From an uncultured bacterium (GTDB lineage: Bacteria; Verrucomicrobiota; Verrucomicrobiia; Verrucomicrobiales; DEV007), in the NCBI GenBank assembly GCA_963977015.1, contig CAXBMO010000036.1, positions 1-46,688 of the forward strand: a stretch of DNA of 46,688 nucleotides, read 5' to 3'. Positions 1 to 46,688 of this stretch are shown here, piece by piece (position 1 is the stretch's first letter; the number at the start of each line of letters is the position of its first letter). The notes below the pieces were generated by a model. That model searched no databases, had not been told where the DNA came from, and saw nothing but the letters and a program-made list of their open reading frames with translations. The position numbers were made by a program, and so were the translations under genes.

Positions 1-700
1 GAGCACTTGGCGTTGGCGCCGGTTGAGCCGGAGCACTTGGCGTTGGCGCAGGTTGAGCCGGAGCGCTTGGCGTTGGCGCAGGTTGTGTCGGAGCACTTGG
101 CGTTGGCGCAGGTTGAGCCGGAGCGCTTGGCGTGGACGCCGGTTGAGCCGGAGCACTTGGCGTTGGCGCCGGTTGAGCCGGAGCACTTGGCGTTGGCGCA
201 GGTTGGGCCGGAGCACTTGGCGTTGGCGCAGGTTGAGCCGGAGCACTTGGCGTGGACGTCGGTTGAGCCGGAGCACTGGGCGCGGGCGTCGGTTGAGCCG
301 GAGCACTTGGCGTTGGCGCAGGTTGAGCCGGCGCGCTTGGCGTGGACATCGGTTGAGCCGGAGCACTTGGCGGAGGCGCGGGTTGTGTCGGAGCACTTGG
401 CGGAGGCGTCGGTTGAGCCGGAGCGCTTGGCGTGGACGTTGGTTGAGCCGGAGCGCTTGGCGTGGACGTTGGTTGAGCCGGAGCGCTTGGCGTGGACGTC
501 GGTTGAGCCGGAGCGCTTGGCGTGGACGTCGGTTGAGCCGGAGCGCTTGGTGCCGACGTTGGCTGAGCCGGAGCACTTGGCGCGGGCGTCGGTTGAGCCG
601 GAGCGCTTGGTGCGGGCGTCGGCTGAGCCGGGGCGCTCGGTGCGGGCGTTGGTTCTGCCGGAGCACTTGGCGTTGGCTCAGGCTCAGCCGGAGCACCCGG
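1..700. repeat. 30-bp coding tandem repeat (~23 copies), minus-strand unit ~PAQPAPTPSA
   Basis: Unit gagcacttggcgttggcgcaggttgagccg with variants, two per 60-nt line, degenerating towards 700. Confidence 0.97.
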
Positions 701-2029
701 CGTTGGCGTCACCACAACTGGCGTGCCCGGTGCGGGCGTGGGTTGATCCTCACTTTTCACCAATGCAGCACCTGCTTCCACATTCGAAAGACGACCGGTC
801 AATAAATCTGCCCCGTGCTTGTAGCCAAAATTCTGCAACGCCTCAATGACGCCATCGGGATCCTGATTCGCTTTCGCGGCTTTCTCCGCAATTTCATTGA
901 AATCCGGATTCCCGGTGAAATTGGAGTCCAGAAACCAGCCATGAATCGCCGCGGCAACCAGGTGATACTGCGCCGCCGGATCGTCCTTCGTCGAAACATG
1001 GTCAAAGAGGCTCTCATAAAAGTTGCCCCAACCAAAAGGCCGCCAAACATCTTTGTTCTTCAGGTTTCCCAAGTAAAAGAGAAACTCCGAAACGTTCTCT
1101 TCCACGCTCAGCCCCTTGCCGTTTGCCGGCGCCTGATCGCCGTTCCAAAAGGCCAGATTGCTCGGTAGGGGAAACAGCCCCTTCTCGCCCAGACTGTGGG
1201 TCGCATCCGGATTCGCCTTCCCACTCTTCAACGCCATCTCCGCATTCATCGTGGCGAACGCATCCTGAAGCGTCAGCGGAACAAAATCCTCGCCATGAGC
1301 CGACTCTTCCAGACTGAAATTCACCGAATCGATCGCATTTTTCAACGCGCCATAATTCCTCGAGAAAAACTCCGGCTTCGTCAGGTTGTCGACCTGCAGC
1401 CCCGCCCCCACAAAAAGATTTCGCGAACTCGCCGGATCTTCGTCCAGCTTCCCCTGCCCTTTGGCGTAAGCCAGGACTCCGTCCAGATACATCTTGGCAA
1501 AACCGGTGGTCCCCAAGGCGTGCGCAGCCGCCACATCGCCACTGTTGGAGGCGAAAAACGGCTCCACCAACGCCGCCGGAGGATTGCCGGTATGCAGACT
1601 TTTCCCACCCCGTTCACTTGAGCTCAGGATCTTCACGCCGCGGTCGCGAAGTTTCAGCTTGGCGAGCATTGAATCCTGCAAGGCGCGACAGAGCGCCAGC
1701 GACTTCGTGCTCCCACTGGACAACGTCTCGATTCCGGTCGCCGAAGGACTGGCCGAGTTGAAGTGCAACTCAATGCTGATGTCCGCCCCGGAATCATCCA
1801 CCTTGGCATAGGCGTCCTCGATCTCCTTGGAATAGCCGGACGACTTCTCGCGATTGATCCGAATGACTTCCAGCGAGCGATACGAGTTCCAGATCATATT
1901 GCTGGAACTCAACTTGATCATCTCGTCAGCGATCTCGTTGTTGAAATCGAACTCATACTTGTTGATGGGAGCCGGAGCCTTCGCCCCTTTGGCTTGCGAA
2001 TTGTGTCCGACGACGACTGCTACTTTCAT
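1..2029 (-). CDS. N-acetylmuramoyl-L-alanine amidase (Amidase_3) with central lysozyme/SLT-like domain and long Pro/Ala/Thr repeat region; 3' end outside window
   Basis: Hand-translated: ATG at 2029-2027 preceded by AGGAGG, frame open to the window edge (absent from ORF track because there is no stop). MKVAVVVGHNS...KYEFDFN...IELHFNS...ALVEPFFASN gives the Amidase_3 Zn ligands H/E/H and catalytic E. Confidence 0.85.
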   Translation of the reverse strand, partial: MKVAVVVGHNSQAKGAKAPAPINKYEFDFNNEIADEMIKLSSSNMIWNSYRSLEVIRINREKSSGYSKEIEDAYAKVDDSGADISIELHFNSASPSATGIETLSSGSTKSLALCRALQDSMLAKLKLRDRGVKILSSSERGGKSLHTGNPPAALVEPFFASNSGDVAAAHALGTTGFAKMYLDGVLAYAKGQGKLDEDPASSRNLFVGAGLQVDNLTKPEFFSRNYGALKNAIDSVNFSLEESAHGEDFVPLTLQDAFATMNAEMALKSGKANPDATHSLGEKGLFPLPSNLAFWNGDQAPANGKGLSVEENVSEFLFYLGNLKNKDVWRPFGWGNFYESLFDHVSTKDDPAAQYHLVAAAIHGWFLDSNFTGNPDFNEIAEKAAKANQDPDGVIEALQNFGYKHGADLLTGRLSNVEAGAALVKSEDQPTPAPGTPVVVTPTPGAPAEPEPTPSAPAEPTPAPSAPAQPTPAPSAPAQPTPAPSAPAQPTSAPSAPAQPTSTPSAPAQPTSTPSAPAQPTSTPSAPAQPTSTPSAPAQPTPPPSAPTQPAPPPSAPAQPMSTPSAPAQPAPTPSAPAQPTPAPSAPAQPTSTPSAPAQPAPTPSAPAQPAPTPSAPAQPAPTPSAPAQPASTPSAPAQPAPTPSAPTQPAPTPSAPAQPAPTPSAPAQPAPTPSA

Positions 2030-2170
2030 GGAAAATCCTCCTGATTGAGTTGAGATTACATTCTTCCCTTTAGATTGGGGTCAGGACCTCATTCAGGCAA
2101 CCCTTTGCTTGGCAAAAAATTGCTGCGAAACGAATTGCCCGATGGCATCCAAATGCCCTATTTTAGGAGC

Positions 2171-2767
2171 ATGAAAACGCAATTCGCGATCCTCCTGCGC
2201 TTTCCCACGTGCCTACTCGCACTGGTGAGCTTCCTCGCTTGCTCGCCCGAAACCACCGGCAAAGTCCCGCCAACCAGCGATGCTGAATTGATCCGCCTCA
2301 TTGCCGCGCACGGCTCCGCAGTCGAAACGACCCTCGAGAACCTGCCGGAGATCGAGAAGAAGATGCTCGCCGGAGCACCATCGCCCCTCCAGGCTGCGGA
2401 TGCGGTTCTGGCTGAAGCCACCCCGGAGCAAAAGGCGAACTACATCTCCCGGCTGGAGAGCGTCCTCAACGCGAGAGCCTTCCTGCTCGAAGAATGCAGC
2501 GGCCTGGACAACGGCGTTTACCAAGCCGCCGCCGAAGTCCCCGAGATGAAGAAGATCGCCGACCAGGCCCTTGCCCGGACCGGTATGGAGCCCAAGGGCA
2601 AAACCACCTACGAGGTCATGTCTGAAATGACTTCCGGTCAGGATGCCGCCATGCTCACCGCATTGGCCGTCACCATTGCAGAGCGAGACACCGAGACCAA
2701 GGAAGCGCTCCGAACGAAGTTCCGCGAAATCGCAGCCAAGTTCAAAGAGCAGCAGTCTGACAATTAA
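2171..2767 (+). CDS. Hypothetical lipoprotein
   Basis: AGGAG before ATG 2171; MKTQFAILLRFPTCLLALVSFLAC lipobox-like signal; helical mature region. Confidence 0.7.
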   Translation: MKTQFAILLRFPTCLLALVSFLACSPETTGKVPPTSDAELIRLIAAHGSAVETTLENLPEIEKKMLAGAPSPLQAADAVLAEATPEQKANYISRLESVLNARAFLLEECSGLDNGVYQAAAEVPEMKKIADQALARTGMEPKGKTTYEVMSEMTSGQDAAMLTALAVTIAERDTETKEALRTKFREIAAKFKEQQSDN

Positions 2768-2788
2768 AGCATTCCGAATTGCGCGGCG

Positions 2789-4084
2789 TCAGGGAACGGG
2801 CATCGCTTCGCTGACCGGGATTTCCTCGCGCAATAATTTCGCAGCTTCGCCGGTGAGTTGCAGGTAGTGATCACTGGGCAGACCTTCGTAGGTCAGAAAT
2901 GAAACTCCGTCGCCGACCGGCGGTTGGTTGGTGCATTTGAAGATGGCGGTTCCTTCGTCAACTTCATCGAACATCGCGACGTAGATCATCTCCGCACCAG
3001 CCCGTTTTGCCGCCACCACCTGCGACCAGAAAAACTGCCCTTTCAAGCGCGGGATGGATCCCAGTTCAGCGCCTTTCAAATTGTGCCAACTGAATCCGGG
3101 AAAGACAACCGGGAGATAATCCAAACCGTGTTCCCGGCTCCACGCGAGATCGGGCTGCCAAACGTTGACTCCATGTCGCGCCGCTTCTTTTGGATTGCGA
3201 TAGCGACCGACCGTCCACGGGCTGATGACGTCGGCCAGCTTCAGCACTTCGTGGAGCGCCGGATCCGGAATCGAATCCCGATGCAGCTCTCGCCAGCCGG
3301 TGGGAATTCCCAACATGATGGCGCAGCCTTCCCGCTTCAGCCCGACCATCAGATCCCGGCATTCGGCGAGGGTGTATTTCCGGCCGTCGTTGAATCCGAT
3401 TCCCCAAATCGCGACCAACGGCTTTGCGCCGTGACGCAGGTAGGCAGGGTCCTCGCCCATCTTCATCGTATTGCGAAGCTGAACCCAATCCGTCAGCACA
3501 CGATCCGTCTCGCCCTTCGCCAACCCGCTCAAATCATACATCACCACGTAGGCACGTCCGTTGCGATTCGCCCCCTCCCGAGCATGCGCCAACACCGTGT
3601 TCTTGTGATGCAAGGTCTTCTCGTTCTTGATTCCGTTGGCAAAGCGCTGGACGAACGCCCCATCGATTCCGTAGTCGCGCATCCACTCGAAGTGGCGCAG
3701 GACGGTTTGGCGATTGGCGCTGCTGAACACCTCGGCCGTCCTTCCATCGGCGAGCTTGAACTGCGTGGGATGGCGCTCCTCCGCTCCATACTCCGTCAAA
3801 TCCGGCCAGAGATCGACAGTCACGTTTCCGGGGCCAAACAGTTCGTTTCTCCTTTGGCTCCAGTGCGTCCAGCCCAGGCCCATTCCATCGCCTTCGCAGT
3901 TGAACCAACCCTGGTATCCGCACATCACCTTGCCGGTTAGGGTGGAGGTATCGACGCCCTTCACAACCGGTCCGGCATAGGGCCGCAGGAGCGATTCTGA
4001 CGGCGGCGATTCGAGATCGGCTGCTTTCGCCAAGAACGGAAGGCACGCCAGAACGAGGCCGGCGAAGAGTGGGACTTTCATCAC
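2789..4084 (-). CDS. Secreted glycoside hydrolase, GH71/GH99-like
   Basis: Signal peptide; motifs KVMCGYQGWF, YGIDGAFVQRF, PGFSWHN, YVAMFDEVDEGTAI typical of this family. Confidence 0.8.
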   Translation of the reverse strand: MMKVPLFAGLVLACLPFLAKAADLESPPSESLLRPYAGPVVKGVDTSTLTGKVMCGYQGWFNCEGDGMGLGWTHWSQRRNELFGPGNVTVDLWPDLTEYGAEERHPTQFKLADGRTAEVFSSANRQTVLRHFEWMRDYGIDGAFVQRFANGIKNEKTLHHKNTVLAHAREGANRNGRAYVVMYDLSGLAKGETDRVLTDWVQLRNTMKMGEDPAYLRHGAKPLVAIWGIGFNDGRKYTLAECRDLMVGLKREGCAIMLGIPTGWRELHRDSIPDPALHEVLKLADVISPWTVGRYRNPKEAARHGVNVWQPDLAWSREHGLDYLPVVFPGFSWHNLKGAELGSIPRLKGQFFWSQVVAAKRAGAEMIYVAMFDEVDEGTAIFKCTNQPPVGDGVSFLTYEGLPSDHYLQLTGEAAKLLREEIPVSEAMPVP

Positions 4085-6663
4085 CGTGAAGCCTTGGGCT
4101 TGCCTCCGACAATTCCCAGGTCATGGATCGACCAATATCCACTGCTTTTCGCCGTCTGGGTGATTTTGATAAACCGGGCCGACTGTTCTTTGAACTCGAT
4201 GATCGTTTTGGCGTTGTCGCCTTTGCCGGCCGCGACAGGTTCCCCCCAGGTTTTTCCATCGAGAGAAAGCGACACTTCGTATCCCTTCGGATAGTCGCCC
4301 CTCGATCCCGCAGCATCCAATATCAACCCGGTGACGGGCGTGATGGAAGGCAGTTCGATTTGCACCCACATTCCGGGAATGCGATGGGTTCCTGTGGTGT
4401 ATCGCGTCTCCAGTTGTCCGTCGATCGCCCTCCCCAGGTGTTTCGCATTGTGGCTTGCCGTGAGTTTCCAGCGATCTTTTTCCCCCAACAGTTGGGGCAC
4501 ACTGGCGAGCAGCTCCTCCACCGTCCAGGGTTTGGTTCGGCTCTTGGTTTCTTCGCGAACCCTGGCCACTTCGGACTCACTGACAAAGCCCAACTTGTTG
4601 CCGAAACTGTTCCGAATATAGGACAAAACCGCAGCAACCCAGGCGTCGCCATTTGACGCCATGGAAATCATTTCCCCCGGATAAACCTTGCCCTCGATCG
4701 GACCGGTCAGCCCATGGAGAACGACCTTGGTTCCCAGTTCGCGATGTCCCGACAGAATCTCCGAACCCACAAAGCTCGGGGCCAGCGTCAGGGTTCCGTC
4801 GCCGCCCGGAATTTTCGTTCCTTTTCCGTCCGCTCCGTGGCAGGCGAAACAGAGCGCCTGATAAATCGTCTGGCCTTCCTTGTACTGGGCCAATTGCGCG
4901 GAGCTGAGCTTCGGAGGCGGCTGACTTCCTCCAGACAAGAGCTGTTTTCCAAAAGCCTGAACTCCGGCGCTGTCGTTCCCGGCGAGGGTCGCGGCGATCA
5001 CTTCCTGGTAGGTCGCAAACTTCAACAACTTGGCCGTCATCAATGCCTGGGTCGCAACGTTGGGATCCGAATCGTTCGCCATCGCGATGATGTCCTGCTC
5101 CAACTCCGTCTCTCCGGCTTTAAACAGCGTTTCACTGGCTCGAATCGCGGCTTGGCGAACCGAGGCGTCCGGGTCCAGGAATTTCTCGCGAACGAATTCC
5201 AGGCTCAAACTCCCCAGCCCCTCCAGCGTCCAAATTGCATGCATGCGGGCCAGATCGCTTCCGCTCTCCCGCGCCAGTTTCTCCAACGCCGGCACGACCG
5301 ATTGATCCCCCCGCAAAATGAGAAGCTTTTGAGCGGTATCACGCCACCAACCATTGGGATGTTCGAGATGAGCCACCAGCTCTGCCGCTGATTCTTCGAG
5401 CATCCTGGGCTGTGGCCCCGGCTCAAAATCCTTGTGCACCAATCGATAAATCCGCCCGCGCCCCGTGTTCTTCGCGAAGCCGTATTCATCAATCACGCCA
5501 CGAAGATACGAACCCGGCTTCGTCCAGTTTCCCTGCTGGATAATACCGCGATACATATCCACAATATACAAACAACCATCCGGACCATTCACCATGTTCA
5601 TCGCGCGAAAGTTGGGATCCGTTGAACGAATGAACTCGCTTCCCGGATGGGCATTGCGGAGATAGGTGATGCCATCGCGAACTTCCACCTTGCTGCGACG
5701 GATCAACCGTCCAACCGGTTCGGAAAAGAAAAGATCGCCACGGAGTTCTTCGGGCAGTCGATCGCCGCGGAAAATCTCTTCCCCACAGGTCGCCGTGAAG
5801 TGATTCAGCGTATGGTTCTCAGGGCGAAACCGCTTGGTGCCACCCTGCACGTCCGGAATCCCGACCAGGGGAAACACCTCCCGATACCCGGCCGGAAACT
5901 GGTCTGCCACATTGAACTGACCATAGACGATCGGTTGCTGAAAATTCAGCGGGCCACGCTCGCCTCCCGCGTTCACAAACCAGGGCTTGCCGTGATCATC
6001 CTGACACAGCCCCCATTGACCACCATTGGCCGCAGTTTTCTCCTTGAACGCGAGCCCGTTTGGATTGTAGCGAAGCCGGTAGGCGTTGTAGGTGGTGTAA
6101 ATCCAGTTGTCCATCGACCAAATCAGGCCGCTGGGTTGATGCTCCATGTTCCCGCCCCTCGGTCCACCTTCGTAAAACAGGGTCTTCTCGTCGGCAACGC
6201 CGTCCCCATTGGTGTCGCGATAGGAATAGACATCCAACGTGTTCGTCTCATTGATCAACACGCGATCATCCAACGGCAGCACCATCCTCGGAAGCAGCAG
6301 GTTATCCGCAAAGACGCTGTGCTTATCCATCACCCCATCGCCATTCGTGTCTTCGTGAAGCGATACCCGGCTCGTGGGTTCGCTCTCACCGGTCGAATCC
6401 GCATCCTGCATGTAGGTGCGCATTTCAACGACATACAGCCGCCCGTTGCCATCAAACGCGCAGACGACCGGCTCGGCGATGTCGGGCTCGGTTACGACCG
6501 GCTCCAAGGCATAGCCTTCGGGGAGCTCGAACGTCTTCAGGCTGTCCTCAACGGAAAGATAAGGGAGCGAGCCGGTGGGTTCATAGACCTTTACGGATTC
6601 CGCAACGAGTGAGGTGACCGCTGCCAGGCACAGACAGCCGGTGATCAGTGGGGATTTCAACAT
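4081..6663 (-). CDS. PVC-type haem-binding membrane-bound dehydrogenase-like protein (beta-propeller + HEAT + cytochrome c + F5/8 type C domain)
   Basis: Likely start MLKSPLITG at 6663; GPDGCLYIVDMYR, HPNGWWRDTAQ, CFACHG (CxxCH), C-terminal RAIDG..RY..W.QIEL..ARFIKITQ discoidin-like domain; overlaps next gene. Confidence 0.85.
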   Translation of the reverse strand: MLKSPLITGCLCLAAVTSLVAESVKVYEPTGSLPYLSVEDSLKTFELPEGYALEPVVTEPDIAEPVVCAFDGNGRLYVVEMRTYMQDADSTGESEPTSRVSLHEDTNGDGVMDKHSVFADNLLLPRMVLPLDDRVLINETNTLDVYSYRDTNGDGVADEKTLFYEGGPRGGNMEHQPSGLIWSMDNWIYTTYNAYRLRYNPNGLAFKEKTAANGGQWGLCQDDHGKPWFVNAGGERGPLNFQQPIVYGQFNVADQFPAGYREVFPLVGIPDVQGGTKRFRPENHTLNHFTATCGEEIFRGDRLPEELRGDLFFSEPVGRLIRRSKVEVRDGITYLRNAHPGSEFIRSTDPNFRAMNMVNGPDGCLYIVDMYRGIIQQGNWTKPGSYLRGVIDEYGFAKNTGRGRIYRLVHKDFEPGPQPRMLEESAAELVAHLEHPNGWWRDTAQKLLILRGDQSVVPALEKLARESGSDLARMHAIWTLEGLGSLSLEFVREKFLDPDASVRQAAIRASETLFKAGETELEQDIIAMANDSDPNVATQALMTAKLLKFATYQEVIAATLAGNDSAGVQAFGKQLLSGGSQPPPKLSSAQLAQYKEGQTIYQALCFACHGADGKGTKIPGGDGTLTLAPSFVGSEILSGHRELGTKVVLHGLTGPIEGKVYPGEMISMASNGDAWVAAVLSYIRNSFGNKLGFVSESEVARVREETKSRTKPWTVEELLASVPQLLGEKDRWKLTASHNAKHLGRAIDGQLETRYTTGTHRIPGMWVQIELPSITPVTGLILDAAGSRGDYPKGYEVSLSLDGKTWGEPVAAGKGDNAKTIIEFKEQSARFIKITQTAKSSGYWSIHDLGIVGGKPKASR

Positions 6664-6740
6664 TTTGGGATTTTTCGGATCGTGATACAACAGGTGATGA
6701 TCTGGATTTACATATCTTAGCAATTTCCAAGGTTCACTAT

Positions 6741-7397
6741 TTATTCGACCGTCTGCTCGACTCCGACCCGGTCCAGAACTTCCTGAGGAGGCCCGGAAAA
6801 GACTCCCGAAGCGACGTTTCCAACGTAGCCGATCGCTTTCCAACCTTCGGTGGTCGAATAGTAGGCACCCGCCGCAATCATCGTGAACTTGTGGAAAAAG
6901 CCGGCCAGAGGATGCTTGTCGGCAGACACAATCGACGTGCAAAATGCGTCGCGCTCCGTCGGGTCGAGGTCCGCGAACGACTTTTGGTATTTCGCCTTCG
7001 CCGCTTCTTCGAATCTGGTGAGCCCCGGCATCACGACCTCGCGGTCCCGTTGCTGATTCGGATACGGCGCGCTGACCCACTCGTCGATGTAGTCGGGAAC
7101 CCGGACGGTGCTGGCGGCGGGGCCGAAGTCATCCTCGGGCAGAATCGTATCGGCGAGGGCGGTGACGATTTTCCGTTGTTCGTCGGTGAACGTCAGTGGC
7201 CAGACATCGCCGGGTTCATAGAACTTTACCAGGTTCGGGTCCGTTCCGTAGCCCTTGGTGGCAGGCGCGGGAGCTGATTGCCCCAAGGCGGACATCGACG
7301 CCCCGAGAGGACCGGTCGCGGCGGTGGCGCCAATCCATTGCAGGACGGTGCGGCGGGAAAGACGGGTGGTGGATTCGTTGGTCTCGTGATTCATCAT
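6741..7397 (-). CDS. Gluconate 2-dehydrogenase subunit 3 family protein (Tat-exported partner of GMC oxidoreductase)
   Basis: SRRTVL Tat motif; LADTILP, AGAYYSTTEGWKAIGYVGN; adjacent to GMC gene. Confidence 0.85.
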   Translation of the reverse strand: MMNHETNESTTRLSRRTVLQWIGATAATGPLGASMSALGQSAPAPATKGYGTDPNLVKFYEPGDVWPLTFTDEQRKIVTALADTILPEDDFGPAASTVRVPDYIDEWVSAPYPNQQRDREVVMPGLTRFEEAAKAKYQKSFADLDPTERDAFCTSIVSADKHPLAGFFHKFTMIAAGAYYSTTEGWKAIGYVGNVASGVFSGPPQEVLDRVGVEQTVE

Positions 7398-7421
7398 CGT
7401 AGGTGCGTTCCGTGGTTGAGA

Positions 7422-9221
7422 TTAAAGGTTTCCTTTTTTGGATTCTTCGATCATGCGGTCAGCGCATCGCCAGGCCAGCGCCATGATCGTTTCGGTCGGA
7501 TTCTTGTCCGCGTTGGAGGCGAAGGGCGAGCCGTCACAGAGAAAGAGGTTCTTCACGTCCCACGTCTGGTTCCACTGGTTGCAAACCGACTTCGCAGGAT
7601 CGTCGCCCATGATCGCGCCACCCACTTCGTGGATGACCTGACCACCCTTGAGAATCGAGTCGCGCCCGGACTTCCCTCCCCCACCCATCGGGGTTCCGCC
7701 CATTTCACCGATCAACTGCTCAAACGTGCGCTGCGCGTGATCCGCCATCGCCAGTTCCTGCTCGCTCCACTTCCAATGCCACTTCATCACCGGGATTCCC
7801 CACTTGTCCTTCACGTCGGGATCCAGCTCGGCATACGAGTCTTCGTTCGGGATCATTTCGCCGCGACAGGCGTAGGAGACAAAGGAGCCATAGTAACGAC
7901 GCGCCTCCTCTTTCAGCTTGGTCCCGAACAGCCCTTTCAGGTATTCGCCCGGAACGGGACTGGTGCCCCGCGGCATCCTGCGCGTGCCGCCAATCTCGAT
8001 GTGATACCCGCGGGAGAAATCCATTTTCCCAGCTTTCTGGTCACCGTAGAGCCACCACGGACTGTAAAAGTGGCCACCGCCGGCGCCGTCGTCATTGTGG
8101 GGCGGCAAATTCTCAAGCGCCGGAATTTGCCCGCGCAGATCGGACCCCACCGTATCCATGATGTACTTGCCGACGAGACCACTGCGATTCGCCACCCCTT
8201 GCGGAAACTGGCCATTGGCCGAATTCAACAGAATCCGGACGGTTTCGCCGCTGCTCGCCGCGAGGACGACCGACTTCCCTTTGACCCGTTCCTCCTTGCC
8301 GGAGGTTCGATCGATGAAGAGGACTCCCGAGGCCTTGCCGTTTTGATCGATCAGGACCTCCCGGGCATGAGCGTCCGAAATGATGTCGAGATTCCCGGTC
8401 GCAAGCGCCGGCGGCAAATGGACGGTCGTGCTTTGGTAGTTCGCGCGAATGCTGCAACCGCGCCCACAGGGAGTCGCCCAAAAACAGGCGGCGCGGCCCC
8501 GCATCGATTCCCCGACAATCTTCTGCGCGTTCTCGTCATCAGGATGCAGTAGGGCCGGCAACGTGGCCGCATCCTGGGGCTTGGTCAGGACCGCGCGATG
8601 AATCGGCACCACCGGAACTCCGAGCTTCTTCCCCGCTTTCTGGGTGATCAAATCGCCAATGCGTCCCTTCGGTGGCGGCTGAAGCACTCCCGGAGGCGAG
8701 TCCGGCGTATTTTCGAGCCCTTCGTTGGAACCATAAACCCCAATCAAGCGCTCAACCCGGGTATAGTAGGGCTCGACATCCTCATAGGAAATCGGCCAGT
8801 CAAATCCCAGCCCGTCGCGACTGTAGGGCTTGAAGTCGTAGGGGCCATTGCGCAGGCTGATTCGGCCCCAGTGATTCGTGCGCCCTCCCAACATCCTCGC
8901 CCGCCACCACATGAATTGTTCCGCATCCTCCTTGCTCGCCTGGGTGTAGGGCTCGCCGGGCACCTGCCATCCGCCATCCACCGTGGCATCGTGAAACCCA
9001 AACGGTTTGTCCGGCGTCGAGGTCCCACCGAGCGGCGCCTGCGCTCCGGTTTGAAACATGGGCGTCTCCATCGCCGGATCATAGGATCGGCCTGCCTCCA
9101 ACATGAGACATTTTACGCCGGCAAGCGTCAGCGTATAGGCCATCTGGCCTCCGCCGGCTCCCGAGCCAACAATGATGACGTCGTATTCTGGTTTTGCTTT
9201 CGAGATGGGTATAATGGGCAT
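7422..9221 (-). CDS. GMC family FAD oxidoreductase
   Basis: IIVGSGAGG FAD motif, LGGRTNHW, C-terminal IHEVGGAIMG and NPTETIMALAWR. Confidence 0.93.
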   Translation of the reverse strand: MPIIPISKAKPEYDVIIVGSGAGGGQMAYTLTLAGVKCLMLEAGRSYDPAMETPMFQTGAQAPLGGTSTPDKPFGFHDATVDGGWQVPGEPYTQASKEDAEQFMWWRARMLGGRTNHWGRISLRNGPYDFKPYSRDGLGFDWPISYEDVEPYYTRVERLIGVYGSNEGLENTPDSPPGVLQPPPKGRIGDLITQKAGKKLGVPVVPIHRAVLTKPQDAATLPALLHPDDENAQKIVGESMRGRAACFWATPCGRGCSIRANYQSTTVHLPPALATGNLDIISDAHAREVLIDQNGKASGVLFIDRTSGKEERVKGKSVVLAASSGETVRILLNSANGQFPQGVANRSGLVGKYIMDTVGSDLRGQIPALENLPPHNDDGAGGGHFYSPWWLYGDQKAGKMDFSRGYHIEIGGTRRMPRGTSPVPGEYLKGLFGTKLKEEARRYYGSFVSYACRGEMIPNEDSYAELDPDVKDKWGIPVMKWHWKWSEQELAMADHAQRTFEQLIGEMGGTPMGGGGKSGRDSILKGGQVIHEVGGAIMGDDPAKSVCNQWNQTWDVKNLFLCDGSPFASNADKNPTETIMALAWRCADRMIEESKKGNL

Positions 9222-9230
9222 CGTGACTAA

Positions 9231-10616
9231 CTAGTTTGTTGGGGTTTTAAAAACATCAATTTCGCCGAAAAACGTGTGCTGCGCCGGCAATCCGTCCGGC
9301 ATCGGGGTCGGAATCACCTGGAACAACAGGTAACGAAACGTGCCGATCGACGGCGCGTTGGAATGAATCGCGCAAGCCTGCTGAGCCGGCCGGTCGGGCT
9401 CGTCCTCCACGCCGAAAAATGCATCGGTGTCCACCCGGGCAATCCGGGTCCACCCCACCGCACTCCTGGCCGACGGCATCGTCGCGGGTTTCTCCCTTCC
9501 ACAGCCCCAAAGCGTATAGCGCTGCACCGCGCGCTTCCTCGCCCCGGGCTCAACCTCGCTGAGATGCCACGAATAGGTGTGGATTCTCGAAACCGGAATC
9601 TCGCGTCCCAGGTCCAGCAGAATCGTTCCCTCGGCTCCATTCGGAAAGAAGAACGACTCGCCCGGTTGATCGCGCCCCGTCTGCGCCTTGCCGTCGAGAA
9701 GAAGCTCGGGCGGGCCACTTTCCTGGTGCGGCAAATTCTCGCGCCCCTTCCCATCTCGGCTGATCAACACCACGCTTCCCCTCCCCTGTTGCAACCCGGC
9801 CTCATCATCCCGGGACGGTGGCGGAATCGTGGGGAACGAAAACGCGGGCGTCTCATCCCCCTGCTCGATCCGGATCATGACCGGCGTGTCACCCGGCTCG
9901 ATGCCGAACCCGCTCCCCTTCCCCAATCGCTCCTGGGCAAACCCTTTCACCTCAACATCCACCGCACCCGAGGAAACGTGCATCTGGCTGAAACCGTCCG
10001 GACTGGCGGTGGTGAGAAACTCCGTCCCCTGGTCCATGAACTTCCCGGTATGCGTCTCAATCGTGAACCCGTGGGACTCCTCGGTATCGGCCTGGGAACG
10101 GGCCTCCCCATAGTAGAGAAATCCGCCATTGCCGGAAAGAACCTCAAAGAGCGCCGGCCCATGAATCCGCGTCAACGCGCCGGTTCGGAAACGCACTTCC
10201 ACACTCCCGGACGCCAACCGAAGCTGATCTCCGGACCTCAGCCGCTGCCCTTCCATCATCGCATCCGAGAGCCATCTCGCCTTCGCCGCCGAGGCAATCA
10301 CGGCCTCCTCAGTTCGCAACAGCAACGGCGCCAGCAAGACCAACCCCATCAGGCAACATCCCACCAGTCCCGCCGCGAGAATCCAGGATCTTCGCGACAA
10401 CGCCGGAAGCACCACCCCCGGCCTCGCCGACGGCTCCTGTTTGCTCGCGATTTCACGCAACAACGTGTCCATCTTCACCGCGCCAAAGTATTGGTCCCGC
10501 TTCCGGGGATCGCTCCGCAGCGTCGCCTTCAGCTCGGCAAACTCCTCTTCGCCAAGGGTCCCGTTCAAATAGCGGTCGACCAAATCCAACCAATCCGATG
10601 ACGATTCCGGCTTCAT
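9231..10616 (-). CDS. FecR-domain anti-sigma factor
   Basis: N-terminal helical domain, TM helix, LRLASGSVEV..GPA..DQGTEF..HVSSGAVDV FecR motifs; ATGA overlap with the sigma gene stop fixes the start at 10616. Confidence 0.85.
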   Translation of the reverse strand: MKPESSSDWLDLVDRYLNGTLGEEEFAELKATLRSDPRKRDQYFGAVKMDTLLREIASKQEPSARPGVVLPALSRRSWILAAGLVGCCLMGLVLLAPLLLRTEEAVIASAAKARWLSDAMMEGQRLRSGDQLRLASGSVEVRFRTGALTRIHGPALFEVLSGNGGFLYYGEARSQADTEESHGFTIETHTGKFMDQGTEFLTTASPDGFSQMHVSSGAVDVEVKGFAQERLGKGSGFGIEPGDTPVMIRIEQGDETPAFSFPTIPPPSRDDEAGLQQGRGSVVLISRDGKGRENLPHQESGPPELLLDGKAQTGRDQPGESFFFPNGAEGTILLDLGREIPVSRIHTYSWHLSEVEPGARKRAVQRYTLWGCGREKPATMPSARSAVGWTRIARVDTDAFFGVEDEPDRPAQQACAIHSNAPSIGTFRYLLFQVIPTPMPDGLPAQHTFFGEIDVFKTPTN

Positions 10617-11152
10617 CCTTCTGAAAAACGCCCCTCCAGTTTTTCCGTCACGCACTGCTCAAGCTTCGATCGAATTCGCCGGATTTGTTTGTAAAGACTG
10701 TTGCGCGTTCGCCCGCTCGCCTCGGCCAACCGGGTCAACAGTCCGTGCCCCTGGTAGGGCGCCAACACCAATTGACGGCTCGAATCGCTCACCGCCTCCA
10801 GGCATTCCTCCAGCACCGCCTGCTCGCGAATGAGATCCGGCTCCACCTGCTCCTCCTCGTGCTTCGCCAACAGCTCCAACAAATCCGGATCGAACACATT
10901 CCGGTCCCGCGCCTTCGTCCGGCAATACTTCTGCGCCTCAAACCGCACCACGCACTTGCCCCACGGCAAAAACCCGCCCGGCAAATCCACCTGATCCAGC
11001 TTTCGCCACATGATCAGGCTCGCGTTCTGAATCACCTCATCCACCGCATCCCACGTCGGAAGCAGGCTCCGGGCACAGGCACGAAACGCCGATTCGTGGC
11101 GCGCAAACAGCGTCTCGAACTCAACGTCAGAAGATGTGGGGTTTTCAGCCAA
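10613..11152 (-). CDS. ECF sigma-70 factor (Rhodopirellula/Verrucomicrobium type)
   Basis: DEVIQNASLIMWRK..FLPW region 2; region 4 SLYKQIRRIRSKLEQCV; TTG start as in ORF track. Confidence 0.9.
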   Translation of the reverse strand: MAENPTSSDVEFETLFARHESAFRACARSLLPTWDAVDEVIQNASLIMWRKLDQVDLPGGFLPWGKCVVRFEAQKYCRTKARDRNVFDPDLLELLAKHEEEQVEPDLIREQAVLEECLEAVSDSSRQLVLAPYQGHGLLTRLAEASGRTRNSLYKQIRRIRSKLEQCVTEKLEGRFSEG

Positions 11153-11271
11153 GGAATCGGATCAATCGGACATTCAACACCAGTAACTCCCACCTTGATC
11201 CAAATCGGCCCAAAATGGACCATTTTCTTTTCCCGATCCATGAATCCGGTCTCAGCGGCGGAGTCTTTGGG

Positions 11272-11545
11272 GCGGAATTTCTGGCGAATTCCGCTACAGA
11301 CGTCGAGGATTTCTCACGCAGAGCCGCGGAGACGCAGAGATCATCAAGAATCCTCTGCGGCTTTGCGTCTCTGCGTGAGGATTTCGTTGTAGAGGAATCC
11401 GCGAGGAATTCCTGGGTAAAGGAATCCGTAAGGAATTCTCCCGCATCCCCAGGCAGCCAACTCCACGGCCGGCACAGGATTCGCGACTTTCGGATTCCAG
11501 CCCGGCGCAGGTGAGGGACTCACGCAGAGCCGCAAAGTCGCAAAG
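11272..11545. repeat. Cluster of REP-like palindromes: GTAG-type REPs (11272-11297 minus; 11389-11413 and 11416-11439 plus) and CTCACGCAGAG inverted-repeat family (11313-11339/11353-11379; third copy ~11519-11545)
   Basis: GTAG followed by imperfect hairpin (GTAG-AGGAATCC-GCGA-GGAATTCCT; GTAG-CGGAATT-CGCCAG-AAATTCCGC); 27-nt imperfect inverted pair around a 13-nt spacer. Confidence 0.8.
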
Positions 11546-11938
11546 GATTCAGGAACGGCAATGAGAACGAACCTGAAGGAGGCAGGCCAATCCTGTTCAG
11601 GCGTTTCAGAGGGGGGCGGATTATTTGGCGATGCTGTTTTCGAATAACGTGAAATCCTGAACCATCGCGCTTAGCGATTTCGGGGCTGTCCAAATACAAC
11701 CATTCGGGAGGGTGCGAATCCCCTGTGGGCTAGTCGATTCCCTGTGTACGCTTCATCAATGCTGTTCCGCCAGCCATTTGCCGTAAAGGACGAATGGAGG
11801 TAGTCCTTGGTCGCGCGGCGGCTTCCGCGATTCTTCTCTGGCTTAGCTAACATGAACGCAACACTCGGTAGCGACTACTGGCTAGGTTTTATCACAAGAT
11901 AACTTTCAAATCATAAGAAACGCCTCGCTTCGCTTGGC

Positions 11939-11997
11939 GCACAACGGATGCGCTCATCCGACGCGATCAGCGTTCGGGGTGGAGCGCTTTGTTTGTC
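11939..11997 (-). other. Isolated attC site (59 bp)
   Basis: Minus strand GACAAAC-AAAGC-GCTCCACCCCGA...TCGGATGAGC-GCATCC-GTTGTGC: AAC/GTT core triplets, paired L boxes with extra bases, same length as the attC at 43316-43374. Confidence 0.7.
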
Positions 11998-12122
11998 CTT
12001 GGTATTCGTTTTTGTTCGGTTTCGTCTGGGTTGGTGGCTTTTGACTTGGGAATTGGGATCTGCGCATGCGTAACTTGTTTTTCGGCCTGTGTATTCCAGC
12101 TAGCATGCCGTTAGATTTGGTG

Positions 12123-15100
12123 TCATCGCTCGGATTGCTGAGACTCGACGACGGCTTTGGCCGCTTGGTTTTTTAACTCTGCTGACCATTGATGCCAGTC
12201 GGTCGGGGCTCCGGCTTGATCTGCTATTTGCTGGATAACTTGTTGAGGGAGTTGAGCAAGGAGTTGGTCTACGGTAACTCCACCGGTTTTATGTCCCGAG
12301 ATTTGCTGAGCTCCTTCTTGAGGGAGCATTTCAAGTAGGTCTTGTGACAAAGAACGCTGATCGATATCAGGGGCTGGCAGTCGATCCGCATTTTTTTCAA
12401 CAGATTTGATGTATTCGTCCCGTTCACTGTGGTATGCCTGCTCCTCTTTGCGCAGGGGGGCGAGGAGCCGCTCCAAGCGTGGTTGCGCCTCGGCCAACGC
12501 TTCCAACCGCGACATCAGGTGCCACCAACCTTCCTCTCGCACTTGGGCGCAGGCGATTTGTAAGTTGTCCAGGCTGGGTTCTATCTCGCATTGAAGCACG
12601 GCGAGGTCGGCTCGGCGGCGTTCGTAGCGATGCTGATCGATCAGCCCTTTGGCTTTTTCGAGCCATTTCTGTGCTGCATTGGATTCGCCTGTAACGGCGC
12701 CAACGACAGCGCGTTGCCCTCCAAGGCGGCATTCCATCTGACCCCGCAAAAGATAGGCCTCGGCCAAAAACAGGGGCATAGGCCCGCGCTGTGCCCGGGT
12801 CTCGGCTTCGTTCAGAGCCGCTTCGATAGCGGCGCGATCGGGAGCCGAAGCGAGGAGGAGGATCTCGGCTTGGGCGAGGTAGCCTCGGGGGATGTGGTCT
12901 TCGCTGTTGGCTTCGAGGATGCGGGCGAGGAAGTCGAAAGAGGGGGCTGCGTCCTGATGGGCTTGGGCTCGGGCGGCGTTGAGTTCGTCGAGGCCGATAG
13001 GGAGGAGCAAGTTGTTTTGTTGGTGCAGCTGTAACGAATAGGCGACGCGCTCGCGGACCTCTTGGGGGCGTTGGCGGGCGAGGAGGAGATCGCCGTAGAG
13101 GAAGCCTGAGAGGGAATAGAGGCGGGGGAGCTGGGGCTGGCGCTCGCGCTGGAGTTCCTCGGCCTCGCGGAAGCGCGCCTCCGCCTCGCCCAGGCGACCG
13201 GCGGCGAGGAGGGCGTTGGCGTCTGCGTTGGCGCGTTTGCTCATCCGCTGGAAGAGATCGCCGGACTGGTCGGCGTAGGAGACGGCGTCTTGGGCGGTGG
13301 GCAGGGCCCCCGGCTCGCCCGCCTCGTCCCGCTCCAGGTGGCCAAGAGTGAGGAGGAGTTCGCTGAGGTTTCCGTGGCCGACGGCCGTGTGCTTCCAGTT
13401 TTCTTCTTGATCAGTCAAGCGGGCGTACTCACGAAAGGGAGCGACGGCGTCGGGGAGTCGGCCGATGGCGCGCAAGCGGAAGCCCGCTAGGTTGAGGACC
13501 AAGACCTGATCGGAAGGCTGGAGGTGGGGATGGGGGGTGGAAAAGGGCGAGAGCGGCTCGTCCGTCTCCGGGTGCCGGGTGAGAAAGAAGCTGGCCAGGG
13601 CGGCGAGGTCCTGGCCGTAGAGTCCGAGTTTGTGGACGGCATACTTCTCGTTGCCCCGGGAGATGCGAGGCCAATAGACCTCATTGAAGCATTCGTCGTG
13701 CCGCCCCGCCAGGCAGCCATGGCCGATGGCGGCGAAGAGCGGTGTCATCCCCGCTTCGTCGGCGGGGAGGAAAGTTTGCAGGGCGGTTTCCCAATCCGAG
13801 TTGTCGATTAAGGTTGCCGAAGCCTTTAACTGTTCTGAAGAAGCTGGCCTAAGGCATGGAGGTAGGACATCCCATTCGGGCAGCGTCCCTTTGGAGATCG
13901 ACTCGTTGAACCGAACTTTGAAGTCGGGAAAGGCACCGCAAAAAGCCAAGACCCCATAAGCCACCGGATCCCGAAACGCCTCCCGCAACCCCGCAAAGCG
14001 AAACCAATCATAGAGCCGCCCATGCGTCGCTCGGAACGCTTCCGGGTATTGCGTCTCCAGCTGATGGCCGAAGTATTCCCGGATGAGCGGGTGGCAGTCC
14101 ACGTGGTGCTGGTGCCATCCCTTGTCTACGGCAACGCTCTCCCACTCCGCGTGCCCACCTTCCACGGTGGTGAGCCGGGCTTTGGAGACGAGGCCTTGCC
14201 CGTTGAGCTGTTGCAGGGCGTTGGTGACGCTGCGGGGGCCTTGATCGAACCGGGCGAAGACGGGCGGAAGCCAGTAGTGGAAGGAGAGCTGGTAGAACCG
14301 GTCTTCAAAGCGGTGCCGCGCGGCGAGGCGATCGTCGTCGCTGGCGTTGGGATCGTTGAGGACCTGGTCCCGTTTGGCGGCCTCCGCTTCCACCTGACGC
14401 AGATACTCCGCCTTGTCTTCCGGTTGCATGTGCACGGCGTCCCGCAGTTCTTCCGGGGCATCGTAGACCACTGGCAGCAGATCCAGAGCGGCGGGTCGAT
14501 CGAAGAGGCCGAGGAAGTAGAGCAGGGCCAGTTGATTGGCGGCGGGGGAATCCGCGATGGATTCCTGGGCGCTCATGCGTTGCAGCCGATGGTGCAAGAC
14601 GCGGTAGAGCCCCACTTCCAAAGCGCGCATGACGCGGAAGGGGCTGCGATGGTTCTCGTGGATGCGGGAGTCGTCGTGCAGATGGGGCAAGACGTCGGCA
14701 AAGGCCTTGATCTGACCTTCGTAGCTGTTGGCCACTAGGTGGGCTGCTAGGTTAAGAGACAACGCATGATTTCTAAGTCCTTCTATGGAACGTACGAACT
14801 CCACCCTTACGGGCTCAGGCAATTCGGGATGAGTGTCTTGTGGGAAGGTAACGGCCTCGATGCCACGATCTCGGAGCAACTCGATAGCAGCTTCGGTGGG
14901 AAGCTGGTCCAGGACGCGGGACTGGAAGCCGCTGTGGTCCGAGAGTTCGTGGATACGGATCCGGGTGGTGACGATGGTGAGTCCCTGGCCGATGTCCGCT
15001 AGGCGACGGAGGAGGGCTTTGACCCCCTGATCCTTGATCCCGCCAAAGTGATGGCTATGGACGTTATAACCGCCGGCGGCATACTGAAGGGGTTCCAAGC

Positions 15101-18100
15101 CGTCCAGGACTAGGAGGGTGCGCTGATAGGCAATGAGCTCGGCGAGCTGGATGCCCTGATCATAGGGTGCGTCGGGCAGCCCGTCTTTGCCTTCGGGATG
15201 GAAATGGGCGTAGGCGGCCTCGAAGAAATCCGCAGCGTGGGCCTGCTTGTCCTCGCTGGAGCCCTGGGAGTAGAAGGACCATATGAAGACGGAGTCCAAG
15301 GCAGGCCAGCCCTGTGCCTTGAGCTGGTGGACGAAGTGGTCGATGAGGGCAGTCTTTCCGGAGCCTCCCATGGCGTCGTAAGCAACGATGCGAGTGTTTG
15401 CGTCACGCAGATCGTTGAACAGTTGGGCGATTTCGGCTTCGCGGCCATAAAGCTTGCCGGTGTAGGTGGCGGGGAGGCAGTTGGTGTTGAAACTTACATT
15501 TCGTCTGGGGAGAGCGGGGCTCAGGTTGACTATGTCGTGGCCATCGAGAAGCGCGGCCTCGCAGTCTTCGATGCGCACGCCTATGATCTGCTTTCCCAAA
15601 GAACGGGCCAGTTCGATCTCTTTGGCGACCCAAACCGACGCCATAGAGTAGTGCGAAACGATAACATAGAATCTGTGGCATTTCTGAATCCCCTGTTCGA
15701 TTTCACTCCAGAACCCGGCTCCGGCAGGAATGCTGCGGACATCATTAAAGGTGACCTCTTCCTTATGAAGCTGGCGGATAAGTGCCTCAAATTCTCCAAC
15801 ATAGGAGTCGTCTGCTGAGCTGTGGCTGAGAAAAATGGAGGTCGCGGCTATCCTATGGTCAATGATGTCGTTGTGTTCGAAAAGAGGAAAAGCGTCACAG
15901 CCGTCGATGCGGATGGGAACTATTTTCTTCCCTAGGTTGCGGGCTAGCTCCACTATTTTGAGGATCCATTCCGACGCCAATGAGTAGCGGGAAACAATGA
16001 TCACCAAGGCTTCGCACGCGGGAATACCTCGCTCAATCTCAGGCCAACGCTCGCCCCTAGCAGGTATGGTGAGGACTTCTCCTAATACCTCTGTCTCTTG
16101 CTGTGTGGACAGGAAAGACTTAACGTCGGCAAGGTGGCGTTCATCCGGCAAACTGTAACTCAGGAGGCTGAAGTCAATCAGTCGAAAATATGCCAAGAGC
16201 AACTCTGGCTCTTCCAGGAAACAGTTCAATCCAGCATCTTCGTATCCCAGCCTCTTCCGCAGTTCTCGCGTAGCATCTCTAAATCTTCGAAATGGCTCGA
16301 CAGGCTCATCGCCTGAGAAAGCCCAAAGGACTCCTCTCTCTTCTGCGATTTTGCATTCTTCCAGGCACAGGTCGAAGCGCGGCGAATGGGCGGGGAGGAT
16401 CGCAAAAATTCGCTTTGCATGCGCCAACGCTTGAAGAAGCTCATGGATGTCTGCATCTGCGGCATTCGTTCGTGTTCGTCTATCGCGCCAGACTTTGATG
16501 CCCCGATCGGCCAATGCCTTGTGAAGTTTTTCCGCGGCATCAATTTCCTCCGGGCAATAACTGATGAAAACGTCAGGATGAAGGACGTTGGACGGCGGGA
16601 TTGTTTCAACCCGAGTGCCTTGGCCCGATGCCGAGTTGGAATCAGGCCGCCGAACAACGACGCGGCGCTCGGAATCGGAATCAACTGGATCGCCGAGTTC
16701 CTCATCAAGACCCGCCAAAAACGGAGTATCCAGATTCTGAGTAATCGCCCAATCCACTTTTGCGATCAAATACCGACGAACCTCGTCGCCTGAGTAATCC
16801 GACAGATTTCGAAATCGGTATCGAATGGCTTGATCAGGCTCGGAAGATCGTTCAACCAAGCCGCTGGCGAGGAACTCGAGCAAAATGGAGGCATGGAATG
16901 CAGGGAAATATTGATCCAGGACTCGATACAGAATGGACGGAGAGAGTTCTGGTAGTGCGCTTGCCGCGCCTGCGAAACGAATGGCATCGGCGGAAAGACT
17001 GTCGAGCAGTTCCTTGAGGAGTGGAAGGTTGGGCGAATCCGGCGCGGACGAAGGAAACGCTTCCGGGGGAACGCTAGTGAACTCCAAGGCGGCAAAGCGT
17101 GAGTCACGTCGTGGAGCCGTGACGAAGCGTGCCCACGCCGCAACGATTTCCCTTTCGAAAGGGACCAATAAGAAGGGATACTTCCCTCTGCTGTCGATTT
17201 CCTCCTGACACCACCGAAGTCTTCCCGGGACGCTAAGGCGAGATGGCTTCCTGGTTTGGCGAATGAGGGGATGCACGCTGGCGATGCGTTCCGGAAGCGG
17301 CGTGAAGATCGAGCATAGAAATCGACGGGACAGATGATTGAAGAGACCAAAGAGTTGCTCAAGCTCATGCGGGGAACTGGAGATCAAATCGCCGAAGCCG
17401 ATAACAAGAGTTCTTTCCCGCGGCTCCGAAATGACAACGGGTTTCTGACCTCCAGAGGCCGTCCTTCTCAACAATTGAGGTGTGCCGTCACCTCGAAAGC
17501 TCACTTGTAGGTTCACCACTTTGAATCCCAGGTGACTCGAGAAGAACGCGTTCAGATCCCGGATATAGAGTTCCCAAAGTGGAGCGAGACGCGAGGAACA
17601 ATCGACGAGATAGATCGTAGGATGAAGTCGGCCTTGTGTTTGATACTCCGGGCGAAAGACCTGGGTACGGGCATAGGAATCCACGGTCTTGGGTTCATCC
17701 AAGGAGGCCGTCTGCCGGGACCCATGAAGCTTCAGGAGAGGGAGGAAGACTTGTTCCCAGTGGCGGCAACGGCGCTGGGTGGTTTGAAGAAGCTCAAGCC
17801 GAAGAGCTTGGGCGCGAGAAACCCCAATTTCGATGATATGCTCAGGCGGCGTGGAAGGGCCGACATCGGCATCAATCTTATCTTGCTGGATCAGCGCAGC
17901 GCGAATTCTCTGGTCCCAATCCGGCTTTACAGGGCGAAACTCCCGGGACGCTGATGGTGAGGGTTCCGGTCTATCTTCTCTTTTCTGATTCGCTTCGACG
18001 TCTTCTTGGATCGATTTCGATTCGGAGGACCGATGGCTTTTGGCTTTGGGACCTTGCCGCAATGCCCAGTAAAGGAGGAACTCCTCTATGGAGACCATTT

Positions 18101-18149
18101 TATGGCGGTTGGTAAGGTCCTGGATTTGATCTTCAATCATGAGCCACAA
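12123..18149 (-). CDS. vWA-like (SAV_2336-type N-terminus) + 3x TIR + STAND NTPase + TPR-like effector of a MoxR-vWA ternary conflict system
   Basis: LDEPKTVDSYA..YLVDCSSRL..W vWA-like module; TIRs starting DVFISY (~16574), FSLLSY (~16172), IFLSHS (~15837); Walker A AMGGSGKT, Walker B LLVLDGLE; helical repeat C-terminus. Start may be ATG 18140. Confidence 0.85.
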   Translation of the reverse strand: MWLMIEDQIQDLTNRHKMVSIEEFLLYWALRQGPKAKSHRSSESKSIQEDVEANQKREDRPEPSPSASREFRPVKPDWDQRIRAALIQQDKIDADVGPSTPPEHIIEIGVSRAQALRLELLQTTQRRCRHWEQVFLPLLKLHGSRQTASLDEPKTVDSYARTQVFRPEYQTQGRLHPTIYLVDCSSRLAPLWELYIRDLNAFFSSHLGFKVVNLQVSFRGDGTPQLLRRTASGGQKPVVISEPRERTLVIGFGDLISSSPHELEQLFGLFNHLSRRFLCSIFTPLPERIASVHPLIRQTRKPSRLSVPGRLRWCQEEIDSRGKYPFLLVPFEREIVAAWARFVTAPRRDSRFAALEFTSVPPEAFPSSAPDSPNLPLLKELLDSLSADAIRFAGAASALPELSPSILYRVLDQYFPAFHASILLEFLASGLVERSSEPDQAIRYRFRNLSDYSGDEVRRYLIAKVDWAITQNLDTPFLAGLDEELGDPVDSDSERRVVVRRPDSNSASGQGTRVETIPPSNVLHPDVFISYCPEEIDAAEKLHKALADRGIKVWRDRRTRTNAADADIHELLQALAHAKRIFAILPAHSPRFDLCLEECKIAEERGVLWAFSGDEPVEPFRRFRDATRELRKRLGYEDAGLNCFLEEPELLLAYFRLIDFSLLSYSLPDERHLADVKSFLSTQQETEVLGEVLTIPARGERWPEIERGIPACEALVIIVSRYSLASEWILKIVELARNLGKKIVPIRIDGCDAFPLFEHNDIIDHRIAATSIFLSHSSADDSYVGEFEALIRQLHKEEVTFNDVRSIPAGAGFWSEIEQGIQKCHRFYVIVSHYSMASVWVAKEIELARSLGKQIIGVRIEDCEAALLDGHDIVNLSPALPRRNVSFNTNCLPATYTGKLYGREAEIAQLFNDLRDANTRIVAYDAMGGSGKTALIDHFVHQLKAQGWPALDSVFIWSFYSQGSSEDKQAHAADFFEAAYAHFHPEGKDGLPDAPYDQGIQLAELIAYQRTLLVLDGLEPLQYAAGGYNVHSHHFGGIKDQGVKALLRRLADIGQGLTIVTTRIRIHELSDHSGFQSRVLDQLPTEAAIELLRDRGIEAVTFPQDTHPELPEPVRVEFVRSIEGLRNHALSLNLAAHLVANSYEGQIKAFADVLPHLHDDSRIHENHRSPFRVMRALEVGLYRVLHHRLQRMSAQESIADSPAANQLALLYFLGLFDRPAALDLLPVVYDAPEELRDAVHMQPEDKAEYLRQVEAEAAKRDQVLNDPNASDDDRLAARHRFEDRFYQLSFHYWLPPVFARFDQGPRSVTNALQQLNGQGLVSKARLTTVEGGHAEWESVAVDKGWHQHHVDCHPLIREYFGHQLETQYPEAFRATHGRLYDWFRFAGLREAFRDPVAYGVLAFCGAFPDFKVRFNESISKGTLPEWDVLPPCLRPASSEQLKASATLIDNSDWETALQTFLPADEAGMTPLFAAIGHGCLAGRHDECFNEVYWPRISRGNEKYAVHKLGLYGQDLAALASFFLTRHPETDEPLSPFSTPHPHLQPSDQVLVLNLAGFRLRAIGRLPDAVAPFREYARLTDQEENWKHTAVGHGNLSELLLTLGHLERDEAGEPGALPTAQDAVSYADQSGDLFQRMSKRANADANALLAAGRLGEAEARFREAEELQRERQPQLPRLYSLSGFLYGDLLLARQRPQEVRERVAYSLQLHQQNNLLLPIGLDELNAARAQAHQDAAPSFDFLARILEANSEDHIPRGYLAQAEILLLASAPDRAAIEAALNEAETRAQRGPMPLFLAEAYLLRGQMECRLGGQRAVVGAVTGESNAAQKWLEKAKGLIDQHRYERRRADLAVLQCEIEPSLDNLQIACAQVREEGWWHLMSRLEALAEAQPRLERLLAPLRKEEQAYHSERDEYIKSVEKNADRLPAPDIDQRSLSQDLLEMLPQEGAQQISGHKTGGVTVDQLLAQLPQQVIQQIADQAGAPTDWHQWSAELKNQAAKAVVESQQSER

Positions 18150-18155
18150 GGGATG

Positions 18156-19145
18156 CTAGCCCAGGTAATGGAAAGCGAGGGTCCTTCGAAGCTCCTCGGG
18201 AACATCCGTGTGGGAAAGAAACAGCATGTTGATCAATTGATCGACGGACCTCCCGTCCAATTCACCGAGGTCCCCTGTGGGCAAGTTCGCGTTCTCCACA
18301 ATGCGCTGAACTTGGCCAGCGCTGGGATTCGCCATTTCGTACCTCAGCACACGGCGAAGGAAGGCTGGCGGGAGGTCTCGAGTTTGATTGCTGGTGAAAA
18401 GAATGAGAGGAAACTCAAGGCACTCTACGTATCCGTTGGTCAAAACCACATTGGGACGCCTATCGGCGGTGGCAACGGGAATGGGCTGCCCAAGCTGATT
18501 GTGGATTCTCGCGAGTTCAGGAATGTCAAATGCCCCTTCATCGAGGATCGAAAGCAGGTTGTGAGGAAGATCATAATCTGATTTGTCGATTTCGTCGATT
18601 AACACAACTCGAGGCCGTAGCCCAGGAAGAAGGGCTGTGCCGAGAGGACCTAACTGAAAGTAAATACCCTCCTCCTTGGCCCTCTGCTTCCTTGATCTCC
18701 AACCAAAACTCCCCTCGTGCCCCCTGCGGACGGTAGCTTCCATCCGCGCAATCGCATCATATGAATATAGCCCCTCAGTGAAGGTGGACCGTGAGGTGAG
18801 ATTCCACCGCAAAATGGGTCCGAGTCCCAAAGAGTGCGCAATGAAGTAGGCAAGACTCGTCTTTCCGATTCCTGGTGGGCCTTCTAAAAGGAGCGGGCGC
18901 CGAAGAAGCAGGGCGGCTTTCACAGCAAAAAGTTCATCGCAATCGGCCTCGGAGGAGGCGGAGAGGACATACTGATTCCCCCTTCGCTCCAACTCGTTCT
19001 GTGCGTTTTCCGCAAAGTTCGGATGATAGAAGTTGAATTTCCCTCTCTTTTTCGCCTCGTCAATCCGGCTCTGGTAGGGCCGGATGCTGGGGCCGGGCTT
19101 GATCATCTGATCGTCGTTCTGGAGAATGTCGTCAAAGAAGGTCAT
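18156..19145 (-). CDS. MoxR-family AAA+ ATPase
   Basis: RRPLLLEGPPGIGKT, GLYSYDAIAR, LGPLGTALLP, VLIDEIDKSD, TSNQTRDLPPAFLRR: the MoxR subtype of VMAP systems. Confidence 0.93.
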   Translation of the reverse strand: MTFFDDILQNDDQMIKPGPSIRPYQSRIDEAKKRGKFNFYHPNFAENAQNELERRGNQYVLSASSEADCDELFAVKAALLLRRPLLLEGPPGIGKTSLAYFIAHSLGLGPILRWNLTSRSTFTEGLYSYDAIARMEATVRRGHEGSFGWRSRKQRAKEEGIYFQLGPLGTALLPGLRPRVVLIDEIDKSDYDLPHNLLSILDEGAFDIPELARIHNQLGQPIPVATADRRPNVVLTNGYVECLEFPLILFTSNQTRDLPPAFLRRVLRYEMANPSAGQVQRIVENANLPTGDLGELDGRSVDQLINMLFLSHTDVPEELRRTLAFHYLG

Positions 19146-19153
19146 GGCTACTG

Positions 19154-20821
19154 CTAAATGAGGCTAAGGTGAGAAAACATTTGTGCGAGTTCCCCATCCG
19201 GATTTGGAATCGATTCATCGGGATCCAGCGGAGGATCACAAATTAACGTAACTGGAGGCGATGGAAGGCGATCACCATTTGCTTTGAAGTGAAGCCAATG
19301 GTTTCCTTTGGGACAAGGTGAGCAATCACTTGTGAGGTCGGCAAGATCTTGGAAATCACCGAGGACAACGAATGCAAGACAATTTCTCTCGTCACCAAGA
19401 TCATGTTTGTGTAGCTTCTTCGGCGCTCTCTGGTCGGGATCGCTCCACTTCCTCTTTAGAACGGTATACTGATCTCTCCACGCTCTCCGTTCTGGCGTAT
19501 CGCCGACTGGGCATTGGTCATGCCGACGGAGAAGTCGGCGGCAAATGGCAAACCTGGCGCCCAAAGCAGAGTGATGGTCACGAACCGTCGATAGCTGCTC
19601 GATCGGAATAAAGAACTCATCCTCTTCTAGAAAGAATTCAATTTGCGGTAGGTGTTCGAAAATTTCCTCCCCTGTGCAATCAAAAATGGTTTGCAATTGG
19701 TGATAGGAAAAGAGCCAACATTTTTGCAGAAAATCGCCCGCGAATCTCCGGAGGGAGGCACCATCAATGGTGTCTTGCGAGTGGAAGATCCTCTGCTTGC
19801 CCATCCAAATCTCCCAGACCAACAAGAAGAATCCATGGGAGCCATCCCAAGACGAATCTTTGGGGCGCAAGTAGGAGCGGATCTTCAGGTTGCTTTGAAT
19901 ACTTTTCAGAGGCTCAATGCAGTACAGGCGGCGGAACTGATCGGCACGCTTCCATACTTCGTCCCTGAGCTCTCGATTCTTGGTGAAAGGAGAAAGCGGG
20001 TGTTGCGTCCAGAGATAGAGAAAGCGATAGAACTTCTCGGGCGAATCTAGCACCTTAAAGAAGATGTAGGAGAGAATGTCCAACTCGTCTTCGCTCGAAG
20101 GCAGAGTCGGCAATTGATCTAGATGGCCCGTCGCAAGGGCCGCAAAAAATAGGTGGACGTCATCGTAATGGTCCCAAAGGTATTCGTTTGGGGCATTGGC
20201 AAGGAGTTTGCATATAGAAACTCGGAAGCGATCTGGAGTTTCGAAACAAGCGCATCCATCAATGGCCCCGAGAATCTGCCGGCGAAAAGAGTCATCGATA
20301 CTGAATGGAATAGAAGCGGGGTAATGCTTCTCGTTTAGCTTGATCAGTTCTGCATTGTCCTCGATATCGTCTTTGGAAAAGCTAAGCCCGGTGCCTAAGT
20401 GGAGCAAAAGGATAAAGTATCGCTTGGGGTGTTCCTTATAATGGTTGAGAGCAACTCTCAGCTCTCGTCGGACCTGGTCGTCTGGCAAATCAATGCTACG
20501 TTCAGTCTGGTCTGGTGGGGGGCTGCCCGATGCTCGCTTGTCTAACCAGATTGCTTTGTTGCAGTAAAGAAAGATGACGACTTTTGCTCTGTGCTCCGTG
20601 AGGGGCGGTTGCAGTGCTTCGTCAATTTGAGGGCTCCAATTCTGCCCCGGTTTCATGGTTTCAACATCGAGAAATACCTCTGTGTCAGGCCCCCACTCTT
20701 CGATCAGCAACCTGCGAAGTTGCGGGGCCACTTGATTGGCCTCCTTATCAAGGCGCCGATACGAGATGAAGAATGATGGCTCCTGGGGGAAACCGGTTTG
20801 TGATTCAGCTTCTACAGACAT
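19154..20821 (-). CDS. TIR-domain protein, probable vWA-MoxR-associated protein (VMAP)
   Basis: FFISYRR..VFLDVETMKPGQNW..QVRREL TIR; C-terminal IEFFLEED.F.IPIEQL..LGARFAI..R..W..KW resembles VMAP-C; directly upstream of MoxR. ATG 20821 preferred over 20938. Confidence 0.75.
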   Translation of the reverse strand: MSVEAESQTGFPQEPSFFISYRRLDKEANQVAPQLRRLLIEEWGPDTEVFLDVETMKPGQNWSPQIDEALQPPLTEHRAKVVIFLYCNKAIWLDKRASGSPPPDQTERSIDLPDDQVRRELRVALNHYKEHPKRYFILLLHLGTGLSFSKDDIEDNAELIKLNEKHYPASIPFSIDDSFRRQILGAIDGCACFETPDRFRVSICKLLANAPNEYLWDHYDDVHLFFAALATGHLDQLPTLPSSEDELDILSYIFFKVLDSPEKFYRFLYLWTQHPLSPFTKNRELRDEVWKRADQFRRLYCIEPLKSIQSNLKIRSYLRPKDSSWDGSHGFFLLVWEIWMGKQRIFHSQDTIDGASLRRFAGDFLQKCWLFSYHQLQTIFDCTGEEIFEHLPQIEFFLEEDEFFIPIEQLSTVRDHHSALGARFAICRRLLRRHDQCPVGDTPERRAWRDQYTVLKRKWSDPDQRAPKKLHKHDLGDERNCLAFVVLGDFQDLADLTSDCSPCPKGNHWLHFKANGDRLPSPPVTLICDPPLDPDESIPNPDGELAQMFSHLSLI

Positions 20822-21184
20822 CGAAGTCGTCCTTTGATCGGATGGAGGTGAGCGATCGTTTGCGATTGCATTGGGCACTTGTGGCAGCGGGGTGACCTTT
20901 CTCTTCAATCCCCATCTTGTCTTTAGGGGGACTTCCAATATTGTCGATCCATTGATCCGCGTAGTATTGCTGGACGAACGATAGAGCTGTGCCGCCCGTG
21001 CCGAATGGGCGAGCGCCGTAGCAAATTTGATTTATGAAATCAGAAAAAAACATCGAAAGCAAGGCGCGGCGCGTGTCGGACACCAGCCGTTTGACATCCC
21101 CTTCGTTGGGTTCGGGTGGGTGGCATATTGGGCATACAATCATTGAGGCGACCAGGTCTCGCGGCACAACCCTAAAAGCATCAA

Positions 21185-21691
21185 TCAACTGGGACGTGGT
21201 TCCGCCCCGTATTTTTCTTCGACTTTCGCATTTAACCGCATTATCTCTGGAAGAGCTAGGATTCCCAATTTCGTTGCGGCGGCATTTTTCCGCCGCAACG
21301 CTTCGACGAAATCAACGACAATCGGATCATCGGATAGCGGCTCTAAAATGTTGTCAGGATAGGCATAATCTCGTGGTTCAGCTGCGTCGGGATCGTGGAC
21401 AAACTGAATCTTGCCCTCTCTCCACTCGTTTGGTGTCGGGTCATTAAGCGTTCCATAGGGAGCCTGCCATACCGCGTGAAATTCAGCTTCAACGAAAACG
21501 GATGGCCACTCCCACAAGCACCAACCCAAAAGCATGGTCCCTTGCTTTTTTGCGCATAGATTTTTCACATTGGGAATGCAATCCCCAGTCTTGGCCCAAC
21601 TTTTGGGTTGAACTTCTACGGAACGGAGAGGTTCGGATGAAAGCTGTGAGGCAAATGCGAGAATGGCCTCTGATCTGTCCGGGGTGTGCAT
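21185..21691 (-). CDS. Hypothetical protein, putative papain-like Cys-His-Asp fold
   Basis: GDCIPNV...LGWCLWEW..EAEFHAVWQAP.G.L.DPTP conserved pattern; likely start MHTPD. Confidence 0.65.
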   Translation of the reverse strand: MHTPDRSEAILAFASQLSSEPLRSVEVQPKSWAKTGDCIPNVKNLCAKKQGTMLLGWCLWEWPSVFVEAEFHAVWQAPYGTLNDPTPNEWREGKIQFVHDPDAAEPRDYAYPDNILEPLSDDPIVVDFVEALRRKNAAATKLGILALPEIMRLNAKVEEKYGAEPRPS

Positions 21692-22282
21692 CCTTGGCTG
21701 TCGCAGTGTTAGAGGGATAACTAGGGATATCCTGCAGATTCGCAGGGATATCCTTTTGTGTTTAACATTCTTACAGGGAGAATTGTGAATTGAGACGGGT
21801 TGGTAAAAGCCGAATTTGGAAAGATTTAAGGTGCATGATGAAATGGGCGCACAGCCGCCTGCGTTGGGAAGGTTATCGGGGCGAAATGGCGCTGTCAAGA
21901 CGGTTGGCGGTACTTTGTGCATGGCGCTTCGAGGGGAGAGGAGAGGGGGAGGAATGGAGGAGGTGTATTCGTTAACGAATCACAGCCGGTGGCAACAGCG
22001 CGAAGGATTTGAGTGTTGGTCTCGTAACGGCGCTACGAGCGCAAAGGCGGGGGTTGAGGGGGGGGAGTGATTGGGGATTGCCGAACCGGTTTTGGTCTGA
22101 GACTTGAGCGATCTGCCAGGCCCTCCGCAGATCCGCGTGCGCCATTCTTCCGCGATTGGTGAACCGGGTCCGCCGCACAAGCGTTGCAGGGCTTGGGATG
22201 GTCGATGACCAAGTCCGACGCGAGGTTCCAGCTCAAAGGGTTGCGGCGTTTGATGGGTTGGGGAGACGGGATGAGGGATTCC

Positions 22283-22362
22283 CGTTGTAGAGGAATCCGC
22301 GAGGAATTCCTGGGCGACGGCAGCAGCGGCTCTGGGGTGGAATTTTTTGCAAATTCCGCTAC
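22283..22362. repeat. Convergent pair of GTAG-type REPs (REPIN-like) just after the helicase stop
   Basis: 22287-22311 GTAGAGGAATCCGCGAGGAATTCCT (+) and 22337-22362 GTAGCGGAATTTGCAAAAAATTCCAC (-); 22283-22314 is identical to 11385-11416. Confidence 0.8.
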
Positions 22363-22366
22363 TGAC

Positions 22367-25300
22367 TCAGAGGTCGAGGAGTGCCTGGGTTGGTTGGCTT
22401 GGTTCGGGTTCCCGGGTTTCGAGGCCGACTTCGAGCATGGTGCCGGTGGTGACGAGGTGAATGAAGAGGCGCGCGCCGGGATGTCCGAGCGCTTCGCGGT
22501 AGGCCAGCAACTGGCCCGAGTAGCTGAGCACTTTGGCTTCCTGGGCGGCGCGGTTTCCGGGAAAGATCTTGTGATCGATGATGATGGGGCCGGTGGCGGT
22601 GTGGACGAGGTGATCGATGAATCCGGTGACGCGTTGGGACGCGGCGTTGGTGACGGTGAAGGGGACTTCGACTTCCTGTTTTACCGGCTCAAAGTGCCGG
22701 GTCACGAATTCGCAAAACTCGTTGATCGCCAGGAGAACGTCGGTGGGTTGGACGTGCTCGAAGAGGCCGAACGTTTCGAGAATCCGGTCCGCGCGCTCGG
22801 GCCGTCCGTCCGATTTGGGGTTCAAGATCTCGGCGGCGAGGAGGCGGTGCATCGCGTCTCCCAGATCGCGCTCGTCCACGTGCCCGGTAATCGGGAGACG
22901 CTTGCCAAACTCCAGTCGTTCGAGGATTTTCGCCTCCGGCACTGGTTCCGCCGATGAGGGCGTGAAGGTGGCTTCGGGAAACTCCGCCGACTTTCCAGGC
23001 GTGAACGTTGTTGGGAGCTCGAGTTCGGCCGGGGCCGGAGCAGGTCCGGGCGGCGCGGAATAGGTTTGCACCCCGGCGTTGGAACACAGTTTATCGACCG
23101 ATTCCGGCCCGAGCAAGTGTAACCAGGTCGACTCGACCGCCGGTTCGTGAAGCAGGTAGAGATGATCGCGCGCTCGCGTGAAGCCCACGTAGAGCAGGCG
23201 CAGGTCCTCCCCGTGGGCCAGATCAATCTGACGCTGGCCTTCGGCGGAATTCTCCAGGTTTTCGATCGCGAGACAGGACCCGTAGCCAAAGGGATGAACC
23301 CACATCCGGAGTTCCCGGCGACCGGTTTCTCCAGTCTGGGATCGCAGTTGAAACAGGCGATGGCGCGACGGCGCATCCAAATCGCAAAGCAGCACGATGG
23401 GCCATTCCAGCCCCTTGGATTTGTGATAGGTGCCGACGAAGATGGCGTCATCCGATGTCGTCTGCGCCTGGCGATCCTGTTGATCCGACCCGAGCTGTTG
23501 CAGAAAACCGAACAGGCCGTTGAGCGTCGAGGGTTGGCCGAAGTCGGAAATGCGACGCTCGTAGTCGAGCACGAAGGCGCGGAGTTTTTCCAGATTCGCG
23601 ATGCGGGCAGAGACCCGTGCCAGGGATGGTCCCCAGCGGCGAACGCGGTCGAGCGACTGACTGGCGGCGAGCGCGAGATCGTAAACTTCGAGCGGCGAAC
23701 CCAGCTTGACGCGCGGGTTCCCACGTTCCTCGACCAGGGCGCGAACAGCCGGCGAGTCGAGCGCTTCCGCCCAGCCCCGGCCCCTTCGATCGTCCTCGGC
23801 GTGTTCGCGGAGGTAGTCGAGCCGGTGCTGAAGCCAGGTTTCCGGCTCGCCCGACGCGTTTTCCATCGCCACGACTTCAGCGACGGCGAGAGTGTCGGAC
23901 GGATCGGCGAGGACGCGCAAGGCCGCGAGCGCAAAGCGGCATTCCGGCGTTTCGAGCAAACCTTCCGCGGTCAAGGCGACATCGCGTCCCCGGTTCTGCA
24001 GCGCTTCGGCCACGTTTCCGGCGGCGGCATTGCTTCGGCATAGAACGGCGATGTCGGAATGGCGCAGCGCCCGGGGCTCGAGGATGTCGCGATCGAGGAT
24101 CACGGGAGGGTTGGCGAGCACCTCTTCGACCACGGAAGCGATCAGGACCGGCTTCTTTCCGCCATCGAGTCGCTTGGGTTGACCGGCCTTCTGCTTGTTG
24201 CTTGCCGCATAAACATCGTCGTTATGCAGAGCCACCGAATGATAGGCCGGGCCGCCAGGCTTCGGCCAGTCCGGCCGAGGCTTGAGCTTGGTATCCGCCT
24301 GCGGCAAATCCAACTGCCGCTCAAAGGCGGGAGCGAAATGATCGTTGGTCAGGCCGACGAGTTCGGCGACCGAACGGTAGGAGGTATCGAGCGTTTTGCG
24401 TGCCTCGGCCTGCCCCACCGCACGGAAGATCAATTCCGGGTCAGCACCCCGAAACGCGTAGATGGATTGCTTGACGTCGCCTACCCAGACCACCTCGCCC
24501 GCGAGTTCGCCCAATTGCTCGAAGAGGGCCAACTGGATGGGGCTGGTGTCCTGAAATTCGTCCACGAGCAGAAGCTGCATTTCTTCGCGCAAGACATCGC
24601 GGACGTCCGCATTGGTCCGAATCAAATCGAGCGCGTCACGCTCCAGATCCTGATAATCGGCGACGCCGCGTTGCCGCTTCAACTCCTGAAACCGGGCCGC
24701 GACTTTCGCCGCGTTGGTGAAGAGCAAGCGCAGGTATTCCTGAATCTCGCGATGCAAACGCGGATGCCCGGCGACGCGGTTCATGAGTTCGGGCACGTCC
24801 TCTTCCTTGAAGTGTTTGAACTTCACCTCGGGCGCCTCGCCGCGTTCCGGATTCTTCACCCAGGCGGCCCAAGGGGCCTGCGTTTTCACGGCTCGTTCCA
24901 GGCGCTTGATGTACTTCGCGTACTTTGACGTTCCCGATTTTTCCGAGGTCGACAACTCCGCGTGAATCGCCTCCAACTCGCTCACCACCGTCTCGTCCAG
25001 GTTCTCGCCTTCGACCGCGTTCGGAAGCGCGGCCTGCATCTCCAACCAACTCGCCTCCCCCATCACCCCAAGCTCGCTCGCATCGATTTCGTTGGCGCGG
25101 GCCGCCTGAATCAGATTACAAATCGCGCTGCTCCAGTCGTAGGAACCGGTCCGGCTGTCCTTCTGGCTCAGCTGATCGCTCAAGCGAAAGAGCTCCCGCT
25201 GATCGTCTTCGCTGATCTCCGTTTCGAGGGCCTGATCGAGGAAACGCGCCACCTCGGCATCTTCGATCAATCGCAGGTCCGGCGAAATTCCGGCTTCGAG

Positions 25301-25567
25301 CGCAAACCGTTTCAGCAGCTGGGAACAGATGCTGTGAACCGTGCCGATGAGCGCCTCATCGAGTTGGAGCGCGGCTTCGCTCATGCCGCGTTCGTGGAAT
25401 TTGGCGGCGATCCGCTCGCGCAATTCCCGCGCCGCGAGACGCGAAAACGTGGTCGCGACGACCGTCTCGGGCCGGGCCCGGCCAGCCGCGATCGCCTCGA
25501 GAATTTGTTGGACGAGGTGGTAGGTTTTTCCGGATCCTGCGCCGGCGGAAACAAAGGTGACGTTCAT
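22367..25567 (-). CDS. UvrD/AddA-like SF1 helicase with C-terminal PD-(D/E)XK nuclease
   Basis: SAGAGSGKT, IGTVHS, LVDEFQDTS, VGDVKQSIYAFRGAD, TYHKSKGLEW, LLYVGFTRAR; GFIDHLV..IIDHK nuclease. Confidence 0.92.
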   Translation of the reverse strand: MNVTFVSAGAGSGKTYHLVQQILEAIAAGRARPETVVATTFSRLAARELRERIAAKFHERGMSEAALQLDEALIGTVHSICSQLLKRFALEAGISPDLRLIEDAEVARFLDQALETEISEDDQRELFRLSDQLSQKDSRTGSYDWSSAICNLIQAARANEIDASELGVMGEASWLEMQAALPNAVEGENLDETVVSELEAIHAELSTSEKSGTSKYAKYIKRLERAVKTQAPWAAWVKNPERGEAPEVKFKHFKEEDVPELMNRVAGHPRLHREIQEYLRLLFTNAAKVAARFQELKRQRGVADYQDLERDALDLIRTNADVRDVLREEMQLLLVDEFQDTSPIQLALFEQLGELAGEVVWVGDVKQSIYAFRGADPELIFRAVGQAEARKTLDTSYRSVAELVGLTNDHFAPAFERQLDLPQADTKLKPRPDWPKPGGPAYHSVALHNDDVYAASNKQKAGQPKRLDGGKKPVLIASVVEEVLANPPVILDRDILEPRALRHSDIAVLCRSNAAAGNVAEALQNRGRDVALTAEGLLETPECRFALAALRVLADPSDTLAVAEVVAMENASGEPETWLQHRLDYLREHAEDDRRGRGWAEALDSPAVRALVEERGNPRVKLGSPLEVYDLALAASQSLDRVRRWGPSLARVSARIANLEKLRAFVLDYERRISDFGQPSTLNGLFGFLQQLGSDQQDRQAQTTSDDAIFVGTYHKSKGLEWPIVLLCDLDAPSRHRLFQLRSQTGETGRRELRMWVHPFGYGSCLAIENLENSAEGQRQIDLAHGEDLRLLYVGFTRARDHLYLLHEPAVESTWLHLLGPESVDKLCSNAGVQTYSAPPGPAPAPAELELPTTFTPGKSAEFPEATFTPSSAEPVPEAKILERLEFGKRLPITGHVDERDLGDAMHRLLAAEILNPKSDGRPERADRILETFGLFEHVQPTDVLLAINEFCEFVTRHFEPVKQEVEVPFTVTNAASQRVTGFIDHLVHTATGPIIIDHKIFPGNRAAQEAKVLSYSGQLLAYREALGHPGARLFIHLVTTGTMLEVGLETREPEPSQPTQALLDL

Positions 25568-25569
25568 GA

Positions 25570-28299
25570 TCAGGCGTTATGGGGCCAGCCACAGAGGGCG
25601 GCAAAGTCGTTGTAGCGGTCGGCGGTTTTCGGCGCGGTCCAGGTTTTTCGGGGCGGGTGGCTCGATTCGTCGGGAGTGGTTGCCGCGGTGGTGAACTCGA
25701 TTTTTCCGGCGTCGAACTGCGCCTTTCGCCATCGCCAGATTTCCTCAAAATCGTTCCAACAAGCCTGCCAGTCCGACTTCCAATCCGTGTCGCGAGCCTT
25801 GTAGATGGACGGCGCGTCCGGATAGAACTCCTGGCTTCGCGCCAGAATTTTGCCATTGCCCTTGAAGATGAAATAGGCGCAGGCCGGATGCACGCCTTCG
25901 GTGCTCTGGAGAAGATGGCCGTAGAGCGCCAACTGAAGATGAACGTTCTTCTCCAGCTCCATTTTGCGGCTGGTATAACCACCCAACTTGAGATCGATGA
26001 CGCCGGTCTTTCCGTCCTGGGTCCGCACGACCAAATCGATGAACCCGCGAAGCTTTCCACCGACAAAGTCGACATCTTCAATCGGCATTTCGCATTGCGC
26101 CTCGGTCACCCCGGCTTCGCGCAGATGAAGGATCAACCGCCACAACGCGCTTTCCGCCAAGTGGAGCAGGCGCTGGCGTGACGCTTCGAAACCGAGCACG
26201 AGATAGTGCGCGGCTTGTTCGGCCAGCAGGGCATCCCAGTTTTGGCGCACCCAATTGGAGACGGCTTCCTGTTGGACCGATTGCCATTCAATCGCTGAGC
26301 TTCCCTCCTGGGCTTCGGGCGAGAGGAGGCGCTTGACCAGAATCTGGACGATGCCCTGAACCGGCGTCTCGTCCTCCAAGGCCGGGGCCAGGCTTGGGTT
26401 GACGTTCGTCTCGTCATCGGGCTCAAACAGGCTCTCGACAAAGCCGTGCAACAGGGCGCCCTGACGTCGCGCCTCATCCAACACGCGGAAGTCGAGCAGG
26501 CAACCGGTTTGCAACTTCGCGGCATAACTGAACACCCATTGATAGGGGCTGTAGACCCATTTCTGAAGCGACGAATACGATTCCTGGCGTTCGAGCTGGA
26601 GGGCGGCGGGATTCGGCAGGGTCCACCAGCGGCGCGGTTCGGGGAGCGGACGCAAGGGAGTCTTTGCCGTGGGAATGAGGCTGGCGGCATCGCGCTCGAC
26701 GCCGGTCGTTTCGCCTGCGATGCGCAGGACGAGACCGGATGGGCGGTCGTGAAGTTCCGAGTTGGATGGCGCGACGAAAACGGCGAGCGATTTTCGGGCG
26801 CACAACGCCAGTTGCTGGGTCGCCTCCTCCTGCGCCAGCAAAACCTGTTTGGAGTCGGGAAATTGGATTCCCTGAGACGTCAGCCAGGTTCGTTCGCTCG
26901 GGAACAACGGCAGGACCGGCGGACTGGACCCGGTTGGTTTCCAGGCGAGCACGTGATCCTGCGGCTCGAGCAGGTGGGCCGGACGGCGAATGGGCCAGGG
27001 TTGTCCGACCTGGCCGCGATCGCCCTCGCTCTCCGCGTTTTCGCGCAACCATGCGGCGAGCAACCGCTCCAGCTCGAGGCGGCTCACCGTTCGATCGCCC
27101 CGAAGCAGCGCCTCGAAGCGAAAGACCGCGGCGGAGGCATTACGGTATTCCTCCTTGAGACCCAACCAGGTTCCGAGAGCGCGCGTTTTCTCCGCGAACA
27201 GGGCCGCGTTGGCGCCGGCCGGATCGGCCTGCTCGGGCTCCAACCAGGTCGCGATCTGGTTCTCGAGCCGGGTTCGCTCCTCACCTTCGACCGATGCGAG
27301 GACTTCCTGCAAAGCCGTGTTCCAGGCCGCATTGCGGTAGCCGGGAGTCTGATTCAGCGAGGACGCCAGTCGAAACCGAATCTTCGCGGAAACGGGATGA
27401 ACCGGGTGAAGCAGAAATTCGATCCAGGCCTGGGGATCAAAGGGCTCCCACGACAGCCGGAGGGTAAGGGGAAGCAGGTTGAGCAAGGCGGCTCCGGTCG
27501 AAACGGTGCGCTCGGGAAGCCGGGGAGATCCCTGGGTGGCGAGAACCTGATTGAGCGAGCCAAACTCCGCCGGATCGCCGACGATGGCGGTTTCGCGACC
27601 GGAATTGCGCACGAGCCATTCCCCGGCGCCGGCGGCAAGCGTGGACTCGGAATCCGCTCCGTAAAGCGTCAGGCTTTCGTCCGCCGGAATGACTTCGCCG
27701 CTTTCCAAACCGAGGAGGCGCGCCTGAAATTTCGCCAGCGCGGTTCCGGCTTCCGCGAGCGGTTTCGCCGGACGAATTGCGCCGCTTTTTTCGGCAACGG
27801 GCAATTGGTCGAGCAACTCCCGCCAGAGCCGCGGCAGAATTTCGCGATTCCCGATCACCACGATGCTCTCCACGCCGGAATCGACCGTTCCTCCTGCCAG
27901 CAGGCGAAGAATCGCGGCAACCCGTTCAGGCTCACCGATCAACGAAAACTTCTTCTCCACCCGGGCCAGCGTTTTCAGGCGATTCGGCGCGTCGGTTCCC
28001 GTCTTCTGCGGTTCCCAACCCTCCAATTTGAGTTCGTCGCGCCATTGCAACAAACGCCCCGCCACGGCCAGGGGATCCTGCTCAAAGGAACGCTCGTAAA
28101 ACGCGCCGGATTTCTCGGCAAACAGAGCCTGCTGGTAGGCCTCGACCCGCTGCAAACTCGTCTCCAAACCGGAAACGAGCCCCAATCGGGCTTCCAGCAG
28201 TTGCAACATTCCAAGTGGCCCGACAACCGCCTTGCCCACTCCTTGAAGGGAGGGGGGCGCGACGCATCCATCGAGAAAGGGACCAAACCAGACTTGCAT
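25570..28299 (-). CDS. AddB-like protein: inactive helicase-like body + C-terminal PD-(D/E)XK nuclease
   Basis: SYSSLQKW..PYQW, LRGFIDLVV..VIDLKLG..QLALY; no Walker A; 2 nt from the helicase start. Confidence 0.85.
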   Translation of the reverse strand: MQVWFGPFLDGCVAPPSLQGVGKAVVGPLGMLQLLEARLGLVSGLETSLQRVEAYQQALFAEKSGAFYERSFEQDPLAVAGRLLQWRDELKLEGWEPQKTGTDAPNRLKTLARVEKKFSLIGEPERVAAILRLLAGGTVDSGVESIVVIGNREILPRLWRELLDQLPVAEKSGAIRPAKPLAEAGTALAKFQARLLGLESGEVIPADESLTLYGADSESTLAAGAGEWLVRNSGRETAIVGDPAEFGSLNQVLATQGSPRLPERTVSTGAALLNLLPLTLRLSWEPFDPQAWIEFLLHPVHPVSAKIRFRLASSLNQTPGYRNAAWNTALQEVLASVEGEERTRLENQIATWLEPEQADPAGANAALFAEKTRALGTWLGLKEEYRNASAAVFRFEALLRGDRTVSRLELERLLAAWLRENAESEGDRGQVGQPWPIRRPAHLLEPQDHVLAWKPTGSSPPVLPLFPSERTWLTSQGIQFPDSKQVLLAQEEATQQLALCARKSLAVFVAPSNSELHDRPSGLVLRIAGETTGVERDAASLIPTAKTPLRPLPEPRRWWTLPNPAALQLERQESYSSLQKWVYSPYQWVFSYAAKLQTGCLLDFRVLDEARRQGALLHGFVESLFEPDDETNVNPSLAPALEDETPVQGIVQILVKRLLSPEAQEGSSAIEWQSVQQEAVSNWVRQNWDALLAEQAAHYLVLGFEASRQRLLHLAESALWRLILHLREAGVTEAQCEMPIEDVDFVGGKLRGFIDLVVRTQDGKTGVIDLKLGGYTSRKMELEKNVHLQLALYGHLLQSTEGVHPACAYFIFKGNGKILARSQEFYPDAPSIYKARDTDWKSDWQACWNDFEEIWRWRKAQFDAGKIEFTTAATTPDESSHPPRKTWTAPKTADRYNDFAALCGWPHNA

Positions 28300-28362
28300 G
28301 GCCCGAGACTAAGGGATGAATGTTAGGCTCGCAAGGCCGGCTTCACTTCCACGACAAATGGT

Positions 28363-29835
28363 CTAAAGAGCCGGCGCCACCCAATCCGGGATTCCGCCTG
28401 CGGCTTTCTGCTTCAAGTAATTGGCTTCGAACGGCTTCTCCACATCGAGCGGAGCGTCTTCGTTGACCATCAGGGGCCGGGCTTTTGCCCACCAACCGTC
28501 GTAGGCCTTTCGCATTTCAGCGGCAACTTCCGGATGCTGCGCCAACACGTTGGTCGTCTCGCCCGGGTCGTTCTCGATATCGTAAAGCGCATCGGTTCCC
28601 ACCAATCGCCACTTGTCATTCCGCACGGCGAACCGCTTGTTTTTGTAGCTGTCAGGATTGGAATCTCCCTTCCCGAATTTCCCGCTCGCCCCCGCCTTCG
28701 GCCAACGGCCGGAATGGAAAAAGAGGGTTCGGTCATCCCACTCCGCCTCAGGATCCTTGATCAGCGGCATGAGACTGCGACCTTCCAACCCGAACTCGGT
28801 AACATCGACTCCGGCCAGGTCGGCGAAGGTCGGAAAGATGTCGATGTGACGAGCCAATTGATCGAGGTCACGCCCCGCCTCGGTCACGCCGGGAAGCCGG
28901 AAAAACAGGGGAACGCGGGACCCACCTTGATTGGTGGAACCCTTGCCGCCTTTCATGCCCGCATTGAAAATCCGCGAGCCTTTCGAACTGCCGTTGTCGG
29001 TCGTGAAGATGAGCAGGGTCTCATCCGCAATCCCCCACTCTTCCAGTTTCTCCATGATCAGCCCGACGTTTTCGTCGATGTTCGTGATCATGCCGAAGAA
29101 GGCTGCCGAGTTCTCATCCTTCACGTGATCCCGATACATCGCCTTGTATTCCTCCCCGACGATGAAGGGGCCATGAGGGGCGTTGGTGGGAATGTAGGCA
29201 AAGAACGGTTGATCCTTTTGCTCGCGGATCCAGCCGAGCGCCTGCTGCACAAAGACATCGGTGCAGAATCCCTTCGTCTTCACGAAACTGCCGTTGTGGC
29301 GAATCGTGGGATCAAAGTAATCGTTCCCGGGAACATCGCCCTGGCTACCGTCGAAGTTCTGACCGATTCCACCCGCGCCGTGGATGAAGACCTCATCAAA
29401 GCCGCGACTCCCTGGTTGATAATCATCCGCTTCGCCAAGGTGCCACTTGCCGAAAATTCCGGTGGTGTATCCCCCTTTTTGAAGCGTCTCGGCGACGGTC
29501 GGCAAACCGAGCGCCATGCGCTCCCGCTCCAGAATTGTGTGGGTGACGCCCACCTCGAACGGGTTCCGGCCGGACATCAGCGCGGACCGCGTCGGAGCAC
29601 AGGTCGGGCTGACGTGGTAATCGGTAAACCGGGTGCTTTGCGAATACAGCTTGTCGAGATTCGGCGTCTTGAGGAACGGATGCCCATGACAGGCCAGGTC
29701 GCCATAACCCTGGTCATCCGTCATGAAAAAGATGATGTTGGGCTTCTTGTCGGCCTGAGCAGTCAGGAGCGCAAATCCGAAGAATAAAGTGACCAGAGAA
29801 CCAATCCTGGAGCCGGTATTGGAGAATAAGAACAT
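28363..29835 (-). CDS. Arylsulfatase (S1, formylglycine-dependent)
   Basis: KPNIIFFMTDDQGYGD, CAPTRSALMSGR, GKWHLG; signal peptide. Confidence 0.95.
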   Translation of the reverse strand: MFLFSNTGSRIGSLVTLFFGFALLTAQADKKPNIIFFMTDDQGYGDLACHGHPFLKTPNLDKLYSQSTRFTDYHVSPTCAPTRSALMSGRNPFEVGVTHTILERERMALGLPTVAETLQKGGYTTGIFGKWHLGEADDYQPGSRGFDEVFIHGAGGIGQNFDGSQGDVPGNDYFDPTIRHNGSFVKTKGFCTDVFVQQALGWIREQKDQPFFAYIPTNAPHGPFIVGEEYKAMYRDHVKDENSAAFFGMITNIDENVGLIMEKLEEWGIADETLLIFTTDNGSSKGSRIFNAGMKGGKGSTNQGGSRVPLFFRLPGVTEAGRDLDQLARHIDIFPTFADLAGVDVTEFGLEGRSLMPLIKDPEAEWDDRTLFFHSGRWPKAGASGKFGKGDSNPDSYKNKRFAVRNDKWRLVGTDALYDIENDPGETTNVLAQHPEVAAEMRKAYDGWWAKARPLMVNEDAPLDVEKPFEANYLKQKAAGGIPDWVAPAL

Positions 29836-29864
29836 GGTAGTTTTTGGTAAAGTTCGTGAGGATG

Positions 29865-31400
29865 CTACTCGTTGAATGACAGACTGAGAGCCTCGAGCAT
29901 GGGTTTCGATTTGTTCTCCGTGGAGTCTTCGATTTTCACCTCGATCTGAAATCCAAATCCCTCCGGCAATCCGGACAGATTCATTTCCGCCGGAGTTTTC
30001 GCGATCTGTTTGGCGTAACCCGGGATGTAATCATAGGATTCCTTGACCTCCTGCCAATCGGTCCACTGATCGATCTTCTGATCGTTGTCGGTATCGACAC
30101 CCACACGGGCGGTGACGGTTTCGACCCAGGGACCGGGGCTGACGTAATCGACCTTCTGTTGCGTGGCGAGATAGAACTGGCCTTCGGCGAAACAGACGTC
30201 CGGATCGGGATGACCATTGCCGATATGGTCGCACCAGGTGAACTGCTCATCCATCGATGGCGAGGTGAACCAGCCAACGCTCATCTGGTGACCGCCTGCC
30301 GGATCGTAATCGCCAAACAGATAGTATTGGCCGCCGATGCAGATCGCGGCCCAGTCACCGTAGGCTTCCTGCTCCGGTTCGTGAATCTCATATTCGGCCT
30401 CGTTGGTTTTGTAGTTCTTGGGATCTTCCTTGGCCCAATGCGGGTGCTTGTAGGTGCCGATTTTTCCGGTCGGTGTTGTGCGGTTATCGACGGCGGGCGC
30501 CTTGAACTCAAATCCGTCCAGCCCGTTTGGACTGACAGCATGGCCGGCGAGCGGCGAATCCCAGGATCGTTTGTTCGCGGAAATCGGGCTCCAATCCTCG
30601 ATGATGACATGCACGTTGCCGTCGAGATCGCGGATGAATCCGGCATCGGAACCGTGGGACGGATCCTTGACCGCCATCCCCTTGTTCTCTCCCGGCTCGC
30701 CGTCCGTCAGATCCGCATCGACATAGACGTGCGGGTCCTGATCATTCGGAAAATCATAATAGATCAGCGCCTTCCCATCGATCATCTCCGCATTGGTGAC
30801 CCACTTGGAAAATCCTTCCGTCACCGGACCATGATGCACCCAATTGACCATGTCGCGGCTTTGCCAGGCATGATACCCGCCTTTCCCAGGTTTGAGGCCA
30901 CCCGGAGCATCATACTGATTCGCGAAGCGGGTCGTCTGCAGCGGAATATCGAAGCCCTCCAACGTCGCTTCGGCCGGAGTAAACGCCGGGAGCGGTTTTG
31001 GTTTCTCCCCTTTTTTCCGTCGGGGCTGGCCACTGCCATAGCGACCAAACATCCAGTAGTTGTCCGGCCCCATGGTCAGGAGAACGGGCGCATCCTGCAG
31101 GTTGATCGGTCCCAGGTTCTCGATCGGGATCCAGTTCTGCCAAATCGCGGATTGGGTGATGGTCAAGGATGCGGCGGAGCGTTTGCTGTCAAAAGATTGC
31201 ATCTTCGTCTGCAGGCTGCCGGACGCTTCGGTTGGCGCGGCGACGCCTTTCTCGATCGTGATTCCCTCGGATGAAGCGATCTCCGACTTCCACTCGGCTT
31301 CACTCGCAATGTTCCAGGTTTCCGCCCACACGCAGGGCAGAAGGGATAATGAAAACAGGGTCGCTAACGCGGTGGGTTTGATGTGGGGCTGTTGGTTCAT
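29865..31400 (-). CDS. Secreted hypothetical protein, possible beta-propeller glycoside hydrolase-like
   Basis: Signal peptide; DAPV..., WQSRDMVNWVHHGPV Asp-box-like motif, GHPDPD; lies in the sulfatase cluster. Confidence 0.6.
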   Translation of the reverse strand: MNQQPHIKPTALATLFSLSLLPCVWAETWNIASEAEWKSEIASSEGITIEKGVAAPTEASGSLQTKMQSFDSKRSAASLTITQSAIWQNWIPIENLGPINLQDAPVLLTMGPDNYWMFGRYGSGQPRRKKGEKPKPLPAFTPAEATLEGFDIPLQTTRFANQYDAPGGLKPGKGGYHAWQSRDMVNWVHHGPVTEGFSKWVTNAEMIDGKALIYYDFPNDQDPHVYVDADLTDGEPGENKGMAVKDPSHGSDAGFIRDLDGNVHVIIEDWSPISANKRSWDSPLAGHAVSPNGLDGFEFKAPAVDNRTTPTGKIGTYKHPHWAKEDPKNYKTNEAEYEIHEPEQEAYGDWAAICIGGQYYLFGDYDPAGGHQMSVGWFTSPSMDEQFTWCDHIGNGHPDPDVCFAEGQFYLATQQKVDYVSPGPWVETVTARVGVDTDNDQKIDQWTDWQEVKESYDYIPGYAKQIAKTPAEMNLSGLPEGFGFQIEVKIEDSTENKSKPMLEALSLSFNE

Positions 31401-31561
31401 GGGTTTTGAATGGATCAGGGGTCGGTCGATTGCGAGATGGGAAAATCTTCAAACGGAAGCGGCGATTTCGACCTCGTCATCAGGCCAATGTCTTCGTAAG
31501 CAGGTGGGTCAACATTTTTGGCGGAATTCGGCTCGTCCTCTTGCTAAATCCCATGGCGCGA

Positions 31562-33049
31562 CTACTTCGCGGACGGCTTCTTCTTGGCTGGCTTCCTCAC
31601 CAATCTGGGAAAAACCGGTTTTGCCGGGCGCTCGGTGAGGGGATCGAAGAAGCGCATGTTCTCTCCCACCCGATCGTAATCCCCGATATCGGCCCGTGCC
31701 TCTTCCGCCAACTTCAACAGACGTTCCACGACTTCCGGGTGCGCATCGGCAACGCTCTTCGTTTCTCCGGGATCCGCATTCAAATCGACCAGAAAGGGTT
31801 CATCAATCGCGATCCAATCGGCCGGGGCAATGTGATTGTTCCTTGAGAATCTCCCCAACCAGGGAGGATTGGCAGGACGAGGCAAATGGAGCTTCCACTG
31901 GCCCTGCCGCACCGCCTGAAGCGTGTTGATAAAGTAATAGCGGAAGACGCGATCCGGATCGGCCGCTTCGAAATCGCCCGCAAAGAGATGGCGGATATCG
32001 ACCCCGTCGATCACACGGTCAGTCGGCGCCTCGGTTCCGGCAAGCTTCGCAAACGTGGGCAGCAGATCGATCGTCGCCGCGATCTGGTCGCACTCCGTTC
32101 GAGCAGGAACCCGGTCAGGCGCCCACAGAATGGTGGGAACGCGAACCCCGCCTTCCCAGGTCGAAACTTTGCCACTCCGCAGCGGCCCCGCCGAACCTCC
32201 GTGATCGGAAGGCAAATGCCCGTCGGCGCGATTCTTGTTCTTGATCAGCCAGGGGCCGTTGTCGCTCGTGAAGAGAAAATAGGTGTTCCCGGCCAGGTCG
32301 AACTTCTTCAGCGTATCGATGATGCGCCCGCAGCTGAAATCGATCTCCTCGACGGCATCCCCGTAGAGGCCCCGCGCCGACTTGCCTTTGAAGTCCGGCG
32401 AGGCATCCAATCTCGTGTGAACCATGGTGTAAGGCACGTACGCGAAGAACGGCTTTTCATGATTCCGCTCGATAAACCCGATGACCTCGTCGGTGTAACG
32501 TTGGGTGAGCATTCCCATGTTGGCGTTTGCCTCGATCATCTCCTCATTCCGATACAGATCGACTGAGCGATCGTTGCTCGATGGTGTTCCGAAGAAATCG
32601 TCAAACCCCTGGTGATTGGGCATCAACTTCGGATCAAAGTCGCTCTGCGAGTGCCCGGCCATATCCCACTTCCCAAAGCATCCCGTCGCGTAGCCCTTTG
32701 CTTTCAGCACCTCGGCGATCGTGATTTCATCCGTGTGCACGACGGGATGGATCTCCTTCACATTCCCCTTTTCCGCGACTCGCAGGGGATGGCTTCCGGT
32801 CATCAAAGCGGTTCGCGACGGTCCGCAAATATGCTGCGCATAAAAATGGGTAAACCGCATCCCTTCCTCGGCGAGTTGATCCAAAACCGGCGTCCGAATA
32901 TCCGGCGACCCAAAACAGCCGAGATCCGCATAACCAAGATCATCGACGAAAATCACGACAAAGTTGGGAGCCTGGTCTTCGGCTCGAAGGGATGACGCAA
33001 CAAGCAGAAGCGAGGTGAGGACGAACAGGAGGGTGAAGGCTGGTTTCAT
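31562..33049 (-). CDS. Sulfatase (S1)
   Basis: Likely start MKPAF (33049); PNFVVIFVDDLGYAD, CGPSRTALMTG, GKWDMA. Confidence 0.93.
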   Translation of the reverse strand: MKPAFTLLFVLTSLLLVASSLRAEDQAPNFVVIFVDDLGYADLGCFGSPDIRTPVLDQLAEEGMRFTHFYAQHICGPSRTALMTGSHPLRVAEKGNVKEIHPVVHTDEITIAEVLKAKGYATGCFGKWDMAGHSQSDFDPKLMPNHQGFDDFFGTPSSNDRSVDLYRNEEMIEANANMGMLTQRYTDEVIGFIERNHEKPFFAYVPYTMVHTRLDASPDFKGKSARGLYGDAVEEIDFSCGRIIDTLKKFDLAGNTYFLFTSDNGPWLIKNKNRADGHLPSDHGGSAGPLRSGKVSTWEGGVRVPTILWAPDRVPARTECDQIAATIDLLPTFAKLAGTEAPTDRVIDGVDIRHLFAGDFEAADPDRVFRYYFINTLQAVRQGQWKLHLPRPANPPWLGRFSRNNHIAPADWIAIDEPFLVDLNADPGETKSVADAHPEVVERLLKLAEEARADIGDYDRVGENMRFFDPLTERPAKPVFPRLVRKPAKKKPSAK

Positions 33050-33074
33050 GATCAGTGAGTGTGTGTTTTCCAAT

Positions 33075-34460
33075 TTACTTCGCCAGCGCGACGGGATTCT
33101 CCACGAAGGCGGCAGGTCGACTGTTCTCCGCAATGTCTTTTCTGAAATCGGCAAGATATCCCTGAAGCCGCTTGGCGATCTCCGCATTCTCGTCCAACAG
33201 GTTTTTCGATTCCCCGACATCGGTTTTCAGATTGAAGAGCGCGGACGGTTTCCCCTTGTTGAGATGAAGTTTCCAATCTCCCGATCGCACCGCTTTGAGC
33301 TCATTCCCGCGATGATAGAAAAACGCTTCGTGCGGGGATTTTGTGTCGCCGGAAAGGACCGGCCAAATATCCCTGCCATCGATCACCCGATCCGCCGGGA
33401 CTTCGGCTCCCGCCAATTTGGCAAACGTGGGCAACAGGTCCATCGCCGTCATCAGCTCCCCATTTGGCTGACCTGCGGGTATCTTGCCAGGCCAACGAAT
33501 GACCGTCGGCTCCCGCATCCCGCCTTCAAAGGTGCTGCCTTTCCGGCCTTTCAACGGTCCCGCTTTTCCAATTGCCGGCCCATTGTCTGAAGTGAAAATC
33601 ACGAGCGTGTTTTCATCGATCCCGTTCGCCTTCAACGTATCGAGAATCCGGCCAACGGACCAGTCGATTTCGTTGATCGCCTGGCGGAACAGCTTGTCCC
33701 GCGTTTTGTAGTCCACCGTCCCCTGCTCGTCGTTCAGTTTGTCGATGACCTCGCTCGATACACCTTCCATGAATGGAGGCGAAACGTGAAGCGGCCTATG
33801 TGGAATGGGATGGGGAATGTAGATGAAAAACGGGTCATCCTTGTTTTCCTCAATGAACGCCACGGCGTGTTCGGTGATTCGTCGGGTCAGGTGATCGGCA
33901 TCCGGGTCCATCTCAATCACCGTCTCCTGATCGAGAAGTGGGAGTGAAGGAAACTGGTGTTTCTTTTGCGAAGGATGAAAGGGATGAATGTCGTGGCTGT
34001 ATGGGATCCCAAAATACTCGTCAAAACCCTGCCGAGTCGGGAGAAACCCGGGCTGATCGCCGAGATGCCACTTGCCGAACATCCCGGTTTTATAGCCCAC
34101 GCCTTTGAGAACTTCCGCGATGGTGATCTCGTCAGGATTGAGCCCCTTTGGATCCCGCGCCAGAAGCACCCCAAAGTTCGATCCCGTCGCCATGTCGATC
34201 CGTTTCGGATAACAACCCGTCATCAGGGCAGCCCGGGATGGCGTGCAAACCGGGGCTGCAACATAGAAGCTGGTCAGCTTCGCGCCTTCCGCAGCCATCT
34301 GATCGAGCCGCGGCGTGTTGACATGCTTCCCTCCAAAGCAGCTGAGGTCTCCGTAGCCCTGATCATCGGTAAAGATGATGATGAAGTTGGGCTTGCGTTC
34401 GCCCGCAGCTCCAGCGGCGACGATCAGAGCAGCCCAGATGATGAGTAGACGTTGTTTCAT
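33075..34460 (-). CDS. Sulfatase (S1)
   Basis: PNFIIIFTDDQGYGD, CTPSRAALMTG, GKWHLG. Confidence 0.95.
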   Translation of the reverse strand: MKQRLLIIWAALIVAAGAAGERKPNFIIIFTDDQGYGDLSCFGGKHVNTPRLDQMAAEGAKLTSFYVAAPVCTPSRAALMTGCYPKRIDMATGSNFGVLLARDPKGLNPDEITIAEVLKGVGYKTGMFGKWHLGDQPGFLPTRQGFDEYFGIPYSHDIHPFHPSQKKHQFPSLPLLDQETVIEMDPDADHLTRRITEHAVAFIEENKDDPFFIYIPHPIPHRPLHVSPPFMEGVSSEVIDKLNDEQGTVDYKTRDKLFRQAINEIDWSVGRILDTLKANGIDENTLVIFTSDNGPAIGKAGPLKGRKGSTFEGGMREPTVIRWPGKIPAGQPNGELMTAMDLLPTFAKLAGAEVPADRVIDGRDIWPVLSGDTKSPHEAFFYHRGNELKAVRSGDWKLHLNKGKPSALFNLKTDVGESKNLLDENAEIAKRLQGYLADFRKDIAENSRPAAFVENPVALAK

Positions 34461-34465
34461 GCGTG

Positions 34466-36055
34466 TTACTTGATACAGATGATCTCTTTCATGGTGTGAG
34501 CGTAAAGATGGCCTCCTGCATAGGTCAGAGATGCCAGCGTCCAGGTTTCTCCGCCCGGCCCGAGATCGTTGATCGAAACGATGGATTCGGGTGAAAGTTC
34601 TTCCGTTTCCGTGTCGATCACATGGACGGTTCCCGTCACCATCGAGAGAAACAGATATTTTCCGACTCGCGTGGGGCTGGCCACGGAGATGTGCCCAAAA
34701 CCGGTTCCATTGTGGCCCTTGTCACCAACCGCAAACCCAGCCGCATTGAGCGGCTTGTTCCCCGGGTTTCCGGTTCCCCACAGGCGCACATCGCCGGCTC
34801 TGGATTCGCTGTCCGGCAGGAGCTGCGCGGGGAGCTCCAGATACTCCACCACTCCGGTCTCGACGTTGACTCGTCCGAGAAAGGGGAAGTCATGAACGAG
34901 GAACCAATGCCAATCGCCAATCAACAGATTCGCCTGGTTGGTGTTGGGATGACGTTTCCCTGCCTTGACCTCAGCGCCTGTCTCCCTGGCCCAATCGCCC
35001 TTCTCGGGAACATATTTCCACAACGTCGCGCCTCGATCGACCGGTTGTTCGCGCAGGATTTCCCCAGTCCCGGCATCCATCACCAAATGATTCAACCTTC
35101 GGAATCCCAGGACGTACTTTTCGTTCCAATGTGAGGCGGAGGAGGGATCGTAACCGGTCACTTCCGTGCTCCAAAGTGTCTTGCCTGCTTCGCCCGGCGC
35201 CAGACTGGTAAGGCTCTGACCCGCAGGTTTTTCGAGGGGACCGTGCGGCCCGCCTCGGGCATGCGATATGGCCAGCCTGCCGTCCGCGGTTTTGCCGATC
35301 ACCGGGGTATTGTGCACCACGGTTCCCACGTCTTCCCGCCAGAGAACTTCGCCGGTTCGTTTGTCGATTCCGTGGATATACGTCCAGACCTCTTTGGGGG
35401 CGACACCCGCGGGAACGCTGAGGCCATTTTTCGCTTTTTTTCCGGGAGCGGCCCACTTTTGCATCTGGGCTCCCGCCGCTTTGTTGGCAACCTCGACATA
35501 GAGAATCGCATCGCCCACAAGGAATGGCTCCGCCTGTCGGTTGTTGTGCTTGAAACGCGGCGTCCATTCCCGCAGCCAAACCTCTTTCCCTTCGAAATCA
35601 TAACAGCCGATGGAGCCGCAGCGGTTGAAAAACCAGACATGTTCCCCATCAGTGATCGGGGCAAAAACGGTTCCGTCGGAAAAGCCTCCGGCCAACGAAA
35701 TCAACGCCGTTCCCGGCAAGGTGACCTGCCAGCGTATCTCGCCAGTCTTCGCATCGAGACAGAATCCGATGATGTCCTTGACGCCTTCCTTCTCCTCCAA
35801 CGTCTTGATCGGAACATGGGTGGTCACAAACACGTGATCTTCCCAAATGGTGACATTGCTCATGCCCGCCTCCGGCATCGGGGCTCTCCAGCGAACATTC
35901 TCGTTTCGCGTCACACTCCATTGGGTAGGCGGCTCCCCATCCACCTGCCAGTTTCCGTTGGGGCCGGCGGCTTGATTCCAATTGTCAGCGGAGCAAACGG
36001 CATGGGGCAGAGCAAAGGCCGCCACCGCAAGCAGCCCGAGGGAAAGGGTTTTCAT
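34466..36055 (-). CDS. PQQ-binding-like (BamB-type) beta-propeller repeat protein
   Basis: [11 protein letters not shown] start, repeated [26 protein letters not shown] blades; signal peptide. Confidence 0.85.
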
Positions 36056-36168
36056 GATTGGAAAATGGATTGGGAATTCTGTCAGTGAGATGAAGGCGTC
36101 AAACTTGTCCCTCTTGGAAAAGCCAATGTCTTCTCGGCAAAATTGGTCAACGCTTCAGGTTGTGAATC

Positions 36169-37671
36169 TCAGTCTTTCAGAACCGAGCTTGGGGGTAAAG
36201 GCACATCATTCGCCCGGCGCCATTCGACCAATTGCTTCAACAGGAGGTCTGCCTGCTCCGGATGCGTGGACGCGAGGTCCTGACTCTCTTTCCGGTCTTT
36301 CCGCAGGTTGTAGAGCTCGATGTTTCCGTCCTTCAGGTATTGGATCAGCTTCCAGTCTCCCTTGCGCATGATTGAGGCGGGCGGATCCTTGTAGGTGCTG
36401 GCGAGGTGCCAGAAGATCGCACGCTCCTTCATCGGGTTGCCGTGCATGAGCGGAACCAGGCTATCGCCATCGAGCGTTCCCGAAAAGTCCGTGATTCCGG
36501 CCAACTCGAGAAACGTGGGAAAGTAGTCCATCCCTTGAATCGGTTCGTCGCTGCGTCCCGGCGCAACGGTCCCCGGCCAATTGATCAGGGCCGGCACCCG
36601 CAGGCCGCCTTCGTAGATATTCCCTTTCGCGCCGCGCAGATTCTCGTTTCGACTCTGAAGCCCGTTATAGCCGTTGTCGGAGGTGAACATGACGATCGTG
36701 TTTTCGCGGAGACCGGCTTGATCCAGATAATCCGTGATGCGTTTAACGTTCGCATCGATCGACATCACCATCGTGGCGTAGGCGGCAATTTCCTTGCGAC
36801 TCCCCTCCCCCTGCCCCGTGACCGGATCCGAAGGTTTGTTCAGGAAATGCGCCAGCGATTCCTCACTTCTCGAAACGGACGGACGATGCGGCGCATAGAA
36901 ATGGAGATTCACGAAAAAGGGGCCTTCCTTGTGCCGCTCCATGAAGTCGATCGCATCGGACGTGAGACGATCGGTGAGCCAATCGTCGCCCTCTGCCTTC
37001 TCCGCGATGAAGGGATTCTTATACGGGGCCTTGTAGCCGCCGCCCGGGGCACGGTAACCGTTTTCATACCCGCGCGACGGATCGCCCCACCACGTCCCGC
37101 CGACATTTTCATGAAAGCCTCTTCCAACCGGATAATATTGCTGAATCTCCGGCGATTGATGCGCCTCCAGCCAACTCAAATCTCCGTTTCGCGGCTGGCC
37201 CAGTTTCTTGTTCCGCGGAAACTCGGTTTCCTGCTCCGGATGCGGTCCGACAATGTGCCATTTGCCGAGATGGATGAGTTGATAACCGGCTTCATGGAGT
37301 GGCTGCGCAAAAACGGGATGCTCCAATTCGACGGTCCACCTCGAAAATAGGTTGTCGCGGCTCGTTCCTTTCTCCAACACGGGCACGGTGTAGCAACCGG
37401 TGCGGAAGGACTGCTTTCCGGTCAGCAGCGCCGCGCGCGAAGGCGAACAGGTTGGATACATGTAGGCCTGATTGAGAACCAGACTCTGTTCGGCAAGCGC
37501 ATCCAGGTTCGGAGTCTCGAAATAGGTGCTCCCCATAAAGCCGACATCCTGCATGCCCAGATCATCGGCCAGAATGAAAACCACGTTGGGTTTTGAAGGC
37601 GGCTCCGCCGACAAATCGCCTCCCCACGTCAACAGGCAAACCGATCCCAGAATCAACAAGGCGTTCTTCAT
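36169..37671 (-). CDS. Sulfatase (S1)
   Basis: Likely start MKNALL (37671); PNVVFILADDLG, CSPSRAALLTG, GKWHI. Confidence 0.93.
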   Translation of the reverse strand: MKNALLILGSVCLLTWGGDLSAEPPSKPNVVFILADDLGMQDVGFMGSTYFETPNLDALAEQSLVLNQAYMYPTCSPSRAALLTGKQSFRTGCYTVPVLEKGTSRDNLFSRWTVELEHPVFAQPLHEAGYQLIHLGKWHIVGPHPEQETEFPRNKKLGQPRNGDLSWLEAHQSPEIQQYYPVGRGFHENVGGTWWGDPSRGYENGYRAPGGGYKAPYKNPFIAEKAEGDDWLTDRLTSDAIDFMERHKEGPFFVNLHFYAPHRPSVSRSEESLAHFLNKPSDPVTGQGEGSRKEIAAYATMVMSIDANVKRITDYLDQAGLRENTIVMFTSDNGYNGLQSRNENLRGAKGNIYEGGLRVPALINWPGTVAPGRSDEPIQGMDYFPTFLELAGITDFSGTLDGDSLVPLMHGNPMKERAIFWHLASTYKDPPASIMRKGDWKLIQYLKDGNIELYNLRKDRKESQDLASTHPEQADLLLKQLVEWRRANDVPLPPSSVLKD

Positions 37672-38208
37672 GCCACACAAGGTTTGTTGTCTGCAACGAC
37701 CGCGCGAACGCTGTTCAGGATGGGTGGCATGATTCTGATTGAAAGGAGTTCCGCTCGCCTTGTCGAGTCTTTCGAGAGCAGACTCACCATTCTGATCCGC
37801 CTCGTTTGAAGCGCCATGTTCAATCTCCACATCTGCATTCAATCACGGACGAATGGCATTTCTCGAATCCCTTGGAAACGAGTCGCGAAACGAGTCGCAG
37901 GACGTTTCCACCAACGTTCTCTGAGGGTTTGAGCGCCCCGTGGTATTCAACCCATAGCCAGATCCTGACAACGAAGAATGATTCCTCAGAAAACGCAGCC
38001 CTTTCCGAACTGCTGCGCGAATGGACCGTCGAGGTCGAAGCTCCGCCAGGTTTCCGGCGCAGAGTGAGGGAACGACTGCTCAGAAGCACGGAGGCCTCAA
38101 CGAATCGCTCCCCGCTTCCATCCTGTTGTCCCTCCCAAACCCAGCACTTTCACTTCTCGACACGTTAGGAAACGTTCTTCCTTTGTCCCCTTGACGAAAC
38201 CTCAACCA

Positions 38209-38335
38209 TATCAACGTCAAGGGTGACCCGCCACCTACAGACAGCGCCACTCCGCAATAGGGTTAAGGGTTGAAGTAAACAGGATCATGTCGACTCGGGG
38301 CGTGTAGGCGGTTGGTATCCCCCCCTTTTTTCTGT
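38209..38335 (-). other. attC site of cassette 7 (127 bp, degenerate R'')
   Basis: ACAGAAA...CCGCCTAC...GTAGGTGG...GTTGATA; R'' should be ACAGAAC to match the cassette start GTTCTGT. Confidence 0.75.
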
Positions 38336-38866
38336 CCGTTTTTCGGATTCGAGAAACCAAACGCCGTAACGAACCTTCTTCACTTGTTGCCATTTGCCGC
38401 ACGTGAAGTCCATGTGGAAGCTTAGGTCATCAAGACCCGCTCCCGTCTGCGCGATAGCTGCCCATGCCTTCCCGTCCGCTCTTTCCCAGTATTTGTTCTG
38501 GGGTAGCGATGGTCTGTATGCAAATAATCCAGTCACAAATTGAGGTTTGTCCGATCGTTCGACCCAATCATGATCATTTGAATAGGCGTCGAAACAGGCC
38601 TTCCGGAAATCTGCCGAAAAGGCACGTTCGGATGTGTGCCAAACCATGGCGGCGGCATTATCGACATACCCTATCGAGACATCAATTCCGTCATGCTCGA
38701 ACTCGTGCTCGGGGAATCGACTCGTTGGATCTCCAAGGTGAACTACTGGGCCATACCGCTCTTTGGAACGATCCAATTCTTCTCCCAGGTCCGCATCGAA
38801 CTTGCGCCATCGAATCGTGTCGCGTGCCCACCGGTAGGCCCGGAGAATTCGATGGTGGAGTGGCAT
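38285..38866 (-). CDS. Cassette 7: hypothetical protein
   Basis: ATG 10 nt after R' GTTCTGT; ORF reads into its attC. Confidence 0.7.
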   Translation of the reverse strand: MPLHHRILRAYRWARDTIRWRKFDADLGEELDRSKERYGPVVHLGDPTSRFPEHEFEHDGIDVSIGYVDNAAAMVWHTSERAFSADFRKACFDAYSNDHDWVERSDKPQFVTGLFAYRPSLPQNKYWERADGKAWAAIAQTGAGLDDLSFHMDFTCGKWQQVKKVRYGVWFLESEKRTEKRGGYQPPTRPEST

Positions 38867-38876
38867 CAGCTTTTAC

Positions 38877-39003
38877 ACAGAACGGCAGCGCTGACCAGCA
38901 CGAACCGGGAGCGCCACATCACAGCAGGTAGAGAGTTGTAGTGGGTGATGCACTTTCTGGTCACACCGTAGGGTCCGTGTCTGTGTCCGGCGCATTGTTA
39001 GTC
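38877..39003 (-). other. attC site of cassette 6 (127 bp)
   Basis: GACTAAC (contains stop TAA) ... GTTCTGT with imperfectly paired arms. Confidence 0.8.
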
Positions 39004-39660
39004 TTCAATCTTGGTCAACGTTTCAATTGCATCTCGCGCGTACTTTACTGGATCAGCCTCGATACCGTCTTCGGTCAAGTGCTGAAATTTTGCAATTACG
39101 CGCTTGAGGTAGGGGATCGCTTCCGGCTCACCGATTTCTTCAAGCGCAAGAACGGCCATTGAAGGATCTATCCGCCGGTTGCAATCTCGGTCTAGATTTC
39201 GCCCAATGCGATGCAGGTATCGCTTGCCGCCAAACTTTCCCAAATATTCTAGAGCTTGAATATAATGATCATCTCCGAAAAGCGCACAACGAATCCAGCC
39301 AATAGTCCAATGCGGTGCATCCAGAATCGGCGCAATCCATTGTTCGACAAATGGCAGAAGATATTCGTTCTCATGTTCCATAGCTCGGTCAATAAAGTTC
39401 ATCTTATCTTCTGCACTGAGCTTATCACATTTATCAACAAGCTTGATAAACAAGTCCTTGGCCATTTGCGAATTGGCATTCTTTGCAATTGCTGAAACAA
39501 GAAAGGCAATATGCTCGACTTCCGCGTGGGAAGAGGCCGACTCTGCAAGTTGTTCTAAACGTTGTAAATACGCTTCATCTGCAAGTTCACGAGCTTCGTC
39601 ATAAGCGGCACGAGCGTCTTCTTCTTTCAACTGAGCGAGTAAATCATCAATGTATTCCAT
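38998..39660 (-). CDS. Cassette 6: HEAT-repeat-like helical protein
   Basis: Start MEYIDD (39660); ALEYLGKFG..AVLALEEIGEPEAIPYL..ARDAIETL HEAT-like motifs. Confidence 0.75.
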   Translation of the reverse strand: MEYIDDLLAQLKEEDARAAYDEARELADEAYLQRLEQLAESASSHAEVEHIAFLVSAIAKNANSQMAKDLFIKLVDKCDKLSAEDKMNFIDRAMEHENEYLLPFVEQWIAPILDAPHWTIGWIRCALFGDDHYIQALEYLGKFGGKRYLHRIGRNLDRDCNRRIDPSMAVLALEEIGEPEAIPYLKRVIAKFQHLTEDGIEADPVKYARDAIETLTKIED

Positions 39661-39667
39661 ATTGACT

Positions 39668-40090
39668 ATCAAGGTAGGGACACCGGTTGCCCGGCGCCCC
39701 CCTCACAGATCCCGGCGTGCGGATTTCCCGCACCGGGCTCCTCGGAGAATCGCGCACGTTCACGCTTGGTTCTGAAGTCCTGTTGGCTCCCCATCGGATG
39801 ATAAGATGGCAGGATTGCGCTCATAAGGCAAGGCGGGGTTGATAGGCGGGGTCGATTTCTTCCACCACCCTCGCGGGCGGCAGTCGCCACACCGTGGTCC
39901 ACCGGGCTAGCAGCTTTTCCCAGGTAAAGCTTTTGCGCTGGCTGCGCCGATTGAGCCATTTGAAGATCAATCCCTTGACCTCCCGCTCGTTGGTGCCCAG
40001 TCGCTGGCTGTTTCCCAGGACGCCGTAGTAGTTCCAGTGACCCATCAGTTTGGCCCGAAGCCGATCCAGGATCCAGTCCAACGGCTTATC
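39668..40090 (-). mobile_element. Group II intron 3' remnant (maturase X domain, domains V and VI)
   Basis: KLMGHWNYYGVLGN..KWLNRRSQRKSFTW X domain (stop 39821); DV GAGCCCGGTGCGGGAAATCCGCACGCCGGGATC (39740-39708); DVI with bulged A ending CCTACCTTGAT at 39668. Confidence 0.92.
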
Positions 40091-40440
40091 TTGCGTTCGT
40101 TTTGGTAGATCGCACGCAACTTGCGGGAGTTCGCCACAATGACTTCGCATCCCAACTTGTCGAGTAGCCGACTGATCCACGGGCTATGACTTCCCACCTC
40201 CATAGCGATCCGTGCTTTGGGAAAGCGCTTCACCAACATCGCCAACCGTTCCCTGGTATTGGGGATCCGTCATTTCCGCGACAATCTCGCCCTCCGCGTT
40301 GAGGGCACCTATGGCATGTTTGCGATCGCCCAGATCAATCCCCAAGGTCGCTTTCCGATCGATGGCAGGTCGTGTCCTTTTCATCAGCAGAGAGTCTATC
40401 AACCCCGTCCAGCGACGAGGCGCTCTGCCTTCTCATCTAA
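40091..40440 (-). pseudogene. IS110/IS1111-family transposase 5' remnant, frameshifted and truncated
   Basis: ATG 40384, LGIDLGDRKH..(+1 G at ~40268)..IPNTRERL..IAMEVGSHSPW..VIVANSRKLRAIYQNERK; DEDD RuvC domain cut just before KxDxxDA. Confidence 0.9.
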
Positions 40441-41513
40441 TCTTGTTCGGTGTTGTCGGCGTCTCCGTTGTCTACGCCGGACTGCAAATGGTCGTAGCTT
40501 AGATTGTGCCCCATGAAAGTAGGCAAATTCCATTCGCGGCAGATCTCCTCGTGCATGTTCGCCAGATTCTTGAGGCTAGACCAGGTAGCAACCAGATGAT
40601 GAGTGAGAAAAGTACGAACGATGAACTCCTCATCTTCTTGCATGCTTTCTGACAGCTTCTTTGAGTCCGGGAACATCTCTTGAGTGAACCCGCCCTCTGC
40701 TGTGGCTGTGTCGATCAAGTTTGCCGTGCGTGAAGCTAATCGGTGACAGTCTGCTATTGGCGTCCACATTGGGGTGGTCTCCCAAAAATCATACTCGAGT
40801 ATTCCCCGTAAAAAGTGGCGTATTGTGAGGAGTTCGGCGGACTCAATTAGCTCTTCGATCGGGAGATAAGAGAGATGATCGTGTAGATACCGGAGTTCGT
40901 GTTCTTGGTACGTAAACTTGGTGAATGCCGCGTAAAGTTTAGGGCGCTTCGCATAGAATTTCAGGGCAGTCAGGGAGTGTTCCTCGAGGGTCAGCTCATT
41001 CTCGATAGGAATCCAAATCGTCTTGTTCCCTTTCGACGAAAACGTGGGATCAGACGGCAAAACGACCTTGTCAATTAGGTCATTGAGGCAAACGAAGAAA
41101 ACTCTTCCAGAATTCAATTCGACTAAGAAGAGTACGACAGGCAATGCCGGACTCATTGCCTGAACTGTTAGAAGCTCACCGACCTCAATGGTCAGCGGGA
41201 TAACGGTGATATCTTTGGATTCATCGGGGTTCTCCGTCAGCGGCTTCTTCTCAACGTTGTAGAGTGGGTGAACGGAAACAGATCTCGTCTGAACTTTGTG
41301 CGTCGACTTTATCTGGCCGAAGAATGTCTCTCCAAGCGTGTCGGCTTTTGTTCGCTCTTCATCGACGTATTGGAAAAGCTCGACGGCAATATCAATTCCA
41401 TAGTCTGGCTTGTAATCGCGAATCACCCACTCTTCAGGAAGCAGGCCTTTAAGCACCTCACGGCTCTTATCCTCCATGATGTGTTGCTGAACGCGCCGTT
41501 TCGGGTGAGCCAT
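40437..41513 (-). CDS. Cassette 5: DUF4365-type PD-(D/E)XK-like nuclease domain protein
   Basis: LPEEWVIRDYKPDYGIDIAVELF..FFGQIKST; its R'' ACCGAAC (40445-40451) matches the cassette start GTTCGGT. Confidence 0.8.
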   Translation of the reverse strand: MAHPKRRVQQHIMEDKSREVLKGLLPEEWVIRDYKPDYGIDIAVELFQYVDEERTKADTLGETFFGQIKSTHKVQTRSVSVHPLYNVEKKPLTENPDESKDITVIPLTIEVGELLTVQAMSPALPVVLFLVELNSGRVFFVCLNDLIDKVVLPSDPTFSSKGNKTIWIPIENELTLEEHSLTALKFYAKRPKLYAAFTKFTYQEHELRYLHDHLSYLPIEELIESAELLTIRHFLRGILEYDFWETTPMWTPIADCHRLASRTANLIDTATAEGGFTQEMFPDSKKLSESMQEDEEFIVRTFLTHHLVATWSSLKNLANMHEEICREWNLPTFMGHNLSYDHLQSGVDNGDADNTEQD

Positions 41514-41522
41514 TGTTTTTTG

Positions 41523-41648
41523 ACCGAACGATTGAGCGATGTCACTGCCTGCCGACAGCGCACTCCGACTTCTGGGTTAAGGTTTGAACGTTCATTCGGC
41601 TTCCGACTCAGCGCGGGCAGGCAGTTGATCATCCGCGTCTTGTTCGCT
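41523..41648 (-). other. attC site of cassette 4 (126 bp)
   Basis: AGCGAAC AAGACGCGGATGATCAACTGCCTGCC...GGCAGGCAGTGACATCGC..GTTCGGT; near copy of 44545-44670. Confidence 0.92.
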
Positions 41649-42146
41649 GTTGGTGGTTCGAGATAGCTGGTCGACCTTCTTGAGCAGTGTGGGAAATCGA
41701 TACGATCCATGCATCGATGCAATCTTATTGGCGGCTTCCGCGTAAGACAACCCGATTGCAGTGACAAATAGAGGACGCTCGCTGTCGCCCCTCAATACTT
41801 CAACGGCGTGCTGTGAATTCCGAAACCGATTCTTCGCAACGCCAACTATAATCGGCTCGCCAGACAAGCTCTCTTCGAGATGTGCTCCTAGGCCACCTTC
41901 GCCGTCTTCCGATAGATGGCAATATCCGTCGATCACGAAAACGGAAACATCCTCCCGGATCTTCGAAATCACGGCCAATAGGGGCTGCAACTCGCGAAGA
42001 TAGAACTGACCTGGCGTGTAATCACCGCAGTCCTCGGTTGACACCGCATACGTCCCCATAGCGCGCTCTGAATCCCAACTCTCAAACACAACCGCGGCGG
42101 CAGTGGCCTCCGTATCGGAATAGTAAACATCAAGTGCGGCGATCAT
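41592..42146 (-). CDS. Cassette 4b: endonuclease V family protein
   Basis: MIAALDVYY, YTPGQFYLREL, VIDGY, GLGAHL, IVGVAK, RPLFVTA, MHGSYRFPTLLKKVD; ATGA overlap with upstream gene. Confidence 0.88.
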   Translation of the reverse strand: MIAALDVYYSDTEATAAAVVFESWDSERAMGTYAVSTEDCGDYTPGQFYLRELQPLLAVISKIREDVSVFVIDGYCHLSEDGEGGLGAHLEESLSGEPIIVGVAKNRFRNSQHAVEVLRGDSERPLFVTAIGLSYAEAANKIASMHGSYRFPTLLKKVDQLSRTTNSEQDADDQLPARAESEAE

Positions 42147-42709
42147 CGAATCCTCCCGTCCAGAAAGTGAACAGGATGTCCCGCGATTATCTGGTCGAAA
42201 CAGCCTTCGATCCAACGCGTAAACGAAGACTCCTCACAGAAGATCGGTGGATTCAGGGCATGGTCTCCCCACGAGAACACTCTGCCGCGATGCTCTCCAG
42301 TCACGATCAACGAGAAGAACAATCCGCAGCCGATCTCTGCGACTGCGATTGTGCCAAACATCGGATCCCATTCATTATTATCCCATCGGTTGCTCCAATC
42401 CGCTGGTGCTGCGCGGTCTAACCACGCTTCGCCGTGGCTCTCTGCCTCGGGTGTAATGATAGATGGTACAGCAATCATCAATGGATTTGCGCAATCAATC
42501 CAGTATGAGTGATCCCAGTGTGCCAATGGGACTAGGCGACATGGAGAAGTCCCACCATTAGCGACATGCGATAGGAAGTCACGATATTCATCTGGCAGTT
42601 TCACCCCGGCAGCGTTCTCTAGGGCTGCGATATCTTCGATCGCGATTGGCGGCTTCGTTTGCACTCTCGCCTTCCGAGCCTTTGCTGCGAGTGACTGGAT
42701 GGGCGTCAT
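42143..42709 (-). CDS. Cassette 4a: SMI1/KNR4 (SUKH) family protein
   Basis: IAALENAAGVKLPDEYRDFLSHVANGG..IAVAEIGCG..LIVTGEHRGRVF..SFTRW. Confidence 0.9.
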   Translation of the reverse strand: MTPIQSLAAKARKARVQTKPPIAIEDIAALENAAGVKLPDEYRDFLSHVANGGTSPCRLVPLAHWDHSYWIDCANPLMIAVPSIITPEAESHGEAWLDRAAPADWSNRWDNNEWDPMFGTIAVAEIGCGLFFSLIVTGEHRGRVFSWGDHALNPPIFCEESSFTRWIEGCFDQIIAGHPVHFLDGRIR

Positions 42710-42715
42710 TTCTTC

Positions 42716-42840
42716 AGCGAACGTTCAAGAGCACTCAGCCCTGACGGAGAGCGCGGGTTGATTGTGGAACAAACTGGCGAATCAGAAAAGTCATTTCAAC
42801 TCCGGCGCGGTCAGGGCTTGAGTGCCTCGGCTTGTTCGAT
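42716..42840 (-). other. attC site of cassette 3 (125 bp)
   Basis: ATCGAAC..GCACTCAAGCCCTGAC...GTCAGGGCTGAGTGC..GTTCGCT. Confidence 0.92.
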
Positions 42841-43317
42841 GCTTCGTTTGAGGGCCCGCTTCGCAATCTCAACGATCTCCTCCGGCGAAGCGTCCGATGC
42901 GAACTTACCAATCTCCCGGACTTCCCGTCGACTCGATTCGAAAAGGTAGATATGTCCATGCTCTAACTCGATACGTACGTCACTGCGAGGTTCGCAGAAG
43001 AACGAGAGCCGCGTAGATTGTTTGTCGTGCAATCGATCGTGTTTCGTAGTGACTGCGAGAAACGAATCTTTCGGATAGAAAAGAATTGGAGAGAATCGCA
43101 AGCCCTCGATCTCCTCTGAATTCGGATCAGGAGCGTCTTCCAGTTTTCCCGCAAAGGTGAAAAAGCACTGCCACTGCGCCGTAAAACCAGAGTGCTCAAT
43201 GTCGGGCAGCCCCTGAGAAACCAGTAATTCTCGATTGAAGATCAAGTCGCGCTCCTCCTCAGCTGCGCACGCGCAGAGCCATAGCATTGCGGCAATAGAG
43301 GTGACAATTTTCATCAT
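42811..43317 (-). CDS. Cassette 3: hypothetical lipoprotein
   Basis: ATG overlaps R' (GTTCGATG); MMKIVTSIAAMLWLCAC lipobox. Confidence 0.75.
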   Translation of the reverse strand: MMKIVTSIAAMLWLCACAAEEERDLIFNRELLVSQGLPDIEHSGFTAQWQCFFTFAGKLEDAPDPNSEEIEGLRFSPILFYPKDSFLAVTTKHDRLHDKQSTRLSFFCEPRSDVRIELEHGHIYLFESSRREVREIGKFASDASPEEIVEIAKRALKRSIEQAEALKP

Positions 43318-43374
43318 CGAACGTCCTAGTGCACGCACGCGCGTAGCGCGTTGCCGTGCCACGTCTTGTTCGAT
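43316..43374 (-). other. attC site of cassette 2 (59 bp)
   Basis: ATCGAAC AAGAC GTGGCACGGCAACGCGCTACGCGCGTGCGTGCAC TAGGAC GTTCGAT. Confidence 0.92.
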
Positions 43375-43384
43375 ACTTTGGTGT

Positions 43385-44512
43385 TCACGGTTTGGTTTTC
43401 TTCATCTCGTTGATCGCTTCCAAGAGTTGAATAGTAGCACCTCCATCTAAAGCCTCACCGTCGTATCGCACCTCGTATAAGCCTTGAAGATTTGATGGAA
43501 GAGTGACGCCACGTTTCACAAGAAGTATAAATCGCTTTCCATACAGAGCCATTGCGGCACCAATTTCGATCAACACATTTGGGTTTAGCACTACATGCTC
43601 ATTGGCCTCCTGATCAACTAGCTTCAACTCATCTTCAACGTGAATGATTGCGGCGCCGCAATCCCGCATATCATTCATGACTTTGTCAGGAACAGGTTGG
43701 GAGACGGATTGTCTCTCCACAGAAACGACTGCCTCCATCTCGCCGAAAGCTAGGAGCTTCTTGATCGGGTCAACGAACTTTTTGTTCTTACCGTGGGTAA
43801 TGAAGACCTTTCGATTGGCTTCCTTGGTTTGGGTTGGTGGTGGCTCCGAGGAATTGTCTTGTTCTTCCTCATCATCAGCAGGGTCTTCTCGCCCAGTCGA
43901 TGCTCCAAAATCTGCTTCGGAGTCGCCTGCATCCTCGGCGGTCTCCTCTTTGGTAGCCGAGGGAGTGACTCCTGCAAGATCAACATATTGGCGCCCTTTG
44001 ATTTCAGTGATCAAGCCGAGAGCTTCTGCACCCTCAATAATCAGAGCGAGGACGGAAGAGGTCCGATCTTCGGGTACGCCCATGTCATTAAGTACGTTCT
44101 GGGCAATACTGTCCTTGGGAATTGGGCTCCCGTTGTAATGAGTCAGGAACTCTTTCAGCACACGTGGCTTCAGCAAGGCCTCTCGCTTGGCTACGAGGTC
44201 ATCACCCTCCACGGTTGGCCTCACGATTCGCTTCCCCAATGGAGTAAGCGAGATCTCTTCGGCATTGTAGCCGCCATCTGTAAGCCCGTAGGCGATCGAT
44301 GCGCCACAGAGTTGCCGAAACGGGCCGGAGCCGGGTTGCACGTTCATCGCGGACGCAACCTTCAGTGGGGTTGCAGGTTTCGCGGCATAGTTCTCGCTTA
44401 GCGCCTTTGGAATACGCAACGCCTGCTCAAGAGAGTATCCGGGAACATCGGATTGGCTCAGGCGTGTCTGCTTCTTCTTCGGGATCCTTGCTGCTACTTT
44501 CTTCTTTGCCAT
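43385..44512 (-). CDS. Cassette 2: N-terminal wHTH/DUF5343-like domain + acidic linker + CAP12/Pycsar-type TIR domain
   Basis: KVFITHG..PNVLIEIGAAM..LPSNLQG TIR signature with catalytic Glu. Confidence 0.88.
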   Translation of the reverse strand: MAKKKVAARIPKKKQTRLSQSDVPGYSLEQALRIPKALSENYAAKPATPLKVASAMNVQPGSGPFRQLCGASIAYGLTDGGYNAEEISLTPLGKRIVRPTVEGDDLVAKREALLKPRVLKEFLTHYNGSPIPKDSIAQNVLNDMGVPEDRTSSVLALIIEGAEALGLITEIKGRQYVDLAGVTPSATKEETAEDAGDSEADFGASTGREDPADDEEEQDNSSEPPPTQTKEANRKVFITHGKNKKFVDPIKKLLAFGEMEAVVSVERQSVSQPVPDKVMNDMRDCGAAIIHVEDELKLVDQEANEHVVLNPNVLIEIGAAMALYGKRFILLVKRGVTLPSNLQGLYEVRYDGEALDGGATIQLLEAINEMKKTKP

Positions 44513-44544
44513 ATTAGTAAGGTGAGTTTCCTGAGATTATCTTT

Positions 44545-44670
44545 ATCGAACGTCAAAGCGATGTCACTGCCTGCCGACAGCGCGCTCCGACTTCGGGGTT
44601 GATTGTCGAATGATCATTAGAGTTGCGACTCACAGCGGGCAGGCAGTTGATCATCCGCGTCTTGTTAGCT
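44545..44670 (-). other. attC site of cassette 1 (126 bp)
   Basis: AGCTAAC (contains kinase stop)...GTTCGAT with long paired arms. Confidence 0.92.
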
Positions 44671-45999
44671 CTCGTTGTGCCGCTTTAGCGCGTCGGCAAT
44701 CAGTGGGTTTCTGCATTCGACAGCATCAATTCCTCGAATGAAGGAGTTTTCTTTCTCTGCGATCATCGCAACTATTCCATGGGCGATGGAATCCCCATCT
44801 TTGATCGATGTGATGAGTGTGCTGCATGTGCCCATGGCCGCGAAGCGGTTCATTGCATCCGCCCAGTCCACAGCGATGCCCAATGCCTGAAGGCGGACCG
44901 CTTCGTCTTGGCTGGTCGTGAACACGCTCCTCATGTTGTCAGCGACAACCTCCGCGTAGCTGAAACCGAGTCCGTCACTCGCGTCCAACGCACCCTCGTA
45001 CGCGTTTATGAACCCTGGCAATTTCTCAGCAAATACTTCTTGTGATATACTTGCGAAAAACCTTGGGTCGGCCTCGCGAAGAACAGCAAATAGTTCGGCA
45101 GGCTCAAGCGAAAGTGCGAGATCCATGAATTCATTCATCTCGTCACTTCTGTATTTCAGCGATTGCAGGCGATTCTGGATCGTATCGAACTGGGTACGCG
45201 CTAAAGAGGCCGAATTGAGGTTCCCGGTTAGATGGTCAAAGGCAAGCTCCAGTGCCGCTCTAACTTCTGTGATGGAACCAAAACGCTCGTTCGGAGGAAT
45301 TCTGCAGCATTTGTCGATCACGTAGTAGAGTGGCTTCTCAACTGCGCTCGGATCGACGAAGAGAGGGTCGCGACCGGTAAGCACCTGATAGAACGCTCGA
45401 CCGAGCATGAAAATGTCTGCGGCTTCCGATGCGCTCTTAAATCCCCCAGACTCGCGGAATTCAGGAGGAGTGTATCCCTCAGTGCCCCAACCCTGTTGGC
45501 TCAGCGTTTGACGAGTGCTGCTGTTTGGGTCGAGCGCAAATCCCAGATCAGAAATCACAACATTACCGCTGGAATCTCTTAAGAAGTTGGCTGGCTTAAT
45601 ATCACGGTGAAAATGTCCGGCTTCGTGGAGCGCTTCGACGGCATCACACATCGCGAGTAAAAGGCTACGTTGGGCATCGTAGTCTCCCGCAATCTCGGCA
45701 GAAGCGGATACGAGATCACCCTTCTCGTAGATTGGCATTACAAAGTACGGCGGATCATGTTTGAGCTCTGCGTCGAGAACGGTCACGACCATGGGAGACT
45801 CAGCCATCCCTTGCATGAGGCGAACCTCACGCCTGAATCGTTCCCTTAAGCCGTCATCGCCAGAGTGCTTAAAGTACTTTACTGCGACTTCGTCACCTGA
45901 ATCGCTGTCTTTCGCCCCCATGACGCATCCCATGCCGCCAGCGTCGCTAATGCAGCTAAGCACTTCATATCGACCTGCAATAACGTCTCCGATTTTCAT
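44665..45999 (-). CDS. Cassette 1: Hanks-type Ser/Thr protein kinase with helical C-terminal domain
   Basis: GGMGCV, VAVK, HRDIKPAN, SDLG, GTEGYTPPE; no TM segment. Confidence 0.92.
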   Translation of the reverse strand: MKIGDVIAGRYEVLSCISDAGGMGCVMGAKDSDSGDEVAVKYFKHSGDDGLRERFRREVRLMQGMAESPMVVTVLDAELKHDPPYFVMPIYEKGDLVSASAEIAGDYDAQRSLLLAMCDAVEALHEAGHFHRDIKPANFLRDSSGNVVISDLGFALDPNSSTRQTLSQQGWGTEGYTPPEFRESGGFKSASEAADIFMLGRAFYQVLTGRDPLFVDPSAVEKPLYYVIDKCCRIPPNERFGSITEVRAALELAFDHLTGNLNSASLARTQFDTIQNRLQSLKYRSDEMNEFMDLALSLEPAELFAVLREADPRFFASISQEVFAEKLPGFINAYEGALDASDGLGFSYAEVVADNMRSVFTTSQDEAVRLQALGIAVDWADAMNRFAAMGTCSTLITSIKDGDSIAHGIVAMIAEKENSFIRGIDAVECRNPLIADALKRHNES

Positions 46000-46007
46000 T
46001 TCTTTTG

Positions 46008-46027
46008 AGCTAACAGTATATTATTCC
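46008..46027 (-). other. Putative attI site (first recombination point of the array)
   Basis: GGAATAAT-ATACT-GTTAGCT; the core is the exact complement of cassette 1 R'' AGCTAAC; AT-rich and no attC hairpin upstream. Confidence 0.65.
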
Positions 46028-46633
46028 ACTTGAAGGGCTGATATCCAAATCATGAAATTGGACTTAAATGATTAAGGAATATGGATCGTTTGTCTTTGGT
46101 GTTCATGGTGATTCACGATGATTGTGGGAATTGTCAAGATCTGGCTGCCGCCCTGAGATTTGCAAGTGGACTAGCAATACGGGATTTTGCCGCCTTCGAC
46201 AAGGATGTTCCGATATGATGAGGAGTTTTTCTTGGCGCGGGATTTCTCACTTTTGAGATTTTTGAATTGCTCCCGGTTGATGGGGGATCTTGCAATGAAC
46301 GCATGAGGATCGTAGTTCATGAAGATTTTGAGGGGCCTTTGGCCGTTCATCACGAAGAGGCTTTCCGTGCGCTGCGATGGTTAGGGAGCGTCGGTCAACT
46401 TAGCCGGGTCTCCACAGGGGTTTGTTCCTGTGGAACAGAGGCCACCCACCAGCCCATTACCATCCATCCGCTCGCCCCGGGTGGCCTTGCGCCAGTCGCG
46501 CGCTGACGCCGTTTGGCACCGTCAAAAACCAGATCGTGTGGCTGGAAGGAGTCAGCGCTCCACCGGCATGAAGCCGGGGGGGCGATGGGGTTCAGGAGAC
46601 GGTTCTGGTGGTTGATCGAGCACCCACCGGGGC

Positions 46634-46688
46634 GAGCCCGGAGGAGAGCCCGGAGGAGAGCCCGGAGGAGAGCCCGGAGGAGAGCCCG
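46634..46688. repeat. 12-bp tandem repeat GAGCCCGGAGGA (~4.6 copies, runs off window)
   Basis: Directly visible at the window end. Confidence 0.95.

Follow-up and report, generated by a model that had tools for sequence, protein, structure and literature searches.

The window, meaning the whole 46,688-nt stretch of DNA analysed, encodes with a probability of roughly 0.85 a three-gene VMAP–MoxR–vWA ternary conflict system, belonging to a class put forward on computational grounds in the available text of Kaur et al. (2020, eLife, PMC7159879). It is a very divergent member of that class rather than a new kind. The tight linkage noted in the first-pass annotation was borne out: all three genes lie on the minus strand and encode proteins of 555, 329, and 2008 aa, with gaps of 8 nt between VMAP and MoxR and 6–15 nt between MoxR and vWA (Table 1). 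The TIR–VMAP ORF was listed as 19154–20938, giving 594 aa if begun at TTG 20938, and the database record for the vWA protein begins at M4 (2005 aa). Along the large protein, a vWA domain of the SAV_2336-N type is followed by three TIRs, then by a STAND P-loop NTPase, and finally by an extended helical stretch. Predicted NAD-cleaving TIRs, fused to an NLR-like sensor, seem to be under the control of a chaperone pair together with a partner protein; taken as a whole, identity and mechanism together, this explanation is considered reasonably probable.

Table 1. Features of the three-gene system and of the segment around it
Feature	Position	Strand	Evidence
Exact 32-nt direct repeat, left copy, border of 10.9-kb segment	11385..11416		Repeat search
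vWA protein (2008 aa) carrying fused effector and sensor modules	12123..18149	-	ORF listing
C-terminal helical (TPR-like) region, aa ~1251–1925, plus 83-aa tail	12126..14399	-	TPR families on listed homologues
Tract near-identical to C8 paralogue	13942..14691	-	Nucleotide and protein identity
STAND-type P-loop NTPase, aa ~899–1250	14400..15455	-	Pfam below cut-offs, motifs
TIR3, aa 772–876	15522..15836	-	Best TIR_2 stretch
TIR2, aa 663–764	15858..16163	-	Pfam TIR_2 E 1.5e-19, sub-region scan
TIR1, aa ~524–610	16320..16580	-	PADLOC, RUN1 TIR match, TIR_2 sub-region stretch, alignment
vWA domain (SAV_2336_NTERM), aa 35–448, extended by helices at both ends	16806..18047	-	NF041121 and HMM
MoxR-type AAA+ ATPase, 329 aa	18156..19145	-	Pfam AAA_5, relatives beside VMAP-C genes
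TIR–VMAP third component, 555 aa with ATG at 20821	19154..20821	-	ORF/translation, gene order of relatives
Divergent VMAP-C, aa ~306–539	19205..19906	-	hhalign and ESM Atlas
Helical middle region, VMAP-M position, aa ~196–299	19925..20236	-	Model
TIR domain of VMAP protein, aa ~13–195	20237..20785	-	Pfam TIR_2 near cut-off, model
Upstream ORF, 245 aa, no known family	21185..21922	-	ORF
Exact 32-nt direct repeat, right copy	22283..22314		Repeat search

For the ATPase, the earlier assignment as a MoxR AAA+ protein held: AAA_5 was matched above the Pfam cut-off (E 5.7e-8), both Walker motifs are intact (A, K95; B, E185), and the nearest MoxR relatives (40–49% identity) adjoin VMAP-C genes. The MoxR loci nearest to it, 27 in number (E 1e-43 to 1e-63), came from Streptomyces and other actinobacteria, cyanobacteria, a Planctomycetaceae MAG, and a Verrucomicrobia MAG. 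In all 27, an ORF of 470 aa or longer lay upstream on the same strand, with Pfam VMAP-C found in 23 (the remaining four being own-family rows without a match), and NF041121 matched the downstream protein at each of the 23 loci scanned on that side (best E 1.6e-149). The triad proposed on first pass is supported and has the expected gene order; its MoxR falls in the VMAP-associated clade. In the N-terminal extension of the window's MoxR, the motif is degenerate (PSIRPY, with the Trp lost) and the first motif is unrecognisable; among the related MoxRs the PsWRxa motif occurs in 26 of 27, and strict WxhapG is missing from 6.

Two related loci share the layout of the three-gene system. One, from the same genus (G002), encodes a TIR–VMAP-like protein, MoxR, and a 2995-aa vWA protein with five FGS domains, a kinase, and a TIR; the other (G008) encodes an alpha/beta hydrolase, a caspase–VMAP-like protein, MoxR, and vWA–FGS, a hydrolase–caspase pairing that is described in the available text of Kaur et al. 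2020 (PMC7159879).

The vWA-like domain proposed earlier was upheld as SAV_2336-N type. NF041121 (SAV_2336_NTERM) matched it at E 1.2e-23 (83.8 bits, under the NCBI cut-off of 200 bits), and an HMM based on 22 further vWA components, with the window's row excluded, recovered the protein at E 3.7e-27. By alignment, motifs common to related vWA components are retained, including the conserved motifs of the extensions; the MIDAS-like motif is degenerate (D183-C-S-S-R), and many Streptomyces rows read D-T-G-P-T at this position. Structural comparison of the vWA model (pLDDT 67) by VIA-align gave Z-scores of 9.0 for Rea1 MIDAS, 8.2 for MDN1 MIDAS, and 8.2 for CMG2 vWA, and only vWA/MIDAS chains reached Z ≥ 8 in the whole-model pass; NorD VWA, which pairs with NorQ, a protein of the MoxR class, reached 7.6. 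Foldseek with the same model returned no match at E ≤ 0.001, its top rows being phosphoribosyltransferases.

The 555-aa protein was then considered, which had been annotated as TIR–VMAP-like. Its TIR_2 match fell just short in Pfam (27.5 bits versus a cut-off of 28), and the TIR fold was confirmed on the predicted model, with VIA-align Z-scores against solved TIR domains of 13.8–11 (Cat1 TIR 13.8, IL-18Rbeta TIR 13.6, SARM1 TIR 12.8); Glu E120 is kept at the catalytic position. The model (mean pLDDT 60.7, below 50 across much of aa 465–555) places helices at 198–299, with pLDDT mostly 43–80, and no Pfam match to VMAP-M was found in the protein. By database similarity the protein is almost an orphan: a word-based search gave no match, and phmmer against 1.84 billion representatives gave 11 weak matches, of which 10 were confined to the TIR.

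The VMAP half of that annotation stood by remote methods only, through which a very divergent VMAP-C is detectable. The Pfam model PF20028 matched none of the window's proteins, and a custom HMM of VMAP C-termini gave 4.1 bits. These negligible scores, together with a low-confidence model of 7 strands and ~6 helices, would fit an unrelated TIR protein lying upstream of a MoxR–vWA pair, but this reading is judged quite unlikely. In hhalign, the region aligned with the C-termini of the 27 genes upstream of related MoxRs at probabilities of 95.6% (E 4.5e-9) and 93.4% (E 2.5e-7), over 155–286 collinear columns, while a reversed query and 10 shuffles gave ≤0.2%. The alignments share with VMAP-C an EF.L...LG..fa..Rr..R block and a terminal h-L-h-D-P-P block. 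All listed ESM Atlas feature matches were VMAP-C clusters (top score 0.85), as were 9 of 10 structure rows (TM 0.38–0.51), and the gene has the position and spacing of VMAP genes in all 27 related loci.

The three TIRs annotated on the vWA protein, like the one on VMAP, were recovered, with TIR_2 matching three stretches of the 2008-aa protein (E 2.4e-33). TIR1, which the sub-region scan picked up as its second TIR_2 stretch, matched PADLOC SAVED_TIR at 526–558 and RUN1 TIR at aa 524–599 (E 0.0099); it has Glu E598 at the catalytic column and lacks the motif Trp. In TIR2, 44.7% identical to the TIR of a paralogue on contig C8, the catalytic column holds Ile (I732), and the domain is for this reason probably non-catalytic. 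TIR3 carries Glu E844 at that column, aligned Glu on Glu with SPARTA TIR–APAZ and Cat1 TIRs. The available text of Kaur et al. [quoted passage not shown]

That same grouping, and the presence of ThsB-like models among the best TIR matches, would suit TIRs whose product, a cADPR isomer or similar nucleotide signal, activates an effector encoded elsewhere. Neither the 10 flanking proteins nor the ORFs inside the segment contained SLOG, SIR2, SAVED, or another known receptor family, and TIR–STAND fusions are usually terminal effectors; a signalling output is accordingly viewed as unlikely. Depletion of NAD+ with abortive infection would be the likeliest output, because no TIR-signal receptor was seen among the neighbouring genes scanned.

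The STAND module named earlier is present, with Walker A GGSGKT (K932) and Walker B LLVLDGLE (D1016, E1019) intact. Its Pfam matches, spanning aa 899–1046, all lie under the cut-offs (AAA_16 E 4.3e-5, NACHT 7.2e-4, nSTAND6 1.3e-3, NB-ARC 3.5e-3); homologues among the 120 listed carry PF05729, PF13191, or PF00931. No Avs or bNACHT match was returned by PADLOC. The TPR annotation found no Pfam confirmation in the 2008-aa protein, where a single weak DUF3856 match (E 0.023) was obtained; among the module's 120 listed homologues, TPR families were matched in 15. The C-terminal helical region is the presumed sensor, a role proposed for the vWA-protein C-terminus in the available text of Dore et al. 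2024 (PMC10907252).

To judge from sequence comparison, the last 1244 aa of the large protein, of which TIR3 is the first domain, are a captured stand-alone, putatively immune gene. The module had 1405 homologues at E ≤ 0.001, and the best 120 of these were nearly all stand-alone proteins of ~720–1650 aa; none of the 119 other than the window's protein was fused to vWA. The C8 paralogue, from the same genome, is itself stand-alone and 72% identical to the module, although it lacks the 83-aa tail. In a tree that took in 18 of the 120 listed homologues, the window's module, the C8 paralogue, P0017, and P0019 formed a clade with support of 1.0. GC content is 0.50–0.54 in the VMAP, MoxR, vWA, and TIR parts versus 0.61–0.62 in the STAND and helical parts.

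Because the module's relatives are stand-alone proteins, the module may be independent of the ternary core, and the core itself shows signs of divergence or decay: PSIRPY in MoxR, D-C-S-S-R in vWA, an NF041121 score far below cut-off, and a VMAP-C below Pfam detection. The module could then work alone, with VMAP–MoxR–vWA a decaying relic or dispensable add-on that exerts no ternary gating. We regard this as fairly unlikely: the three ORFs are long and uninterrupted, the MoxR Walker motifs and the vWA extension motifs are kept, and comparable degeneracy is seen in accepted members (the WxhapG losses and the Streptomyces D-T-G-P-T rows noted above). Fast evolution of the VMAP and vWA components is also reported in the available text of Kaur et al. 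2020 (PMC7159879).

The fusion could in principle be an artefact of metagenome assembly, with two genes joined at a repeat. The genome comprises 51 contigs, only low-depth marine metagenome runs hold the stretch, and the tract shared with C8 reaches 100% nucleotide identity at 14242–14541 (92–100% over the tract; 100% protein identity at aa 1201–1300), with a variant showing 9 differences in 275 nt on contigs from runs X1 and X3. An artefact is nevertheless highly improbable. The fusion point (nt ~15857) is 1.1 kb from the identical tract, and since both sides of the tract are only 67–81% similar to the C8 gene, the window's copy is distinct throughout; the tract itself probably arose by gene conversion. 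The frame is continuous over 2008 codons, and short public-metagenome contigs with zero differences span the TIR2/TIR3 fusion point (15772–16033 from X3, 15814–16251 from X2). The MoxR/vWA junction was spanned in X2 and X3, and the VMAP/MoxR junction in X2; the assembly may itself have been made from these runs.

In what is probably a verrucomicrobial genome of marine origin, the system sits in a low-GC, synteny-breaking segment bordered by the 32-nt repeats, whose 20-nt core occurs just twice genome-wide; the right copy adjoins a 54-nt repeat 76% like one at 11255–11308. Membership of the 245-aa upstream ORF in the system is uncertain. It had no Pfam match and was not found in the related loci, its 5′ third is a dispersed-repeat match, and its residues 6–96 match four further sites genome-wide, two on contig C6 and one each on C30 and C19, at 47–61%.

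For the preferred ternary system, the working mechanism is tentative and falls a little short of even odds. The gene for the 2008-aa protein combines a vWA co-chaperone, two extra TIRs, and a complete TIR–STAND–helical (NLR-like) gene of stand-alone type. The four TIRs would be kept separate within a complex of the MoxR ring with VMAP-C and the vWA domain. Recognition of an invader-derived ligand by the C-terminal helical region would lead to ATP-dependent STAND oligomerisation. ATP hydrolysis by MoxR at the vWA/VMAP-C interface would set a threshold, beyond which the TIR of VMAP could enter the TIR array. The catalytic Glu is kept in TIR1, TIR3, and the VMAP TIR, and TIR2, which lacks it, would be a scaffold; the assembled TIRs would cleave NAD+ in a putative defence role. 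Thresholding, with TIR and AP-ATPase effectors, is modelled in the available text of Kaur et al. 2020 (PMC7159879), and a MoxR–vWA pathway of the beta-propeller type is shown sensing epibionts in that of bioRxiv 10.64898/2026.09.08.750141. The first-pass statement that no experimental description was known agrees with the literature searched, which yielded no experimental study of VMAP systems; as to architecture it went too far, the components appearing already in Kaur et al. 2020 (PMC7159879). With a fused gene and a free paralogue in one genome, the class becomes experimentally approachable.

The three genes lie on one strand in the order VMAP, MoxR, vWA, with intergenic gaps of 8 nt and 6–15 nt, and for this reason look like one operon; the close linkage described in the first-pass annotation was confirmed. 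Coordinates of these genes, of the TIR domains and of other features are collected in the table below.

Positions of the triad, of its TIR domains and of other features in the window and in related sequence
Feature	Position	Strand	Description
Third protein ORF (TIR-VMAP)	19154–20938	−	594 aa from TTG; 555 aa from ATG at 20821
MoxR ORF	18156–19145	−	329 aa
Large protein ORF (vWA)	12123–18149	−	2008 aa
TIR1	aa ~524–610		large protein
TIR2	aa 663–764		large protein
TIR3	aa 772–876		large protein
AddA-like/AddB-like pair	22367–28299	−	UvrD helicase + PD-(D/E)XK, 1066 aa; PD-(D/E)XK, 909 aa
Group II intron domain, Rfam RF00029	39668–39742	−	44.4 bits (gathering score 40), E 1.3e-5
Second ternary system, own genome, contig C23 (locus L012)	7788–9182, 9201–10184, 10203–12728	+	TIR protein 464 aa; MoxR; 841-aa protein
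Distant TIR-STAND relative, own genome, contig C11	~149035–150975	−	36% identity over large-protein aa 760–1093
Giant vWA protein of genome G002, contig C25 (locus L009)	9377–18364		2995 aa; internal TIR-VMAP-like module at residues ~854–1405

The MoxR protein gave AAA_5 and AAA matches that exceeded the Pfam cut-offs, and its Walker A (K95), Walker B (E185) and Arg-rich FLRR segment are present. The best NCBIfam row, "MadB family AAA ATPase", which scored 64 bits against a cut-off of 475, was dropped as a lead after a literature search brought up nothing but unrelated uses of the names MadB, MadA and MoxR. To collect relatives, each species was represented by one genome in an alignment-based scan, which gave 592 confirmed proteins; 80 loci were kept and the 27 closest (E 1e-43 to 1e-63, 39–49% identity) were examined. 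These belong to Streptomyces and other actinobacteria, cyanobacteria, a Planctomycetaceae MAG, a Verrucomicrobia MAG and two proteobacterial MAGs, a phyletic pattern that agrees with the one outlined for VMAP systems (Kaur et al. 2020, eLife 9:e52696). In all 27 loci an ORF of 470 aa or more on the same strand ended just upstream of the MoxR gene, and in 23 its product was matched by Pfam VMAP-C; a large ORF started just downstream in 22, most of the others reaching contig ends. The motifs WxhapG and PsWRxa, called unique to VMAP-type MoxRs by Kaur et al., were found in strict form in 21 and in the N-terminal extension of 26 of the 27, respectively. At the corresponding place the window MoxR, which has an N-terminal extension of ~75 aa, reads PSIRPY (Arg kept, Trp lost), and WxhapG is not recognisable; the counterparts in the nearest same-family genomes read PPWRNF (G002, same genus) and PPWRAF (G008, same family). 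With its AAA_5 domain and its relatives beside VMAP-C genes, the window MoxR is of the VMAP-associated kind.

Closer to home, MoxR relatives at E ≤ 1e-10 could be found in 4 of the 41 genomes that represent the genus, the family and the order, the own genome included. In G002, genes for a TIR-X protein (563 aa), MoxR (344 aa) and a 2995-aa vWA protein follow one another with nothing extra upstream; the last of these carries vWA-N, five FGE-sulfatase (FGS) domains, a kinase and a TIR. In G008, an alpha/beta hydrolase gene precedes those for a caspase-X protein (566 aa), MoxR (342 aa) and a vWA-N-FGS protein with two FGS domains, and a hydrolase–caspase pairing of this sort has been described (Kaur et al. 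2020, eLife 9:e52696). Since the window MoxR is only 45% identical to each of their MoxRs, these are divergent systems and not orthologous copies. The shared gene order in both genomes, together with the upstream gene in 27/27 and the downstream gene in 22/27 of the related loci, bears out the conserved three-gene neighbourhood on which the earlier reading depended. Effector sets differed in every system compared: among 23 proteins scanned, the region after the vWA domain held FGS in 6, kinase in 5, BTAD in 4, TerD in 2 and LRR in 1, and such variability between systems has been reported for the class (Kaur et al. 2020, eLife 9:e52696).

The giant protein of G002 also holds an internal copy of the whole TIR-VMAP-like module, which is 28% identical over 579 aa to P0006, a weak collinear match of the third protein, and 24% identical over 449 aa to the product of the VMAP-like gene upstream of it; fusion of a VMAP-like unit to the vWA component itself is therefore possible. 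A second ternary system is found in the own genome on contig C23, where a TIR protein and a MoxR without the N-terminal extension are followed by a protein with a weak VWA_CoxE match. The C-terminus of the C23 third protein had iSTAND clusters as ESM Atlas look-alikes (0.90, 0.90 and 0.89), and this system fits the iSTAND subtype; a TIR on the third protein is common to both systems of the own genome. A MoxR and vWA pair in genome G001 is 82–84% identical to that of C23.

For the vWA component, NCBIfam SAV_2336_NTERM (NF041121) matched aa 35–448 of the large protein at E 1.2e-23, the only match to this model in the own genome. The SAV_2336-N profile that the first-pass annotation had named is thus recovered under the curated cut-off, the score of 83.8 bits being far below the 200 required. 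NF041121 was taken to mark the vWA component of the triads because it was found in 23/23 of the scanned downstream proteins of the MoxR loci (best E 1.6e-149). An HMM built from 22 vWA components, with the window row left out, retrieved the large protein at E 3.7e-27; a word-based search with aa 1–500 gave no match except the protein itself. Several features given for vWA components (Kaur et al. 2020, eLife 9:e52696) could be aligned: the N-terminal acidic-aromatic helix (EEFLLYWAL; usually E..D.LWLA), the Pro-rich linker, the LDE..T box, the first strand with a MIDAS-like motif, the QPLPxRxW box (here TPLPERI) and a helical extension at the C-terminus in which the conserved S, E and R are kept. 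At the MIDAS-like motif the protein has a degenerate D183-C-S-S-R, and many accepted members are degenerate there as well. An AlphaFold model of the vWA part made from that alignment reached a mean pLDDT of 67, and Foldseek returned nothing for it at E ≤ 0.001. In a VIA-align pass of the whole model against 48,161 chains, just three exceeded or equalled Z 8, all of them MIDAS/vWA domains over aa 122–349 (Rea1 9.0, human MDN1 8.2, CMG2 8.2), and the next were TEM8 (7.8), ANTXR2 (7.8) and the vWA domain of NorD in complex with NorQ (7.6). On this moderate evidence a vWA fold is accepted.

In the same model, the C-terminal helical extension (aa 370–490, nt ~16680–17040) resembled the winged-helix domain of NB-ARC/STAND proteins, with WRR4A at Z 8.2, ADR1 at 8.1, a STAND-TPR protein at 7.6 and CED-4 at 6.7 over ~89–108 aligned residues. 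These Z values lie in a range common for VIA-align, and the likeness is taken only as a lead. A predicted complex of vWA aa 112–490 with VMAP-C aa 300–555 scored 0.22 and 0.00 against a mark of 0.32, and counts neither for nor against an interaction.

In the third protein the TIR_2 match, at 27.5 bits, fell just under the cut-off of 28, and the AlphaFold model had a mean pLDDT of 60.7, with the last 90 residues below 50. Nevertheless aa 13–195 of the model aligned by VIA-align with solved TIRs at Z 13.8–11, led by Cat1 (13.8), IL-18Rbeta (13.6) and SARM1 (12.8), so that the TIR is real. Beyond it the protein is almost an orphan: a word-based search found no homologue, and phmmer against 1.84 billion cluster representatives gave 11 weak matches, of which 10 were confined to the TIR and 1 (P0006) was collinear. 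Pfam VMAP-C (PF20028) did not match the third protein at E ≤ 0.1, nor its counterparts in G002 and G008, nor P0006. Across the own genome the model had no match in the window and two weak ones outside it (E 0.0016 and 0.014); among 301 genomes sampled from the phylum it gave 0 at E ≤ 1e-5, a figure that does not imply absence, as control genomes likewise gave 0.

A custom HMM of VMAP C-termini scored 4.1 bits on the third protein and 4–11 bits across four proteins of its own family; this negative HMM-to-sequence test was superseded by a profile–profile comparison. For hhalign, the query profile combined the third protein, its G002 counterpart, P0006 and the internal copy from the G002 giant protein, and the target was built from the last 300 aa of the 27 proteins encoded upstream of the MoxR relatives. 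A probability of 95.6% was obtained (E 4.5e-9, 286 columns), and 93.4% in a second run (E 2.5e-7, 155 columns); neither the reversed query nor any of ten column shuffles exceeded 0.2%. The alignment shares an EF.L...LG..fa..Rr..R block and a terminal h-L-h-D-P-P block, and the place and spacing of the gene are the same in 27/27 related loci. In the ESM Atlas, all feature matches listed were VMAP-C clusters (top 0.85, 197 shared features), as were 9 of 10 structure rows (TM 0.38–0.51 over aa ~306–539), a likeness that counts as a lead only. The model has a helical middle followed by 7 strands and about 6 helices, and this predicted secondary structure agrees with the published description of VMAP-C as "a core of 7 strands and 6-7 helices" (Kaur et al. 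2020, eLife 9:e52696). Foldseek with the whole chain placed SPARTA TIR-APAZ rows at the top, followed by scattered weak nuclease, Argonaute and AAA+ rows, and the TIR domain accounted for the VIA-align list, so that neither search bears on the VMAP-C fold. A VMAP-C domain is therefore predicted at the C-terminus of the third protein by remote-homology methods alone: of the VMAP identity claimed at first pass, the profile–profile result at 93–96% with flat controls and the ESM Atlas speak for it, and the lack of a PF20028 match against.

Three other classes were compared with the triad. The iSTAND ternary systems (vWA-MoxR subsystem 2 in the classification of Kaur et al. 2020) likewise combine a MoxR–vWA pair with a third protein bearing an N-terminal TIR. 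The window MoxR, however, has a long N-terminal extension that iSTAND-type MoxRs lack, its vWA component is of the SAV_2336-N type and not CoxE, and its third protein is VMAP-C-like, not iSTAND; an iSTAND assignment was rejected on these three counts. Esr pathways of oral Actinobacteria also set a MoxR–vWA pair between a variable sensor and a defence output, but as presented in the preprint's account of the pathway they use beta-propeller surface sensors, a kinase/phosphatase/FHA relay and Esx secretion, with no VMAP, TIR or STAND; this beta-propeller-type pathway is the nearest, and the only, experimentally studied relative found in the wider class (bioRxiv 10.64898/2026.09.08.750141). SPARTA, a short pAgo with TIR-APAZ, provides the best Foldseek rows of the VMAP model, and its TIR aligns with TIR3, Glu on Glu; the window, by contrast, has no Argonaute, and with a whole-chain TM of ~0.2 and an rmsd of ~28 Å only the TIR is comparable. 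Induced TIR oligomerisation is a common activation logic of SPARTA and other TIR effectors.

The VMAP ternary systems (vWA-MoxR subsystem 1, of which 1482 were counted by Kaur et al. 2020, eLife 9:e52696) share with the window triad the order VMAP, MoxR, vWA, a MoxR clade whose relatives carry PsWRxa, a vWA component with N-terminal helix, Pro-rich linker, C-terminal extension and variable effectors after the vWA domain, and a tripartite third protein made of an enzymatic N-terminus, a helical middle and VMAP-C. The differences are that VMAP-C and vWA have diverged to the point of being missed by, or scoring under the cut-offs of, the Pfam and NCBIfam models, that the MoxR motif has no Trp, that the host is probably a member of the Verrucomicrobiota, a phylum absent from the list in the article's text, that three TIRs stand in tandem, one without the catalytic Glu, and that no peptide-processing genes lie beside the triad, whereas AP-ATPase+TPR effectors are linked to such genes in the same account. 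On balance we put the probability that the triad is a VMAP ternary system at about 85%. The observation in the first-pass annotation stands, as does the VMAP ternary identity, and its interpretation as a whole is partly supported. TIR on VMAPs and TIR, AP-ATPase and TPR on vWA components had both been named already by Kaur et al. (2020, eLife 9:e52696). What is new is how extremely all three core parts have diverged, beyond the reach of the family models; the triple TIR with one dead copy and the probable verrucomicrobial host are new relative to the main account, and the source-data tables of Kaur et al. may list this architecture or verrucomicrobial systems. Also new is the documented case of an entire stand-alone NLR-like gene having been captured while it continues to exchange sequence with a free paralogue.

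TIR_2 matched the large protein in three stretches at E 2.4e-33; TIRs are indeed carried by both the VMAP and the vWA protein. The catalytic Glu of TIR NAD+ glycohydrolases lies in the helix that follows strand C. In TIR3, the residue that lines up with the Glu of the "LKEL" segment of SPARTA TIR-APAZ, which we take to be its catalytic E77, and with that of the Cat1 TIR is E844. The same column holds E598 in TIR1, E120 in the VMAP TIR and I732 in TIR2; judged from this alignment, the catalytic-position Glu is kept in three of the four TIRs and the TIR2 copy would be dead. A putative STAND region, with Pfam matches from aa 899 on, has an intact Walker A (GGSGKT, K932) and Walker B (LLVLDGLE). 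Its Pfam matches (AAA_16 24.5, NACHT 19.9–22, nSTAND6 19–21 and NB-ARC 14.5–17 bits) are all under the cut-offs and single out no clade; a sequence search of the PDB with aa 880–2008 gave nothing at E ≤ 1. No TPR Pfam family matched aa 1401–2008 at E ≤ 0.05, where the only match was DUF3856 (E 0.023). The label "TPR" for the final ~750 aa comes from homologues alone, TPR families being present in 15 of the best 120 listed and several being named "TPR repeat protein" by JGI.

PADLOC-DB 2.0 (Avs, bNACHT, TIR-NLR, Thoeris and others) was also consulted, as had been suggested. The TIR segments matched PDC-S66, SAVED_TIR, ThsB, Aga TIR and TIR-NLR (E 0.0086, aa 772–851), and beyond these shared segments no known system was matched: none of the Avs, bNACHT and TIR-NLR models hit the STAND part, matches on MoxR were of P-loop length only (IetA, DolB and others), and the database holds no model for a VMAP triad. 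No ThsA-like partner was seen among the neighbouring genes scanned.

The last 1244 aa of the large protein (aa 765–2008: TIR3, STAND and the helical region) have a history of their own. From 8000 candidates scored, 1405 homologues were obtained at E ≤ 0.001, of which the best 120 were listed; these carry PF05729, PF13191, PF00931 or PF25201 and, the window record apart, are nearly all stand-alone proteins of ~720–1650 aa. Proteins P0016–P0134 of this family are 35–73% identical to the module over most of their length and have the same order of TIR, P-loop NTPase and helical repeats; the window module differs in being the C-terminal half of a vWA co-chaperone with two further TIRs before it. 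None among the matches listed has a source name tied to a characterised system. The vWA-N HMM detected no vWA domain in the other 119 of the best 120, and among all 134 proteins compared it found only P0001, the window's own record (P0015) and P0010, an unrelated vWA-TPR-TIR protein. Fusion to a vWA domain thus appears unique to the window protein among the best 120 homologues listed.

The best homologue is P0016 (1133 aa), encoded on contig C8 of the own genome between unrelated metabolic genes and 72% identical over 1175 aa. TIR2 is 44.7% identical to the TIR of this gene, and TIR2 with TIR3 therefore looks like the outcome of a tandem duplication. Contig C11 encodes a third relative of the TIR-STAND type, a more distant one. 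In an unrooted FastTree phylogeny of 19 sequences (the window and 18 of the best 120 homologues, picked by rank and coverage), the window module, the C8 paralogue, P0017 and P0019, the last named as from a Verrucomicrobiota MAG, formed a clade with support 1.0. When a near-identical tract was removed, the window module branched just outside the other three (support 0.88), from which it follows that the capture was not very recent. Compared with the C8 gene, nt 14242–14541 are 100% identical and nt 13942–14691 are 92–100% identical, against 67–81% alongside the tract, a mosaic such as gene conversion between the fused gene and its free counterpart leaves behind. Base composition was as follows: GC is 0.50 in the VMAP gene, 0.54 in the MoxR gene, 0.54 in vWA-N and 0.53 in the TIR region, then 0.61 in STAND and 0.62 in the helical part, with 0.65 in the C8 paralogue; 1.5-kb windows of the own genome average 0.56 ± 0.03, and 4% of them lie below 0.51.

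Two near-identical stretches in one genome raise the question of whether the fusion was made by the assembler, joining the vWA gene to a copy of the free one. The perfect identity of the tract could be partly an assembly effect; contigs from the marine metagenome runs X1 and X3 carry a tract variant with 9 differences in 275 nt. The TIR2/TIR3 junction, however, lies 1.1 kb away from the identical tract, and the window copy differs from the C8 gene on either side of it. The organism is present at a depth of 2–5x in four such runs of one study, which may be the assembly's own source, and contigs with zero differences span the TIR2/TIR3 junction (X3 15772–16033, X2 15814–16251) as well as the MoxR/vWA junction (X2, X3) and the VMAP/MoxR junction (X2). 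An assembly chimera is accordingly considered very improbable.

The window makes up the whole of contig C36 (46,688 bases). Genes of ordinary kinds surround the triad, namely, to the left, those for a DUF7133/cytochrome c protein, a GMC oxidoreductase and an ECF-type sigma factor, and, to the right, those for an AddA-like UvrD/PD-(D/E)XK helicase-nuclease, a second PD-(D/E)XK protein and a sulfatase. The AddA-like/AddB-like pair lies immediately upstream of the segment that holds the triad and probably serves housekeeping recombination and repair. In G002 the left-flank genes are on one contig in rearranged order and the helicase (79% DNA identity) is on another with different neighbours, neither adjoining a triad, so that synteny is broken on both sides through rearrangement. 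At each border of the segment (11.4–22.3 kb) stands a copy of a 32-nt direct repeat. The two copies match exactly, and their 20-nt core is present nowhere else in the own genome (6.89 Mb in 51 contigs, 95% complete, GC 0.56); next to the 32-nt repeat is a 54-nt one at 76% identity. Taken together, the repeats, low GC and broken synteny indicate that the system sits in a variable, low-GC spot. Metagenome contigs stop or rearrange at 11269–11298, and ORF245 has, in its 5' third, counterparts at four further sites of the own genome (two on contig C6, one each on C30 and C19).

Hairpin-type elements near the 32-nt repeats are dispersed in related genomes. Short hairpin repeats centred on GGAAT(T/C)C occupy intergenic DNA on both sides of the segment (11255–11550 and 22283–22373; also 21640–21900), and parts of this family recur across many contigs of G002 and G003. 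No integrase, transposase or recombinase was seen in the segment, and no tRNA in the window. Elsewhere in the window, a group II intron domain adjoins ORFs 38998–39672 and 40437–41513. Promoter-like sites in 11000–22500 were not above expectation (3, against 4.3 in shuffles), and terminator-like sites were somewhat above it (20, against 12.2 ± 3.4), none being decisive. Among the small ORFs at 11160–12120 and 20940–22360, and in ORF245 and ORF127, no peptide-processing accessory gene (radical SAM, MPTase, FxSxx or acidic peptides) was recognised, and no RNA run is among those listed as containing the locus.

In the model put forward by Kaur et al. (2020, eLife 9:e52696), the MoxR–vWA pair remodels the ternary complex as a threshold before effector deployment, and the VMAP acts through its N-terminal domain, by cleavage or by making a signal. 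Dore et al. (2024, PMC10907252) summarise this model as one in which the VMAP is the sensor, and propose one in which sensing falls to the variable C-terminus of the vWA protein, with relay through MoxR to the VMAP effector. A complete NLR-like sensor and switch on the vWA protein, with single-protein relatives, favours the latter. That the window system works as a gated TIR device, as first proposed, is plausible at slightly under even odds. A bolder reading, which must be called speculative and on the unlikely side, is that the locus is a natural fusion of two normally separate immune switches. An NLR-like STAND-TIR protein would then be placed under the MoxR-vWA-VMAP chaperone gate, and the output would be a hetero-oligomeric assembly to which two polypeptides contribute four TIRs, one as a scaffold and three that keep the catalytic Glu.

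VMAP ternary systems form a large predicted immune family, and a full-text search of the literature found no experimental study of any of them. As Pfam VMAP-C and NCBIfam SAV_2336_NTERM miss divergent lineages such as this one, surveys may undercount the systems outside actinobacteria and cyanobacteria. The window copy has three advantages: its presumed output, NAD+ cleavage by TIRs, is simple to assay; its sensor/switch half is also free-standing, the 72% identical paralogue in the own genome serving as a built-in control; and it can help to choose between the model in which the VMAP senses and that in which the vWA C-terminus does. If the fusion reading is true, the fused and free paralogues as a pair would reveal the contribution of the gate, and the ternary core would be a portable threshold device, attachable to complete immune receptors and not to bare effector domains alone.

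Follow-up and report, generated by a model that had tools for sequence, protein, structure and literature searches.

The minus strand of the window, a 46,688-nt stretch of DNA from a marine Verrucomicrobiales genome, carries at positions 46013-38215 an array of seven co-oriented gene cassettes of the integron type, over which eight open reading frames (ORFs) are spread. We consider it very probable that this region is a leader-headed, CALIN-class cassette array (attC sites clustered without an integron integrase nearby), whose integrase acts, or acted, in trans, and which was later hit by an IS110-family element and a group II intron. An integron array had been proposed in the earlier note on this DNA. 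The PVC lineage that the note inferred fits, and its integron-type cassettes are borne out by the folding of the attC sites, by covariation in their stems and by the same site family lying beside integron integrase genes in relatives; the array is nevertheless CALIN-type rather than a complete integron, because a search with the TIGR02249 profile found no integrase match on its contig (C36). In the history that we propose, seven promoterless cassettes, each ending in a folded attC, would have been inserted as circles, with a cargo comprising a TIR protein of NADase type, a PD-(D/E)XK nuclease of SPARDA effector fold, a Hanks-type kinase, a SUKH immunity-type protein with an endonuclease V, and three others.

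Cassette boundaries and attC sites

The chain of paired boundary motifs read in the earlier note was recovered in full, with all seven pairs on the minus strand at the ends it named. Cassette 1 (44551-46013) runs from GTTAGCT (46014-46008) to AGCTAAC (44670-44664), with attC1 at 44670-44545 (126 nt), and cassette 2 (43322-44550) from GTTCGAT (44551-44545) to ATCGAAC (43374-43368), with attC2 at 43374-43316 (59 nt). The same two motifs bound cassette 3 (42722-43321), at 43322-43316 and 42840-42834; its attC3 (42840-42716, 125 nt) has its R'' box inside the end of the ORF. Cassette 4 (41529-42721) pairs GTTCGCT (42722-42716) with AGCGAAC (41648-41642; attC4 41648-41523, 126 nt), and cassette 5 (40437-41528) pairs GTTCGGT (41529-41523) with ACCGAAC (40451-40445), the R'' box that, together with AAGA, is all that remains of attC5. 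Cassette 6 (38883-39667) starts at AGTC (39667-39664), without a GTT because the 3' end of the group II intron abuts these bases, and ends in GACTAAC (39003-38997; attC6 39003-38877, 127 nt). In cassette 7 (38215-38882), GTTCTGT (38883-38877) is matched by ACAGAAA (38335-38329), an R'' whose AAC has decayed to AAA, in attC7 (38335-38209, 127 nt), and the last R' of the array is GTTGATA (38215-38209). Taking as attC an R'' and an R' box at two ends 55-140 nt apart, six of the seven sites are complete and intact (59 nt and 125-127 nt, with R'' ..AAC and R' GTT.. at their ends, one having AAA for AAC), while attC5 is truncated, wrecked by the IS110 fragment and the intron remnant.

The four variable bases are complementary within their own cassette in all seven cases, which only 2 of the 5,040 permutations of cassette ends match, whereas pairing them inside a single attC succeeds in one case of seven; the complementarity thus tracks the cassette rather than the hairpin and lies far above chance. 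This rule is characteristic of cassettes that exist as circles joined at G|TT. The integron integrase would cut the bottom strand of attC between G and TT, and it is because circles are inserted by this cut that the four bases after GTT complement the four before the AAC of the same cassette. Among attC matches outside the array in the same genome, an exact 7-mer complement lies within 1,200 nt upstream of 9 of 14 (1.06 expected) and downstream of 1 of 14.

As the earlier note had suggested checking, the attC bottom strands, here the plus strands, form hairpins in which the R boxes pair, an L stem is present and the bulged bases lie on one arm, on a side that in our judgement fits the orientation of the cassettes. 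Across the stem alignment 81.7% of cells pair, against 29-42% with a slid partner, and eight pairs have changed on both sides; none of 500 shuffles reached the covariation score. A covariance model was built from the array's own six sites, so that only its matches in relatives count as independent evidence. These are widespread: of the 31 genomes searched, among them G000, 25 have the site family, as do all 18 other genomes from the same family. In G023, at two loci, and in G001 (C21), integrase genes that score above the TIGR02249 cut-off lie directly next to arrays of these sites. On the same model the near-identical attC1 and attC4 score 138.1 and 129.6 bits and a site in another genome, G002:C334:4543-4678, scores 126.5 bits. 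An Rfam search of the window gave RF00029 as its sole match.

We regard it as highly improbable that these repeats are ordinary intergenic palindromes (REP, MITE or terminators) with motifs chained by coincidence. MITE-like repeats do exist in this genome, and whole-site folding energies are unremarkable for three of the six sites, attC1, attC6 and attC7 folding no better than shuffles (z -1.02, +1.47 and +0.91). Coincidence is nevertheless hard to reconcile with the permutation result, the genome-wide excess of upstream complements, the covarying stems or the arrays beside integron integrases in relatives.

Leader repeats and the integrase

The array is headed by a leader of about 235 bp (repeat A, 46012-46247, minus strand) that ends at the crossover in ...GGAATAATATACTGTT (..ACTGTT) and has six copies in the genome. 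Homology among the copies stops at the GTT, with an identity of 0.90 over the last 30 nt and 0.36 over the next 30, and a complementary R'' follows downstream in four of the six. The leader heads the array, showed no hairpin in the folding test (z 0.12) and presents the crossover GTT with the first cassette directly after it, as an attI would, but no integrase match lies on its contig. The complement rule also locates the integrase-adjacent attI ends of relatives (...AATAAAACTGTT, ...CTAATACTGTT and ...TATAAAACGTT), and because the A/T-rich end of repeat A resembles such ends in G023, G001 and G002, the leader is most likely the docking site, attI. It may also serve the first cassettes as promoter and leader; promoter-like matches in the array region are at chance level (6 found, 5.6 expected), and the alignment suggests a short ORF of 18 codons (46050-46106, minus strand) in frame in five of the six copies.

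A second leader family, repeat C, has seven copies, one of them in the window at 21719. It heads a single decayed cassette (20968-21830, minus strand), in which the leader (about 21830-21719) ends in ...CCCTAGTT and is followed by an ORF (21672-21185) and an attC-like site (21104-20968; 32.8 bits on the covariance model); here GTT|ATCC complements the GGAT of the R'' box GGATGTC. Copies of both families end exactly at the crossover, each with one to seven cassettes downstream; the complement rule holds for 10 of the 13 (six of repeat A and seven of repeat C), and no demonstrably empty leader was found among these 13 insertion points. From their sequences, repeats A and C look like orphan attI sites.

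Could the array instead belong to a complete integron, as its proximal part, the integrase gene lying just past the contig end and lost to an assembly break in a repeat? The contig does break off in a MITE-like repeat that contains a 12-nt tandem run, 674 bp upstream of the first crossover. The distance between attI and the integrase gene is about 350 to 950 nt in relatives, and G001, a genome of the same genus, carries a second integrase, next to which an array lies. We nevertheless judge this unlikely, since no second integron integrase, whole or partial, was found in the 51 contigs of the assembly (95% complete). Moreover, although the copies of repeat A in the window and on C41 lie near contig ends, those on C19, C6 and C18 lie mid-contig, on contigs without an integrase match, and the ORFs upstream of the C18 copy, their translations read by eye, look like ordinary chromosomal genes.

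The sole integron integrase in the genome above the TIGR02249 cut-off is encoded at C1:216518-217420 (290-291 bits against a curated cut-off of 265), with no attC within 20 kb on either side; by the classes of IntegronFinder, the array and this lone integrase are a CALIN plus an In0. The protein aligns to VchIntIA (2a3v; residues 134-429) over a span that covers the W..W..FP insertion segment, and it is conserved in G001 at 72% identity, N-terminal extension included. At its catalytic positions, which we assign from what we take to hold for the family, H-x-x-R, His and Tyr are retained, whereas the first Arg is Lys (GLKLTEL), against Arg in all four relatives compared. In other tyrosine recombinases the change from Arg to Lys abolishes activity, and the Lys would leave the present-day activity of this integrase uncertain.

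This substitution favours a further alternative, that the array is a fossil whose integrase is gone or inactive and whose cassettes are now fixed chromosomal genes. The destruction of attC5, the decay of R'' in attC7 and that of the window's second cassette locus are in line with it, as is the lack of excision or deletion joints in metagenome contigs over the array region, which are short and of low depth. A fossil would sit less easily with the five attC sites that retain AAC and GTT boxes plus stems, with the near-identity of attC1 and attC4 and the high-scoring site in G002, which suggest recent exchange, or with the conservation of the integrase in G001; the Lys codon itself may reflect variation within the population or a mistake in the sequence. 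We therefore hold the fossil to be possible but doubtful.

Returning to an array served in trans, these observations can be compared with integron classes already described. Verrucomicrobia are among the integron-bearing phyla in the 2016 survey that describes CALIN and In0 (PMC4889954), and here too there are at least two attC sites without a nearby integrase and a cassette-less integrase elsewhere in the genome. Compared with CALINs as far as that account describes them, the present array retains an attI-type head, one of 13 leader copies in two families; a limited literature search found no paper pairing 'attI-like' with 'CALIN'. Scattered single cassettes and small arrays away from the integrase, at a G|TT-type point, likewise figure in the account of attG insertion and SALINs (bioRxiv 10.1101/2022.09.11.507474). 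There attG is a loose GWT consensus found in very many places, whereas the 13 insertion points here share two long conserved leader sequences.

Few studies have dealt with integrons outside the Proteobacteria, and where CALINs come from has yet to be settled. A docking sequence found again at many loci, all of which have cassettes of their own, suggests one integrase serving many dispersed attI sites, and we tentatively put forward, as quite possible if still short of probable, a 'distributed integron' in this genus: one conserved, cassette-less integrase and at least 13 scattered orphan docking modules, each seeding a mini-array of one to seven cassettes. Modules of repeat A would end in ...TAATATACTGTT and those of repeat C in a hairpin plus ...CCCCAGTT; each would have a GGYRGCAG box some 141 nt ahead of the crossover, as well as a short conserved ORF upstream. 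If this is true, attI sites are able to multiply and to function well away from intI, and many CALINs would be functioning outposts rather than debris, their leader giving captured genes the signals to start transcription and translation. The exact sequences are now available for a recombination assay.

Insertions at attC5

A 5' fragment of an IS110-family element (about 350 nt, 40089-40440, minus strand) is inserted after the AAC-AAGA of attC5 and is 95% identical to the left end of a full copy on C18, whose transposase scores 230.3 bits against a curated cut-off of 140. The target is fixed, with the junction AAC-AAGA|TTAGATGAG in the window, on C18 and on C19. As in the IS1111/IS110 elements described as targeting attC (PMC11187229), a fixed point in attC is used, in this genome three to four times. 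What is left of the 3' part of a group II intron (39668-39993, minus strand), consisting of a maturase fragment and domains V/VI (39742-39668, RF00029), ends directly before AGTC. Group IIC-attC introns, in the account of PMC7923331, insert at R'' on the bottom strand, opposite to the cassettes; the remnant is likewise at attC, but at its R' end and in the same direction as the cassettes. These remnants suggest that, after the array was assembled, attC5 was struck both by an attC-targeting IS110-family element and by a group II intron, and that a deletion between the two would then have fused cassettes 5 and 6.

Cassette cargo

An integron with defence genes is, in itself, an already known kind. 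The earlier note had read the array as a bank enriched in defence genes; leads of that sort hold for the TIR protein, the SPARDA-fold DUF4365 nuclease, a generic kinase and the SUKH and endonuclease V pair, whereas the enrichment is not shown, and three cassettes are left without a lead. Strong PADLOC matches were obtained for two of the eight ORFs, one of them through a generic kinase domain, and 3 of the next 10 non-cassette genes, taken as a control, matched through generic helicase, nuclease and ATPase domains, so match counts are no evidence of enrichment. Family searches gave no functional lead for the putative lipoprotein of cassette 3 (43317-42811), the HEAT-repeat-like protein of cassette 6 (39660-38998, 220 aa) or the hypothetical protein of cassette 7 (38866-38285, 193 aa). 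The Ser/Thr kinase of cassette 1 (45999-44665, 444 aa) matches PD-T4-6 in PADLOC (2.6e-36) over residues 1-216 only, and its NCBIfam matches are varied generic kinases, all far below cut-off.

The DUF4365 nuclease of cassette 5 (41513-40437, 358 aa; PF14280, 7.3e-09) was modelled with a pLDDT of 90.6, and among the PDB matches listed the top 11 are SPARDA chains (best E 3.3e-04). It shares the DUF4365/DREN PD-(D/E)XK nuclease domain with SPARDA, a short Argonaute with a DREN-APAZ nuclease, but cassette 5 is single-gene, lacks a partner short Argonaute and encodes an all-helical C-terminal half with no APAZ match; the modelled protein is a SPARDA effector fold, not a SPARDA system. Compact defence-type cassette proteins are also found in sedentary chromosomal integrons with anti-phage systems (bioRxiv 10.1101/2024.07.02.601686), among them 'Divona', with an N-terminal DUF4365 domain; the C-terminal part of the present protein, however, had no crr6 family match in Pfam at E 0.01 or below. 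Against the integrons of that account, this array has seven cassettes rather than tens to hundreds, and belongs to another phylum, and its defence role is putative.

The cargo offers compact, widely transferred single-gene anti-phage candidates in the TIR protein, the stand-alone SPARDA-type nuclease family and the immunity-plus-endonuclease V pair. In cassette 4, SUKH-1 (42709-42143) and an endonuclease V-like protein (42146-41592) overlap at ATGA and, judged from sequence, look like toxin immunity plus DNA repair. Cassette 2 encodes a helical N-domain followed by a PF10137 TIR domain (44512-43385, 375 aa; 3.3e-18, 66.2 bits against a cut-off of 24.7), the domain also found in the CBASS/Pycsar effectors Cap12/PycTIR, but it holds one gene only, with no adjacent cyclase. 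The fold of the TIR protein matches TIR-STING and SARM1 TIR domains, and the protein is 77% identical to one in a gammaproteobacterium.

A CALIN-type cassette array with a damaged fifth site

The region at 38209-46014 is a real CALIN-type integron cassette array in Verrucomicrobiales, that is, a cluster of attC sites without a nearby integron integrase. The array as such is of an already known type; the novelty is its multiplied leaders without an integrase. The window is the entire contig C36 (46,688 bp) of a 6.9-Mb assembly in 51 contigs that is 95% complete, and the runs holding the array are marine metagenomes. Every gene of the array region lies on the minus strand, and sulfatase genes are found downstream. 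Cutting between G and TT delimits seven units, all on the minus strand, which encode a kinase (46013-44551), a TIR protein (44550-43322), a putative lipoprotein (43321-42722), a SUKH protein and an endonuclease V-like protein whose ORFs overlap by ATGA (42721-41529), a DUF4365 protein (41528 to about 40441), a HEAT-like protein (39667-38883) and a hypothetical protein (38882-38215).

The boundary motif pairs listed in the earlier note were all found in the sequence at the positions given there. In all seven cassettes, the four variable bases that follow GTT are complementary to the four preceding the cassette's own AAC, an own-end complementarity reached by only 2 of 5040 permutations; within a single attC site, R'' (..AAC) and R' (GTT..) are complementary in only one of seven. 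This is the pattern expected from circles joined at G|TT. No excision or rearrangement joints were reported in the short, low-depth Logan contigs of four marine metagenome runs from one study, which contain 0.21-0.51 of the sampled words. Single loose ends within attC4 (41607) and where attC6 begins (38995), too thin for use, may represent other cassettes with common attC sequence.

Six attC sites are complete, with lengths of 126, 59, 125, 126, 127 and 127 nt. When their bottom (+) strands are folded as single-stranded DNA, a check proposed in the earlier note, they give paired R boxes, with an unpaired spacer and an L stem carrying bulged bases on one arm. Whole-site energy is clearly better than that of shuffles for attC2 (z -3.07) and attC3 (z -2.59) and weakly better for attC4 (z -1.68), while attC1, attC6 and attC7 do not beat shuffles. 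The stems show covariation across the six sites: 81.7% of cells are paired versus 29-42% with a slid partner, both sides have changed in eight pairs, and the score was reached by none of 500 shuffles.

A covariance model trained on these six sites, and hence circular for the window itself, found the family in 25 of the 31 genomes searched (this one counted), including 18/18 other genomes of the same taxonomic family. In the complete genome of a relative, G023, long co-oriented attC arrays start beside two integrase genes that both exceed the TIGR02249 cut-off, one of them co-oriented with its own array and the other divergent; in a congener, G001, an array of nine matches (E 0.0037 or below) adjoins a divergent integrase. 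This adjacency to integron integrases we take as independent proof that the window sites are integron attC. The two integrons of G023, a member of the same order, have attC matches that span about 35 kb and 8 kb (L023 and L024). Rfam contains no attC family, and its sole match in the window is a group II intron. Of the 14 attC matches outside the array in this genome, 9 are preceded within 1200 nt by their exact 7-mer complement (1.06 expected; 1/14 in the downstream control), and cassettes are thus dispersed over many loci.

The fifth site has been damaged by mobile elements. In attC5, R'' and four bases are followed by the left end of an IS110-family element (40440-40089), a fragment with 95% identity to a full copy on contig C18 (transposase 230 bits, cut-off 140), and the same junction recurs identically on C18 and C19. 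After the fragment comes the 3' remnant of a group II intron, comprising a maturase piece and an RF00029 match at 39742-39668 (44.4 bits), which stops directly before AGTC where GTT|AGTC would be expected. The remainder of attC5 is lost, so cassettes 5 and 6 are no longer separable. Unlike the typical IIC-attC introns described in PMC7923331, the window intron runs in the cassette direction.

On C18 (41000-56000, L013), the order is repeat A (a leader described below), a cassette, the full IS110 element in an attC, a second cassette, a short attC and, immediately after it, a full group II intron with a 472-aa RT; farther along there is another intron 3' piece, with 98% identity to the window remnant, as well as a second IS left end. 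Upstream of the window array, a MITE-like repeat bounded by terminal inverted repeats (GAATGGCGCAAGGTTAA...) extends over about 290 bp (46391-46688), and the contig end falls within it, in a 12-nt tandem run (CGGGCTCTCCTC). Copies of this repeat occur on C4, C8, C6, C10 and C1, some of them adjoining attC sites.

Recurrent leaders at the crossover GTT

At its head the array has an orphan attI-type leader, of which the genome contains further copies. This leader, repeat A, spans the 235 bp that precede the first GTT (46012-46247) and is present in six copies, whose homology breaks off precisely at GTT, with mean identity falling from 0.90 over the final 30 nt to 0.36 over the 30 nt beyond. In four of the six (window, C6, C18 and C19), the four bases that follow GTT are complementary to R'' of the next attC; one of the others misses the complement by a single base and one runs off its contig. 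That repeat A might itself be a long attC was rejected, as it has neither a fold (z 0.12) nor a covariance-model match. Among 30 relatives (E 1e-5 or below) no full copy was found, only a 55-nt match in the relative G002.

In G023 and G001, the integrase-adjacent junctions of first cassettes, identified by the complement rule, read ...AATAAAACTGTT, ...CTAATACTGTT and ...TATAAAACGTT. On a 5.3-kb contig of G002, the sequence at a junction internal to an array, for which no neighbouring integrase is shown, is ...GAATAATACTGTT. Judged by eye over this short motif, all are close to the repeat A end, ...GGAATAATATACTGTT. BLAST of both leader families against the integrase-adjacent regions gave nothing significant, and a sigma-70-like promoter scan yielded one leader match (46047-46020), with the total at chance level.

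Of a second leader family, repeat C, the genome has seven copies; G001 has three copies of its 75-nt core and G002 has one. Repeat C terminates in a hairpin and ...CCCCAGTT, identity falls at GTT from 0.75 to 0.33, and six of seven copies hold the complement rule. The window copy (about 21830-21719, minus strand) heads a decayed single cassette (locus 20968-21830) with an ORF of about 162 aa without family (21672-21185) and an attC-like site (21104-20968, 32.8 bits), both likewise on the minus strand. In 3/6 repeat A and 4/7 repeat C copies, the crossover is preceded at a distance of 140-142 nt by a GGYRGCAG box; in a fifth repeat C copy the distance is 137 nt. Alignments read by eye reveal a short upstream ORF in both families, kept in frame despite indels, with 18 codons in repeat A and about 21-24 in repeat C, where it ends ..QFSLQEC.

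The scattered cassettes agree with the attG/SALIN route as presented in bioRxiv 10.1101/2022.09.11.507474; in contrast to that account, many of the insertion points here are conserved leaders. Several further arrangements were observed. The motif ..GTAGCGCCGTTGCGAGAAATCCC.., seen on C19, on C31 and in the window (about 46240), directly precedes leaders of both kinds, a repeat A copy and a repeat C copy. On C41 (1-1400, L012), two tandem repeat A copies have a cassette in between, so that leaders can sit within arrays. One G002 contig (C334, L026) carries the repeat C core and, 2.2 kb beyond that core, a junction of attI-like sequence, ...AATAATACTGTT.

A single integron integrase elsewhere in the genome

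TIGR02249 exceeds its cut-off at a single place in the genome, C1:216518-217420 (291 bits versus 265), and the remaining matches are Xer-like. With no integrase on this contig, the array proposed in the earlier note is of CALIN type rather than a complete integron. Among the leader-carrying contigs, only C31 has an integrase-model match, weak (26.5 bits, far below cut-off) and 34 kb from the leader. With all filters off, no attC was found within 20 kb on either side of the C1 integrase, and no attC match at E 1 or below turned up in the 15 kb examined around the G001 ortholog, which shares 72% identity with it. By IntegronFinder's classes, as set out in PMC4889954, the genome holds an In0 (an integrase without cassettes), CALINs and single sites.

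The C1 integrase aligns to VchIntIA (2a3v) over residues 134-429, the integron-specific segment included. Its gene (C1:216131-217426; L007:132-1427) encodes an N-terminal extension of ~130 aa that is kept in the G001 ortholog. The first catalytic arginine is replaced by Lys, a position that is Arg in all four compared relatives. Lys in place of this catalytic Arg impairs catalysis in other tyrosine recombinases and may do so here.

Cargo proteins and defence content

The array cargo is partly conflict-related. The kinase matches Pkinase (4.3e-31), with Lys, HRD, DLG and PPE motifs seen by inspection; its PADLOC match to PD-T4-6 (2.6e-36) is limited to the kinase domain, and NCBIfam gave only sub-cut-off generic kinases. 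The TIR protein matches PF10137 (3.3e-18) and the PADLOC candidate PDC-S35 (2.3e-15), and its structure model consists of an N-domain that is helical and confidently predicted, an acidic linker that is disordered, and a TIR domain similar to those of TIR-STING and SARM1. Its full-length relatives are very numerous (of 8000 scored, 4875 have E 1e-5 or below), and its 77% identity to one Halopseudomonas relative points to recent transfer between phyla.

The full-length family to which the DUF4365 protein belongs comprises 375 proteins, some of them named (Longimicrobium, Paenibacillus and Bacillus), and has invariant D..D...Q-x-K positions. Its model (pLDDT 90.6) has the SPARDA nuclease subunit as its best 11 PDB matches listed, and DUF4365 is also reported in 'Divona', a Vibrio cassette defence (10.1101/2024.07.02.601686). 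A search of 150 other genomes of the order did not find the protein (E 1e-10 or below) and therefore yielded no cassette context from relatives. SUKH proteins are described as predicted immunity proteins against nuclease and deaminase toxins (PMC3113570), and by analogy the SUKH-1 and EndoV pair may have a similar immunity-type role. For the lipoprotein, hypothetical and HEAT-like proteins, family, PADLOC and related searches gave no lead. In a protein atlas, the best feature scores were 0.89 for the hypothetical protein and 0.79 for the lipoprotein, with no function for either; structural neighbours of the hypothetical protein are unnamed Verrucomicrobiota proteins (TM about 0.5).

Of ten ORFs in cassettes elsewhere in the genome, seven gave no PADLOC match and three did: a bSEFIR-type protein (C28, L022:1871-2797; strong, 1.6e-63), a DUF2513-TIR protein (C6, L020:2161-3321; TIR/SpbK-like, 8.1e-12) and a DUF4145 protein (C31, L017:1766-2428; PD-T7-4, 3.6e-08). 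Among the next 10 non-cassette genes, taken as a control, 3/10 also match PADLOC, via generic domains, and match counts were therefore dropped as a measure of enrichment. We accordingly retain defence-type content from the proposal of a defence cassette bank and do not claim statistical enrichment.

Elsewhere in the window, an AddA/AddB-like helicase-nuclease pair (22367-28299) has strong PADLOC GajB and DruK matches through generic domains, which calls for caution on domain-based defence calls. A defence-island-like block (11934-21000) encodes a 2008-aa TIR-STAND/NACHT protein (12123-18149), an AAA ATPase (18156-19145) and a 594-aa TIR_2 protein (19154-20938). Immediately downstream of these genes there is a short attC-like site (11934-12002, 20.9 bits). 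That the 9-kb stretch 12026-20978 is a single giant cassette was ruled out, as it contains five occurrences of the end motif expected for such a cassette.

What the first reader, a model, noticed from the sequence alone, without database searches (positions are those of the whole stretch)
39661..40090. Non-class-C group II intron inserted exactly in an attC core site, in cassette-sense orientation
Seen: the intron 3' end (..CCTACCTTGAT, 39668) is followed directly by AGTC-AAT-ATG. Cassette 6 R'' is GACTAAC, so its 5' boundary should have been GTTAGTC, placing the insertion at GTT^AGTC of R' on the top strand. Domain V has an AGC triad. Established: characterised group IIC-attC introns have a CGC triad and insert on the bottom strand, opposite to the cassettes. 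Inference: a separate attC-targeting lineage, probably class E-like from the GHWNYYG/WLNRRSQR motifs, that homes to the recombination point and could splice out of array transcripts.
Basis: partly seen in the sequence, partly recalled or inferred. Interest (0 to 1): 0.82.

Follow-up and report, generated by a model that had tools for sequence, protein, structure and literature searches.

The report
Dead sense-strand intron in integron site
This is the broken tail of a self-splicing mobile intron from a little-known family that inserts, in the same direction as the genes, exactly at the recombination core of integron gene cassettes, unlike the textbook integron-invading introns.

Summary
Window 39668-40088 (minus strand) is the last ~420 nt of a group II intron: maturase tail, domain V with an AGC triad, domain VI. 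It is followed by AGTC-AAT-ATG, the start of a cassette whose own R'' is GACTAAC.

This copy is dead. Its first ~1.7 kb and most of the upstream attC were lost in a deletion that fused it to a truncated IS110-family element.

Paralogs and 33 metagenome loci supply what the window lacks:
- 5' exons end in an attC arm plus GTT.
- The intron's EBS1 loop (AACGU) pairs with ACGTT.
- GTT plus the first four 3'-exon bases complements the downstream cassette's own R'' in 9 of 20 copies.

The ribozyme matches Rfam D1D4-6, not the IIC model. Its domain V loop has 5 nt, a IIE/IIF trait, and its RT is far from two class C-type RTs of the same genome. Class E versus F stays unresolved.

A sister subclade (EBS1 AACAGU) sits at ACTGTT beside divergent integrase genes, which looks like attI.

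Sonbol and Siam (2021) partly anticipated this, and earlier AI notes of this scan report sense-strand attC introns in other genomes. I rate it a new variant of a known kind.

The parts
39668..40088 (-). 3' relic (~421 nt) of group II intron 'A': maturase tail, domain V, domain VI. The first ~1.7 kb is missing.
   Evidence: 96% identity to positions 1723-1982 of the C6 copy; RF00029 at 44.4 bits; junction coordinates; contigs of runs X1 and X2 bridge the junction
39821..40088 (-). Remnant of the intron-encoded protein: C-terminal X/maturase part with GHWNYYG (40042..40022) and WLNRRSQR (39958..39935), stop TGA at 39823..39821
   Evidence: (GIIM 19.8 bits, below cut-off)
39708..39740 (-). Domain V: AGC triad at 39739..39737, 5-nt terminal loop GAAAU at 39727..39723
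39668..39705 (-). Domain VI: bulged branch A at 39675, 7 nt before the 3' splice site (39668|39667)
39664..39667 (-). First four bases of the 3' exon (AGTC), the RRRY part of the split R' core GTT^AGTC
   Evidence: complement of this cassette's own R'' GACTAAC
38998..39660 (-). Cassette ORF downstream of the relic (220 aa, weak HEAT-repeat matches)
38899..39003 (-). attC of that cassette (R'' GACTAAC ... R' GTTCGTG)
40089..40440 (-). Truncated IS110-family element: left end plus about the first 100 codons of the transposase, with a 1-nt frameshift near 40267. Fused to the intron relic.
   Evidence: 95.5% identity to a full copy on C18 whose 354-aa product matches DEDD_Tnp_IS110 and Transposase_20; indel at 40267 relative to other copies
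40441..40451 (-). What is left of the upstream cassette's attC: R'' ACCGAAC plus AAGA, cut by the IS
   Evidence: The same insertion point follows AACAAGA on C18 at 49127 and 43633; C19 70876 holds a further partial IS copy whose flank was not read.
11629..11942 (-). Second piece of the same intron family: the 5' ~310 nt, starting GTGCGCC
   Evidence: 92% identity to the C6 copy; 5' exon ..GCGCATCCGTT
11943..11993 (-). 51-nt AAC...GTT hairpin (short attC-like) that forms the 5' exon of that fragment, outside the cassette array
   Evidence: dG -18.4 kcal/mol
41523..44670 (-). Four intact attC sites of the array: 44670..44545, 43374..43316, 42840..42716, 41648..41523
   Evidence: Each cassette's TTRRRY start matches its own R''.
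46008..46021 (-). Unoccupied attI-like array leader ATATACTGTT|AGCT. The first cassette starts here.
   Evidence: three copies in the genome, each before a different first cassette; 250-nt leader shared with C19 at 94%; same motif as the 5' exons of the AACAGU-type introns

Best explanation
The feature is an inactive 3' relic of a group II intron. The family has no endonuclease domain and a IIB-like ribozyme of IIE/IIF type.

The family retrohomes in the cassette-sense (top) strand into the conserved core of integron recombination sites. The intron enters between GTT and RRRY of the attC R' box.

Recognition is mainly by base pairing of the EBS1 loop in domain I (5'-AACGU) with the last five exon bases (5'-ACGUU). 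Those bases are the L'-R' spacer plus the invariant GTT. The attC hairpin just upstream may also help, as it does for class C introns.

In the window, the intron had entered the attC of the cassette at 40437..41513. An IS110-family element had entered the same attC just after R''. A later deletion then removed the rest of the IS, the rest of the attC and the first ~1.7 kb of the intron. Only the maturase tail, domain V and domain VI were left in front of the next cassette.

Shown: the anatomy, the junctions, the EBS1/IBS1 covariation, the non-class-C RNA and RT.
Inferred: the retrohoming mechanism, any role of the hairpin, the order of the IS, intron and deletion events, and splicing from array transcripts.
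For: (a) Anatomy of the relic.

(b) Six pieces of the family occur in this genome. All four 3' junctions abut a cassette start: AGTC..ATG, AGCC..ATG, AGGC..ATG, CGGT..ATG. All three 5' junctions read hairpin + (A/C)CGTT|GTGCG.

(c) Of 33 metagenome loci, 16 distinct loci, counting the genome's own C6 copy (L006), show a 5' junction, and 15 of those end in GTT. Canonical attC lies upstream in L006, L044, L054, L070, C28, L010 and L011. Ordinary attC arrays lie downstream in L053, L057, L063 and L066.

(d) GTT plus the first 4 exon bases equals the complement of the downstream cassette's own R'' in 9 of 20 copies at the ORF end. Counting any downstream position it is 11 of 20, against ~2 expected by chance.

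(e) EBS1 covaries with the site: AACGU/ACGTT 4 of 4, AACAGU/ACTGTT 9 of 12, UAACGC/GCGTTA in Exilibacterium, where the insertion point is shifted by 1 nt.

(f) Not class C. Domain I matches RF02005 (55 bits here, 63-185 bits in relatives), whereas a second intron of the same genome matches RF02001 + RF01998. The triad is AGC and the domain V loop has 5 nt. The RT tree agrees.

(g) The lineage is alive elsewhere: 12 of 13 full-length members have an open 523-573-codon frame with YADD.

(h) The IS/intron fusion is bridged by contigs of two runs. Loose ends at 39666-39668 show the same intron end joined to other cassette starts.
Against: - The 5' junction of this particular copy is gone, so GTT^AGTC here is reconstructed, not seen.
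- No empty-site allele was found in four runs.
- In the own-genome copies the R'' complement test is perfect in only 2 of 4; C11 scores 6 of 7 and C28 does not match.
- One 5' fragment (11942) lies outside the array, after a short hairpin, so the target may be 'hairpin + CGTT' rather than attC as such.
- L067 has no GTT. L048 and L054 pair only at GTT.
- EBS3 was not identified; no covarying column was found.
- No mobility or splicing data exist, and no RNA run is listed as a holder (see Tried and rejected).
- The tree used the 'quick' method. The branch uniting the three integron-associated groups has SH-aLRT 86, not 95 or more.
Confidence: 0.85

Rival explanations
1. The intron copies are at cassette boundaries mainly because the integron integrase moved them, not because the intron homes to attC. 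Under this view an intron entered one site once, for example attI. Because it lies 3' of the G^TT crossover, it then travels as the leader of its cassette whenever IntI shuffles cassettes.
For: L048 and L054 carry EBS1 AACAGU (the ACTGTT specificity) yet sit after ordinary attC ends (..GCGTT..TCGTT), pairing only at GTT. That is the outcome expected if a new cassette was inserted upstream at G^TT. The L054 and L057 RT domains are identical, but their 5' flanks differ: attC versus the ACTGTT leader.
Against: The own-genome copies have four different 3' exons and three different 5' exons. A whole subclade has EBS1 retuned to ACGUU, and its members match their sites 4 of 4. One copy lies outside any array. 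Exilibacterium shows a third EBS1 with a shifted insertion point. Integrase carriage can therefore add to retrohoming but does not replace it.
Confidence: 0.1
2. It is a divergent member of the known group IIC-attC lineage that happens to lie in the other orientation.
For: It targets attC, the RT lacks an endonuclease domain, the ribozyme is small, and a hairpin lies just upstream of the insertion site. Sense-oriented IIC introns do exist: intron B on C18 and an E. cloacae case cited in PMC7923331.
Against: The triad is AGC, not CGC (the CGC rule is as stated in PMC7923331). Domain I matches RF02005, not RF02001. The RT is 35-40% identical to the genome's two class C-type RTs (only intron B is typed by its RNA) and is separated from them by a branch of 1.4 with SH-aLRT 100. 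IBS1/IBS3 is ACGTT/A, not TTGT/T.
Confidence: 0.03
3. The family targets any DNA hairpin followed by CGTT (terminator-like sites, as class C introns do). attC is simply the most abundant such site in these genomes, so there is no specific adaptation to integrons.
For: The window's 5' fragment at 11942 follows a 51-nt hairpin downstream of a 2008-aa gene, outside the array. L065, L055 and L050 have other hairpins upstream.
Against: The 51-nt hairpin itself has the AAC...GTT layout of the short attC at 43374..43316. The 3' exons are cassette starts whose first bases complement the cassette's own R''. The sister subclade sits beside integrase genes in 3 of the 5 loci with 600 nt or more upstream.
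Confidence: 0.12

Closest known systems
Group IIC-attC introns (S.ma.I2 and relatives), as described in PMC7923331 Background (section read) and PMC4424553 and PMC8876359 (passages)
   Same: Group II introns without an endonuclease domain that insert at integron attC sites, next to the folded stem-loop, using a short IBS1 that includes the conserved GTT.
   Different: The known introns have class C ribozymes with a CGC triad. They insert in the bottom strand at TTGT/T of the R'' side, antisense to the cassettes, so they cannot be spliced from the array transcript. This family has an AGC triad and a D1D4-6 type domain I. It lies in the top strand at ACGTT^ of R', in cassette sense.
H.ha.F1 and H.ha.F2 (class E fragments in a Halorhodospira halochloris CALIN) and UHB.I2 (CL1/IIB1 intron after an attC): Sonbol and Siam 2021, PMC7923331 (Background, Results and part 1 of 2 of the Discussion read)
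   Same: Non-class-C, IIB-type introns inside cassette arrays. UHB.I2 lies in cassette orientation; the paper places H.ha.F1/F2 on the same (leading) strand as the cassettes' top strand. H.ha.F1/F2 are 5'-truncated relics like this one, with attC-like structures upstream.
   Different: That paper had no 5' junction for the class E fragments, reported no conserved exon motif and derived no EBS1 match to the attC core. I could not fetch those sequences, so whether they belong to this clade is untested. Their supplements, which hold the folds and alignments, were not seen.
IIE/IIF ribozymes (Cl.be.I2, Pe.th.I2, Ge.ur.I1): Nagy et al. 2013, PMC3753933 (Introduction and one Results section read)
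   Same: 5-nt domain V loop, small ribozyme (about 560 nt without the ORF here, against 450-700 nt), IIB-like, RT without an endonuclease domain. In those introns EBS1-IBS1 is essential and EBS2-IBS2 is dispensable in vitro.
   Different: Those introns are described as ordinary homing introns. No integron target is mentioned in the parts I read.
Sense-oriented class C intron in an integron (Enterobacter cloacae case cited as ref 31 in PMC7923331) and intron B of this genome (C18 ~47072)
   Same: Top-strand, cassette-sense insertion right after an attC-type hairpin ending in GTT.
   Different: Class C RNA (RF02001 141 bits + RF01998 71 bits) and a distant RT (35% identity).
IS1111-attC subgroup of the IS110 family (recalled, not checked in a paper here)
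   Same: The IS110-family element fused to the relic enters attC at a fixed point, after R'' AACAAGA, in the three copies whose flank was read: window 40440, C18 49127 and C18 43633. C19 holds a fourth, partial copy.
   Different: It is a DNA transposon, not part of the intron. It matters only because it and a deletion destroyed this copy.

Membership tests
Group II intron (any class) | Domain V with catalytic triad and bulge; domain VI with a bulged A 7-8 nt from the 3' end | tested here: met
   RF00029 at 44.4 bits (cut-off 40). In 14 relatives, 28 pairs were predicted and 8 show compensatory changes. Branch A at 39675.
Group II intron (any class) | 5' GUGYG and domains I-IV with an RT/maturase ORF | tested here: met
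   Absent from the relic itself. Present in the C6 paralog (GTGCG; RF02005 55 bits; RVT_1 82 bits; GIIM 24 bits) and in the window's 5' fragment at 11942.
Group IIC-attC introns | Class C ribozyme (CGC triad, IIC domain I) | tested here: not met
   AGC triad. RF02005, not RF02001.
Group IIC-attC introns | Insertion in the attC bottom strand at TTGT/T, antisense to the cassettes | tested here: not met
   Same strand as the cassette ORFs, after ACGTT of R'.
Group IIC-attC introns | RT within class C | tested here: not met
   Branch of 1.4 with SH-aLRT 100 separates it from the genome's two class C-type RTs. Only intron B is typed as IIC, by its RNA. No curated class C references were available.
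Class E / class F (IIE/IIF) introns | 5-nt domain V terminal loop | tested here: met
   GAAAU, UAGUU, GAAAA or UAAUU in 14 of 14 sequences. The trait is as stated in PMC3753933.
Class E / class F (IIE/IIF) introns | RT/maturase without a D/En domain; small IIB-like ribozyme | tested here: met
   Only RVT_1 and GIIM were found. The ORF starts at about intron position 397 and about 155 nt follow the stop.
Class E / class F (IIE/IIF) introns | RT clusters with named class E or class F reference proteins | not testable with these tools
   No named class E/F sequences could be fetched. The Rfam-to-class mapping was not found in papers. FADD in this copy (a g2 trait in PMC3552965) is not shared by relatives, which have YADD.
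Class E / class F (IIE/IIF) introns | alpha' in a terminal loop of DId3; EBS2 and EBS3 positions | not tested
   Only the EBS1 hairpin was mapped. The EBS3 search was negative.
Integron cassette array (attC sites) | R'' ..AAC and R' GTT.. cores around an imperfect hairpin; each cassette's TTRRRY start complements its own R'' | tested here: met
Integron cassette array (attC sites) | Integron integrase next to the array | tested here: not met
   The one IntI (TIGR02249, 291 bits) lies on another contig, C1, with no array beside it. The window's array starts with an attI-like leader but has no intI within the 670 nt left on the contig.

The most novel reading that the evidence does not exclude
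A whole clade of IIB-like group II introns has specialised on the integron system itself. By retuning one 5-6 nt loop (EBS1), its sublineages home to the integrase core at attC R' (ACGTT^, GCGTTA^) and at attI (ACTGTT^). They always lie in cassette sense and 2-3 nt 3' of the G^TT crossover. They could therefore be spliced out of Pc-driven array transcripts, which would make them nearly harmless. They also become the leader of the downstream cassette, so the integrase can carry them as cargo. That would give the intron two layers of mobility (retrohoming plus cassette recombination). The two AACAGU-type introns found behind ordinary attC ends (L048, L054) would be footprints of such integrase-mediated moves.
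Probability: 0.4. Interest if true: 0.75.

Novelty: new variant of a known kind. Interest (0 to 1): 0.62.

Why it matters

A second, unrelated ribozyme class has reached the same 3-nt core by base pairing, on the other strand and in splice-competent orientation. That shows convergent exploitation of integron sites.

It also gives a natural set of introns with a very short, readable target code.

If the attI-type sublineage is real, these introns sit between the cassette promoter and the first cassette. Integron expression would then depend on splicing.

For this window the practical point is smaller. The relic, the IS fragment and the deletion have fused two cassettes and destroyed one attC.

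Tried and rejected
- Class assignment. I looked for a mapping of Rfam D1D4 families to intron classes (search; passages) and found none, except that a terminator-associated phage intron hits D1D4-3 followed by D1D4-1, as intron B does. A search for the class of Kl.pn.I5 gave nothing. The PDB holds only LtrA, the IIC RTs and a cyanobacterial RT, so there is no E/F anchor.
- A plasmid search gave only relatives at 45% identity or less (Pandoraea, Klebsiella).
- The protein search for longer relatives gave 1356 hits, the best 120 of which were at most 57% identical, and no genomic context.
I used a single protein instead.
- EBS3: no alignment column complements the first 3'-exon base.
- Shuffle z-scores of whole attC hairpins were uninformative, because the central loops are unstructured.
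- My simple attC finder also reports false sites inside ORFs. Only intergenic ones were kept.
- Sequencing runs: no RNA holder is listed. No joint or empty-site allele was found in contigs of X1, X2, X5 and X6.
- Earlier-findings look-ups by place and by sequence gave nothing relevant.
- Not tried: structure prediction, complex prediction, and the representative-protein search. None would have given names or genomic context.

Full report
**1. What is at the coordinates**

The only gathering-level Rfam match in the window is RF00029 (group II intron domains V/VI), at 39742..39668 on the minus strand (44.4 bits, cut-off 40).

- The RNA ends ..CCCTACCTTGAT at 39668, with the bulged A at 39675.
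- Domain V (39740..39708) begins G-AGC and has a 5-nt terminal loop, GAAAU.
- Upstream, the frame 40088..39821 encodes the end of a maturase domain. It carries GHWNYYG and WLNRRSQR and gives a weak GIIM match of 19.8 bits, below Pfam's cut-off.
- Directly after the intron come AGTC, AAT and the ATG (39660) of a 220-aa cassette ORF.
- That cassette's attC (39003..38899) starts with R'' GACTAAC, the complement of GTT+AGTC.

**2. The setting is a real cassette array on the minus strand**

- Intact attC sites lie at 44670..44545, 43374..43316, 42840..42716, 41648..41523 and 39003..38899, and a sixth, seen by eye, lies near 38330..38205.
- Each cassette's first TTRRRY complements its own R''.
- The cassettes encode unrelated small functions: a protein kinase, a TIR domain of the CAP12/Pycsar type, a SUKH protein next to an endonuclease V-like protein, DUF4365, and a HEAT-like protein.
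- The genome has one integron integrase (TIGR02249, 291 bits). It lies on contig C1 and has no array beside it.

**3. This copy is a wreck**

BLAST against a near full-length paralog shows that the window keeps only intron positions ~1723 to the end.

- At ~40089/40088 the intron is fused to the first ~350 nt of an IS110-family element (40440..40089).
- The full copy of that IS on C18 encodes a 354-aa DEDD_Tnp_IS110 + Transposase_20 protein.
- The IS itself had entered the attC of the upstream cassette right after R'' (ACCGAACAAGA|TTAGATG). The same point is used by two further copies on C18; C19 holds a fourth, partial copy.
- My inference is that one deletion removed the rest of the IS, the rest of that attC including its GTT, and the first 1.7 kb of the intron.
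- Contigs from two public runs bridge the fusion without differences. Those runs may be the source sample, so this is not independent support.

The predicted 5' half of the site cannot be read in the window.

**4. Paralogs supply the missing half**

The genome holds six pieces of this intron:

| Piece | Position | State |
|---|---|---|
| C6 | 343039 to contig end | near full length; one frameshift in a T-run of the RT; FADD motif |
| Window relic | 39668..40088 | 3' ~420 nt |
| Window fragment | 11942..11629 | 5' ~310 nt |
| C28 | 64158..63580 | ~579 nt, internally deleted, both ends present |
| C18 | 44438..44113 | 3' relic |
| C11 | 158572..158870 | 3' relic |

- The three 5' junctions read ..CTCTGACGTT|GTGCG (C6, after a 118-nt canonical attC with R'' GGCTAAC)..CTTGACGTT|GTGCG (C28, canonical attC) and ..CATCCGTT|GTGCG (window 11942, after a 51-nt AAC...GTT hairpin outside the array).
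- The four 3' junctions are |AGTCAATATG, |AGCCTCAGAAAATG, |AGGCTAAGAAAATG and, in C11..CTTGTT|CGGTGG... In C11 the last intron bases differ, so the exact cut is ambiguous.
- The expected R'' follows the cassette ORF in C36 and C18. In C11 it matches at 6 of 7 positions. In C28 it does not match.

**5. Relatives elsewhere**

A scan of one genome per species found 26 loci.

- The closest (46% identity over the RT fragment used as query) are two Exilibacterium records. There the intron follows a canonical attC..GGCGTTA|GTGCG, and the L011 intron has the loop UAACGC.
- A metagenome scan with the C-terminal protein part gave 33 loci.
- After removing two duplicates, 16 distinct loci (the genome's own C6 copy, L006, among them) show a 5' junction. 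In 15 of them the exon ends in GTT; L067 does not.
- In a domain I alignment, the hairpin loop at intron position ~290 reads AACGU(U) in C6, L043, L044 and L070. Their exons end (A)ACGTT (4 of 4).
- The loop reads AACAGU in 12 loci. Nine of them end (A)CTGTT. L048 and L054 end GCGTT and TCGTT and pair only at GTT. L067 does not pair.

This covariation, together with the 1-nt shift in Exilibacterium, identifies the loop as EBS1. It also shows that the conserved GTT is read by base pairing.

**6. The cut is exactly GTT^RRRY**

For 20 copies with at least 300 nt downstream, I asked whether the complement of the first four exon bases followed by AAC occurs downstream.

- It occurs in 11 copies, against ~2 expected by chance.
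- In 9 of them it lies at the end of the first ORF, usually followed by AAG/AAT: C36, C18, L046, L052, L053, L057, L061, L063, L069.
- Loose ends of contigs in other runs show the same intron end joined to further cassette starts, such as ..AGGCTAAGAAAATG.. and CGCTCCAAAAATG...

The intron therefore lies 2 nt 3' of the integrase crossover G^TT. By inference it belongs to the downstream cassette.

**7. Not class C**

- The C6 copy matches Rfam group-II-D1D4-6 (RF02005, 55 bits). Relatives score 63-185 bits.
- A second, unrelated intron of the same genome (intron B, C18 ~47072) matches RF02001 (141 bits) followed by RF01998. A phage paper reports the same pair for a terminator-associated IIC intron (PMC12350094, passages).
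- In a tree of 38 RT-domain rows, the RTs of intron B and of a C17 element are separated from all RF02005 introns by a branch of 1.4 with SH-aLRT 100.
- Tree method: quick. Rows with fewer than 200 aligned residues or with stops were dropped, as were the duplicates L041, L056 and L017.
- The Exilibacterium, ACGTT and ACTGTT groups form one clade (support 86), with ACGTT at 92 and ACTGTT at 99.
- Group labels for L047, L060 and L068 were assigned by similarity; their EBS1 was not seen.
- The 5-nt domain V loop, the small ribozyme and the RT without an endonuclease domain fit the IIE/IIF description of Nagy et al. (PMC3753933, Introduction read).
- E versus F could not be decided, because I had no named reference sequences.
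- FADD, which Toro and Martinez-Abarca give as a g2 trait (PMC3552965, passages), occurs only in this genome's copy. The 12 relatives with an open frame have YADD.

**8. The sister subclade looks attI-specific**

The ACTGTT-type 5' exons share ..AATA(A/T)(A/T)ACTGTT. They lack the attC layout in most cases.

- Five such loci have 600 nt or more upstream. Three of them carry a divergently oriented integron integrase 150-270 nt away.
- L063 holds the C-terminal half (TIGR02249, 210 bits). L049 holds the N-terminal part (55 bits).
- L057 holds an N-terminal extension that is 77% identical to L063's and 46% identical to L049's.
- L050 and L055 show none.
- The present genome has three unoccupied copies of GGAATAATATACTGTT|[AC]G.., each in front of a different first cassette: window 46021..46012, C19 70414 and C41 194. 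A 250-nt leader is 94% identical between C36 and C19.
- My two literature searches on integrons and group II introns (listings only beyond the papers named) showed no report of an intron at attI.

**9. Literature position**

- Sonbol and Siam 2021 (PMC7923331; Background, Results and part 1 of 2 of the Discussion read; supplements closed) state that IIC-attC introns use the bottom strand at TTGT/T in antisense and that IIC introns have a CGC triad.
- They also report class E fragments in a Halorhodospira CALIN, a CL1 intron in sense orientation after an attC, and cite one sense-oriented IIC intron.
- The idea of non-C, sense-strand introns in arrays is therefore in print. The exact site, the EBS1 code, the clade and the attI subclade are not in what I read.
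- Earlier AI notes of this scan describe sense-strand attC introns in other genomes, four of them non-IIC and two class C. They agree with this reading and did not change it.

**10. Mechanism and verdict**

- Shown: the anatomy, the junctions, the covariation and the class exclusion.
- Inferred: retrohoming into single-stranded top-strand attC (as for other introns without an endonuclease domain), a helper role of the hairpin, splicing from array transcripts, carriage by the integrase, and the order of the events that killed this copy.

The window's feature is an ordinary dead relic. Its value is as a pointer to a real lineage that is only partly described.

Noticed in passing
window 11629-11993 (minus strand): A second, 5' fragment (~310 nt) of the same intron family follows a 51-nt AAC...GTT hairpin about 130 nt downstream of a 2008-aa ORF, far from the cassette array. 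It could be a lone short attC or a terminator-like ectopic target.
   Followed up: partly
window 40089-40451; G000 C18 49127 and 43633; C19 70876: An IS110-family element (DEDD_Tnp_IS110 + Transposase_20) is inserted at the same point of attC sites, right after R'' ..AACAAGA, in the three copies whose flank was read; C19 holds a fourth, partial copy. This resembles the attC-targeting IS1111 subgroup (recalled).
   Followed up: partly
G000 C18 ~47072 to ~45170 (minus strand; L008): A different intron with class C RNA (RF02001 141 bits + RF01998 71 bits) and an intact 475-aa RT/maturase also lies in cassette sense, right after an attC-like hairpin ending ..GGTTGTTG|GTGCGCC.
   Followed up: partly
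window 46008-46260; G000 C19 ~70160-70414; C41 ~1-194: Three copies of a conserved ~250-nt leader end in AATAATATACTGTT, each followed by a different first cassette. No integrase gene is adjacent. It looks like an orphan attI with a possible promoter (TTGACA..). The window's contig ends 670 nt further on in GGGCTCTCCTCC repeats.
   Followed up: partly
G000 C1 216020-217423: The genome's only integron integrase has a long N-terminal extension (open frame 468 codons; the TIGR02249 match covers C1 216518-217420). No cassette array lies next to it; a large gene on the other strand abuts it.
   Followed up: no
window 40437-45999 (minus strand): Several cassettes carry defence-like or signalling domains: DUF4365 (40437-41513), a CAP12/Pycsar-type TIR domain (43385-44512), a Ser/Thr kinase (44665-45999), and a SUKH/SMI1 protein overlapping an endonuclease V-like ORF in one two-gene cassette (41592-42709).
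   Followed up: no
G000 C28 63580-64158 (L007): An internally deleted ~579-nt copy of the intron keeps both ends and both junctions (attC..GACGTT| and |AGGCTAAG) but has lost the EBS1 region and the RT. It is an ORF-less derivative that is probably inert.
   Followed up: no
L063 679-1980 (minus strand): The integrase gene next to this attI-type intron appears split. Its N-terminal and C-terminal parts lie in different frames, on either side of a separate 120-codon open frame.
   Followed up: no
L048 and L054, 5' junctions: Two introns with the attI-type EBS1 (AACAGU) sit behind ordinary attC ends (GCGTT, TCGTT). This is the outcome expected if the integrase inserted a new cassette upstream of an intron-bearing first cassette.
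   Followed up: partly
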